Part shown: in pieces, positions 1 to 64,000 of the stretch | Position numbering within the stretch: position 1 is the stretch's first letter | Layout: each line of letters begins with the position of its first letter | DNA from: Monocercomonoides exilis PA203 | Taxonomy: Eukaryota; Protista; Preaxostyla | Reading direction: 5' to 3' | Length of the DNA: 64,000 nt | Assembly (NCBI GenBank): GCA_001643675.2 | Contig: LSRY02000055.1 | Span: 124,001-188,000, forward strand | Program-made: the position numbers and the translations under genes | The notes under the pieces: generated by a model | What the model was told of the DNA's origin: nothing | Databases searched by the model: none | Seen by the model: only the letters and a program-made list of their open reading frames with translations

Positions 1-2
1 GC

Positions 3-2597
3 AATGTGGATGGATCGAATGACGGACAATGTGGAACAAACACACTTCCATGTGATTCAATTGAGCATGGGCTGGTGCATCTGACATCTGAATATGTGAG
101 TCTATTGTATGTTGACACTGAGAGTGTGATTGGAAAAGAAATAAATCTGGAGGAGATGAGTCTGAGTTCGAAGAGCAGGGAGATGTGCAAAGTTGAAGTG
201 AAATCAAACATTGGAAAAACAAGAGAGGCATTGATGGCAACGAATGGAACAGTCTCATTGGTGAGAGTGAACTTTGTGTTTGATTCAAATTTCATCTCTT
301 CACACGAATCACTGATATCACCAGGGGGAGGGATTCTTGAAGTGGTGAATTGTTCATTCGCAACAAAACAATCGAATGAAGAAGGAAATATAATATTAGC
401 TAATATTCCATTTCACATCATTAATACGGCAGAAGGAGAATTACAACTTGATGGATGTGCAATATCAAATCTCATTCTTCATAAATCTGCATTATATCTT
501 TCATCATCACTTCCATCAGTGATTTATTTATTTGAGATCAGCAATTCAACAGTTTCTCATTCGCTTGTTGAAATTATTGAATATGGACAATTGAATATGG
601 AGAAGTTTCATACTGAAAATATCACGATTGAAGGAAATGAAGAATCATTGATATCTTGCCTGTCAATGAAAAAGACGATGCAATTAACAAATTGCACAAT
701 AGGAGGAATCGGTTCAAACAAAGCAAAAGGGAAATTGATGAAATTGGAGGATTGCACGGATGTGAAAATGGACAGCTGCATTTTTGATGGGAATTCAAAG
801 GAAAGAAATGAACAATATTTGAATGTGGAAGAAGAGATTTGCAGATGGTATAGATCTCTTGTTGATTTTGTGAAGAGTTCTGCGATGTTGAAAGATACAA
901 CAATATCGAATACATCAGATGGTGGAATAACGATGAGTGGAGGAAATGTGATAATTGAGAAAGGAGAGTTTTTGAATAGCAATCCATCAATTGGAGGATA
1001 TCCATCATTGAGAAGAAACATCATTTGTTCAGATTCAGGAACATTGAATGTGATGAGTTTGAAAGGAGGAGACGGAGTTTTGCCAAATACTTCACTTTGG
1101 ATTCTGAATGAAGGGTGCAGTTTTGAAGGGATTGCTTCGGAGAGAGATTCATCATTCTTCATTCCTGTGCTGGAGAGTGTGGAAGCAAAAGAAGAGACAG
1201 ATAGAATGAAGCTGACATTCAAAGGATTGCTTCTTATTCCATGCAATCTGTCATTCTCGGTTGTGAAGAGGAAGGGAGAAGAGAAAGAGATTGAAAAACA
1301 TGATTTTGATTCAAATGGATTCTTATCGGATAGAGAAGTTGAAGGAAGTGCGACAAAGGATCTTATCAGCAATTGTGGAGATGAAATCGAGGTGAGTGCT
1401 TGTATTTTATTTGGGAATGAAGGATCTCCTTCTTTAACAAATTCATTCATTCTAAAGAATGCAAGTATTTCGCCACCAAAAGGAAATGAAATAATGTTAA
1501 AAGGGGAGGATAAAATTGAATGGAGTTTGATTGCATTTATTGGATGTATTGTTATTATTGTGATTCTGTTATTTGTGATTATTGTGGTTGTTGTGCAACT
1601 GAGAAAGAAGCGGAACAGAGATGGATGGAGAGTTGAAGATGGAGATATTGAAGAATCAAAGAATGCTGGGAGAGGGAAATGGAGAAAAGAAGATGTTGCA
1701 GAAAGGGTTGAGGAGGAGGAAGAAGAGATGAGAACATTATTGACAGGAGAAACGGGAAATGAGATGGGAGTGCAATCAGAGAAAGGCGAAGAGCTGGAGG
1801 AGTGTGAGAACAAAGAAATGGTTGAAAATTCATTTGATTGCAAGGGAGTGATCGAGGTGGTTCCAGTGAATTATGTTGAAATACAAACAGTTGCTTCGCT
1901 TCTTGGTGGTGGAGAGGAAGAAGGATCGGAGACTGATGCAAGAAGAAAGGAAGATGGGGACATGCCAAAAGGAGATGGAAAAGCGAAAAAGGGGAAGAGA
2001 AAGAAGGGGAAGAAATGGAAGAAAGTGGAAGAGGTTGATGAAATTGGGGATGAGAGGGGAGGATCCGAGATTGGATTGGAGGAGTTGGGTGGGGTTGCAG
2101 CTGCAGATGATGGAAGAAATGGAAAGCCGACAGAATATTATATTGGGATATGTTCAGCACCAAATAGTAATTTTTCGATGATTGGAGAGGATTCAGAAGA
2201 GCAGGGGATGAAGAAGATAATGGAAGAAGAAAGGAAAGCGGTAAAAGAAGGGAGAGAAGAAGAAAGAGAGGAAAAGGAAAATGCCATGAAGGAAATTGGA
2301 GGAGCACGAGAAAAAAGAAAGGGAGAGACTGAAGAAGCCGAAGGAGAAGAAATGATGAAAGAGAGCAAAGGGTTTGAAGAGGAGGCGAAACTGACGGATA
2401 TTGATGGATTCTTGAATGGTGAGAAAAGTTCGAAAGGCGAAGGAGAAAGAGAAGGAGAAAGAGAAGGAGAAAGAGAAGAAATAGGGGAAGAGAAGCAAAA
2501 GAGGAGGAAGAAAAAGAAAAAGAGAAATCAGAATATGGAAGATAAATCAGAAATTGTCAGAGATATTGTTGAAATGGGATTGCTTGATACGGGATAG
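3..2597 (+). CDS. 5'-truncated large single-pass surface/membrane protein (Cys/Gly-rich, probable beta-helix ectodomain, TM helix, Glu/Lys-rich tail); paralogue of 17970-25601
   Basis: 863-aa ORF open to the window edge. TM segment WSLIAFIGCIVIIVILLFVIIVVVV is followed by RKKR. It shares motifs with the 2543-aa ORF (PSIxGYPSxRRNxIC, SxKGGDG, NTSLWIL, GxLLxPCNLS). Confidence 0.85.
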   Translation, partial: NVDGSNDGQCGTNTLPCDSIEHGLVHLTSEYVSLLYVDTESVIGKEINLEEMSLSSKSREMCKVEVKSNIGKTREALMATNGTVSLVRVNFVFDSNFISSHESLISPGGGILEVVNCSFATKQSNEEGNIILANIPFHIINTAEGELQLDGCAISNLILHKSALYLSSSLPSVIYLFEISNSTVSHSLVEIIEYGQLNMEKFHTENITIEGNEESLISCLSMKKTMQLTNCTIGGIGSNKAKGKLMKLEDCTDVKMDSCIFDGNSKERNEQYLNVEEEICRWYRSLVDFVKSSAMLKDTTISNTSDGGITMSGGNVIIEKGEFLNSNPSIGGYPSLRRNIICSDSGTLNVMSLKGGDGVLPNTSLWILNEGCSFEGIASERDSSFFIPVLESVEAKEETDRMKLTFKGLLLIPCNLSFSVVKRKGEEKEIEKHDFDSNGFLSDREVEGSATKDLISNCGDEIEVSACILFGNEGSPSLTNSFILKNASISPPKGNEIMLKGEDKIEWSLIAFIGCIVIIVILLFVIIVVVVQLRKKRNRDGWRVEDGDIEESKNAGRGKWRKEDVAERVEEEEEEMRTLLTGETGNEMGVQSEKGEELEECENKEMVENSFDCKGVIEVVPVNYVEIQTVASLLGGGEEEGSETDARRKEDGDMPKGDGKAKKGKRKKGKKWKKVEEVDEIGDERGGSEIGLEELGGVAAADDGRNGKPTEYYIGICSAPNSNFSMIGEDSEEQGMKKIMEEERKAVKEGREEEREEKENAMKEIGGAREKRKGETEEAEGEEMMKESKGFEEEAKLTDIDGFLNGEKSSKGEGEREGEREGEREEIGEEKQKRRKKKKKRNQNMEDKSEIVRDIVEMGLLDTG

Positions 2598-3777
2598 AAG
2601 GCTGTTGAGCAGTACAGATAATATGATTGTGCTTGCTTCAGAAAACGAAGGAGGATGTGAGGGAGGGGAGAATGAAGCTCAGAAATCAGAAAGAATAATA
2701 ATATGAAAGAACTTTCAAATGATTAAAGCGCTGATGGAACTGTTTTTCTCCATGAAAATCAGTTCATTTGTGAAATGAAAGATGCTCCCAGTCAAACTTT
2801 TTTCTGAATGTTCTGAAAGAGAAGAGTTGAAATAACTTTGCCAATTTGATAACGTGCATATTGTTGACATTGAAATTGTGCCATATTCTTTCACAAAATC
2901 TTTTATATTCATTTTTCAATTCAATTCGATTATTTTATTTTTTCCTGCAATTACTTCATTTGTATCTTTTTTCCAACCGGAAGAATAGAAGGAATCATTT
3001 CACTTGATTCATTTATTTTCGAAAAAGTTTTGTCCAGCTGTAATGTTTTTGTTCAATTTTCTTCTTGACTGACTTTTTTGACAATCTCAACTTTTTTCTT
3101 TTCTTTTCTTGAATATTTCTGTCACCTCGTCACAACTTATTTGCTTGCTTTTCTTCTTTGCTGTATCATTGGGCTGCATGGCGCAATGATATATTTGAAG
3201 TATTTTCAGTCATTTATTGTCACACCTCGAATTTTTAAATTGCTTTTTATTGTCATCAAACACTTAACTCAAGAGCTTGATTCTGATTTTTTCAATTAGT
3301 TTTTGAGTCAAAAGGATGACGAAGCAAAGGATGTGTTGGACGAGATGAAAAATCTTTGTTTGTTTTTATCTTTCCTTCAAAAGAGAAACTTGGGATATGG
3401 CTGTTCGTTTGAGCCGTGTTGAACAATCATCATCATCATCATCATCTGACAAAAAAGGGTTCAACAAAAAGAAAGAGAACACTTCAAACTTGGACATTTC
3501 TGATTATCACATCAATTACCAATTCGGGAACTTCTTTCTTATTCATTGATTTGCATTTAACCAAATGTTGTTTTTGCTGAACCGTCAGTTCTTGTGATAT
3601 TCCAAAAACACACAACAAAAAAATATGACTTCGTTTCAGGTCATTTGTCAAAAAAACAATCTTTTGCTTTTTGCTGTAATTTTTTTAACAATGATTGCAA
3701 ATAAATATTTTTTTCAATTCGAATTTTTTTGTCTGACAATGCCATACAAAGAAAAAGAATGAATAATGATTGGAAAA

Positions 3778-3818
<41 letters not shown>

Positions 3819-4469
3819 AAGAAGAGAAGGAAGCGAAGAAGAAGAAGAAAAAGATGGTGATGATTATGAAGGAGAAACTCAAACGAAAGAAAAATTGGAT
3901 CACAGGGCAGTCTCATCAGCAGCGCCTGTCTCTTTGTCATCGTCTTGTCTCTCAACATCTTCACCATCATTGTAACCTTCTTCTTCCTTCTTCTTCCTTC
4001 ATCACCATTTTTTTCATCCTTTTTATCATCATCTTATTCTCTTCTTCTCCTTCTTTCTATTAAAATTCCTCTCTTCTTTGCTTTAGCCGGAAAAATTCCG
4101 CAATTCACAAAAGAAGGGCGAAAAGGGGAATTTTTTTATTTTTATTTTATTTTATTTTATTTGAATAATTTCATCTTTCTCTTCTTCATCTCTTTCTATT
4201 TCTTTTTCTATTTCTTCTCTTTTTATTTCTTCTTCTTCTCTTTCCTCTCTTCTCTTCTCTCCTCCTTTTCTTTCTCCTTCTCCTTCTCCTTCTCCTTTTC
4301 CTTCTCCTTTTCCTTCTCTTCCTCTTCCTCTTCCTCTTTCCTCTCTCACAATCAAAGGCAACACTCAAACTTCTTCCAGAAATGAGAAGGGAACATTTGG
4401 ATTTATGCAAATGGCAGACAAAAATATCAATGTTTCATTGGAAAGCGATTTTCAAACAGAAAATTCTTC

Positions 4470-4590
4470 TTCTCTTTCTCTTTCTCTTTCTCTTTCTCTT
4501 TCTCTTTCTCTTTCTCTTTCTCTTTCTCTTTCTCTTTCTCTTTCTCTTTCTCTTTCTCTTTCTCTTTCTCTTTCTCTTTCTCTTTCTCTT
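4470..4590. repeat. (TTTCTC)n microsatellite
   Basis: Direct reading of tandem hexamer. Confidence 0.95.
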
Positions 4591-4851
4591 TCTTCTCTTC
4601 TTAATTCTTCTTCTTCTTCCTCTTCTTCTTTTCTCTTTTTTGCTTCATTTTCTTTTGATATTCTTTGAAATATTTTGTCGCTTTTCTCTTTTTCTTCTTT
4701 TCTTTCTCTCTCTTCCTCTTCCTCTTCCTCTTCTCTTTTCATATTTTTTTGTGTCTTCAAATCCATCTTCTTCCTCTTCCTCTTTCTCTTTCTCTTCATG
4801 GAACAGAAGAAGAACTTTCACTAATTCCTCTCCAATCATCTTCAACTCTAT

Positions 4852-5470
4852 CTTCTTCTTCTTCTTCTTCTTCTTCTTCTTCTTCTTCTTCTTCTTCTTC
4901 TTCTTCTTCTTCTTCTTCTTCTTCTTCTTCTTCCTCTCGAAATTCTTCTCTTCTTTTTTTGTGTGCTAGGTTAGTGTTGTTTCTCTTCCTTCATTTATTC
5001 CTTTCAACGTTTTCCTCCGTTTTTCATTCAAATCGCTCAATTCACTCAAAAATGGTGACAATTCCATCTTTTCATTCTCCTTTTCTCTTTTCTCCTTTTC
5101 TTCTGATTCCTCCTCCTCCTCCTCTTCTTTCTTCTCTTTCTTCTCTTTCTTCTTTTTCTATTTTTTCCTCTCTTTCCTCTCTTTCTTCTTTCTCTTCTTC
5201 TTCTTCTTCTTCTTTTGTTTCATCGCAATTGTATTCTTGTTATCGTTTTGTGTGTTCAACCAAAGCTTCTTCTCAATTGGAATTTTCATCTTCAATTAAT
5301 GAAAGAGAAGAAGAAGAAGAAGAAGAAGAAGAAGAAGAAGAAGAAGAAGAAGAAGAAGAAGAAGAAGAAGAAGAAGAAGAAGAAGAAGAAGAAGAAGAAG
5401 AAGAAGAAGAAGAAGAAGAAGAAGAAGAAGAAGAAGAAGAAGAAGAAGAAGAAGAAGAAGAAGAAGAAGA
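4852..5470. repeat. (TTC)n tract 4852-4933 and complementary (GAA)n tract 5306-5470
   Basis: Direct reading. Confidence 0.95.
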
Positions 5471-5654
5471 AATATCAATCAAAAATTATAAATTCTTCTT
5501 TTAATCATACACAAAACAATATTATTAATCATTCCCAAACGATAAATAAATAAATAAATAAATAAAAATAAAACAATTTATTTAATTTTATTTAATTTTT
5601 TTTATTTATTCATTAATTTCAATCTAATTCTCCTCTTCCTCCCTTCTTCACACC

Positions 5655-6166
5655 TTATAAAACACATCTTTTTCTATTTCTCCGTATTTCTCCGTATTTC
5701 TCCGGGAAACTTGCCTTCAGCCCTTCCTTCTCCCTGTCAATTCTCCTCCTCTTCAGATATCTTTCTCATTTCTCCTCAAAATAGCCAAAAAATTCGCCAA
5801 GTTATCTTCTGCCTGTCTACCTGCCTTTCAGCTGGCTGATGTGCTGATTGCAGAGCGCAATAACTTCATCCCGGAATTTCATCCCCCACAATTCGACGGG
5901 GACTTTTTGGAGGGCATAGCTGAGAGAGGGGAATATTAATATGAAATATAAATATGAAATACAAATGTTATTATAAATATAAATAAAAAGATAAAAAAAA
6001 GGGTTTTGGATGATAATTGGATATAATTATTCACATTCAATATAGAAATGGAAATAGAAACATTAAATAAAAACAATCACATAAAAAATGGATATCATTT
6101 CCATTCACAATACAACAACACGTTCAAAATTACAAGAAAATAAATATCTTTCTTTCTTTCTTTCTT

Positions 6167-6227
<61 letters not shown>

Positions 6228-7026
6228 GAATAAAATCTCATATAAAATGATGTCCTCACCTGGCAAAGACGGCTGAAGCCACGCCGCCCATATATCCTGT
6301 TGGATGATGATGGGTCATTCTCCCTGACTCAATCGACACAACAATCAGATTCGTCAGCCACTCTGGCCTCCAAAATCGCAGTCCAATGCACATTGATCGC
6401 ATAGACGCTGAATTGTTGGTTTTTAATTTTTTTTTCATGAATATTAAACAAAAGATTCGTTTATTTTTTATTTTTTTTTAAAATTCGAAACACCTCCACA
6501 ACCACCTGCTTTGGGCGAAAATAAAGAATTCTTCCATCCATAAGTCGTAGGCTATAATATTCAAAATGAAAATTTAGGTTGAAAAATGGAAGAAAAATAC
6601 CAATCTTAACGCATTAATGCACTGAATTCCAGGTGCTCGTCCAGTCTATTCAATAAAAAAATATTTTTTAAAAGAAAAATAAGAAATTTTCAATTGAGCA
6701 ACTATTTTCCCCATGCGTCCAACATCAGCTCGATAAATGTTCCTCAGTAAATCAGAAACACTGGTCGCTTTTGCAATCATTCCCTCTCCTGAAGCCATAT
6801 GCATCACTGTATCGTCAGAAACCATCCAAGCATCTCCTGAGAGTTCAATCTGTCCGCTTATATTAGTCTTAAAAAATAGAAATTAAGTTAATACCTTTTC
6901 ACATCCACCCAAAGCATCAAGTTGCGGTCTAATTTCTGACAAAGCAGCAAATTCCCAAGATCCGTGATGATATCCAAAACTGTCTCCGTCTCCACAGGGC
7001 AAAAAGCAGGCCCGAAAATTTTCCAT
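5655..7026 (-). pseudogene. Multi-exon ADP-ribosylglycohydrolase (ARH1/ADPRH-like), probably disrupted
   Basis: Hand-spliced minus-strand exons from ATG 7026 read [95 protein letters not shown]. These match ARH1 family motifs. The last exon has in-frame stops and no C-terminal part was found. Confidence 0.8.
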
Positions 7027-8581
7027 GAAATTAAATCCATCGACAAATAAAAACAACTTAAAATCTATTTTGGCAAAAAATAAAATTATTATTCATCAAT
7101 TTTGGTGTTGGTGTATGTTGAAATAATTTTCATTAACAATGAAAAATTTGGAGATAGATCACGTGTAATGTTAAAAAGATCAAAAATATCAATATAAATA
7201 AAATTCTCAAAACGAAATGGGACGAAATTTTTAGCTTTTTGAATTATGTTCCACATGGAACTTTCAAAGATATTCCTCGATTTTTGAATATTTTTATATT
7301 TAAGATTGCATGAGAATGTCAGAAAAATTATTATACAATTGCAGTTAAAGTTTGAAACAAATTATAGATTTTATCATAAAAGTGATTATTCCTCCCCAAA
7401 TCAAAGAAAGAATTAGAAAAATGAGTAATATGAACATCAAACAAGGACTTTCATCTTTATAATAATGAAATAATGTTTCAACAAATTTAACATTTTTTGA
7501 TTAGCAATCTTCGATTTGGTTTTTGATTTTTTCAAATTTTGAATTCGACATGGACGAAAGAGTTTTGAATCTATGAATATGTGCTTTGGATGAAAGTCAT
7601 TTATAAATGTTGAAAAAAAGATGAAATGTCCTGAAGTGCTCATATGGACAAAAGAACTTGAAAAATTTTTATTATGAACAGATGAAAGAGAATATGAGCG
7701 TGTTCATAAACTCCATTTGCCAGAGTTCATCCAGTCAAGCTCAAAAAAAAGAATAATTCTTGAAGAATGAAGCAATTCATATTTTAATGAAAACAAAACA
7801 ACGAAAAGTGAAAATGAAGAACGAAAAAGATACCGAAAAAATGATAAAAAACTGAAATGGTGTGTGTGTTAATCTTGAAAATCATTGAAGAAAAAAAAAC
7901 TGATTGTTTGTTTAAGCTCTCTTTTCATAGTCAAAAAAGAGAGATGAAATGAAAATGACGAGAGAAAAAGGATGCATTTTTTCAGAAACACAACTTGAGC
8001 ATGGCTTCCAAAAAGATTAGAGATGCAAGAAAAATTCAAGAAAAAGTGTTGAAAAAACATTAAATAAAAGAAAGAATCTTTATAAAGTGTTCTTTTTATC
8101 AAAATTTCAAATGAGAATTAATAAATACAAAAACATAAAAATTCAGAATGGACAAAAATCTGAATCGCAAAATTTGGTATTTTTTCCATTTGATGCAAAA
8201 CAATAAGAGAGATAATTTGTTATCAGATAAACATCACTTTTTGAGAATAAAACAGAATTTTTGAAACTTCTTGTTTCATGTTTCGAGACGATGCAACTGA
8301 AAAGAATTGTGAGGATGAAAAAGTGATTTGAAAAGAAAACAAACATTTAATTTTTTCTCTTCTTGTTGAGAGAAAAACTTTGTTGGAAGTCGTTGCTTTG
8401 CCCTCTGGACTTCAACTGAACGAGCGGAAATCATATGTTTTGGACTCTCTTTTGGCTTGTGCCCTTGTGCGAATAATGAAAATGTCATTTTCTTCTTCTT
8501 GTCTGTGCTTTTCACCATTCAATGCGTCTTGAGTTCTATCGTCCTCTCCTTGAATATGCGACTTCTTTCCTCTTGTCCTTG

Positions 8582-10000
8582 TCATTCTGACAGTCTTGTT
8601 TTCACCTCTTCCACCAACTCCTCCATAGAAGCCTCAACTTCTTCACACATGGATTCCTTTTCTGAAAGGGTTCCATTAGTGGATTGTTCTTTTTTTTCTT
8701 CCTCTTCATCACTAACTTCCGGACTTTCTTTATTCTCTTCTTGAGTAATTTTCTGTTCCATCATTGTTCCAGCAATTACTCGTGTTATTGAAGAAGCCAA
8801 ATTGGTCCTGAAATAGTGCTTAACCAGAGTATTTGTCTTCGGTGAAAGCCTTGCAAACTTGGCAATGTGTGAAGGAAGGATTCCTGCCATCGTTAATGTT
8901 GACATGGTTGCTACCTTTAAAGAGGACGGCCTGAATCTCTGAGGAACTCCTGCTTGCTTCATTGCCTCCTTAGCTAACTTGCGGATACCCGAGGCAGTCA
9001 GCGGCTGGAATGTTGCAGTATTGAGCAGAAGTTTGTTGCTGTTCTGTTTTTGTTTTCCCAGGAAAAACAAATCTTTGATTGCTGAAGCTGAACATATTAG
9101 TGGGAGTTCCGGAAGAAAATGAACTGTAATCTCTGATCGTGTGTGTGATGTTTTCAACACTGTGTCCAAATATTCACCTTCCTCTTCAAACCGAGAGTTT
9201 TCCATGTTGACACGCTCCAGTTCTGTAAATCTGCAGTCAGAGAAGAGCATTGTTAAGGTGATAACCTTCATTGTCAATGTCTTAAAAGATAACTGGTTGT
9301 TTGGGCCTAACTCGGTGAAGTATTTTAACAAAACATTTAGATTCCAAATCTCTGGAGCCATCTTCTTTCTTGATGTGTTGTTTCTTCGGAATGCACGAAA
9401 TAGGTTCCTGATGATTGCAATATCTCCCAATGCTGTATTGAAAGCTAGAACTGTATAAAATGACACTGCTGCTCTTACAATCTGTATCACTGAAACCTTG
9501 AATCCTCTATTCTTCATTGTTAAAAATACATCCGCACATTTGACGGTCCAGTCCGGTAAGTTGTCTGGTATATGCCCATGGGCACACTTCTTCCACTGGT
9601 CTGAAAAGTGCGCGAAACAAAATAAATATCCATCCCATGTTGTCTTTGCAATTCCAGCCTTGCATTCCTCTGCGAGCTCCAAAGAGACACCTCTTTCGTG
9701 AAGGGCATGCAGCCACCAGGCTTCACCTCTCTCCTTGATGGATTCAGCAGGATTTCTTTCATCATCCCTGGAGGAAGACAGGCTCCCGTCTTCTTCATCC
9801 ATTGCCCCTCCTGAAGAATCTTGGAGATGTAATTCAATTCCAAGCTGTAATAATTGCTTGTTCGAAGAAGGATGTCCCAATTCTGACCCTTCCAGCTCGG
9901 CAGGAGTATAATCGATCGAGATTTCTCCATATGAGCCTTTCGTATTACCATCGGAATCAGAGGTATCGGTGGGTGAGCTAGAATACACTCGTTGCTCCAA
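8582..10000 (-). CDS. Tyrosine recombinase of DIRS-like element (C-terminal part of a longer overprinted frame)
   Basis: WNLNVLLKYF, LTMKVITLTMLFSDCRFTEL (catalytic R), LKTS (K), RPSSLK (degenerate HxxR position), ARLS..TLVKHY (catalytic Y). Confidence 0.85.
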   Translation of the reverse strand: MEQRVYSSSPTDTSDSDGNTKGSYGEISIDYTPAELEGSELGHPSSNKQLLQLGIELHLQDSSGGAMDEEDGSLSSSRDDERNPAESIKERGEAWWLHALHERGVSLELAEECKAGIAKTTWDGYLFCFAHFSDQWKKCAHGHIPDNLPDWTVKCADVFLTMKNRGFKVSVIQIVRAAVSFYTVLAFNTALGDIAIIRNLFRAFRRNNTSRKKMAPEIWNLNVLLKYFTELGPNNQLSFKTLTMKVITLTMLFSDCRFTELERVNMENSRFEEEGEYLDTVLKTSHTRSEITVHFLPELPLICSASAIKDLFFLGKQKQNSNKLLLNTATFQPLTASGIRKLAKEAMKQAGVPQRFRPSSLKVATMSTLTMAGILPSHIAKFARLSPKTNTLVKHYFRTNLASSITRVIAGTMMEQKITQEENKESPEVSDEEEEKKEQSTNGTLSEKESMCEEVEASMEELVEEVKTRLSE

Positions 10001-10167
10001 GGAACTGTCAATCCATCTTCGGCAATTGGACTGCCTTCTCCACTCAATCTTTCCACTTTGTGATTGTGTTCAGATGCAAAGGCATCGAGAGTCGGTCTCA
10101 CTTTCAACTGTGCAAGAAACTCTTCGAGTGCTTCGTCCATTATTTCGTAATCGCCTGACCTTTCCAA
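9520..10167 (-). pseudogene. DIRS-type DNA N6-adenine methyltransferase-like domain (end of pol frame)
   Basis: PTLDAFASEHNHK, DGLTVPWS, AHPPIPLIPMVIRK, IILLPSWKGQNW. Same frame as the RT and RNase H pieces. Confidence 0.8.
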
Positions 10168-10245
10168 TCGAGACAGCGCATCCGCTCTGTGGTTCTTTCT
10201 TCCTGGAAGATGTTGTGCTCTTATTATCAGATTCCTTGCCTCCGT

Positions 10246-10916
10246 CTATTTCCATATCTTGCGTAGCACTGGCCGAAGATTCTTCCCTGCACTCCAACGA
10301 TTTATGTTGAAAACCACTAAGCTGTTGTCCGATCGCAGCAACAGCTGGGATATTTTGTTTTCTTGAATTGTCTGCGAAAAATGGCGAAGCGCTTGCAAAA
10401 CAGCTAGTTGTTCTCTGAAGTTGGACGATTGGCGATGGGCATAGTTGGGGAACTTGGCGTGCCAATCCATAATGTTGAAATTCACTCTGAATGTTGCACC
10501 CCATGCTGTTTCCGCAGCATCTGTCGTTAACACAGCCTGGGGAATAAACACTGGTTAAAATGGTTTCTGTCGATTTTGGCTCAATATCCATTGCCACTCC
10601 TGAATCTCCCTCAACACTGAAGCATTCATCCTCATCACACCGCTCCATTCGTATGTATTCACGTTCCTCTGCAGGAGACGATGATGAGCTGTAAGGTGAA
10701 GTGACGCATCCTGGTACACGAATCTGACTGCGCTGAGCTTTCCAATTGCTTATGCAAAATCCTTTATTCGAATTGTTTTGGCTCTTATTGCCTTCACTCT
10801 CCATTGACTCAACATCGCTTTGAGAGATCCCAACCTCTCCTCGCTCAATTGAACCGTGAATGTTTCTGTGTCCCATGCAAATCCCAGATAAGTGAATTTT
10901 CTCCCCGGGGTTAATG
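10246..10916 (-). pseudogene. RT C-terminus and RNase H of DIRS-like element, with in-frame stops
   Basis: KCSLTPGRKFTYLGFAWDT; LTTDAAETAWGA, SSNFREQLAV, LLRSDN (RNase H D/E/D). Confidence 0.85.
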
Positions 10917-10924
10917 AACATTTG

Positions 10925-13900
10925 GGCATAGGTCTGAATCGTACCATTTTGTTGAAGGCTTTAAAAATTCTGAAATTCACATACTAATATTCGTAATAAT
11001 TATTAGCAATAGGAACCACTCGGAATGAAGCAAAAAAACAATGTTGAAAAACACTAACAAAATTTATTGATCAACTTACCATAATATTTTCTTTTCAACT
11101 GACTGTGATTTAAAATTCAATTTACCGACTTTGTGGAGTTTTAAGCGATTTTTTAATTCAATATTTGAAGAAAAAGTTTAATTTATTATGCTGTAATTGG
11201 AAAGAAAAGACAAATATTCATTTATCTATCGTGATTATTTCTGAATAAGAAAATACGCGATATATCAGCTTTCACAAAATAACATGATTTCAAAATTGGC
11301 TTATGAGAAATAAAAGTTTGCAAATGCATGTCCAATAGTATGAATATGTTTCCATTATTGATTTTGAAGATTACAATATGTTTTTTGAATATTCTTTGTT
11401 GAATTTTTTTTTGAAACAATATTTTGAAATTTATAAAATTGAAAAAGTTTCGATTGGATATGTGTCCTTCATTTCAATGCTCATGAACACGATTGTTAAG
11501 CTTGAAGGAGGAGAATCGCTGTTTAGAAAGGATTTAGGTGCATGAATGAGACGAATTCATTGAAGGAAGATTTATAAAGTTTGATGGTTCAAAAACTACA
11601 GTGGAAACAAAGGAGAAGATGAAATATTCAGTTGAATGTCTTTTTCAAGAGGAAATTAGAGAAGATGAATAGAATGAAAGAAAATGGATTGGGGTTTGGA
11701 TATGCAGCTGAAATGCATTGGAAGAAGGAGCAGTGAAACGGAAGGGATGAAAAAGGCACAGAATATTAAAAAATGTTGGACAAGCGTGCATGAGGTTTGA
11801 TATTGTGATTGGATTTAGTGGGAAGTTGGAAGAAAAGGAAGAAAGAGAAGAAAAAGAATAATGGAATGGAGATACTGTGGAAGGTTTATGAAAGAGGCCG
11901 AGAAGTATTAATAGGTGATGATTCTGTGCTTGTTATGATTGGGGATTTCGACTTTAATATAGCTGTTGGAGATGATTATGGAAGAGACATTATCTGCATG
12001 TTTCGAAGCAGCATCAGCAGAATAACATGCTTAAGAAAAATAGAGAAAGACGAGTGGCATTGTGCAGTGAGTGAAGGCGAAGCTGAGGAAAGGATGCCTG
12101 ATGTGCACACACCTCATGGAACAGATGCACATGGCAAAAGATGTTGAGGAGGTGTTGGATTTTGGAAGGGCACGGAAAGAAGAGGGAGATGAAGAACATT
12201 TGGAGTGAGTGGATCTTGTTATGACAAGAGAAGAAAGATGAAGGAAAGGGAGCATTTGAATTGTGTTATGCACAGAGGGTTTGGAACTGTCTTCATAAAT
12301 TTATTGGGAATTGCTTTGTGATGTTTTGAGAGATTTCAATCTCTGCACTCTCTCTTTTTTTTTCATTAAAATTGTTGATTTTCTTTTTTCAGAACAATTC
12401 TGGGTTTGCACATTTTTGTTCCATTATCAGTTTTTTCTTTCATTCACTTTTTATTCCACAAAACTTGATAAAATACAACACATGAATGTTTTGTTTTGCT
12501 TTTGTTTCAGATTTTGTAACGAATTTGTGAAAGTCCATTTCAAAAGAAAACATTTATTCTAACATTTTATCAATATTGCGATTCGATATTTTTTATGAAA
12601 AAATTCAGAGTTCGATAAATGAGGAGTGAATCAGAATTATAAGAAAGCAAGCACTTCTCGTTTTGGCAACAGCATCTTATAGGATCAGGTTTTGATTTCG
12701 GTTCCTTCAAAGTTGGCAATTCAATCTTTGAGAAGATACAGTTTTATTGACTTTTTTATCTCACTCCATCCGTCGTCAGCTGCCTCTATTCCATTTCAAG
12801 CGCACATTTTGGAAACGCTCTCCCTTCTGATGTTGACAAATTGATCACCACATCTATTTGTGAAAGAATTCTGCTTCTCGCTGATACCACAAACATACTC
12901 GTCGAAGAAGGATTTGCATTTGAGAGCAATCAACCTTCAAATGAATCATTTCAAGATGGCCTGTCGTCACATTGAACAGCTCTCTTGTTGATGAAAGTGC
13001 CCGTGTTTCGATCGAACTTTTATCTTTGCCTTTCCCAATGACCGAAATTTTCTTTTCCCCAATCTCAACTGTTGTTGCCTCGCTTGTGTGATTCCCATCC
13101 ATCAGCGTGACTGACAAGCTAATCTGCACCTCGCACATCTCAAACGCCTTCTTCACTGTCAGACACGGATTTGTTTCATTTACCCCACAAAGCGGAGATG
13201 TATCATTTCCATTCACCGAGACATAGATCGTCTTGTCCTTCAGCCAATACCACTTTTCCGTGTGCTGAAATGTCCAAGCATTTGCATTTGAGTAGTTGTA
13301 GGCATAGCACATTCTCTTCTCATCTGCATTTGTGGTGTAACATTCATGAAATGGATTTCCTGACTCTAAATACAGATTGTATGTATCTGCAAATTCAGCA
13401 TCATGTCCACGTGGATAAGTTGCATCTCTACAGCTGCATTCATGAAAAAATAAGAAGAAGCAATATAATTTATTATCAGGCGATGTTGCTCGATTTGGAT
13501 AAAGACACAATCCTCCTCCCTCTTGCCGTGCTGAACATGAAATAAATTGAATGCTCCTCATTTTGAATTGTGTGGCGGGAACAGTTTTACAAAACATGCC
13601 TCCATTACAATTTCCAAATAGCGTGCACGACGTGAAACTGCAGTCAAACACATACGCGCTCTCTCCTTTGCCATTTTCTGTTCCAATACACTCTGATTCT
13701 TAAACATGAAATCTGGAAAGAAAAAGCCAATTTCTTATGTTACTCGCTTTGCAATTCTGGAATTCGCATCCGCTGATCCTGACACACGAAGTGATATTAT
13801 AAGCACATATCTTTCCTCCATAATTTTTTTGGGCAGTGCAGGCATTGAATGAGTTGTTCTCAATATTTATTGAACTGATTGAACGACACATAATTCCTCC

Positions 13901-14471
13901 ACCACAACAACATACAGAGCAGTCATTGAACAAGCATTATTAAACCGGAAGCATCAGATGACAGGCCGTTTTAGAAAATAGCTCTTCCATTCGAAGTTCC
14001 GTTATCATGAAAGACAATATTTCCACAGATTTCGATTAATTCCTTGTGCACTTAAAAATATGTGATTTCGAACGGTAACCAAAATGATCAATTATCTCTC
14101 ATTTATCGATCTTATTTCAGCAAAAAAAATGCATATAGCAATGGCATTCATTAGCGAAGATCTCGAAAATATCAATCAAACATTCAATTTTAAAAAAACT
14201 CTAAAATGCATTCACCACATTCATGAATATATATAATGAGCGATGAAGCTAACAAACTCCTTTAGAAATTTCAAAAACAAATTATTGTGGGATAGATCTG
14301 TATTTAATAATAATATGGGAAGTTGATATATAATTTTTTTGGTGTTTTTCAACATTGTTTTTTTGCTTCATTCCGAGTGGTTCCTATTGCTAATTATTAT
14401 TACGAATATTAACATGTAAATTTCAGAATTTTTAAAGCCTTCAACAAAATGGTACGATTCAGACCTATGCC
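10925..14471. mobile_element. Non-autonomous long-TIR DNA element (3547 bp) with 8-bp TSD, carrying host gene fragments
   Basis: ~165-bp TIRs start GGCATAGGTCTGAATCGTACC (10925-~11090 and ~14305-14471), with about 4 mismatches in the first ~128 bp. TSD AACATTTG is at 10917-10924 and 14472-14479. Excision restores the RT frame. Confidence 0.93.
12740..14010 (-). pseudogene. Internal fragment of the giant surface-protein family, inside the TIR element
   Basis: FNDC..GGGIMC, AYNITSCVRISGCEFQ, MRSIQFISCSA, KLYCFFLFFHECSC, PCLTVKKA align with the N-terminal third of ORF 17970-25601. Stops and frameshifts are present. Confidence 0.85.
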
Positions 14472-14479
14472 AACATTTG

Positions 14480-15183
14480 TCCTTGATAATCAAGCCCAGA
14501 TTTTCCAAAAATCGAATCACCTAGCTTGTGATTTCTTTCAATATGTTGAAATCTTGATGCAGGAGAATCAGATTGTCCAAGTTCGATGTCACTCTCACAT
14601 TCCATTTTCTTTTGATTTCCGTTTTGACTTTCCTCATGACTTTTGTGAAATACCTTGGTGCATCTGTGTATCCGAACGGCATGCCGTTGAAAGCGTAATC
14701 TAAACCTTTTAATCTGAATGTGAGATATGGTCTGAGTTTATTCGAAACTGGAATTAGATAATATGCTTGAGACAAATCCATCGTCACCGCGAAATCGTTC
14801 CTCATTATTAGCCTTTCCACTGTTCTTTTGTTCTCGCATTTGAAATGAACTTTTTTCATTGCAGCATTCAGAATTCTGCAATCCAAAATCTGCCTCCACG
14901 CTCCTGACTTTTTCTGAATGAGAAACACATTGTTCCGGAATTTCACATCTTTGGGAGGAATTCTGCTCACAATCCCTGTTTCCAGCTGTTCCTTCAATTC
15001 CTTTCGAAAAGCCATCCTTTGGTTCATACTCATAAGCAATGCTCCATCCCTGATTGTCTTCTTTTCCAAACCATCTCTTGCCTCGCGATTGCGCAAATGA
15101 GCCTGGACTCCATTTTTGATGAATTTTTCTTTGTCTATTTTTCTCCATTCTTGAATATAGTCCGCTGTCAGACCTCCTTCCTT
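14480..15183 (-). pseudogene. Reverse transcriptase N-terminal part of DIRS-like element
   Basis: GGLTADYIQEW, NVFLIQKKSGAWRQILDCRILN, MDLSQAYYLIPV, FNGMPFGYTDAPRYFTKVMR. The YxDD motif is degraded to NLDN and there is a TAG at 14521-14523. Confidence 0.9.
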
Positions 15184-16057
15184 TCAAGCTTCTAAAGACC
15201 TTCTCGTCTGAGCTTCTTCTAATTCTTCTGCAGTTCCGCGGTTCGTCCTGTGGAGCTTCTCTTCCAATAATCTCTCCTTGCTCCTATGCTTCGAAACATG
15301 GACAACAGGGGTCTTTCCTGAAATAACTGTTTTCCTCTGGAAATTTGTGGTGTCGGATGATATTTTTTGGAGAAGAATAAATATATGAAGATCCCTGCTG
15401 CCTCTTCTGCTCCTTTGAAAGCTCTTTCTAAATCTGTTCCTTACGCTTTGTTTGCAGGCCTCCTGATAGTTCCGAGTCCATCTTTTCCGCCGCGCGAAAA
15501 CCGATTCTTCCTTCGATTCTGCACTTCCTTGCTTCATGAAGTGCTTGGGAAACCATTAGAATTGCTTCCTTTATCATCCGTTTGTGGCTCTCTGCTTCAT
15601 CGATCTTGACTTAAAGCTCCATCCGTAATGCCGTTAATGTTGGATATAAGATTTTTTCTACTCGTTCTCCTGCTCTGTCTAAGGCATCCCGATACCAAAA
15701 CGACCTTCTGCTTGATGCTGAAGGAGATGCTTTTAAAACCGGGCTGAAATCCTGTTCGTTGAAGCAGTTTGCAATGTTTTCCAACATCGACTTCGGCATT
15801 CGAAAATCAAAAATGGAAGTTGTTGGTTCGACTCCAAATATTGATTTGAACAAATCATCAATAGTTCGAGTATCTGGTGCTTTGTGTGAAATGGGTGAAG
15901 GCTGTGACTCTAATTCAGCGTGTGAAAAGATATTTGAAGAAGCTGTTGGTATCTGGGAGCTCCTGTATTGGGAACTCGTTGGACTACTGATCTGCATTGC
16001 AGAACCAGTTGAAAGTGCGAGCCCAGCTTGCAATTGGGTTTGTTGTGTGCGAAACAT
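15184..16057 (-). pseudogene. gag-like 5' ORF region of DIRS-like element
   Basis: ORFs 15611-16057 and 15184-15537 lie between the 5' ITR and RT. Assignment is positional only. Confidence 0.5.
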
Positions 16058-16569
16058 TTCTGATCACGAAAAGTGACATGACCCATTAAGTGGCTTCTCT
16101 CAACAAGAAGAGAAGAGATTGAATAAAAGTTTTCTTGACAATTATAATGTTATGCAATTTAATTGAAAACAAAAAACTGTTCAAAATTAAAAAGCACATT
16201 GATAATTATCTAAAAATGAGAATTTTGAAGATCATGAAATTGTTGATAAACAGTAACCAGATACCAATTCCAATTCACTATTTTTAAAAATTATCTTTTC
16301 TTTTCTTTTTTTGTTGAAAACATAATCTTTTCAACACAATCATTTTATTGAATTTTTTGATCAATCGAAATATTTGAAATATCGAAAGAAATATCTTCGC
16401 TCACAATAGTTTTATTTTGATGATTTTGAAAAGTGAATTTATCGGAAAATAGTTGTTTCACAGTTTCTGAAAAAAATTACAAATGATTTCTTTTCATCCT
16501 GCCATTTCCCTAAATGTTTATCCCTTGAAACCTCAACTCTAAAAACAATCTTTAATCGTCTAAGATTAC

Positions 16570-16800
16570 CACTATATTACTGGATCCAGTAACATTCCAC
16601 CAGCAAATGTTGTGTTAAACAATGTTGCCTTTTTGCGTCTTTGCGATTTAGGAAGAAGAGGACACAATGTTTCTTTCAAAATGACTATTTTTTCATTTGA
16701 CTGTTTCATAAATACACCTGTTTCATGCATATTGGTGATCAAATCAAATGTTATTTGATAGTCATCGATAACGTTTTGGAATAAAGAAAATCAAATCTTT
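16570..16800 (-). pseudogene. Degraded pogo/DDE_1-type transposase remnant
   Basis: Translation NVIDDYQITFDLITNMHETGVFMKQ..RKKATLFNTTFAGGMLLDPVI* resembles the IxNxDETG...T...G..L.P.vI segment of DDE_1 transposases. Confidence 0.5.
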
Positions 16801-17969
16801 TTGTTCAAAATTATTGAAGTTAGAAAGTCTAAGCTGATCTATATATGTTGGCTTGTTTTATTTCTTTAATCCTCATTTCTCAATGAACCTGCTTACATAT
16901 TTTCAGTTAATAATCAATGGATCAGATATTTTTTTCTCCTCATTATAAAGTTTTCTGCCTGTCATTAAAATATTTATATTAAATAATCAATAGAAAAGGA
17001 CAACACGCGAATCAAAATATTTCTGAAACTGTAAATTAGTTGAAAAATTTTATTTGAGAATTTGGACAATCCTCAATTTTGTCTATTTCTTTTATGTGAA
17101 ACAATCTTGGATGATCAATATGATGAGGATCTTTTCCAGCTTTCATTGAAGCAATGTGTCGGTTTTCCAGAAATTCAGAAATGATTTTGCATATTCAATT
17201 AATGGAAATATGATCAATGGAATTTTTTGTGTTTGTCAAGAGCATATGAGCGTGATTTTTAAATCTTTTTAATGAAATTAGAAAAGTGTGTTTCAATGAT
17301 TGTTTTCCATTTTTTTGAAATTTGGATACACAATAGAGATATTTTAAACAACAGAAATATCTCAGATTTTATCTCTATCCCAGGTTTTTCAATTGACCAT
17401 TTCTCAAAGATGTATTCAAAATGGTTAACAGAGAATTATTTTTTGATTTGATATTTATTTTTGATAAAGTGCAAAATGTTTATTTATTTTCCAGAGTTTT
17501 GCCACTTTCAATAACAATCAGAAAACAACAAAAGTTTGTTATTTTTCTCTTTAAGATGCGAATATGGTTCAAAAAATAATTGTTCCAATTCTTTTAAAGA
17601 ATTCAGTCAATATAACACAAGGTGTGTTTTATTTTAATTTGAACAAGCCCTCCTTCTCCTCTTTTGCTCAATTTGGGACTTTTTTATTGCTTTTATTTCA
17701 CATTCAAAATTTTTAAGTTGCAAAATTTTTTCTGAATGAAAACAACATGAAACAATAAACGATTTGTTCATATTGTTTTCGTTAATCTTATTTGATTTTG
17801 GCGCTTCTTGACAGTTTATGGATCCTTTGCACTCAGACAAATGTTAACCACTGGCATGGAAAGGTGTTTGCTTCTGTTAAAAATTAAATGAGAAATGTTG
17901 CAAATTTGAAGTGAATGGAAAACGTGCGATTTTGATTGGAGTGCGTCGATTTTATCTTGTTCATTGTGG

Positions 17970-20900
17970 CTACACATCGTTTTCAATCAATTCTCTCAAT
18001 GATTCTTTCACTTCTGCCAATGTTGGTCTTTCGTTTGGCTCATCTGCCCACATCTTCTCCATCAGCTCAATCAGATCTTCTCCTTCAATTCCTTCTGTCA
18101 GTGGTCGCACTCCATCTCTCATCATCTCTTGTGCTTCTTCTGCCTCACACTCACTCAATGGTACTTCTCCTGTTGTCATTTCATGGAGAACCAGTCCAAG
18201 TGTGAAAACAACTGCCTTTTCAATTCCCTCTTCTTCATCTCCCGCTTCAGGCGCCTTCCATCGCTTCATTTCTTCCTTCTGCTTTTCATCTTTCAATTCC
18301 TCTGTCAAAACAAATATTTCATTTTTAATTCCTTCCTCAACAAAGATCGAATATGGGCACAATTGTTTCCCCATCATTTCCACCCTTTCGTCTCCAACTG
18401 ATATCAAATGCTCAAATAGCTCTGCCACTGCCATCACCACTTCCTTCCCATCAACAACATCCATCACCCTTGTTCCCAGTGTGAAATCACCTTGAACTGA
18501 ATGAATTACTGAGTGCAATATTTTCAGATTCTTTTTCTCTTTCTCTCGAAATGGCTTCTTTGCTGATATAACATTGAGTGAATGAGATTTTGGCACTCCA
18601 GCAGTAGAATAATTCTCGGAAAATGGCAATGGTGATTCCAAATCTGGAAGATCATTTTCATTCAGCATTCCATCAATCATTGATGGAGGCTCTGGAATAC
18701 CTTCATCGTTGTCAATGAGAAGTGGAATTTGGCTCGTCATTCCTTCCAGCAATGTTGATGGCATGTCACTCATCTCAAAGCTTCCTCCATTGTTTTCCCT
18801 TCTTCTCCTCTCCATCTTCTGCATTATTTGCTCGTTTTCTAATCTCTCTTTTTCAACTTTCCTTTCTGATTCTATCAGTTTCCTTCGCTGAACCACAGCC
18901 ATCACAACAATCACAAATAACAGAATTGCAACAATTTCAATACAACCAATAAAGGCAAATAAACTCCATTCAAAATTCGATCCTCCTATATTATTTTTAT
19001 TCCCTCCTTCTGAAATTCTATCATCTCCAGATGAAGGAGACACAGTTTTATTTATCACAACCAATTTATTAGAGGATAATGAATTCCCTTTCCCAAACAG
19101 GATGCTCATGCTCACTTCTGTTTTCTTTCCCATCACTTCCACCTGCTCTGACGTGATAACCGAATGAATTTCGTTTTCTGAAACACACTCATTTTCTTCT
19201 ATCTTTTGTGTTTGGATCAGTTCAACGTCCCCGTCTTTCATGCTTATCTTCAGCGACAAGTTGCACGGAAGAAGCAGCTTCCCGCGAATGCTCAAGTCCA
19301 TGCTCCCGCTCGCCTGTGTTGTGTTCTTCACTTCTTCCAGAACCGGGATGAAATACGATGATCCTCTTTCCGAAGCTATCCCTCCCAATTGGCATCCTTC
19401 GTCCAATATCCACAGAGATGTGTTTTTCTCGATTCCATCTCCCCCTTTCACACTCACAATATTCAACTCCCCGTTCCCTGTGCATATCACATTCCTTCGC
19501 GCTGATGGATATCCCTCAATAGAGGGGTTGTTGTCCTCAAACTTGCTGTTTTCAATCTTCACGCTTCCTCCGCTCACCCACAGCCCTCCATTTTTGCTCT
19601 TCATAACCGTTGTTTCCTTCATCTCCACATTGCTGCTTTCAATGTCAATCAACGAGCCGCTCCATTCGCACAATCCTTCTTTCCCCTTGTTTCCTTCGTT
19701 CGCTGTCTTTGCTTCTTTCTCCTCTTTCTCTCCATCAAACACACATATCTCAACCCTCACATCCTTGGATCGTCTTATCTGCATCATGCTTCCCTTCTCC
19801 ACCGAATTCGCGCTTTTTTCAAACGAGCAGTTCAGCACACTCACCTCCTGTTCTGCATCTTCCATCGCAACAACACATCTTTCTGATGCTACACTCACAT
19901 TCTCTATCGTCATGATCTTCATCACCACTTTCGCTTTACCCCCAACACTCACAACATCTCCCTCACTTTTGATATTTGAAATGCTCGTTTCAAGCAGCGT
20001 CACATTCGATTCTTTGTTGAATAATAGCACCGATCCTGCTGAATGCAAATCCCTGAATGTTGTTTCCGATATCCTAAGCTCTCCGCTTTCCACGCTAACA
20101 ATTGAATTGTTCAATTTCAGTTCATCGGAAGAGGAGAAGAATTTACATTCTTGAATTTTCGTAATTCCGTTCTTCACTTTCAGAATGAAGCTATGAGTTG
20201 ATATTAAAGTATCTTCAAACTGGAATGAGCACCTCTCAACTGCGCTTTCATTTATAAACTCCATGATGCAATCCTTCTCTGCCGATTTCTCAATCTTGGA
20301 TTTCAGCTTCACAATCGCCTGTGTCTTTTTGAACGATCTGACAACCAGATCTCCAATCACACATTCTCCAGAAACAACTCCTTCTCCGTCAATCAGAATC
20401 GCATTCATCACTCCTTCCTGAATGTGATCAATCGCGCAGTTGATGCTCTTGCATGGATTGCTCTGTGCCCCGCATCGTCTGCCATCTGCCCCTCCTTCAT
20501 TCACAAATACTTGAAGACCCTTATAGAATGTAATCCGAGGAATAACATCCATGTCAGTATTCCCTTTTAAATCGCTCCCACAGATGGAGTTGTTTGTACG
20601 CAATGATTCCTGATTGAAGTTCAAGGCAAACAGTGTTTCGTTGATCTGGTCTAGAATTGAATGGCATTTGATGAATATGTCTTTCCCAACAAATGCCTCG
20701 TTCAGCCTGAACAAGATATTCACAATCTTGAAATTCAGAGATGGAATCTGACTTTCATCATCAATGTTAACATTTGGATCGGCTCCATCGATGAACAGCC
20801 CTCCACCACGCCCTGATTCCGTCGAGCATCTGCACATCGAAAATGAGCTTCCATTAACTTTCAAAATCGATTCTTCACTCTTCAGCACCACTTTCATTCC

Positions 20901-23900
20901 TCCCCCTTCTGTGCTCAAATCGCTCCTGCACGTAGACATTGCGCAGTCTTCGATCGTGCATTCCATCGCATAATCAAACGATCCCAATTCAATGACGCTC
21001 GCACTGCTTCCTTCGTTCATGATGTTTTCAAACGAACAGTACACAACTTTCAACACAGGCTTGTTGCCATTCAAATGAGTGTTTTCATTTCCATTCATCT
21101 GGTTTTCCTCTTCTATCATCGAAATCAGGCTATTTTCTTTCAAAGTGGCTGATGAAATGTTCACATTCTGGATCGTCACCTGGCTCGCACTTTGGCTGAA
21201 AGCAATGAATCCTTTCAATTCGTTGATCTTATTCAACGTGCAGCTCTGAACCGCCGCGCTTCCTCCATTCACTTTTATCAGGCAATACTCAAAACTTTCA
21301 ACTGTCCCGCCAGCTGACCCAAATGAGCAGTCTGTGACTGACAAGACTGTATTCGTTCTTGACGATTCAATGAATACTGCATGACTGGTGGTTATGCTGG
21401 GTTTGGTGAACGAGACATTCACAAACGACAGACTCACATTAGATGATATCATTGCACCACTGCTGACAGCATTCCCATCTTCATCAGTAATTGTCACGCT
21501 TGTCCCTTTCTTTGTTCCTTTTATCGCAACTGCTGGTGCTTCTGAATCTGGCAAAGTTGGCAACGAAGACAAGAATGATATCGGATGGCTCAGCAACCCT
21601 GAATCCCCAATGCCGATCTGGGATTCGCCTTTTCCAAGTGGCTCATATCTCAGTGATATCAAGTGGTCGATCGATGAGCATGGTGCTTCAGAAAACCCAC
21701 ACCCGCTGAAGTCTCCTCCTTTCTCCTTCGATACAAACCCATCCTTGCTCCAGTTCCTCCACAAATATACAACCAGTGGAATCACATATCCATTTTCTCC
21801 TGTTGTCTTCCTTTCCCATCCACACAGCTCATCCAATGACTTCTTATCACTTGCACTCAATTCCTCTTTCAGTTTTTCGTTTGACATAACCTCACTCAGG
21901 TCATTTCCCGATATAAACACTTTCTTCCCTTTCCAAGCATTGCACCCGCTGAATGTCACTCCTTCCATCGTAAATGATCCCATTGTATCTGCCAGTCGAA
22001 CAAACATCCCTCCTCCCATTCCTCCTTTTCTCTCCGAACTATCCTCTGTTGGCACCTGGCATCCTGTAAATCGCACATCATTGATCTCCAAACTTCCTCC
22101 GTTCTCAACTGAAATCATCATCCCTCCTCCTTTCATCCCACTTCCACCTGTGCATATTGTTGAAATGCTGCAGTTATCCACAACTGCGCTTCCTCCTTCT
22201 TTTATTGCAGCACCAATGCAACCTCTTCCTTCTCCGCTCCAACCTTCCACCGTCACTCCACTCACTCTGCTGTTCTTTATCTCCAGCATCCCTCCATTGC
22301 TTATTGTTATTGGCGACTTCCCATTCATCGTCACCACACTTTCCATCACAAATCCGTCGACAGTCAGAGTTCCTCCATCAACGTTCAACACGTTGTATCC
22401 TATCTTTCCACCCGTAAATGCTCCACTTTCAAATAACACTGAACAGCTCGCCAGACGTAGTGTTGATGATGAATGGATGAGTGCTCTTCTTCTCGAACTC
22501 AACTGTCCTTTCACAACAAATGAAATACTGCATATAGTCAGAGAATTCGAACATCCGACAAAACAATCTTGTGTGCTTGATCCTCCATCAACCACATTCA
22601 CTTTCACCCTTGTTATCTCTTCTCCTGCTGTCACTTTTCCCGAAACACTCACATCGAATGAAGGCCCGATGATTTCATCATTTATTGATGATTCAGAAGA
22701 AACCTCAACTGTTTGGAAGCCTTTCGGAACTCGAGTGCTCATGCAATAATTGATTGTTTCACACCCAAACTTCTCAAATCCACAGTAGCTGTGATCCAAT
22801 GCCCTCTCTCCGCTCCCATCGACAGTCAGCTTCGATTCGATGGTGAACAAATACACAAACAGCGGAATCACTTTCTCATCTTTCCCATCCTCGCTCCCGC
22901 AAAACTTCAATTCATCCGACGGAATGGTGCTTGCGTCAAAAAATCTAAATGAGCTTGCATTCACTTTTGTCTCCAACAGCACACCACTCCCACAATGAAC
23001 AAACACATCCTTCCCATATTCTGCCATATTCTCCTTCACTTTTGAAAACTCAACATTTTCTCCAATTGTCAATCCACATTCTCCGCTCTCAATTCCCACA
23101 AATATTCCTCCTCCTCTCCCTCCATTTCCCTCACTTCCCCCATTATTCTCTGCCTTATTCCCATCAATCACACTCGTTCCATTCACCACAGCTTCCCCAT
23201 CACCTGTCAAGCAAACATAAAGTCCTCCCCCATTTCCATTGTGGCACTCACATCCTTCCATTGTTGTATTCCACACCACAAATGTCTCTCCACCCTTCAC
23301 ACTTTTTGCTATTACAACACCATCTCCTTCAGTCCGATTCACATTCCGAATTGTCACATTCCCCAGCAGACTCTCTTCTGATGATGATCCTGCCGATGAC
23401 GGATCTGTGAAAAGAGGCTGTGATATTTTCATGTTTTCTATCTCCACATCAATCGTCTTCAACTGCCTCAGCGCCACTTCAAACACACACTTCGTCATTC
23501 CACCCCCTCCTGATGTCGAAGAGTCGATCACAACATCCTCCAGCGAAAGAGTCCCGCTCCCCAGCGACACCACAAACACACTCGGCGATGAGCTTCTCAT
23601 CGAGTTGTGATCGATCCCCACATGCCCCACCTCCAGTTGGCCAGAAGATATGCTGAACAGCGTTGTCGAAGAGTTCGAAAGGGCACTCGTCCCAATCACA
23701 CTCACTGTCTTCCCTTTCCCCAAAACAGAAATCTTCTTTTCCCCAACACTGATCGTCGCCCCTTCACTCACATGCCTCCCACCCAGCAACGTGATTGTCG
23801 AGCTCAGCTGCTCCATGCTCGATTCCACTGCATGTCCCACTGTCTTGCAAGGTGCTGCCTCACTCACCCCACACAGATTGCTCGTGTCATCCCCACCCAC

Positions 23901-25601
23901 CCCAACATACCGATCCTTCATCCCCTCCTTCAGCCAATCCTTCTTTTCTGTGTGTTGATACACCCAATCATCGTCGGCATAACAGACTCTCTTCTCATCA
24001 GTATTCGTTGTGTACGATTCACATAATGGGTTATTCGATGAAAAGTGATTGAAATTGTCTTGAAAATACACATCGTGGCCATATGGAGTGGAAGCGTTGC
24101 AGCTGCAATCGTAGAAGAAGAAGAAATAACAATAAAGCTTGTTGCTTGGTGCTGTTGATTGACATGGAACAAAATACAATCCTCCTCCATATGATTCTGC
24201 AGAGCACGAAATAAATTGGAGGCTCCTCATTTTGAATGCAGCTGGAATAAAAAAACAATTCATCCCTCCACCGCCGGTGCTCGAGAGTGTACATGAAGAA
24301 AATGAGCATTCAAACACACAAGCACTCTCCCCTTTGCCACTTTCTGTTCCAATACAGGAAGATCCCGAAGTCTGAAATGTTGAAAGATAAAAACCTCCTC
24401 CATCAAAACATGATTTGCATTTCTGGAATTCGCATCCACTGATCCTGACACATGAAGTAATATTATAAGCATAAATCCCTCCTCCATTATCTCTTTGAGC
24501 AGTACAAGAATTAAATGAATTGTTCTCGATCTTGATTGAACTGATCTCATGGCACATAATTCCCCCTCCACCATAATACGCATAGCAGTCGTTAAACGTA
24601 CAATGTTTTACTGAAAGTGCCCCTGATACCAGATTATTCATGTTAATCGCCCCTCCACTCGATATCCCGTCCGTTACAGAATCAATTTCTCCTGTTGTCC
24701 TCGAACCACTCCATTCACACCAAGTGAATGAGTTTGCTCCATTATCTGTTGTGTTTTGTCTCCCTGGAGTCAATTTTCTATCTGCAGTTCCAATGCATTC
24801 AACATTTCTTGTCCGACAACACCCGATGAATGATGTATTTGAGGCTGTCAAGGAAGCCAAGGGGTTGTTGAGGGAATGAACAATCCCGCTATCATATGCA
24901 TCACAAACTGATGAAAATGAGCAACTGATCATCATACAAGTGGTTTTGGTTGACATTGCGGTCGAAGGTGAGCATGCATCATTTGCTGTGGAGATGTTGA
25001 AAAATGTCAGATGTGAGAGGGATATTAGGGGAATGGAAGGTGATGAGAGGAACGGGGCTGATGAGACACAAAAAGAAGAGAAGTGTGATTCACTCACTGA
25101 AATACTCCCTTCAATGTCTTCTCCATATCCATATCCATCTCCTTCTCTTCCTCTTCCTCTTCCACTTTCTCTTTCACTTCCTTTTTCTTCACCTTCACTT
25201 TTCTCCCTTCCATATCCCTTCCCTCCAAACAGCCTGCCTGAATAGATCTCTCTCCCTCTTCTCCACCATTTTAATGTGATGTTTGTCAACACCCCTCTGC
25301 ACCCACCCAGTTCAAATGCACCTGCACCATCATCCTTCCCCATCTCCACAACACACCCTCTCACCACAACCACGCTCCCCCTCAAACCACACACAATCCT
25401 CCCAATTTCATCTCCAATCAGCTCGATCCCCTTTAACTCAAGTGATGAATTAATTAATCTCACCTTTCCGATGATTTGGCTTTGTTCACTTATTCGTTTA
25501 TAATATTTGAAAGAAATAAGAGATTTTGTGTCAATGTGTTTGTTTTGTTTGATGTGCTTCGCATCATCCAGATTTTCAAAATTCTCTCTGTTTTTGTGCA
25601 A
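17970..25601 (-). CDS. Giant receptor-like protein: repetitive Cys/Gly-rich ectodomain, one TM helix, C-terminal kinase-like (pseudokinase) domain
   Basis: Uninterrupted 2543-codon ORF whose true start is probably upstream (~25900). Repeated GGG and CG...PC.(S/T)I modules, and TM WSLFAFIGCIEIVAILLFVIVVMAVV. RWKAPE, VFTLGLVLHEMTTGEVP and MW..EPNERPT match kinase subdomains VIII-XI. Confidence 0.9.
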   Translation of the reverse strand: MHKNRENFENLDDAKHIKQNKHIDTKSLISFKYYKRISEQSQIIGKVRLINSSLELKGIELIGDEIGRIVCGLRGSVVVVRGCVVEMGKDDGAGAFELGGCRGVLTNITLKWWRRGREIYSGRLFGGKGYGREKSEGEEKGSERESGRGRGREGDGYGYGEDIEGSISVSESHFSSFCVSSAPFLSSPSIPLISLSHLTFFNISTANDACSPSTAMSTKTTCMMISCSFSSVCDAYDSGIVHSLNNPLASLTASNTSFIGCCRTRNVECIGTADRKLTPGRQNTTDNGANSFTWCEWSGSRTTGEIDSVTDGISSGGAINMNNLVSGALSVKHCTFNDCYAYYGGGGIMCHEISSIKIENNSFNSCTAQRDNGGGIYAYNITSCVRISGCEFQKCKSCFDGGGFYLSTFQTSGSSCIGTESGKGESACVFECSFSSCTLSSTGGGGMNCFFIPAAFKMRSLQFISCSAESYGGGLYFVPCQSTAPSNKLYCYFFFFYDCSCNASTPYGHDVYFQDNFNHFSSNNPLCESYTTNTDEKRVCYADDDWVYQHTEKKDWLKEGMKDRYVGVGGDDTSNLCGVSEAAPCKTVGHAVESSMEQLSSTITLLGGRHVSEGATISVGEKKISVLGKGKTVSVIGTSALSNSSTTLFSISSGQLEVGHVGIDHNSMRSSSPSVFVVSLGSGTLSLEDVVIDSSTSGGGGMTKCVFEVALRQLKTIDVEIENMKISQPLFTDPSSAGSSSEESLLGNVTIRNVNRTEGDGVVIAKSVKGGETFVVWNTTMEGCECHNGNGGGLYVCLTGDGEAVVNGTSVIDGNKAENNGGSEGNGGRGGGIFVGIESGECGLTIGENVEFSKVKENMAEYGKDVFVHCGSGVLLETKVNASSFRFFDASTIPSDELKFCGSEDGKDEKVIPLFVYLFTIESKLTVDGSGERALDHSYCGFEKFGCETINYCMSTRVPKGFQTVEVSSESSINDEIIGPSFDVSVSGKVTAGEEITRVKVNVVDGGSSTQDCFVGCSNSLTICSISFVVKGQLSSRRRALIHSSSTLRLASCSVLFESGAFTGGKIGYNVLNVDGGTLTVDGFVMESVVTMNGKSPITISNGGMLEIKNSRVSGVTVEGWSGEGRGCIGAAIKEGGSAVVDNCSISTICTGGSGMKGGGMMISVENGGSLEINDVRFTGCQVPTEDSSERKGGMGGGMFVRLADTMGSFTMEGVTFSGCNAWKGKKVFISGNDLSEVMSNEKLKEELSASDKKSLDELCGWERKTTGENGYVIPLVVYLWRNWSKDGFVSKEKGGDFSGCGFSEAPCSSIDHLISLRYEPLGKGESQIGIGDSGLLSHPISFLSSLPTLPDSEAPAVAIKGTKKGTSVTITDEDGNAVSSGAMISSNVSLSFVNVSFTKPSITTSHAVFIESSRTNTVLSVTDCSFGSAGGTVESFEYCLIKVNGGSAAVQSCTLNKINELKGFIAFSQSASQVTIQNVNISSATLKENSLISMIEEENQMNGNENTHLNGNKPVLKVVYCSFENIMNEGSSASVIELGSFDYAMECTIEDCAMSTCRSDLSTEGGGMKVVLKSEESILKVNGSSFSMCRCSTESGRGGGLFIDGADPNVNIDDESQIPSLNFKIVNILFRLNEAFVGKDIFIKCHSILDQINETLFALNFNQESLRTNNSICGSDLKGNTDMDVIPRITFYKGLQVFVNEGGADGRRCGAQSNPCKSINCAIDHIQEGVMNAILIDGEGVVSGECVIGDLVVRSFKKTQAIVKLKSKIEKSAEKDCIMEFINESAVERCSFQFEDTLISTHSFILKVKNGITKIQECKFFSSSDELKLNNSIVSVESGELRISETTFRDLHSAGSVLLFNKESNVTLLETSISNIKSEGDVVSVGGKAKVVMKIMTIENVSVASERCVVAMEDAEQEVSVLNCSFEKSANSVEKGSMMQIRRSKDVRVEICVFDGEKEEKEAKTANEGNKGKEGLCEWSGSLIDIESSNVEMKETTVMKSKNGGLWVSGGSVKIENSKFEDNNPSIEGYPSARRNVICTGNGELNIVSVKGGDGIEKNTSLWILDEGCQLGGIASERGSSYFIPVLEEVKNTTQASGSMDLSIRGKLLLPCNLSLKISMKDGDVELIQTQKIEENECVSENEIHSVITSEQVEVMGKKTEVSMSILFGKGNSLSSNKLVVINKTVSPSSGDDRISEGGNKNNIGGSNFEWSLFAFIGCIEIVAILLFVIVVMAVVQRRKLIESERKVEKERLENEQIMQKMERRRRENNGGSFEMSDMPSTLLEGMTSQIPLLIDNDEGIPEPPSMIDGMLNENDLPDLESPLPFSENYSTAGVPKSHSLNVISAKKPFREKEKKNLKILHSVIHSVQGDFTLGTRVMDVVDGKEVVMAVAELFEHLISVGDERVEMMGKQLCPYSIFVEEGIKNEIFVLTEELKDEKQKEEMKRWKAPEAGDEEEGIEKAVVFTLGLVLHEMTTGEVPLSECEAEEAQEMMRDGVRPLTEGIEGEDLIELMEKMWADEPNERPTLAEVKESLRELIENDV

Positions 25602-27188
25602 TTCTTCATTGTCAAATGAACATGCATCTGAAAATGATATTCACAGATTCATATCATAAAGATATATAAATAGTCAAAATTGCATACTTTTTATCAATGC
25701 GTACACTTTCATATCACAGTTTTTATCATTAAAAACAACATTCGAACCAGGCGAATGATCGACAGTCGCCAGTCTATGGCTGTGATGGAAATTAATAATG
25801 ATTATAAACGCATATATCGACATTATCAGATGGCTCATGCTAAGTGTTAAATGTGCAATCAAAGAATAGAATAATAAAATAATGGTCGCGATAAATAATT
25901 TTATTTTCTTTTCACAAATTTGAAGTTTATCTCTTCTAACTTTTCAAATATATTTCTTTGAGGGCTTTATTATAATTTTATTTTAAAAATCTGAATAATT
26001 CATTCAAAAAATAAATTGATGAAAAAAAAGTTTCTCATAATTCAAAAAATATTTGTTATTTCAAAATAAAATTTTTTTGAATTGAATTGAATTTCAAAAA
26101 ATAAACAAAATGAACCAACTCATATCATAAATGTCATTAAGAAAGAAATATCAAAGAATCCATTCATATTTCTCATTCTAGTCATCATCAATGTTGTTTA
26201 ATATTCATTAAATATAGAAATTCATTCTTTTTCCCTTTCTTTTTTTTTTTCCTTTTCTCTCAATCTGTTTTGCCAATCTTCTTCATTCCACTCGCATCTC
26301 TCCTCTTCCATTCGCCTTTCTTCCCTCAAATTTCTTTCTGATTGATATTCCTCTTCATACATTTCTATCTCATTCACTCACCATTCTCTCTCTCTCTCTT
26401 TCTTTCTTTCTTTTTCTTTTCTTTTCTTTTCTTTTCTTTTCTTTCTTTCTTTCTCTTTCTCTTTTTCTTTTTCTTTTTCTTTTTCTTCTCTCCTTTTCTT
26501 TCTCCTCCTTTTTCATTGAATTTTTTATTAATTTCTTTTTGTTTCTCTTTTTCATCTTCCTCTTCCTCTTCTTTTAATTTGACATGTTTCATGTCATTTC
26601 AAATTGACATGTCTTAATTCAAACTGAGTTGCGGAATATTCAAACTGAGAAGAAAAGTGACGAAAAAGGGAATTTATTTTGGAATTTATTGAAGAAGAAG
26701 AAGAAGAAGAAGGAGAAGGAGAAGGAGAAGGAGGAGGAGGAGGAGGAGGAGGAGGAGAAGAAGAAGAAGAAGAAGAAGAAGAAGAAGATGATGATGATGA
26801 TGATGATGATGAAGAGGAGAAGAAGAAGAAACGATTGGATGTGGGGAGTTCAGCGATACACGCGGAGGAGTCGGAGGCTGAAAGAGGGCAGCTGTGATTG
26901 GATGTGTGCTTACGCTGATTGGAGGAGTCGAGGGAGAAGGAGAAGAATTTCGAGAAGAATTTCGAGAGGAAGAAGAAGAAGAAGAATTAATAGAAGAGGA
27001 AGAGGAAGATGAAAAAGAGAAAGAAGAAAATAAAAAATAGAAGACATCAGCTTTTCCAAGTCATGTTGCGTGATAGAAAAAAACTGAATGTGTTCTGAAT
27101 GTGAATGCCCAGCCAGCTATATCTGCTCCGACAAAAGAGTCGCTTCCACCAAATACCCTCAACAAATAACCCAAACAAAGACTTCTTT

Positions 27189-27233
<45 letters not shown>

Positions 27234-28504
27234 AAGTTCATGTCAAATCATTATCATGTAATACATCATGTCAAAATAGATGGCATAAGTTACAAACATC
27301 ATCATTGAATGCAATCCAAACAGGGATAATCTCAAAACTCCTGGTTCTTTTGCGAAAAAAAAAAGAAGGCTTTTCTTTCCATGGCATTCCTGTTCATGGC
27401 CAATCTGTATTCATTGTAAAAAAAATATCTTTAAAGAAAAATTAATAAAAATAAAAAAAGTCAAACCATCTTTTTGGCCTTGAAATATTTTCCCATCTCC
27501 ACTGGATTGGTAATTATCTGTCAAACTGGTTTTCTTGTTCTTAGAATCCATTGTGAAGTTGGCTGTGATATCTGATGAAAACACATATCCCCCAAATTAA
27601 CTCCTTTTCAAAACCCAATTCAACGACAAGTCTTTGCTGATAGCTTTCCAACTTGCTTAGTGCAAAATGCAAATGTCATTGTTGTTGAGGCCTGCTGAGT
27701 GTTTTGCTCAACTCGTTTTCTCCATTGTCCAACCCCCAATTCCCTTTCCTTTTCCACAAAACCAACCTTCTCCCCAAAAACCATGTTAAACAAATCCTGT
27801 GCAAAAAAATATGCCAAGTGCACTTCATTTCCACAAAATGACAAAGCGTTTCAATTCAATCTTTCTAGCATTTTAATCGCTTTTTTTGTATCTTGCTTTA
27901 TTCATTTTTCATTCAAAATATAGCATTTGACGATATGCCACACATTTTGCAATTTTTCACCATGTTCAAATTTCATGCAACTTCCCACACTTATTCACTT
28001 TTCGCAAGCAATCGATGCAAACAGCCACCCGCTCCTCCATCTGCAAGAAAAGCCCCTGTTCTTCTGCAATGCTATAACTCGCATGGTTGCATCCGAGGCC
28101 GTTCATCCAAAACAGCTCAAACAAACTTTTATCTCAATATATCATCAATCAAAAATCTTCACTTATAAAATTATGGGTTGTGAACCCTTATTAAATATTC
28201 GAGAAGGAGATCTGTTTTTCTTCTTTTTGATTTGTTTATTTTAATGCAAATGACATCGACGTCACATGAAAACGTGTGGAGTTCAGCGTAATTAGATATT
28301 TGATATGGTGATTTTTATTCATTTGATTTGAACAAAACACGAATATTTCGAAAATGAATTTATTTGTTGTTTTTGATTCACTTTGTGATTTCTCAGCCAA
28401 CTTCAAAAAGTAAAATATATCTTGGTTTGCAAAGTGTTATAAGAAATGAATGGCTGAATAAGCAAATGATTGTTATTTGTTCTTTGATTTTTCAATTTTT
28501 TTAG

Positions 28505-29916
28505 GGAAACTTTCGCAGTTGGAACAAAACACCGATGCTGAGCAGAAACAGAAAATTTTTGAAATGAATGTGTTTATGGATGAAATGAAAGAAGAAGAAT
28601 TGGAATCTGTTTTATCAGATGAACTTTTCAACAAAATACATAAAATGATTGAAGAAAAGAAACTTTCGATGGAAAATGCAATTATGTTGTTGAAGCACAT
28701 TGGATATTTGAAAACGTTGAAAAACGTGTGGAATCCATTCTTTGAAAAATCTTCGCTGAGCAGAAGATTCAAACAGATGATTGTTGAAGAGGAAAAGAAA
28801 AATGAAGAAAGCGAAAAAAGTCTGCTTGTTGATTTGTTCGAATGCTGTCTTTTGTTGAACAGATGGGCTTCTTCGGAGTTGATTTTGCCATGTGTGCCTT
28901 GCATTCTGAAAGTTGCATCTGTCAAAGAGGAAAATGAGGAGGCACAAAAAGAAGTGGAAACTGCTTTGTTGGCTTTGAGCTGCGTTAATTCCTTTTCTGT
29001 TTGTGCATTTTCTCTCTTAATTTTTTGCATGATTTTTTTTCTTTTATTTTATTAGAAAGTTCCAAAAGAACTGTATTTGAATGAGTTCAAAGAGATCATT
29101 GAATATCACCAGGAATATCGAAACCTCACTCGACTCGCCTATCAGTCAGCGTGGCGGTTTTTAATAAAACAATTGGACAATGGCAAAAGTTTGGAAGAAG
29201 TGATTACGAATGAGTTGTGTTTTGAGGAAGAGGCGAAAAGAGAATTGGAAGAGCTGACAAGATGTGTTGATTGGAAGAAGAAAGAAGAGGAAATAGGCAA
29301 AGATGAAGGGAAAGATGTGTATATTATCATGAGATGGCTCTTCGTATTATTTGATTTCTTTTACTCATGCAGATCATGGAATGAAGAACTTGTCAAACTT
29401 ATCCGCAGCATTGTTCAGGTTTTTCGAGTAGCCAAGAAGAATTATGAAGAAATGAGCATTAAATGCATCGAATTAATAAGAAGTGCAGCAGAGAGCGCAA
29501 GCGTGAAAGTTGAAGACTTGTTGAAAGGGGGAGCTATTAATGCTGTTTTGGAGAAGATTCAAAGACAAACATTGAAAAAAGGTGTGGTACATGAATGCTT
29601 TCTATTCTTCACGAATGTTTCGGAAAGATTGAAAAAAAAGAAGAAAAACGAAATGGAAGAAGAGGAAGAAGAAGAGGAGTTTGATGAGGGGGATGAAGAG
29701 AAGGAAGAAGAAAACAAAGAAGAGAAGGATAGAAAGAAGAAAGAAGAAAAAGAGGAAGCGAAAAGAAAAGCAACAAAAAAAGAGATTTTTGAAAAGATGG
29801 AAGAACAAGGATATGAAGATACCATCACAAGCTTTTATGGAACAATTGATTTTCTAAAAAAAAAATATCATTTTCAATTGTCATTGAATATTTGTGATTA
29901 TTTTGTGAATGTTTAA
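28505..29916 (+). CDS. Uncharacterised helical family (EEEGYED...YFVNV), copy 1; first exon not located
   Basis: ORFs 28477-29055 and 29077-29916 are joined by a GT-AG intron (~29000-29055) at the position conserved in paralogues. Confidence 0.75.
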
Positions 29917-30770
29917 GAAAATGAAACTCACATTATTTTGGAACTCAAAAACCATCATTTTCATTTTTATTCATTACACTAAATGTTAAAAAATATATTT
30001 GAATAATTTATATTCTTGTTCTTATTTTCTTTTCCATCAAATTCTCTAAGAAAGCAATTCAATCAAAATTGAGTTCTCTCTCCCTCTTTCTTTCTCTCTC
30101 TTCTTTCTCTTTTGCATAGAATCTATTTTTGTTGTTGATCTTATTTTTTGTTTCATTGCCCTTCACTTCCATTCCATTCAATGTCTGAAAGAGACAGAAA
30201 TTCAATTAATGAGAGATGCATGTTGCCTTTCTTGTCGAAATAGAATGAAGATGAAAAGAAAGATCACAATCATTGAAATGAAGATAGATAGTGCATGAAT
30301 GTGTGAGCAAGAGCGTGAAAATGAAAAAGAATGAAATTAATAAGTTGAATCAGAATATGTGAATAACCAGACTGAATGAAATGAACGAGATATGTGTGTT
30401 TATTTTTTCTTGCTTCTTATTTTCACTGACTCTTGCGCTTGCGGATAATGCGGAGAAGGAAGTGGAGATGGAGGAATTATGCTGGAGAAGTTTATCGAAA
30501 ATGTCATTCGACAAACATTGTGAAATTCAGAAAAAAAACTCATCTGAATGATCTTGTGGTACGAATAAAAAATAGCAGTTTGTGCTCTCTTTGAATGGGA
30601 AATCGATATTTGGTTGAAAAACAACAAAAGTGAAACCGTCGTTGAGACGAAGTCAGTAAATACCATCAGCAGCTGCTAAATCAACATCACACATTCTCTG
30701 ACTTCACTCTATTGTAATTGAAAAGTTGAATATTAGCAATTGATGATGATGGGAAACAAAAATTTGATAT

Positions 30771-31009
30771 GGGTAATTCTTTTTGAAAAGTCGCAAACGT
30801 TTAATTTTCAAATAAAAAATTTTTTCATATTTAGCTCAAATTTTAGTTAACATCAACCAAACTTCACTAATATGGAATCTATTTCTGGATAATGCTATTT
30901 CACACATTCAAAAGAAGATTCGTGAGTGGAAACAATAATTTGAGCAAAATATGAAAAAAATTTTTTATATGAAAATTGAACGTTTGTGACTTTTCAAAAA
31001 TAATCACCC
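30771..31009. mobile_element. MITE, ~70-bp imperfect TIRs, ATAT on both flanks
   Basis: GGGTAATTCTTTTTGAAAAGTCGCAAACG ... CGTTTGTGACTTTTCAAAAATAATCACCC. Confidence 0.8.
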
Positions 31010-31019
31010 ATATATTAGT

Positions 31020-31248
31020 GGATAAAGAAGAAGAGGAAGAAGAAGAGGAAGAAGAAGAGGAAGAAGAAGAGGAAGAAGAAAAGGAAGAAGAAGAGGAAAG
31101 AAAAGAGTTGAAAAGGAAAGTGTTTGAAAAGCTGGAAGAAGAAGGATACGAAGATTTCATCACTGGGTTTCACCATTATATTTGTCACGGTTTATATGGC
31201 GTCTTTCCTTTGATTCGGTGTTAAACAGAATATTTTGTGAATATTTGA
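31020..31248 (+). pseudogene. 3' fragment of the EEEGYED family
   Basis: ERKELKRKVFEKLEEEGYEDFIT, then frameshifted EYFVNI*. It begins right after the MITE. Confidence 0.7.
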
Positions 31249-31771
31249 TTAAATGAGATACACTTCGCTTTTCAGTTCTGAATTTCGTCAAAGTGCAATT
31301 TTGAATTAATTATTTTTTTAATAAAAGAAAATTTAAAAAGAATTTTTTTTCTTTTATTTTTCATCTCCATTTATTTACCAATAATAATCCAAAATAATTA
31401 ATTTTGCAATCGAAATAAAAATTTCCATTTTTTCGAAGGAAGAATTTTTTTTTCTTTTTTTTGAAAAAGTTGGAATTTGAAACTGTTCTTCTAGCTATTT
31501 CTCTCAGTTAGAAATGACATTTAGGCAAAATACAAACAGAGCATCAAGGTTGTATCTTCGAGAAAAAGCAAAGAATATCAAAGAGAAAATGAAAATTCAA
31601 ATTGTAATTGAAACATATGATGACGAGCCTGCTTTTGAGGAGAAATTTAAATTTTTTTGTGAGGTATTTGACGATGACTTCTGTCTATTTGGAAGAGCAG
31701 ACACAAGGAGAGAAAGAGAAAAAGAGAGAGAGGATGGAAATGAAATTGCTTCTGAAAATATGAGACTAATA

Positions 31772-33780
31772 GTGTCATCTTTTTATTGGCACTTTTTTCT
31801 TTATTGGCACTTTTTTTTTAAATAAAAATTAATCTTACCCACAAATGATATTTATAAAAATATTTTTGGTATATATACAAATGTGATATTATCTAATATT
31901 TGAATTTTGAAAGAAATCCAATTTCTCATGGGGGGGAAATGGGGGGGTTCAAGTCCTTCCATTGAGCTTTCATGAGAAATTGGACTGCACAAAGGTTTGT
32001 TAATATTTCTAATTCATTCAAAAATTTAAATATTAATTAAAAATTCTTTAATGAGAATTAATAAATAAAAAAATATATTAATGATCATTACCCACATTAT
32101 ATAAATGAAATTGCTAGTGAAAAAGAAAGCTGAAGCGGCGCAGAAGCGGCTGAAGGAAGCAATGTCTACATTTCATTACAGGAAATATGAAACAAGATTG
32201 GAAAGGATTGCGCACATTGTTAATGACAATGTAGTCAGGCTGGTCGACGGTGTTAAATACGGCGGAATCAGTAAGAAGTCATTGGAGCACGCTGTTAAAG
32301 CCATAAAAAACGGAAGGCCGATTGCAAAAGTTGGGCACCCGCCAATTATCAGAGGTGAAAAAGAAAAACAATTCTTGGAAGAAGTTACAATAGAATCTCG
32401 ATCAGGGACAAGCCTCTCGTTACGAAAAGCGCGTGATCTGGTTTGAAATTGATATTTGAATTGTTTATTAAATTGTCTTCAGATGGAAAATATATAAAAC
32501 GATAGTGAAGAAGAAGGAGAAAAAGAAGAAAAGAAGAAAAAGACAGTCACTCTGAAGACGGTTCACGAATTCATAAAGCTCCATCCAGAATTGAAGTCTT
32601 CTCTGCCAAAGCAAGTTGATATTAACAGACTTGCAGCATCTTGTCTGAAAGTCCTAAAGCCGTGGTATACGGAATCACAAGTATTACACAATGAAAATAA
32701 ATTTCCAGAGGAATTAATCTTCAATATCGATGAATCTTCGCTTCGAATTCCGACTTCTTCACTTGATGTTGTTGTTCATCCCGCAGATGAGCAAGCTGGA
32801 TTCAATTAGACTGCTGAAAGGATGCCGAATACCACTCTCGTTGCTGGAATAGCTGCTGATGGCTTCTCGCTTTAGTCTGTCGTACTGTGGCCGAGCGCAA
32901 ATTATCCGAAAGAACTGACAACACTGTTAGCGCCGTCGCTTGACATTTGACCAAACACAAACAGCTGGATGGACAAAACTTCATTCAAAAAATACGCCTT
33001 AACAGTTCTGCTGCCAGCAATCATTGACAGATGAAAGCGAATTCTAAAAGAAACTCATCGTTGCCTTCTTCTCCTGGACTCGCACCCATCACGGGAGGAT
33101 CCAACTATATGCAGACAGTTCAAAGAAGCGGAAATTGATGTCATCACCTTCGTTCTACATACTGCACACATATCTCCGCTGCTGGACAGAGGCGTATTTG
33201 CAGTATTGAAGTCGGAGCTTTCAAACAATTTCAGCTCTTTATCATCCACCTCCTCATCTTCGAAAAGAACAGCTGTTGCAGATGTGTTACAACAAGCCCT
33301 TCATACAGCATTCACACCATCTGTGATCAAAAAAGCCTTCATTAACAGTGGAGTCCTCAGCAATGGATCTGGATCTGTGCAATTGAAGCTTCCTCAGTCT
33401 TCTCAATACTTCATTCCTTCTCATTCACATTGTTTCGACTTCTTCGGAAAAGAAATAACTAAAGAAAAACTTCTTGATGAATGGGATGAATATAATGAAA
33501 AACACAAGATGAAAATTGAAGAACTTGAAGAAAAAGAAAAGGAAATTGAAGAAGAAGAATTACAGTAGGAGAAAAAAGTGAAAAGGAAATTCAGAAAAAT
33601 AAAGAATGATGACGAAGAAATAAGTGATGAATTTGCTCCTTTGAACGTGAAAATGGAAAAAGAAAAGTGAGAAGAGTAATTGATTCGAGTTTTGTATTTT
33701 TTTGATGTGTTTTTAACTTTTTTTCATTTCAAAAAATTTTGGTGCCAATAAAGAAAAAAGTGCCAATAAAAAGATGACCC
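31772..33780 (+). mobile_element. pogo/Fot1-like (Tc1/mariner superfamily) DNA transposon, DD35D, inactivated
   Basis: 39-bp TIRs G(T/G)GTCATCTTTTTATTGGCACTTTTTTCTTTATTGGCAC with TA on both flanks. Transposase 32105-~33670 has LIFNIDES, LLLLDSHPS and HTAHISPLLDRGVF (35 residues between the last two D). It has a probable intron at ~32441-32482 and several stops. Confidence 0.9.
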
Positions 33781-34181
33781 TATCCATTGTCAACAATAGT
33801 TTGACACGGAAGAAACAAACAAACACAAATGCGGAAATCATCAAGAAAACAGATCGAAATCTCAGTTTTTATTTCAAGTGAAACAAGGCGAATCATCATC
33901 ATTTTCTTTTCTATCTTTTTTTTCGATGTTGGAATCTTTGTTATCAGAGCGATCAACACACAAATCTTTTCATCTTCATTTCCAACTCCATCATTTACAA
34001 ACGTTCTTAGTCTTTCTCAGTTTCTCAGACAGCTGTTGCAGTTTTGTTGCATTTCAATTTAATGAAAATAACATTAATGCCTTCCAGATGATTTTCCCTT
34101 CACGTTGAAATGAAATCGTATCGTCAACTCAAATGTTTCCTTCCTTCCACACAAAAGCGTGAATTATCTTTTCAGAATATA

Positions 34182-35151
34182 CACCAAAAATTATTCAACA
34201 TCGAAAAACTTTAATTCAAAATCGAAAAAGTTTAAAACAACATCGAAAAACTTTAATTCAACATCGAAAATTATTATTCAAAATCGAAAAAGTTTAATTC
34301 AAGATCGAAAATTATTATTCGAAATCGGAAAACTTTAATTCGAAATCGAAAATATTTAATTCAACATCGAAAATTCTTTATCATCAAAAAATTTGAAAAA
34401 AATATAAAAATTCATGCTCATGTCAGTTTCTTTTATTTCGAAGCAAGATCTGAGAAATTTGTCAATTTCAATAAGAAAAAATTTTTTTGATGTTTTTTGG
34501 TGTTTGATTGTGTGAAATAGTGGAAATAGGATAAAACTGAATAATGATTAAACTCTTCACATGTATTCAGGAGACAATGAGGAATTTTTGTAAAAAATAA
34601 AAGTGATAGGATAGTTCATGATCTTGTTTTGTGCACAAAAATACTTAAATCAATTTAATCCATTTGTTATGAAACGTTTGTAATTCATTTGTTGAATATG
34701 AAACAGATAAAATGAAACATTTTCAATTTTCAAAATGAGAAAAAGATCAACAGATATCAGTCGAAATTATCGAAAACCGTAGTTCAAAAAAAAGGAAAGT
34801 ATTTCCAATAAATAAACATTTGTTATGATTAACATTTGTATCAAAAAAATTTCCTTGGTTATGACTTGAATTGAAATTTCGAACAAATTGACTTCTTTTT
34901 CGATTTTGAATTAAACATTTTCGATGTTGAATTAAATATTTTCGATTTCGAATTAAACTTTTTCGATTTCGAATTAAAGTTTTCCGATTTCGAATAATAA
35001 TTTTCGATCTTGAATTAAACTTTTTCGATTTTGAATAATAATTTTCGATGTTGAATTAAAGTTTTTCGATGTTGTTTTAAACTTTTTCGATTTTGAATTA
35101 AAGTTTTTCGATCTTGAATTAAAGTTTTTCGATGTTGAATAATTTTTGGTG
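34182..35151. mobile_element. Foldback-type non-autonomous element with ~21-bp tandem subterminal repeats, TA flanks
   Basis: Arms CACCAAAAATTATTCAACATCG... (34182-~34380) and its reverse complement (~34895-35151), built of TCGAAAAA(C/G)TTTAATTCAA(A/C)A-like units. No ORF inside. Confidence 0.85.
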
Positions 35152-36470
35152 TATGTGTTCCATATTAAAAAAATGTTTCATTTAGAATTCTGTCTCTTCT
35201 GAAGATAAAAGTTGGACAGGAAGAATGAACAGAAATATAGATAAAGATGAAAACTCATCTTTTTGTTTGCTGATAACATTCAACAAGTTCAAATGAGAAA
35301 AGAGGGAGATTGATTGAAAAAAAGAATGAAGAAAGCATGAGAAAGAAGAGAAAAGAAATGGAATTTGGAATTGAGAAAATTTTCTCCTTGGAGAAGAGCA
35401 TTAATTTGCAGAGAGAAGAAGATACATATAATTATGTGGAATAAGGAAACAAATGGAAAAATGTAATATTGTGATGAAAAAAACAGATAATTTGAGATTA
35501 TCAAACGTTCAGGTGCCAGAAAGATGGATTAGAATTGAAAAAAAAAAAAAAAAAGATTTTGAATTGCTAGAAACATTCTTTTGATTTTCAGTCATCATTC
35601 ATTTGCTTCTGATGAATTTTCAATCGCAGCAAATTACGAAATTCAAATAAAAAAGACATCTCTGAACAGAAAGCAACAGATATTTGAAAGCCAATAATAC
35701 AACGATCTTCAATCACTTCATCACCATCTTCTTCTTCTCCCATTCCAGACTCCTTAGACCCTCTCTCTCTGACAACAAGAACTCCTTTCTCCTTCGTCTC
35801 CGCTTCATAAAAGAGCGATGATGTTTGTGTGAGAGCTGAGAGTTTCTGGACTTTTTCACTCTGTTGTTATCAAAAGGCTGTGTTGTCAATATTGCTCTAT
35901 TTCAACTTCTTTCAAACGATCGAAGTGAATACATAAAATTTCAGTTTCTTGACAAAAAAAGCGAACAGTGCAGCTGGAAATGGCGCCATAATATAAGCTG
36001 TTTGGAAATAAATGTAATAAGCAGCATGAAGACAATACACAACAACAAAGATGTCTCCTAGAACGTCAAATTCGAAGTGTTGGGGATCATTGGCTGAAGG
36101 AGGGAGAGTGGCCAAGCGATGATAAAGGGACTGAAGATAACTGCGTTGATGAGGAGGAAGAAAGGCTCAAATCATGGAAGATGGACGAGGAGTGTCGCTT
36201 TGAAAAAGACTGTAGATGCATCAATATTCTGCATAAGTTCAGAGCCCTCAACTCCTTTCATCCGATGTCTGCTTCTTCTTCTTTTTCTTTCTTCCTTTTC
36301 TTTCTTTTCTTCATATTTCTTGATCTTAATCTTTATCATTTCTTTTTCTTTTTTGAAAAAGGAAACAAAAGAACTGATAGAAATTCTTCAGTTACTTTTT
36401 GTTTCCATTTTGCGAAATGACTAAAATAGAAAAAGAAAACAAAGAGGTACAAAATTCACGACATTTTATT

Positions 36471-37835
36471 TCACCAAGCATTCACAAAATAATTCGTAAC
36501 ATTCAAAGATATATAAATAAGGTGTTATTAACAAAAAAGTAACGAAACATTTCTTGAAAACTTGTAAAGAAATCTTCGTATCCTTCTTCTTCCAGCTTTT
36601 CAAAAACCTTCCTTTTTGTTATTTTTCTTTTCATTTCATCATTTTCATTTTTCTCTTTTCTTTTCAATCGATATGAAACAGATTCAGAGAATTCCAAGAT
36701 TTCCTTTGCTATTTTGTCATCCACTGTTCGTCCCTGCATCTCCTCCAAAACAGCTTCAACAGCTCCACTTTTCAACAAGTCATCAACCTTTTCATCTCTA
36801 TTTTTTGCTGCTTTTCTAAAGGAATTAATGCACCTGTAACTGATTTCTCTTTTATTTTCTCTTGCTGCTCGAAGCACTTTCACAATGCTGTCAATAAATC
36901 CATCAAATTCTTCATTCTTCGAACGATATTTGCTAAAATATATCCCCAATGTTTTGAACCATCTCATCAAAATGAGCTCATCTTCAGTCGCTTTTCCTCC
37001 TCTTTCTTTTTCTTTTCTCTTCCAACCAGCACATCTTGTCAGCTCTTCCAATTCCCTTTTTGCTTCTCTCAAAAAATGCAGTTTAAACACAATCTCTCTC
37101 TCTAAGCTGCTGTCAAAGTCCAATCTGTAGAGCAAATAAAGCCAAATTGATTGACAGGCAAGATGAGTCAGATTATGATGTTTCTGATGAAATAGCATGA
37201 TTTCTCTGATTTCATTCAAATGCAGTTTTTGTTCGACCGACTTTCAAAAAAAAGAAAATAAAAATAAAAATAAAAAAAAATAAATGAATAAAAATATCAA
37301 AAAATATATCAGAAATACTCAAACCCAATATCCGGCATTGCTCACAGTCAGCAAAGCCATTTCCACTTCTTTTTGAGTCTCCTTTTTTCCTCTTTATTCA
37401 AAGCAACTTTTAGAAGATGAGGCGTGCACATTGAAAGCAATTCATCTGAAATTGAGTCTAAATATAGCAAAGAGAAGCATTCACAGAGATCAATTTGAAA
37501 CTTTTCATTCATTTCTCTTTTTTCATCTTTTCTTCATCAAAAGGCATTTTCTTGAATCTTCCGTATAGCAAAGAACTTTCAAAGCCACAACTCTGCCACT
37601 CCATAAGATCTTTATAATATTCAATGCGCTTCAATAACAACAATGCATTTTCCATTGACATTTTCTCTTCTTCAATCATTTTGTGCATTTTGTTGTACAA
37701 TTCTGTTGTGAAAACGGATTTACATTCTTCCACATCCATTTCATCAATTATTCCATTTGATTCTTCGATTTTTTGTTTCTGCTCTTCCTCATTGCAATGC
37801 TCCAACTGATCAAACAACTCTTCCCCGATCATCAA
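36471..37835 (-). pseudogene. EEEGYED family copy 2, frameshifted
   Basis: ORFs 37509-37835 and 36503-37219. There is a premature stop/frameshift after KKEK, and the terminal NYFVNAW* is in a different frame. Confidence 0.75.
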
Positions 37836-38539
37836 AAATCATAAAACACGAGATCATTGAAAATACACAATTATTGCTTACAAACTTGAAAACTTGTCTG
37901 CACGAGACGGCTCCTGAACATCATCATTGGATTTATATTTGTTGTGCATTTCCATTCTGTTTGTTATGTGCAATGATCAATTAACCGCATAACTTCAAAC
38001 AAAAAACAGAAAAGCAATAACGAAAAACATTGATGATTGTCAAAGCAAAGATATAGCAGACCAATAAGAATTCTTTTGCTTTTAAAAAATAAATATGAAA
38101 TCGAAACCACAAAGAAGCCAACGGGACAGGCTATATTGAGTCAAATACGAAAGATCTTAATTTCTTTCTGATCAATCTTACAATAATTTATTTTAAGTAT
38201 CAGGATTGAATTTTGAATGAAAACTTGAACGAATTGAAAAATACCCCACATGTTTAGCATTGAATATGAAAATAATTTTCGTTTTTATATTCAGAACAGC
38301 ATGAAGAAGAGACAATAAATAGTTTTGAAGAACAAAACAAAGAAGAGACAAAAAAGCAACAGTTTGTTCATTAATCGTGTGTGTGCTTCAATGCCCTTTT
38401 TAAATTAAAACATATTTGTATTTCAATTTTGACACTCACATTTTGTTTCATCTGGAAGCTTTCCTTCATCGAAATGATTTTTTCTGTTATTTCAGTGTAT
38501 TTGCTGGTTTCCGTGAATGTTCCAAATTTAATGTGTTGA

Positions 38540-39100
38540 GTATAGTTATAAGCAATCGGGATAATTTTATTATTTGTTCGTTTCTTGAGTGGGTCATCCA
38601 GGCTGAAGGAAGATTAATGGAAGGGAATCAAGCTTTCAACTATTCGCAGTTTTTTATGAAACAAGGGCAAAGGACAATTGAATGCCTTTGGAGCAGCATT
38701 AAAGCAACAATGGGCAAAATTGTTAACAGAGCATTGAAAGAAAATTTATTCCAAAAGTCTTTGAGGTTGAGCGAAGATGAAAGAATATGAGATGGAGAAG
38801 GAAGATTAATGAAATATGTGAAACCAAGCACGTGGGGAATTTTGAATTCATTTCAACGCATTTATCGTTTTATGGTGAATCCGCTTTAAGTGTATTTATC
38901 TGTGAAGATGCTTGTCACATTTTTCGGAAAATCATCATTTTTGGTTGTTTTGCTGATTTTCATAGATTTGCCGATTTCGGGGTGGATTTCAAGACAAAGA
39001 CTGAAACAATTCGAGCAATGCCAAAACAAACATGTTAGGACAGACAAAACAACAATTGAAATATTTTTCCAAATTTAGGTGTGCAATCCATAAGATGTCA
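38540..39100 (+). pseudogene. ABCC/MRP-type ABC transporter transmembrane-domain fragment (copy a)
   Basis: MGKIVNRALKENLFQKSLRLS..GEGRLMKY..NPL*VYLSVKMLVTFFGKSSFLVVLLIFIDLPISGWI..DKTTIEIFFQI resembles ABCC TMD1 (R.AL...IY.K.LRLS; P.Q....L...LG.S; D.R.....E....IK). Stops are present. Confidence 0.55.
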
Positions 39101-39769
39101 CATTTTTGCAATTTTTTTTAAAAAAAGAAATTTTTTCAAAAAAAAATTAAAAATAGCTCGAATTTTAACAGAAATGATAATTTCACATTTTCTCTTTCTT
39201 TTTCTGAATACAAAAAATTGCTTATTTCATTCCAAATGGCATTTCTGCTGTTGTTTTGCAAAGTTTTTTGGATCATTTCTTCATTTTATCTTTATGTTAT
39301 TCATTCTTTTCATCCTCATTTCTTTCTCTTTCTTCTTCTTCTCTCATTAATTCTCCTTCTTCCTCTCCTCCTCCTTCACCTCCATCATCACTTTGTTCAT
39401 CTTCTTCTTTTTCTTCAACTTCAATTTCTTTTTATTCTCCATCTTCTTCTTCTTCTTCCTTCTCCTCCTCCTCCTCCTTCTTCTTCTTCTTCTTCTTCAA
39501 ATAATACAAAAATAAAAAAATCACCAAAAAAAATTCCCCCGTTCGTGGCCGTTCAGTATTTTTTTAAAGATAATTCCGCAACTCAGTTGAAAACAGAAAT
39601 GTCAAATCAAAATGAAATGAAGCATGTCAAATTGACAAAAGAAAAAGGAGGAGGAAGAAGAAGAATAAGGAGAATATAAAGAATTCTGTGATTTCTGTTG
39701 ATAAATCCCATTTCCTTCTCCTTCTCCTCTTCTTCTTCTTCCTCTTCCTCTTTCTCCTTCTCCTTCTCC

Positions 39770-40143
39770 TTCTTTCTTCCCAAACACCTTCTCCTGCAGC
39801 CACTCCACTTACTCCAGCACCACATCCTTCTCTCCATTCAGCGCGTCAATCTCCTTCAACAGCCTCTCAATCTCTTCGTCTTTCCCCCTCATCGTTTCCC
39901 TCATCTCCCCTGCTTCCTCCACTGCTTCATCCAATCCATACACCTCCTTTTCATACTCTCTCATTCTCGCCTTCACAAACAGAAGCTCATCTTCATCCAC
40001 TTTTCGCTCTCTCAAAATTTCTTCTGCTTCTTGCTGCGCTGCCCCATGCAATTCTTTCTCTTTCTCGGATGTTTGGGTCAGCTGAGACAGGGCCTTTTGG
40101 AGAGAACTGACACGCTGCTCGTATTTGAGGGCGGTCTCGGTCT
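39770..40143 (-). pseudogene. CEP290-like coiled-coil exon fragment
   Basis: MREYEKEVYGLDEAVEE..MRGKDEEIERLLKEIDAL..LE*VEWLQEKV matches, from memory, the CEP290 segment LKDYESGVYGLEDAV..RDREIEILTKEINKL. It has one in-frame TAA and is isolated between microsatellites. Confidence 0.6.
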
Positions 40144-40542
40144 GGGATGAGAGGGAGAGAGAAAAAGAAAGAGAAAGAAGAAAGAGAGAGAGAGAGAGAG
40201 AATAAGAAAAAGAGAAAGAGAAAGAAGAAGAAAAAGAAAGAGAAATAAAAAAAGAAAGAGAAAAGAAAGAGAAAGAGAAAGAGAAAGAGAAAGAGAAATA
40301 ATAAGTGGTATTAGGAGGAAAACGAAAAGATGAGGAAGAAGGAGAGGAAGAAGAAAAATTTTGCACTTTGTTTATCCCATCAGCTTCATAATGTTGTTTC
40401 CAACTTTTGTTCAGTTTTCTTGTTTGCTTCTCTTTCTTTTTGACTGTTTTGCCATTTGCCATTTTCAATTGAACAAACTTCTTTGAAATGAATTTATCAA
40501 ATCCTTCTCCATTATTTGCCTGTTTTTCTTCATCTATTCTTC

Positions 40543-40621
<79 letters not shown>
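40543..40621. repeat. (CAT)n microsatellite
   Basis: Direct reading. Confidence 0.95.
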
Positions 40622-40623
<2 letters not shown>

Positions 40624-41524
40624 CTTCCTCTTCCTCCTTCTCCTGTTAATTCTTCTTCTTCTCCTTCTCTTCCTTTTCCTCTTCCTCCTCCTCCTCCTCC
40701 TCCTTTTTCTTCTCTTCTTCTCCAAATCTCATTTCGGTTGAAAGAATATGAATTTGAATGCACAAATCTTTTTATGACGTACGAAAATATGAAAATATTT
40801 CCTTTTTATGTTTCACTCTCACCAAACTTGGGAATCTCCATCTTTTCTATTGGGCTAGACTTCATAGTTTTTCTTCACGATATAAGATTAGTTTGCAATT
40901 GTCAAACAAAATCTTGATCTTCTTCCACTCAACAAGCATGTTCTCCATACACAAGAACTTTTCTTTTCTTTCATTCAGCAAATTTATTTGTATTTTCAGA
41001 ATTTCATTTCTTTTCTTCTTTCATAACCCAATGATCCATTGACACATGAACTCAAAATGCATCCATTCACAAAATATGTCAAACCTTCAACAACCATCTG
41101 TTCTTGCTTTCAGTTTCATTCTTTTTCACAAAAAACTACAAAAAATATCTTCCATTCACTCGTTTTGTTTGTCTGTTTCCCCTTTTCTCTTAACTAAAGC
41201 ATTTGCATTCCATTTCATTCCAAAATCTGAAACATTGTTTTCAAAATGATAAAGAATTATTATTTTTGAAAAAATCATTCTTCAAATAAATTGTTGGTTT
41301 TGATCAAAAAGAAACAAAAAATTTCCATTTCTGGACTTAGACAGCCATTACTTGTGGTTACTTCGCATTTTCTTTTGCGCTTCTTTTCATAAAGCAAAAA
41401 ATTAACGGTTTGTATAACGATCGTTTTTATTTTGAGAGAAAATCAATGTTGTTTGTTTTTATCTTTTATTTTGTTATTTGCCAAGCTTTGCACCTCTTTT
41501 TGAATATATTGTGCAACAAGCAGA

Positions 41525-42987
41525 ATGAGTACATGCAATAATGTTAAAAATGAAGACAGGATACAGTTTATGACCATTACGGAGCAGTTTTCAAGTTTGC
41601 TATCTTATTTGGATAGTACAATTCTGAACATAATTTTTGTATTTTGAAACTTATTTGCAGAATTGTTTTGTGAACTTGAAGAGTGCGATGAAGAGGAACA
41701 AATGCAGAAAGTGAAGGAAATGAATGAATTGATTGAAGAGATGAATAACGAAGAATTCAAATCTGTTTTCACAATAAAACTGTTCAATAAAATACGCCAA
41801 ATGATTGAAGAAAAGAAAATGTCAATGGAAAATACAATTTTGCTGCTGAAACATGTTGGATATAACGGTGTACTGAAAAGAAATTTGGAAATTAAAATTT
41901 TCATTTCTTCATTGAATAAAAGATTTGAGGAGATGATTGCTGAAGAAGAGAAGAAGAAAGAAGAAGAAAATGAAAATCTGTTGACTGATCTTTATGAATG
42001 CTATTTTTTGCTTTACGGCCATTTTTCTTCAGAATTACATTCTATGTGTGTGCCTTATCTTCTGAAAGTTGCGTTGAAGAAAGTGGAAAACGAAGAAGCT
42101 CAAAAAGAAGTTGAAATGGCTTTGCTTGCTTCGAGCAGCATTGGTATATTTAATGTGTGAGAATTTCGATTTCATCTTTGATAATGTTTTTTTTTTCCAT
42201 CTTTTTTTTTCAGTCTATCAAAAAAGAACTGTATTTGAATGAGATCAAAGAGATTATCCAACATCATCACGAACATCACAATCTGACACGAATTGCCTAT
42301 CAATCAGCTTGGCAGTTTTTCATTGACAGATTTTTCAACGACAAAAGCCTTGAAGAAGTTATTGTGAATGAACTTCATTTTCCGAGAGAGACAGCAAAAG
42401 AATTGGAGGTGCTGACAAGATGCATTGACTGGAAGAAGAAAGAAGAAGAAAATGAGGAAAAAGGAAGAAAAGAAACGAAAGAAGAGGTTGTTTTATATAG
42501 ATGGCTCCGAATGTTGGAGGTTTATTTTCGCAGATGCAAGTTGTGGAATGAAGAATTTATCTGTCTTTTTAGCAGCATCGTTCATTTGTTTCGAGCATCA
42601 AGGAATCGTTGTGAAGAAATTCACTATGAAAGCATATGTCCACTTTATGAAGCAGCAGGTAGCAAAGCTGTTAAAGTTGAAGACTTATTGAAAGGAAAGG
42701 CTGTTGATGCTGTTTTGGAGGAGATTCTGCGGCTAACATTAAATCACTTTTTGATATGTTATTGCTTGCTTATTTTAAAGATTATTTCAGACAGACTGAA
42801 AGAAGAGGAGAAGGATGAAAAGGAAGAGGCGGAAAGAAAGAGAATGAAAATGGAGATGTTTGAGAAGTTGGAAGAAGAAGGATATGAAGATGTTATCCCA
42901 AGCCTTCTTATTATACATGACATTCAAAACGATAAATATGAATGTGGATTATCACATGACATTGCAGGATATTTTGTGAATGTTTAG
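41525..42987 (+). CDS. EEEGYED family copy 3, intact 3-exon gene
   Basis: Exons 41525-41594, 41661-42154 and 42214-42987. The GT-AG introns (66 and 59 nt) give a continuous frame ending YFVNV*. Confidence 0.85.
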
Positions 42988-43659
42988 CGAAATAAAATGT
43001 ATTGAATTTTGAAACACCTATTATTTCTTTTTCTGTTTTCATCATTTCACAAAATGGCAAAAAAAGAGAAAATTGAGATATCTTTTGTTCTTTGTGAATT
43101 GATGATATTGTTCAATCGGATAAAAAATTATTGAAAAACATTTTTTCTCAAAAAACTTTAATCATGGAGAAAGAAGAGAAAGAAGATAAAAAAGATGAAA
43201 AAGAGAAAGAAGATGAAGAAAAACAAGACGAAAAAGAAAAAGTTGTGAATTCAGTGTTAAGAAGTGAAAATCGACCTGCCAATGAAGAAAAAAATACTTC
43301 ATTTCCACCAAACTTTGTATTCCTCCGACAATAAACCTTTTTCTCTTTGAATATGAGTTTCTCTTTTTCTTGTTTATAAAAAAAAAATGGAAAAAAAAAA
43401 AATGGAGTTACAAAAGGCTTCTCAAAAGATAAGAAAAGAGAATTAATTAGAGGTAAGGAATAAACTTGCCTGTATTTGTTTCACTTTCATGAGACTGCTT
43501 TGAAGATGCAAGTCATTTCGTGAAGAATTTTAAAAAAGATAAGAAGAAAATGGAAGTCATACAGAATTTCCTTTTAACTTCATTTCATCAAAAATGAAGT
43601 GGAAGAAAAAATCAACATTGACTGGGGGAAAATTAAAAAATATGTTGAATTGTGGAAAA

Positions 43660-44850
<1,191 letters not shown>

Positions 44851-44883
44851 AATGAATTATAAAATATGAAACATTTAAATTTA

Positions 44884-46344
44884 TCAGGCATTTACAAAAT
44901 AATCTAAAATGTCCAACGACAAAAAAGGATAGTAATATCTGTTCAGAATATCAATTAATTCATGAAAGCTTGGAACAGCATCTTCATATCCTTCTTCTTC
45001 CAACTTCTCAAATATCTCCTTTTTTATCTTTTCTCTTTCATCTTCCTTTTCATCATCGTCATTATTATTGTTATCATCATAATCATCCTCTTTCAATCGC
45101 CTCGAAATATTCATGAAAAACCTCAAGCATCCATTTGTTATTCTGTCATTCAGCGTTGGCCTGTGAATCTCCTCCAAAACAGCATCAATTGCCTTTCCTT
45201 TCAACAAGTCTTCAACTTTGACGGCTTTGTTACCTGTGGATGCATAAAGTGAAATAATGCATTGATAGTGAATTTCTTCACAATGATTCCTTGATGCTAG
45301 GAACATGTGAACAATGCTGCTGACAAACCCCACAAATTCTTCATTCCACAATCTGCATCTGCGAAAATAAACCTCCGATATTCGGAGCCATCTATATAAA
45401 ACAATCTCTTCTTTTGTTTCATTTCCTATTTTCTCTCTTTCATTTTTTTTCAAATTCAAAAATTTTGACAGCTCTTCCAGCTCTCTTGCTACTTCTCTCG
45501 GGAAATGAAGTTCAACAAAATTAACATCTTCAAAGAATTTGTCAAGACTCAGCCGATAAATCAAAAACTGCCAAGCTGATTGATAGGCAAGCCGTGAAAG
45601 ATCGCGCTTCTCCTGATGATGTTTGATAATCTCTTTGATTTCATTCAAGAAAATTCCCCTTTCAATTTTCTTTTCAGAAAAATAAATAAATAAAAATATC
45701 AATAATATCAAAAGTGATATAAAAATGCTCATACGAAAAACGTGTTAAGGCAACTCAACGACATCAAAGCTATTTCCACTTCCTTCTGAGCTTCTTCGTT
45801 TTCCTCTTTCTTTAACGCGAATTTCAGAAGGCAAGGAACGCAATTTGATTCAAATCCAGATGAGAAGTTATAATCAAGAGTTAGATAGCATTCACAAAGA
45901 TCAACAAGAAGCTTTGTGTTCTCTTCTTTTTTCTTTTCTTCTTCACCAATCATTTTCTGAAATCTTTTGCTCAACGATAACTCGTTAATATTAACAAAAA
46001 ACTTTAGAGCTTTCAATGTATTATAGCATCCAATATGTTTCAACAAGATGATCGCAATCTCCATCGAAAGTTTCTCTTCTTCAATCATTTTGTTGATTTT
46101 GTTGAACAGTTCTTTCGTAAAAACAGATTTAAATTCTTCCACATTCATTTCATCAATTATTTTATTCATTTCAATGATTTTCTGTATTTGTTCATCTTCA
46201 TAGCAATCTTCCAGTTCAGAAAACAATTCTTCATAAAAGAAAAAAATGTGGAAAATGAGAATTCAAATACAACAACGAATACAAGCCTGTAAACTTCTTT
46301 ATGTTGTCCGTTTCCTGCATACATATTTTTTTATTAAAATACAT
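44884..46344 (-). CDS. EEEGYED family copy 4 (3 exons; first intron apparently GC-AG)
   Basis: ORFs 45729-46226 and 44884-45732 plus a short exon (MYFNKKIC)MQETDNIKKFT. Ends YFVNA*. Confidence 0.8.
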
Positions 46345-48685
46345 TGAACATAAATGTAACACCATTTTGCCGTTTTTATCAAATAAGCATATATTTGGAA
46401 AGAAGAAGTTTATGAAAAACAAAAAAACTCATAATAGCTTTATAAAAATGCACATTCAAACAGAAATTCTTAGGATTTGTGCGTTTAACAAAGGATTATG
46501 AAGAAAACAATGCTTAATAATTAATTTTTTTTTATAATGGATTCCAAGATCATCCGATTTGAAAGAACTGGAATATTCCATTCACAGAATGAGTATTTCG
46601 TGAGTGAACATTATCTGTAGAACTCGAAATATTATTTCCTGTGTGACAACAGGCTATGGTGGAGATGCAATATTTTTGGAACTCTGCCTGATGATTATTG
46701 GAAATTGGAAGATAGAAGAAACACAACAATTTCATCAATAACACAAAAAGATATAATGTATGTAATTTATATTGTTCTGTTGATTGTGAAGATGTTATCA
46801 TCTGTAACCTCTCCAAAGTCGTGATTCAGACGATTTATATAAAATGGACAATTTATTCTTTGCAGAGGAGAACAGCGAGGAAGCGAGGCAAATGCTATCT
46901 TTCAAATATATTAGAGCCTGAATGTATTTTATCATAAATATTTATATCACTTATTTTGGAATCAACATGTGGCATATGGAAATGCGACGAAAAATGAGTT
47001 TTGATGAAGCTGAAATCAACGGGGTTGGAAGATATTCAAAGCTAAAAAGGAAGAATATCCAATCTCTATGAATAGAGAGTGTTTTTAATGAGGGTGGGAT
47101 ATTTTCAGAAAATTTTTGTTGGAGAGATTGTGGAAGATGACTGAAACAGGACATTGGAGGCAGTTGCGACAGAGCAAGGTGCCTTTCTTGGGATAAGAAG
47201 GGGAAGACATTGCTTTTATGGACTGAGGGGGGCGATGGAACTGCTTTTAATTGATTGGCTTTTGAACCAAATATACGAGAAAAACAGACAGTTTTGCGTT
47301 ATACAAGCAGCTGAGGAAAATTACAGGCAAAATGGATTTGAGTCATTTTGCTATCGCCTTTTGCATTGTGTCATCAAGATTTCTATGCTGAGGATATCTT
47401 TTTGCATAAAATATCCGTTTGTTGAGATCTTCATAGCATCTTCGTTTTTTACAACTCCTTCATCATCATCATCTTTTTCTTTTTTTTCTTCTCCATTCAA
47501 TTCTCCTTCTCCTTCACCTCTTTTACTGTTTCTTCCCTTCTGATTATGTTAATTTTTCCTAAAAACTTATATCCTCGTTCACATAACATCATGGAAGGTG
47601 TTATCTCTCACAGAAAAACACATTTTCAATGGGAAGGGTGAAAGAATGAGAAAAGAAGGAGAGGGGAAATGAGGCAAATGAGATGCATATGCAATTGGTG
47701 AACGTTTTTTGGTTTAACTTTGTAAAGACAATAATAGTTTCAATAAAGGAGGATAAAGATAAAGAGGGAGAGGACAAAGAAGGAAATGTTTGGGCGATGT
47801 ATAAATGAGATATAATATTGAGTGGAAGTTTAAGAATGAATAGGAAACAGACATGAGACTGAAAGAATTGAAAAGATTTTTTTTTGAATGAAAAGAAAAA
47901 GAAATTTTGATACACAGTTTGAGTTTGAAGTTGAATTTGAGAAGAGAAGGAAGAAGAGCGAAGGATATCGAAGGAAGTTGTTAAATCAATGGACCTGAAA
48001 AGGATAAAGAGATGCTGAGATAAAGTTAAAAATTGTTCATGGGGTAATCTGATGATCAACAATTTCTTCAAACGTTTGATGATGTTGTTGATCCACACAA
48101 CAAGAACGGAGATTTGAAGGAACAGTTAAAGTTGAAGTATTGGAAGAAAACAAACCTTTGTCATCCTTTGAAATCACAAGTTTTTTATCCATTTAGCAAT
48201 CTTCTCCAATCTTCATAAAAAATGTTCTTTTGGTATTTCTTTTGAATAACAAGCTTTGAAACTTATTATTTTCCTATTAAAGATATATTTTTCATTATTT
48301 TTATTTGTATTTTTATTTTCATAGCTTTCGATAAAACATGATCAAGAAATCTATTACTGAATGCATTCAAAAAGGTTTGATTTTTATAAATGCATCATTG
48401 AAACAAACACATGTTGTGATTGTTAAAGCCAAATGGTTTTGAAAAAGCAATGTTTGTGAAAGAATTATTGTTCAATCATTTTATTTTTCATATTTCATGA
48501 ATTCAAAAAAATAACCAAATGATAACATTTTTTTCTTTGAATTGATAACATTTTCTCGATCAAATTTTTTGTGGAAATGGAATTTGTTTTTCCGCAATCT
48601 TAGAAATTGATATATGCAAAAAAGGAGAAATTGATAACAAAAAAAATGGAAAAAAATAATTTTCAACAAAAACGAAATTATCAAA

Positions 48686-48880
<195 letters not shown>

Positions 48881-49879
48881 AATAAATTGACGGAATGAAA
48901 ATGGTAAAAAAAAATGCAAGTGTCAACTTTTTGTATTTTATTATTTTTCGAAAAAAAATAATTTCTTCTTGAAAGCAAAGAGCTCGTTCTGAAAAGAAAC
49001 AAAAAAAGAAATTTATGTGGATGTCTGTATAAATAATCTTGTTTTATTATTCATGTTTTCGGTTCGATAAATAACAATTATACATAAATTCATGACATAA
49101 GAAAAGTTAAAAGGCTCAATAAAGACATCTTCTTCTTTGTCCCAGCTGAACCATTTATTCGAAAAACGGTTGTGATAAATTTATCATAAGAATTGAAAAT
49201 ATCTTCCCAATGACAAACAATCTTTGAAAAATCAACATATTAAAAAAGAGGTGAGATTTTAAAAATTATCACTTTAGTAAAAAAATGGGTGATTATTTTT
49301 GAAATCATATTTTTTCATATAAAATTTTCGGTCCAAAACTTTGTCTTGAAAATTAACATATGTCAAAATTTTTTTGAAAAGTGACAACAGATCAAAAATT
49401 AAACCCATGACAGTTAATTATTACTCATTCCGTTCCCATAATTCTTATGAGAAATTGATGCTATCTTGAAAATTTTTGTTTGTTCATTGCAAACCTCTAT
49501 ATGAAAAGAAAAATATTTCAACAAAAAATTATATATCTTTTTTATTGATCAAAATTAAATCATTTGTTTCACAATGAAAAAGAGTATAATTTTCTTGAAC
49601 AATTATGCAATTGCTAATAAATACAATAAACAAGGTATGCATCGATAATTTTTCCTGATAAACTTGATTTTCACAGATAATTCATATTTTCATTTGAATA
49701 GAATTTTTTGTTGTTCAAAATGAATAACAACATTTCTTGGAAGCAGGGACAGCTCTGAAAAGTTGGAATAAACAAAAAAATTACCAAATATTGATGGTTC
49801 ACAATTTGTTTTTCTTTATGTTTAATTAATATTTTTTTGCATTCTTTTTTACAGCTTGACATATTTGTTGCAAATTTCA

Positions 49880-50640
49880 GAACTCCTATTGTGAGGAAGT
49901 TAGTAACGTGGGGCTGCACATCAGATTTATTTGTGTGAGAAGAGAATATGCTGCTGAGGATTGAGAAATACCAGTGCGAGATGACATTTGTATCCTTAAT
50001 CGCAGACAATCACGAGGATAACAAGCAATGCGGAGGATATGAAGTGCCTTGTGGATCGCTGAGTGAAGGAATTCAGCGCATCATTCAGTCACGCCATTCG
50101 TAGCTGTTGATCAAAAAAGATAGCCTTTGTCGGAGAATGTGAAGCAAAGGACGTAATTATCCACTTATTACAACCTCTAAGAATGTTCGGTTTGAGAGAT
50201 TGAAATTCAACTTTGATTAATCGTTTTCTTATTCTGAAAGTTCAGTCTTTTATGAAGCAAATGGACAATTTTTTATTTGATCTGTTGATTTTTCTTCGGC
50301 TGGGGAATTAAATAGCATTCAAAATATTGAATTTAATTCAACATTGTTGAGCATCTATGATGAAATCCTTCATATTAACAACTGTTCAATATCGCACCTT
50401 TCATTCATGAAACCTTCATTCCTGTTGAATGGAGTTGATATCTCAATCACAAATGTAAAACAGTAACAGATCGAATCAATGGCAAATGCATTTGAGATTG
50501 GAAATTGTGGAAGCGTTGCATCTAATGGAATGGCTGTGAATGAAGTAGAGTTGTTTGAAGGATGCATTTTTCCTTGAGGCGATACAATTTCTGGAATCAT
50601 ATATACTTGGAGCTTTTCTGACAACAACTGTTAAGGGAAT
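49880..50640 (+). pseudogene. Degraded fragment of the giant surface-protein family
   Basis: DNHEDNKQCGGYEVPCGSLSEGIQRII matches the family CG...PC.S module; ILHINNCSISHLSF; many stops. Confidence 0.6.
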
Positions 50641-50684
50641 TCAAATGGAGCCTCTTCCTTTTTGCACCATCTCCTCCTCCTCCT

Positions 50685-50916
50685 CCTTCACCTTCACCTT
50701 CACCTTCACCTTCACCTTCACCTTCACCTTCACCTTCACCTTCACCTTCACCTTCACCTTCACCTTCACCTTCACCTTCACCTTCACCTTCACCTTCACC
50801 TTCACCTTCACCTTCACCTTCACCTTCACCTTCACCTTCACCTTCACCTTCACCTTCACCTTCACCTTCACCTTCACCTTCACCTTCACCTTCACCTTCA
50901 CCTTCACCTTCACCTT
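50685..50916. repeat. (CCTTCA)n perfect hexamer array
   Basis: About 38 perfect units, direct reading. Confidence 0.95.
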
Positions 50917-51339
50917 CTTCAACTTCTTCTTTTCAAACATTTTGTTCAGATATATGTTGAAAGAAGACTGTTGTATTCTCAGTGTAAACTGCATATTTGT
51001 TTCTTTTAAAAGCTTTTTGAAAGAAAATGATTTCGACAAGAAACAGGAGATAGAAAAGGATGAAAAAGGAAAAGAAGATGATAACTCCGATGAACATGTC
51101 ATCAGTGAAATCAAAAGGTCGATAGCATCTTATGCACTCTCAAAGAACAGCAGCATGTTGTTTATTGCAATCTCTTTATTACTCGGAGCCTTCTCGTGCT
51201 TTGCTGAAGAAGAAGAAGAAGAAGAAGAAGAAGAAGAAGAAAAAGAAAAAGAAGAAGAAGAAGAAGAAGAAGAAGAAGAAGAAGAAGAAGAAGAAGAAGA
51301 TAAAGATAAAGAAGAAGAAGAAGAAGAAGAAGGCAAGAC

Positions 51340-54300
51340 ATTGCATCCTTCACCATCCCACTTTCACGCCATCGCCTCATGGAACTGCACCACACGCTAC
51401 TAGACCCACAGCTGCAGCCCAAAGCAGATCTCCGCTTCCATCTCTTTCTTTGCAGCTACAGTCCCATCAACTCCACAACCAGCCGCTCCATCCGGAACAT
51501 CGCCAGCCTCCCTTCTTTCTTTAACACCTCCGACTGCATGCACTACACATCCAGTTTCAGCCCCACATCCATCCCTTCCCCTGCCCTTGTTGATACCAAC
51601 GAAATAACCAGCATCCAGCCATTCGGATCCATATTCAGCAGCGTAAAGTTCAGGCTCACTGCCTTCTTAACCGTGCTTTTCTCAGATTGGACAGAGTTGC
51701 TCACCAGAAGGCTGCGTCGTACGCATCAAGCAACTGCAGGTACAGCGTGAAAAAGTCGTAGCACTGATTCATCTTTAGCACCAACGCAAATGATGACGGA
51801 CAGTACCTAGACAGCTGGTGCTCATTCAGGAAGATAGCAACGATAGCGTTTGTGGTGTCTTCAGATCGCACACACACTGAAAAGACTCCTGCTGTGAATA
51901 CATGATCCATCACCAACCTTCGTGCGTTGATTATAATGAAAAATCAATGGATCGCAACTGCGTATCTCATCATGAAGCACCTTTATCGCCTATTTCTTCT
52001 TCATTGCTTCCACTCGGTTGTTGTTCAGCAGAATCCGCAGAAACACTGATGTGTCCGCCTCCCCCTTCTCCGACTGAAGACCTTCAAACTCCTCAAAAAT
52101 CATCTTGATCTTCTTCTCCGACACTCCTTCAAGCACAGCGTTGATGCACTTCGTGAACATCCAGAACGATACCATCAATTAGTTCTCGCTCTCCTCTATA
52201 AACTCCTTTGACATCACCTCTTTCAAACAGTGATGGTTTGTGGAACAGGAAGAACGACAGCTCGTCTCCTGTGAACTCCTCCCGCACAAACTTCCCAAAC
52301 AGCCACACCTCCGCAAAGTCCTTCCGGAACAGCGCCACGCCGGAGATCATCGCCCACCGCGCAGCCTCACTCTTCTTCTGCACCGCGTGCTTCTCCCCCA
52401 GCCACATGCACACAAAGTATCCAATCCATAACCTTGAAACCGCAACTCCCACTAACACAGCGCTGCACTCACACAAGTCTGTTGCGATCTTGTTACGGAA
52501 TATCCACAGAATCCTCATCAGTTTCCACACTTGCGACAACTGCAGCCCTATCTTCTGCGGCCTCGACAAACGCTTCATCTGCACATTCAACAGTGACGTG
52601 ATCTGCATCCAAAGCACATGCGCTGTTTTGAGTTCCACATGTTCAGTCGATTCAAACGCTGTGCTAATCATCCGCTCCATCGGAGAAGACTCCAGCAAAG
52701 GCACTGAACCAGCAATATTTTCCTCCTCATAACCTTCCTTCTCCCACAAAAGTTCACTCGTTCCATCTTCTCTTTTAGCTCCTTCACATTTACAGTCAGC
52801 TGCACTTCTATCTCTTCATGTATCACCTTCATTTTCTTCCACTTCTGCTTCTTTTACGCATGCTCCGTATGCTTCTTCTCAATCACCTCCTTGAACAGAG
52901 CCTTCTGCTTGCTTGTCATCTGCTCCTTCACTTTTGACAGATCCATTAACATCTTCGTTTCCTTTTTTATATTGTTCATCATCTTCTTCAACACTTGAAT
53001 CAGCTCTTCCACCACCGCCGGATCTCTCTTCCCCATAACTGTTGGCTTCTCTCACAACACTCACATTGTTCCCCGCTTTCGCAACAAGTCCCTTTGTTGT
53101 GTCGGACCTAAACATCGCAACGCACCCATCGCAGCTGTTTGCAGCAAATCATTCACAGCATTTTTCTCACAGCTACGATGGCAGAATGAATGAAGCTGAA
53201 GATGGAGCAATTCCATCCACATCAGAGGCCAACAAAGAAAGCATGATTTGCTTCACCACCAACCCGCCAGCGAATTATCGCTGTACCCGCTCACCAGCTC
53301 ACACTGATGTGTCAGACGTTTCTTCTCCTTCTCAATCCCTCCATCAATAAATTCAACCTTCTCCTTCATCGCAACAAGTTACTCTTTCAGCTCCTTCACT
53401 TCTGTGATGTGCTTATCACTCTTCTTCAGAATCTTCCTCTCCTGCAGCTGCTCCTCCAGTTAACTCGGAGGCTTCTATATCTGCTCTTCGTCCCGGATCC
53501 TCTGCAGCAGCATGTTGAACTCCAGAAACTTCTTCTTCATCTTCTGCTTTGCCTTCTCATATTTTTCCTTTATATTCTCCTCCTTCTCCCCCCTTTTTCA
53601 CTCCTTCTTTTCCTCCCTCTTTGTCTCCCCTTTCTCCTTCCTCGCCTCTTCGCGCTCCTCCAGTAAAAGCCAGCGCAATCGCTGATGGAGACAGAACCAC
53701 ATCCTCCATCCTCCATCCTCCAACACCTTCTCCACAATCTTTCTCGCTTCGCACACTGCAACCCCTCATCCCATCACGTCGTCATCCAGTTTTAACACCA
53801 CACGCCTCGACTGCGACGATCGTGACACCAACAGCGCTATTGCCTGTGGAAGCAGCGACGGGTCAAATAAATTGAAGATTGATGGGAACGTATTTACATC
53901 TGGAGCGGAAAAGATCTGATTGCTCCCCGACTTTGTGTACACTGAAACTGAAAGCGACGGAAGCGGCCCCACCAGCGGAACCGAAAGCATAGCCGAAAGC
54001 GCCACATCGTATGCACACACAACACCCCCGTACAGCACAGCCCGCCCAGCCACAACATATCCCAGCAGCGGCAGCATCTGCTGCAGCGACAGCGGCATGT
54101 GTAGCCCATACACTCCAGCCGCCTCAGGCTCAACAATCTGCAGCCTCATCTCGATTTCGTTTATCGCTGCTGTCAATATGAATGACTTCTTCACCGCCGA
54201 CGCATCAGAAAAGTCAATCGCAATCTCCGATAATGATGGCTTCTTATTCTCTGAAGATTTCTTCTCTTCGCTTTTCCCTCTCCGAAATGGCGAAGTTGAT

Positions 54301-54430
54301 CAGCGTGCTGCTCAAGTTGAAGAAGACGAAGACGAAGGCACTGAGCGAAGAGAAGACTGCTGCGCCGCCCTGGCCACAAGAAACTTCTTCAGAAACTCCA
54401 TTACGTCTGCAGTCTGCTCCAATGGTGACT
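51340..54430 (-). pseudogene. Large, relatively GC-rich decayed gene of unknown function (coiled-coil central part)
   Basis: Chain of minus-strand ORF pieces (53766-54194, 52854-53036, 52129-52749, 51701-51916) broken by stops and frameshifts, with coding-like composition. Confidence 0.55.
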
Positions 54431-55625
54431 CAAACACAACATTTTCTTTTTTTTCAGAATGATAAACAGCAGAGAAAGCCTGCTTTCTTCGTACAATTTG
54501 AAAAGATTGAAGCAGAACATCTTTATATAATGTGTCTGTATAAACTGAAAGGGAGAAGGAAAAGGCACATTCTGAGGTGAAAGAAACTTGTTTGATACAA
54601 ACTATTTAAATATTAATATTTGAAGAGATAACATTTTTGAGTTTGTTACAAATGGATATTTATTTTGAAAAAAAATTGTATCATTCCACAATTTTCCTAA
54701 ATAATATTAATAATTGCTTTATGTCACCTCCTTTTTGAATACTATTCTAACGCAACGAGTGTTATTTTGACAAATCTTTCCTGTTAAAAAATTTCTTTAA
54801 AAAAATTCAAGAAATCAAGAAACCAATTTTATATATCTATCAACAAAAGAAAATAAAAAAAGCTTAATTGACATATAAAAATTTATAATGAATATTCGAA
54901 TAGATGAAATGAAGATGCAGAAATAAGAACATGCAATTCATTTGATTCAAATAGCTCGAAAGCAGTAGCTAACAAAAGCGTATTCTATTATATTATTAAC
55001 GTTCTGTATGTAATCATCAGATTTTTGAATGCTTATCAATAATAAGCTCAGAAAATAACAATATATAAAACTAATATAACAATAATGGGAACGGAATGAT
55101 CAACAATTTTTGATCATGTTTGATCTTTTGTGGGATAAAATTAAAGTCGAGGAACTTTTCGTAAAAATTTTGCCATATGAATGTTGAAAAGTGAATAGGC
55201 TTATTGAAGATATTATTATCTTTTATTCGGTAAAAACAAATGTTTTAAAAAGCAATTATCATTCTTTTTCTCTTTTGAATAAAAATTTTCTTTCAAAAAC
55301 AAACAATCGTTGAAAAATCCACACACCGAAAAAATATATGATTTCAAAAATAATCACACAAATTACAAAATTTTATTGAAAATTTCTTTTGCTTAAAACA
55401 CAGGTTAAAACATAAATTGCTCGTTTTGAATGAATGTCTATTTCAACTTATTAATCTTCTCAAAATTATATATCAATTCATATCATTATAATTGTATCAT
55501 TTCTTGTTGTACTTGAGTGAATAAGAATGAATAACATATGAAAAATCAGAACAAAATGAAAAAGTTATTTCTTTTGATGATGAATTATTTCGAAAAAATG
55601 TTCAGGTGGGTGATTTTTTTAACAT

Positions 55626-55832
55626 GGCTGATCCTTTTTGAAATCACACTTTCGTTCGAGTTTTGATCGAAATTTAATCTCAATGGGATTTTTGTGAAAA
55701 AAAATTTTTTTGCAATAACAACTTCATAAACAGTCTATTTCAACTATTATTATTCATTTTATCAAAAATCCCATTGAGACATAAATTTTGATCAAAACTC
55801 GAATGAAAGTTTGATTTCAAAAAGGATCAGCC
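55626..55832. mobile_element. MITE, ~75-bp TIRs, same terminal family as 30771 and 49288
   Basis: GGCTGATCCTTTTTGAAATCA ... TGATTTCAAAAAGGATCAGCC; flanks ACAT / ATAT. Confidence 0.85.
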
Positions 55833-57114
55833 ATATTATAAAAAAGATCAAAAATTGAAACAAAAAACTAATGTTGTATTTTCTAATCATTCAACAAAAA
55901 AATGATTTTTCGTGAATATTTACCATTAAAAATAATTTCATTTATATGTTTTATTCAAGAATACAGAAAATCATTCCTTTTTTTAAAAAATTAATAAATA
56001 TTATTTGGATCAAGTTTCTGAAAAAAGTTTCAAAAAATGAAGAAACAAAATTAAAAAATCAAATGACAAGCTTCAAAACTTGCAAAACACAACTTATTGA
56101 AGAAGATAATATTCTTAGAACAAAATAGATGGCTTTTAATATTTATTATTTGATTTTTAAAAAGAAAATGCAACGAGTTTAGTATTTATTTTGATAAAGC
56201 TTCTTACAAAGTTACTGTTAAAGTTGTGCAATTCAACGACTTAAAAAAACGATGAACGAAATGGAGAGAAAACAGTAATGGATGATAACAATAAAGTCAA
56301 TCTCACATTTTACCTCCAAATTCTTTTTATGAAATTATTTTTAATTTATTCTCCATCCGCTTCCCATCTTTTTTCCGTTTCTTCACTTCTTCATTTTAAT
56401 CCCTCATTTGAAAATGTTGCCCATGTTGTGCACTTTCATTCATATTGTTTTCATTATTTATCTTTCGTTGCACTGCTTCATTGCTTATCTCTCAAAAAAA
56501 CTTATTAAGCTTTTTCTGCGAATTTGCTTTGTTCATTTTCTTTTTCTTTTTCTCCTTTCAGTCATCTGTGTCTTCCTCAACCACTCCTTCATCACCAGTC
56601 TCACTTTTCACAACCCCAACATATTCCACCTCACATCCCTTGCAAATCTCTTCTCCCTCAACTCCTTTAACAAATCCAACTATAACATGAGCAGCGTCAT
56701 ATTGGAATACAGAAACAGGCAAACTTCCGCAGGCGATATGTTTTCATTGATACAAAGGTCAGCAGATTATGTGTGACTGAAGAGGTGGCTAAAGAAAGAA
56801 GAAGAAGAAGAAGAAGAAGAAGAGGAGGAGGAGGAGGAAGATAATGATGATGAAGGTATTGAAGATGATGATGACGATGAGGAGGTAGAGGAGAAGGAAG
56901 AAGAAGAAGAAGAAGAAGAAGAAGAAAGCACATGAAGATCTGATCCAACAGCGCATCCAGAGGAGAAAGAGGGAAGCAACACAGAAAATATTAGAGAGAA
57001 GAAATGGAAGAAGACTGCAGAGAGGAAGAGAGGAAAGGAAAGGAAAGGAAGGGAAGGGAAAGGGAAGAGAAGAAGAAGAGGAGGAAGAGGAAGAGAAGAG
57101 AAGAGGAGGAGGTG

Positions 57115-57116
<2 letters not shown>

Positions 57117-57154
<38 letters not shown>
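57117..57154. repeat. (GT)n microsatellite
   Basis: Direct reading. Confidence 0.9.
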
Positions 57155-57159
<5 letters not shown>

Positions 57160-57369
57160 TGTATGGTTCTTTTTTCGTCTAATTGCCAAAATGATAAGAC
57201 ATTTCCTCGTGTCTCTCCTGTGAGAAAGTTAAAAGGGAAGAAAGAATGTGGCACATTCAACCGCTTCTTCCTTCTTTCCTGTGAAGAAGGAATGCTCTTC
57301 TTCTTTTTTAGGAGGAGGAGGATGAAAAGAAGAAGAAAAAGAAGAAGAAGATGATGATGAAGGCGTTGT

Positions 57370-57990
57370 TGAAGACGAAGATAATATGGAAAATTCATAT
57401 GAACTATTTTTTTTTTCCATTTCTTTTTTTCTTTTTTTTTTGTTGGACGATATCTTCAACATAACAATCTCGATGAAATATGGCTGATGACAAAAGTTGA
57501 ATGATAAAAGTCCATTTTGTATTTTGTTTATCTCTGCTGCCTGTATAATGCCAAACTTTCTGATTTTCTCGTATTTTCGCCTCTCAAGCCAAGCAATGAA
57601 TTCCAGTTCCATTCCTCTCACCTCGTTCCATAAAAGCAATGTCTTCCCCTTCTTATCCCAAGAAAGGCACCTTGTTCTGTCCCAACTGCTGCTAATCTCC
57701 TGTTTCAGTCATCTGCCTCAATCTTTCCAACAAAATTTTTCTGAAAATATCCCACCCTCATAAAAAACGCCCCCTATTTAGAGAGATTGGATATTCTTCC
57801 TTTTTGCCTTGGATATCTTCCAACCCCGTTCATTTCCGCTCCATTAATATTCATATTCATCGCATTTATATCCATCGCGCATGTTGAGTTAATAACAAGT
57901 CACATAAACATTTATGATAAAATACATTCTGGCTCTAATATATTTGTAAGATAATGTTTGTCTCGCTTCATTGCTGTTCTGTTCTGCAAA
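57370..57990 (-). repeat. Inverted duplicate of ~46860-47470 (decayed coding-like segment upstream of family copies 4 and 5)
   Basis: Shared blocks, e.g. ATGAGGGTGGGATATTTTCAGAAAATTTT and CAAGGTGCCTTTCTTGGGATAAGAAGGGGAAGACATTGCTTTTATGG. Confidence 0.85.
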
Positions 57991-58615
57991 GAATAAATTG
58001 GCCATTTCAACAATAACTCGGATTCCTGCACTCTGGAGGAGATACAGATGGAAATATCTTTGAAATTAGCAGAACAAAATAAAATACATTCATTCATGTA
58101 TTTCCATTCAAAATGAAAATCGTTATATTTCCTTGGACAACGAATCTCAATAATTCATCAGATAGAATTTCAATATCAATGCACAGTCACCGTTGTCAAC
58201 ATCCATCATTGGAAATAATTCTTCTAATTCTGTAAAAAATGTTTATTAATTGATCTCTCGCTTTGTTAATGAGTATTCCTTTTGAAATATCCAAATTGAT
58301 CAAAACATCCATAACAACAACGAGAAAAAACAAAGAATTCATTTTCATTGGAATAGCAAATCGAAAATGTTCGCGGAAGATGAAACAGTTTGAATGCATA
58401 TATTTCTTTCATCTTTAATGAGTTTTTATTTTTCATCTGATTCTACTGTCCAATCTTTTGAACTTTCATTGTGAATATCAAAATGATGTTGTTTTCTGAA
58501 TGAAATTTGCTACAAAAAACATAGGAGACGGACAACACAAAAAAGTTCAATGGTTTACATTCATTTTTGCATTTGAATTCTGGCTTATTCTGATTTAACT
58601 ATTTTCAATTCACAG

Positions 58616-60035
58616 AATTGTTTTGTGAACTTGAACATTGCAATGAGGATGAGCAAAGAAAGAAAATCGAAGAAATGAATGAAATAATAGAAGGAATGAA
58701 TGAAGAAGAATTCAGATCCATTTTTAAGACAGAGCTGTTTAAAAAATTAGATAAAATGATTGAAGAAAAGAAACTTTCAGTGGAGAATGCAATTTTGCTG
58801 TTGAAGCATGCTGGATATTTGAAGACTCTGAAAAACATTTGGATCTTTGATTTTAGAAATTCTTCGTTGAACAAAAGAATTGAAAAGATGATAATTGAAG
58901 AAGATAAGAAAAATGAAGAAAAGAATGAAAATTTTCTTGTTGGACTTTGCAAATGCTATATTTTGTTGAACAGGGATGCTTCTTCGGAGTTGATACTAAT
59001 TAGTATGCCTTGTCTTCTGAAAGCTGCATTGCGCAAAGAGGAAAGCGAGGAGACTCGAAAAGAAGTGGAAATAGCTTTGCTGGCGCTGAGCAACATTAAC
59101 GAATATAGTGTATGAGCACTTCTTTTTCATTTTTATTATGTTTGTTTTTTTCCCTTCTTATTTCTGTTTAGAAAATGAAACAAGAACTGTATTTGAAGGA
59201 AATGTTAGAAATCATCAAACATCAGCAGAAACACAGAAATCTAACAAAACTTGCCTATCAGTGTGCTTGGCAATTTTTTATTTACAGATTGGACACTGAT
59301 AAAAGCTTGAATGAAGTGATTTTGAATGAGCTGCATTTTGGAAGAGAATCATCAAGAGAACTGGAAGAGCTTACAAGAAAAGTGAATTGGAAGAAGAAAA
59401 AAGAAGAGGAAATGATCAAAGAAGAAGTGAATGAAGTGCTGATAATCAAAAGATGGATTGAAACATTCTCGATTTATTTTCAAAGTTGTCGATTGAAGAA
59501 TGAAGAAAATGTTGAGCTAATCAATAGCATTGTTCAGGTATATCGAGCAGCAAAAGGGAATAATGAAGTAATTTGCAATCTCTGCATTCACTCCTTGAAA
59601 AACGCAGCAAAAAATAGAGTTGTGAAAGTTGAAGATTTATTGAATGGAGGAGCAGTTAATACTGTTTTGGAGGAGATGCATCGGCAAACATTGAATGAAA
59701 TGATGGTATATGAATGTTTGCAATTCTTTACGAATGTTTCAAATCGATTGAAAGAAAAGAAGAAAAACGAAATGGAAGAAGAGGAAGAAGAAGAGGAGTT
59801 TGATGAGGGGGATGAAGAGAGAGATGATGAGAAGGAAGAAGAGAAGGAAGAAGAAGAAGAAGGGGAAGAGGAAGAGGAAGAAAGAAAAATAACAAAAAGG
59901 AAGGTTTTTGAAAAGATGGAAGAAGAAGGATACGAAGATGTCATCACAAGCTTTCATAAAATATATGATTTTCTTCTCAGAATATATTCTCTTGGAACAT
60001 CGTTGAAAATTTCTGATTATTTTGTGAATGTTTGA
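58616..60035 (+). CDS. EEEGYED family copy 5 (first exon uncertain, possibly defective)
   Basis: Exons 58616-59109 and 59172-60035 are joined by a GT-AG intron. Ends YFVNV*. Confidence 0.8.
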
Positions 60036-61279
60036 GGAAATTCATTGTATTTTGTAACTCTTTATTTTCAATTTTCTCTTTTTTCATTCATTTCACAAAA
60101 CGGTACAAAAATTAATTTTCATATGTTTGCTTTTGAAGTGATTTATGATCCAGATTCATCAAAATGAAGCAAAGAAATAACAACAAAAAAAAAATTCAAT
60201 TTTTGTTTTTCTAAATGAAAATAATTAAAATATTAATAATCATGAATTTCTCCATTTTCTTCTTTCTTTCACCAAAGTTCTTCCCAAAATGAGTTGACAA
60301 ATATTTTTCAATTCAAAATTTTCATTCATTCTTTTGATTGTTTTGAGAAAAACAACCTCTTTTCAGCTCATTCGCAAAAAGAAAATTGTGTTTTCTCAAT
60401 GCTTCCTTTGTTTTCAAGGAATATCAGAAACCCTCAGAGCATGTTGCAAATACAATAAAAACAGCAAACAACGATGCTGATGCTGCTTCAAGTGAAGAGA
60501 AACATTCAATCCAAACGCTTTCCTCTGCCTGTTTCCTCATTCTTCAACATTTCCATCTCCAAAAGTCAAAACAATCCGTTTGCAGCATCTGAAGGCAATA
60601 AAAAAATATTTTATTTGAAAATCGGAGAAGAGGAAGAAATCCTGATGGGAGTTTTGATGCATCCCTTGAAGATTGAGAGAGAAAGAGAAAAAGAAAGAGA
60701 AAGAGAAAGAGAAAGAGAGAAGAACGAAAAATACATCAAAATTGAATTGCTCACTTGAGATGATAAGCATTTTGTGAAGAATTTGAAATAAGAAATGTTT
60801 CTTGAATTGGAAGAAGAAGAAGAAGAAAATAAAGAAGAAGAAAATAAAGAAGAAGAAAATAAAGATGAGAATTCTGAATTAGATGAAGATAATAACGAAG
60901 AGGAAGATGAGGAAGAAGACGGTGATAAAGAAGAGGAGGAGTAAGAAGAAGAAGGCAAGAAGAAGGAGAAGATGAGGAGAAGAATATTGAATTAGAAGAA
61001 GAAGAATAAGAAGAAGAAAGAAGAAGAAATGAGGATGAAAAGAATGAATAACATAAAGTTAAAATGAAGAAATGATCCAAAAAACCAAGCAAAAGAACAG
61101 CAGAAATGCCATTTGGAATGAAATCAGCAATTTTTTGTATTCAGAAAAAGAAAGAGAAAATGTGTAATTATCATTTCTGTAAAAAATTCGAGTTATTTTT
61201 TATTTTTATTTTTATTTATTTTTTTTATTTTTTATTTTTTATTTTTTTTTTGTGAAAAAAATTTGCAAAAATGTGACAT

Positions 61280-61850
61280 CTTATGGATTGCACACCTTAA
61301 TTTGGCAAAATATTTAAATTGTTGTTTTGTTTGTCCTTTCATATTTGCTTTGGCATCGCTCGATTTGCTTCCTCCTTTGTCTTGAAATCCACTCCGAAAT
61401 CGTCGAATCTATGAAAATCAGCAAAACAACCAAAAATGATGATTTTCCGAAAAATGTGACAAGCGTCTTTACAGATAAATACACTTAAATTGGATTCACC
61501 ATAAAATGAATAATATGCTTGAACGCGCTCAATATTCCGCATGTGCTTGGTTCCGCATATTGCATAAATCTTCCTTCGCCTTCTCGATTTTTTTCATCTT
61601 TGCTCAGCCTCAAAATCTTTTGGAATAGAATCTCTTTCAATGCTCTGTTAACAATGACATGCATTGTTGCCTTGATTATGCCCATTATGCGTTCAATTAT
61701 CATTTTCCCAATCATCAAAAAATTGCGAATTGTTGAAAGCTTGATTCCCTTCCATTAATCTTCCTTCAGCTTGCACAACCCACTCAAGAAACGAACAAAT
61801 ATCAAAATCATCCTGATGTCTCAAAACTTTTCTCAACACATTAAATTCGA
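61280..61850 (-). pseudogene. ABCC-type TMD fragment (copy b), part of inverted duplicate of ~37900-39400
   Basis: IVNRALKEILFQKILRLSKDEKNREGEGRFMQY..NPI*VYLSVKTLVTFFGKSSF; collinear with 38540-39100. Confidence 0.55.
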
Positions 61851-62416
61851 AACAACCACTGAAGCCTGCAAACACTTTGAAATAACAGAAAAAATCATTT
61901 CGATGAAGGAAAGCTTCCAGATAACTCTAAATGTGAGTGCTAAAATTGAAATACAAATATGTTTTAATTTAAAAAGGGCATTGAAGCACACACACGATTA
62001 ATGAACAAACTGTTGCTTTTTTTTCTCTTCTTTGTTTTGTTCTTCAAAACAATTTATTGCCTCCTCTTCATGTGGCTAATAATATAAAAACTAATATTAT
62101 TTTCATATTCAATACCAAGCATGTGGGATTCTTTCCGATATGTTCAACTACTCATTCGAAATTCAATCCATTTCCATGAAATGAATTATTGTTGGTTCGA
62201 TCAGAAAGAAATTAAACTCTTTCGTATTTAGCTATATACTGCTAATACCATTGACTTCTTTGTGATTTCGATTTCACATTTATTTTTTAAAAGCAAAGGA
62301 ATTCTTATTGGTCTGCTATATCTTTGCTTTGACAATCATCAATGTTTTTTGTAATTGCTTTTATGTTTTTTGTTTGAAATTTTGCTGTAAATTGATCTTT
62401 GCTAATAATAGACTGA

Positions 62417-63957
62417 ATGGAAATGTATAATGCATACAAATCCGATAATGATGTTCAGGAGCTATCTCTTGAAGATATGTTTTCAAGTTTGCTCATTTTT
62501 CTATTATTTGAGTGTTCAGCGTTTTCCATCATAAATAAATTTATTGAAGAATTGTTTTCTAAACTTATCCATTACGATGAAGAAGAGCAGAGACAGAAAA
62601 TCCTTGAAATAAATGAACTTGTGGAGGAAATGAATAAAGAGGAACATAAATCTTTTTTCACAAAAATAAAGTTCAATAGAATAGACAAAATGATTGAAAT
62701 AAAGAAAATGTCAATGGAAAATGCATTGTTGTTGTTGAAGCATATTGGACATCACAGAACATCCAAAAGAATTTTTATTAATGGTTTTGTGAATTCGTCA
62801 TTGTGCTTTCGATTTGAGCAGATGATTGCCGATGAAAATGAGAAGAAGAAAGAAAGAAAAAACGAAAAGCTTCTGATCGAACTTTGCGAATGCTTTCTTT
62901 TGATTAACGAAGGAATTTCTTCGAAATTACTTTCAATTTGCGTTCCTTGCCTTCTGAGATTTGTACTGAACAAGGAGAGAAACGATGAAGCACAAAAAGA
63001 AGTGGAAATGGCTTTGCTGGCTTTGAGCAACATTCATGAATTATATGTGTGTGCATTCCTATTCTTCTTATTTATATTTTTATTTTTATTTGTTAGAAAA
63101 TAGAAAAAGAGCTGTATTTTAATGAAATTAAAGATATCATCGAATATCATCAAGAACACAGAAATCTGACGCAACTTGCCTATCAGTGTGCATGGTTGTT
63201 TTTATTGAACAGATTAAGGTGCGATAATAGTTTGGAAGATGTTATTGCGAATGAGCTGCATTTTGGAAGAGAGGCAACCAGAGAATTAGAAGAGCTCACA
63301 AGAAATGCGAATTGGAAGAAGAAAGAAGAGGAAATGAGCAAAGAAGAAGCGAATGAAGTGCTGATAATCAAAAGATGGGTCAAAACATTGATGATTTATT
63401 TTTTCAATTATCGATTGAGGAATAAAGAACTTGTTGATCTTTTCCGCAGCATTATTCAGGTATATCGAACAGCAAAGGATAATTGCAGGGGAATTGGCAA
63501 AGAATGCATTTATTCCTTGAGAAACGCAGCAGGAAATTTTTATGTGAAAATTGAATACTTGTTGAGAAGTGGGGCTATAAGTGCTGTTTTGGAGGAGATT
63601 CAGCGGCCAACAATTGTCGACAAAATGGCAAAGGAAAGCTTGTTGTTCTTTACGAATGTTTCAAATCGATTGAAAGAAAAGAAGAAAAACGAAATGGAAG
63701 AAGAGGAAGAAGAAGAGGAGTTTGATGAGGGGGATGAAGAGAGAGATGATGAGAAGGAAGAGGAGAAGGAAGAAGAAGAAGAAGGGGAAGAGGAAGAGGA
63801 AGAAAGAAAAATAACAAAAAGGAAGGTTTTTGAAAAGATGGAAGAAGAAGGATACGAAGATATCATCACAAGCTTTCATGAAGCTTTAGAATATTTTAAA
63901 AGAAATTATTATCGTTCGTTATCTTTGAATATTTCTGATTATCTTGTGAATGTTTGA
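62417..63957 (+). CDS. EEEGYED family copy 6, 3 exons
   Basis: Exon 1 MEMYNAY..EDMFS, then introns at the same positions as copy 3. Ends YLVNV*. Confidence 0.8.
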
Positions 63958-64000
63958 GAAAATGTGATTTTTATTTATTTTGTTCCTCAAAAACTGCCTT

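Follow-up and report, generated by a model that had tools for sequence, protein, structure and literature searches.

The window analysed here, a stretch of 64,000 nucleotides of Monocercomonoides exilis PA203 (contig LSRY02000055.1, positions 124,001 to 188,000), contains at positions 10925-14471 a non-autonomous DNA transposon of 3547 bp, which is inserted into the reverse transcriptase (RT) gene of a dead DIRS-like retroelement. The element carries a piece of a giant receptor-kinase gene between long terminal inverted repeats (TIRs) and is flanked by a target site duplication (TSD). The features of the locus are listed in window coordinates.

10750..10916, minus strand: downstream continuation of the interrupted RT (SLTPGRKFTYLGFAWD...), with RNase H-like and tyrosine-recombinase-like ORFs further down
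10917..10924: left TSD copy, AACATTTG
10925..11088, plus strand: left TIR, 164 nt, starting with GGCATAGGTCTGAATCGTACCATTT, 93% identical to the right arm
11089..12692: non-coding backbone, designated X, including a purine-rich stretch
12693..13981, minus strand: cargo, an internal fragment with a disrupted frame, from the beta-helix ectodomain of the giant TKL receptor-kinase family
13982..14308: subterminal spacer between cargo and right TIR, without gene homology
14309..14471, minus strand: right TIR, identified by BLAST and by inverted-repeat comparison
14472..14479: right TSD copy, AACATTTG, matching the left copy exactly
14480..15096, minus strand: upstream half of the interrupted DIRS-like RT, covering RVT_1 positions 1-166 of 205 (E 2.6e-13)

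An earlier note on this DNA, made from the letters alone, had described TIRs of ~165 bp. By BLAST, these were recovered with a length of 164 nt and an identity of 93.3% (10925-11088 against 14471-14309), and an inverted-repeat comparison gave arms of 145 nt with 94% complementarity (10920-11064 and 14332-14476). Both ends of the element begin with 5'-GG (GGCATAGGTCTGAAT...), and the window contains exactly two occurrences of its terminal 20-mer, compared to zero expected. The TSD, which had likewise been reported as exact, was found with all 8 bp at both sides.

DIRS-like retroelements are characterized by the combination of RT, RNase H and a tyrosine recombinase in place of a DDE integrase. 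For the interrupted element, the RVT_1 match was accompanied by a weak RNase H-like match (E 0.003) and by a Phage_integrase match below the Pfam cut-off (E 0.0019), and no RVT_1 match was obtained by Pfam for the short downstream RT piece. Excision of the transposon together with one TSD preserves the RT frame (...FLENLGLIIKDKCSLTPGRKFTYLGF...), as had been proposed. In addition, eight uninterrupted paralogous DIRS copies aligned across the site read AACATTT(G/T)TCCTTG(TTG)ATAATCAA; since the octamer is present only once in these paralogs, a clean insertion was confirmed. The exact joined 30-mer, searched as an empty site, gave no match because of a 3-nt indel in the DIRS paralogs. Read contigs from three runs show the same rejoined sequence; their interpretation as an empty allele was rejected, since contigs skipping the element match the C33 paralog exactly and thus represent paralogs and no polymorphism.

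The cargo matches amino acids 334-736 of the giant protein encoded in the window (17970-25601) with an E value of 9e-108, in agreement with the ~1.3 kb originally attributed to this family. It spans 1.3 kb, corresponding to ~aa 320-736 of a 2543-aa paralog, and shows 64-69% amino acid identity over 322-352 aa to annotated M. exilis family members (MONOS genes, clade A). The frame is broken by four stops and a frameshift, and the fragment contains neither a start nor a signal peptide or a membrane anchor. The giant beta-helix/TKL receptor family, with roughly 2000 members, is the largest surface-receptor gene family of M. exilis.

Assignment to the Merlin superfamily

Searching the M. exilis PA203 genome (82,301,135 bp, 101 contigs) revealed ten copies of the 3.5-kb element. 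The earlier statement that no transposase is recognizable was borne out on several levels: the interior ORFs had no Pfam matches, tblastn with Merlin transposase against all ten copies found nothing, and a profile of three Merlin transposases, run against all six frames of the ten copies, reached at most 1.4 bits. A decayed transposase as the interior was rejected on these results.

The 1.6-kb backbone X is kept in all ten copies and is present in part, and collinearly, in sister families of ~4 kb. No match was identified for X in Pfam, in the C-terminus of the giant protein or in the rest of the window, and it contains no transposase trace. The stretch at ~11460-12300 had been regarded as a second decayed coding-like region. 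This did not hold, nor did the idea of a second captured gene or of the kinase end of the giant gene, as there is no protein match and no codon periodicity among the copies. The stretch is a purine-rich section of the non-coding backbone common to the sister families.

Merlin elements have TSDs of 8 or 9 bp and TIRs beginning with 5'-GG. The first 26 nt of the left TIR are identical in L038, L048 and L049, and the identical 26-nt terminus was found in elements on C13, C11 and C15 which contain transposase remnants. At L041:728-1957, a DDE_Tnp_IS1595 domain (PF12762, E 6.7e-12) was identified, which begins 227 bp inside a terminus differing from that of the 3.5-kb element at 2 of 20 positions; overall, the distance between termini of this type and DDE_Tnp_IS1595 genes is 227-242 bp. 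The genome contains at least 100 Merlin transposase matches, and a genome-wide search for the MULE domain PF10551 gave none. The earlier note had offered both Mutator and Merlin. From the terminal 26 bp common with DDE_Tnp_IS1595 elements, the 8-bp TSDs and the lack of a MULE domain, the element is assigned to Merlin (IS1595-like DDE) and not to Mutator; in addition to the TSD, it shares with Merlin the 5'-GG TIRs and the DDE_Tnp_IS1595 domain of its relatives, its own transposase being absent. Since no frame of the ten copies contains a transposase trace, it is a non-autonomous member.

Long TIRs with an initial GG and TSDs of roughly 8 bp are also seen in MULEs, and hAT elements have 8-bp TSDs, so that the ends by themselves would agree with a MULE-like or hAT-type element. 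However, the missing PF10551 match and the position of the termini next to DDE_Tnp_IS1595 genes make this reading extremely unlikely.

Among the transposase-bearing relatives, those on C21, C40, C7 and C74 contain larger pieces of the receptor family, arranged tail-to-tail with the transposase. The element at C21:186551-194386 (7836 bp) has a perfect TSD (CATTTTTT) and identical 160-bp TIRs, which enclose giant-protein aa 702-1996 and transposase remnants. The search for an autonomous-type copy suggested by the earlier note led to C40:833747-840620, where an intact 513-aa transposase, encoded at L047:3990-5531, adjoins an 808-aa family ORF. An 11.4-kb unit on C7 has perfect TIRs but lacks a TSD and was therefore rejected as a clean autonomous element; the argument relies on C21, with its perfect TSD, and on C40. 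An intact transposase with exactly the termini of the 3.5-kb element was not found, as the C11 copy is interrupted and the copies on C13, C15, C45 and C9 have stops. We assume that the 3.5-kb element is mobilized by an intact enzyme of the C40/C7 type (~50% identical, termini different at 2 of 20 positions). The copy at 10925-14471 is old and probably immobile, because its TIRs have diverged to 93% identity, its cargo is disrupted and all transposase copies with identical termini are broken.

Copies of the element and history of the cargo

The ten 3.5-kb copies align over their full length with 64-88% identity and ~2% gaps. Perfect 8-bp TSDs are present in six of them, and 7/8 in one. The genome-wide search for the terminus identified 113 termini when up to 2 mismatches were allowed, compared to none for the reversed control, and the clade sharing these termini consists of ~56 elements, ~0.2% of the genome. 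The extra 5.4-5.6 kb in L028 and L032 were considered as a longer autonomous form and were found to be two unrelated nested insertions.

All ten copies, and eight members of the sister families of 2.4 kb and 4 kb, have the cargo segment in the same position, with similar boundaries throughout (aa ~290-334 to 680-736). Cargo-less copies, which the earlier note had named as an outcome speaking against its reading, were not found. Altogether, receptor-family pieces occur in 18/18 non-autonomous relatives examined and perfect 8-bp TSDs in 13/21 related elements. These counts support the central proposal of the note that a Pack-like TIR system mobilizes pieces of an expanded surface-receptor family.

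The structure of the element, with long TIRs, a gene fragment and no transposase, resembles that of a Pack-MULE and could suggest a classical Pack-type event, in which the fragment was captured privately, by illegitimate recombination, in this copy or its direct parent. However, a fragment with similar boundaries is common to the ten copies and the sister families, and the search for the parent gene gave a best DNA match of 83% and no near-identical gene. Private capture is therefore disfavoured and very improbable: the occurrence of the fragment family-wide and in transposase-bearing relatives implied that the copy at 10925-14471 did not capture its cargo. The same segment at the same place in the families, together with the larger tail-to-tail pieces in the relatives, makes an ancestral cargo-bearing Merlin element, followed by internal deletions, the likeliest origin of the cargo. 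Descent by internal deletion is inferred from the geometry; for backbone X, detectable homology to the transposase-bearing elements stops at the 26-nt termini.

The cargo and the backbone differ in their histories. Identity matrices of the copies, compared region by region, form a mosaic. For example, L029 and L032 are 93% identical in the X1 part of the backbone, with a cargo dS of 0.38. In a protein-level tree, which included decayed sequences and 35 of 114 genes, the element cargos are split between two deep clades of the receptor gene family. A constraint of the cargos to one clade was rejected by the AU test (delta lnL 130, p-AU 0.003; 52-row subset of a 132-row alignment). There are far more annotated genes with kinase domains (1400-4300 aa) than element copies, and the cargos of the elements lie nested among these genes. 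The cargo versions in sister copies appear to come from different genes of the receptor family and, with a single origin rejected, the cargo was probably exchanged or re-acquired.

A single ancestral capture followed by vertical decay, with no exchange with the gene family, would account for the common segment with its constant position across the families and for the collinear backbone. This is unlikely in view of the rejected monophyly of the cargos, a cargo dS (0.38-0.57) far exceeding the backbone divergence, and dN/dS values of 0.3-0.4 with frames open for 390-455 codons in L028, L029 and L032, which are unlike neutral decay. Moreover, the cargo of the copy studied here shows 78-83% DNA identity to other loci compared to 76% to its sister copy L025; the subterminal spacer is 92% identical to that of L025 and 52-63% to those of other subgroups.

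The same open frames and dN/dS values, together with the coding-type divergence among the copies (0.29/0.26/0.40 by codon position, with a third-position excess), would be expected for a fragment maintained as a functional cassette, either as an expressed truncated protein or as a donor archive which diversifies the receptors. However, the copy studied here has a broken frame, its fragment lacks start, signal peptide and membrane anchor, and the stretch was present in none of the RNA runs searched; the low dN/dS was possibly inherited from the donor genes. A maintained function is thus also improbable.

In the preferred account, to which we assign a probability of about 0.85 as a whole, the element is one of ten non-autonomous Merlin copies mobilized in trans, with an inherited cargo that was later replaced. 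The element would have moved by cut-and-paste, with Merlin transposase supplied in trans. The disagreement between cargo and backbone phylogenies suggests at least one later replacement of the cargo. This presumably occurred through homologous exchange, either as gene conversion or as template switching in gap repair, or through recombination between element lineages. Independent captures with subsequent element-element recombination would also yield non-monophyly of the cargos. The suggestion of the earlier note that the elements may help to shuffle the family is supported in one sense only, namely that cargo and backbone histories are discordant.

Comparison to other systems and implications for the receptor family

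Most known Pack DNA transposons belong to the Mutator, CACTA and hAT elements of plants. The M. exilis element, a non-autonomous TIR element with a TSD and a host gene fragment inside, is a 'Pack-Merlin'. Internal-deletion derivatives of autonomous transposons include maize Ds, derived from Ac, and KP, derived from the P element. As in these, the transposase has been lost, the ends are retained and mobilization would occur in trans; unlike Ds and KP, the M. exilis element retains a passenger piece of a host gene and has a backbone without detectable homology to its autonomous relatives beyond 26 nt. No report of gene-fragment-carrying transposons for Merlin or for a metamonad was found in a literature search.

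For Monocercomonoides sp. PA203, the Merlin families F1-F7 have been described, with 8-bp TSDs and >100 transposase copies (PLoS One 2021, PMC8101967). The organism, the superfamily (DDE_Tnp_IS1595) and the TSD length are the same. However, F1-F7 encode transposases and have TIRs of mostly 23-29 bp, whereas the 3.5-kb element has TIRs of 164 bp, no transposase and a host-gene cargo; the words non-autonomous, MITE and captured are absent from that paper. The Pack-MULEs of rice, maize and Arabidopsis (PMC5861414) are likewise non-autonomous and carry host gene fragments between long TIRs, but they belong to the Mutator superfamily and have TSDs of 9-10 bp, compared to 8 bp in a genome without a MULE domain. 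In contrast to Pack-MULEs, the M. exilis elements invariably carry one particular segment of a single gene family. This cargo also occurs in relatives with a transposase, and it shows turnover from one paralog clade to another. In soybean, Tgm-Express/Pack-CACTA (PMC1947982) is another non-Mutator DNA transposon mobilizing host gene fragments; it differs in superfamily (CACTA), in TSD length (3 bp) and in carrying several unrelated gene fragments per element.

In the M. exilis assembly, 35% of the sequence was classified as 'unclassified repeat', and the overlap of these repeats with the organism's largest gene family, that of the tyrosine kinases, was left unexplained by the authors (PMC8767320, PMC6759080). 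A Merlin clade which carries, amplifies and exchanges ectodomain pieces provides one concrete mechanism for this overlap. With ~0.2% of the genome, the clade of these termini explains only a minor fraction of the unclassified repeats. The finding makes it testable whether transposons help to diversify the surface-receptor repertoire in a gut protist. A broader and rather unlikely proposal is that the M. exilis Merlin elements form a mobile cassette system for the largest gene family, in which gene conversion would carry ectodomain segments from transposon-borne copies to chromosomal receptor genes and back. If this is true, transposition would spread and reshuffle receptor modules and would explain part of the 'unclassified repeats' overlapping the tyrosine-kinase genes.

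Structure and insertion site of the window element

The window element was found to start with GGCATAGGTCTGAATCGTACC and to end with the reverse complement of GGCATAGGTCTGAATCGTACC; the window contains its terminal 20-mer two times, against an expectation of none. The two arms are 94% identical over 145 nt without gaps (93% over 164 nt by BLAST), and the octamer AACATTTG is present on both flanks as the TSD, so that the ends and flanking octamers described in the earlier note match our reading of the stretch.

10925-14471, window element, 3547 bp
12693-13981, minus strand, cargo (receptor ectodomain piece), homologous to aa 334-736 of the giant protein
14521-15096, minus strand, reverse transcriptase (RT) half, RVT_1 positions 1-166 of 205 (E 2.6e-13)
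17970-25601, giant beta-helix/kinase protein, 2543 aa

The flanks are the two halves of one RT on the minus strand. As had been claimed, in-silico removal of the element and one octamer preserves the frame, giving ...FLENLGLIIKDKCSLTPGRKFTYLGF...; the exact joined 30-mer had no match in the genome search. In three runs of the source sample, read contigs jump from 10920/10923 to 14483 with a few additional letters, and the joined sequence which they imply, AACATTT(G/T)TCCTTGTTGATAATCAA, is found at 8 places in the assembly (reversed control, 0). These contigs were considered as an empty allele, which was rejected, as they represent paralogs, one exactly matching that of C33. The comparison to uninterrupted DIRS copies proposed earlier revealed 8 paralogous DIRS-like copies containing the octamer once, with a 3-nt indel relative to the window site. 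Therefore, the element inserted cleanly, and its boundaries are defined. The intact TSD shows that little decay has followed the insertion. Based on the 93% TIR similarity, the broken cargo and the stops which the host DIRS copy has acquired itself, the copy appears to be old and probably immobile; its stretch was present in none of the RNA runs searched.

Assignment to the Merlin superfamily

With at most two mismatches, the terminal 20-mer occurs 113 times in the genome, compared to 0 for the reversed control. Most occurrences are paired and fall into three groups:

...TCTGAAT..., the 3.5-kb family of the window element
...TCTAAAT..., about 21 pairs of 2.4 kb
...TGTAAAT..., pairs of about 4 kb and longer units

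In a unit on contig C7, an ORF beginning 227 bp inside the terminus codes for a DDE_Tnp_IS1595 (Merlin-type) transposase (PF12762, E 6.7e-12) with at least 100 matches in the genome. Elements on C13, C11 and C15 share their first 26 nt with the window element and hold remnants of a related transposase, all broken or interrupted, with 45-48% identity to the C7 enzyme and 86-89% to one another. The MULE domain PF10551 gave zero matches in the whole genome, and a three-sequence transposase profile identified nothing in any frame of the ten 3.5-kb copies, extending the earlier observation of no recognisable transposase to all ten. Between the two superfamilies named earlier, Merlin is supported by DDE_Tnp_IS1595 near termini of the shared type, and Mutator is not, PF10551 being absent genome-wide. 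With Merlin-type transposases at related termini, no MULE domain and no internal transposase, the window element is thus a non-autonomous Merlin. For M. exilis, published Merlin elements with 8-bp TSDs are limited to copies that encode a transposase (PMC8101967). At its right end, the C13 element adjoins an ORF in which a Pif1-helicase 2B domain is found (locus L038:7440-8003, PF21530, E 2e-14); this ORF might represent a Helitron-like or Pif1-family gene interrupted by the element.

Four relatives contain both a transposase and a giant-family piece, arranged tail-to-tail.

Relatives with transposase and cargo
C21:186551-194386, 7836 bp, perfect TSD CATTTTTT, 160-bp identical TIRs; giant-family aa 702-1996, transposase remnants
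C40:833747-840620 (L047:3748-10000), 6874 bp; intact 513-aa Merlin transposase (ATG at L047:3990); 808-aa giant-family ORF with a membrane-anchor-like tail at its end and no kinase domain
C7:1625522-1636938 (L041 and L046), 11.4-kb unit, 190-bp perfect TIRs, no matching TSD; intact 410-aa transposase, broken giant-family gene sequence of about 6 kb
C74:69871-81348, unit similar to that of C7

The strongest candidate for an active autonomous element with cargo is that on C40. In the window element, cargo position and orientation match those in the transposase-bearing relatives, and the backbone X (1.6 kb between left TIR and cargo) lies where the transposase would be. X is common to the families of about 4 kb, in collinear order, and has neither codon periodicity nor a protein match; the second decayed coding-like stretch reported earlier is part of this non-coding backbone. 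The matching cargo and the place of X fit a descent of the window element from a cargo-bearing Merlin by internal deletion; as the similarity of X to the autonomous elements is confined to the 26-nt termini, this descent is inferred.

The 3.5-kb family and its receptor cargo

In the assembly (82,301,135 bases, 101 contigs), the TIR search identified 9 further copies with paired ends and a length of 3.5-3.6 kb, located on C32, C51 (two), C12, C23, C34 (three) and C10, in addition to a few remnants. Perfect 8-bp TSDs flank 6 of the ten copies, and one more matches at 7/8 positions. The copies align with the window element over the whole length (64-88% identity, about 2% gaps); therefore, cargo-less copies, named earlier as evidence for a later insertion of the fragment, are absent among the ten. 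In two copies, the left TIR is interrupted near element position 50-63 by unrelated nested insertions of 5.4-5.6 kb (L028:557-5945 and L032:550-6123), the latter matching another repeat also present at window 49366-55175. Another copy has in its flank (L027:40-486) coding sequence for a DIRS-like RT/RNase H segment, which shares 33% identity with that of the window, and therefore a second family member lies in or beside a DIRS-like element.

The cargo matches the giant protein with E 9e-108, is 64-69% identical to the annotated family members P0049, P0054, P0069, P0073 and P0105, and is interrupted by four stops and one frameshift. The giant protein contains a right-handed beta-helix region as well as a Tyr/Ser-Thr kinase domain of which the C-terminal half is present; among the matches listed, 120 of 120 relatives are from M. 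exilis, in which these tyrosine-kinase-like proteins form the largest gene family (PMC6759080). A genome search with the cargo segment gave 2351 first-look candidates. All non-autonomous relatives read (ten of 3.5 kb, two of 2.4 kb, six of about 4 kb) carry the same gene part (aa ~114-816), equally oriented and with the 5' end facing one TIR. The cargo is shared across the family, and the window copy did not capture it; the Pack-like reading of the earlier note is supported in the refined form of a Merlin system, and capture by this copy is dropped.

At its start (3-1547, plus strand), the window carries a C-terminal part of a further giant-family gene, with 33% identity to aa 1701-2220 of the reference paralog. 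At the DNA level, the cargo is matched best (76-83%) by inverted pairs 3.4-4.6 kb apart with equally scoring arms (C53:345382-350969, 383941-389471 and 420553-425345, C80:1598470-1603308, and others). On C53, no GGCATAGGT-type termini besides those of the window element were found; the pairs might represent either another Merlin family with long TIRs or genes in inverted arrangement.

Separate histories of cargo and backbone

Identity matrices by region revealed a mosaic. Two copies on C51, L026 (118020-121609) and L027 (95232-98807), are 20 kb apart in opposite orientation; their left TIRs are 100% identical, as is X1, which comprises the first ~0.8 kb of backbone, with only 57% identity in the cargo. 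Segmental duplication was rejected since the flanks differ, and the identity is therefore a recent conversion tract between copies. For L029 and L032, X1 is 93% identical and cargo dS is 0.38. In the cargo, the copies diverge as coding sequences do (0.29, 0.26 and 0.40 for first, second and third codon positions), dN/dS is 0.28-0.43, and three copies retain open cargo frames of 390-455 codons.

In a protein-level tree with annotated genes, including decayed sequences with stops read as X, the ten cargos were divided by the deepest well-supported split:

Clade one: window element with L025; L027/L030/L031/L033
Clade two: L026/L028, L029 and L032, among P0001, P0003, P0004 and the giant of the window

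Constraining the ten cargos together was 130 log-likelihood units worse (p-AU 0.003, on a subset of rows). The window cargo DNA is 78-83% identical to other loci, compared to 76% to its sister L025. Judged from these comparisons, the history of the cargo is discordant with that of the backbone, and the mosaic identities, cargo non-monophyly and closer other loci indicate at least one replacement or re-acquisition of the cargo. With nearly equal segment boundaries in both clades, homology-driven exchange is preferred to a new illegitimate capture. Such an exchange might have proceeded by gene conversion, by template switching during gap repair, or by recombination between element lineages.
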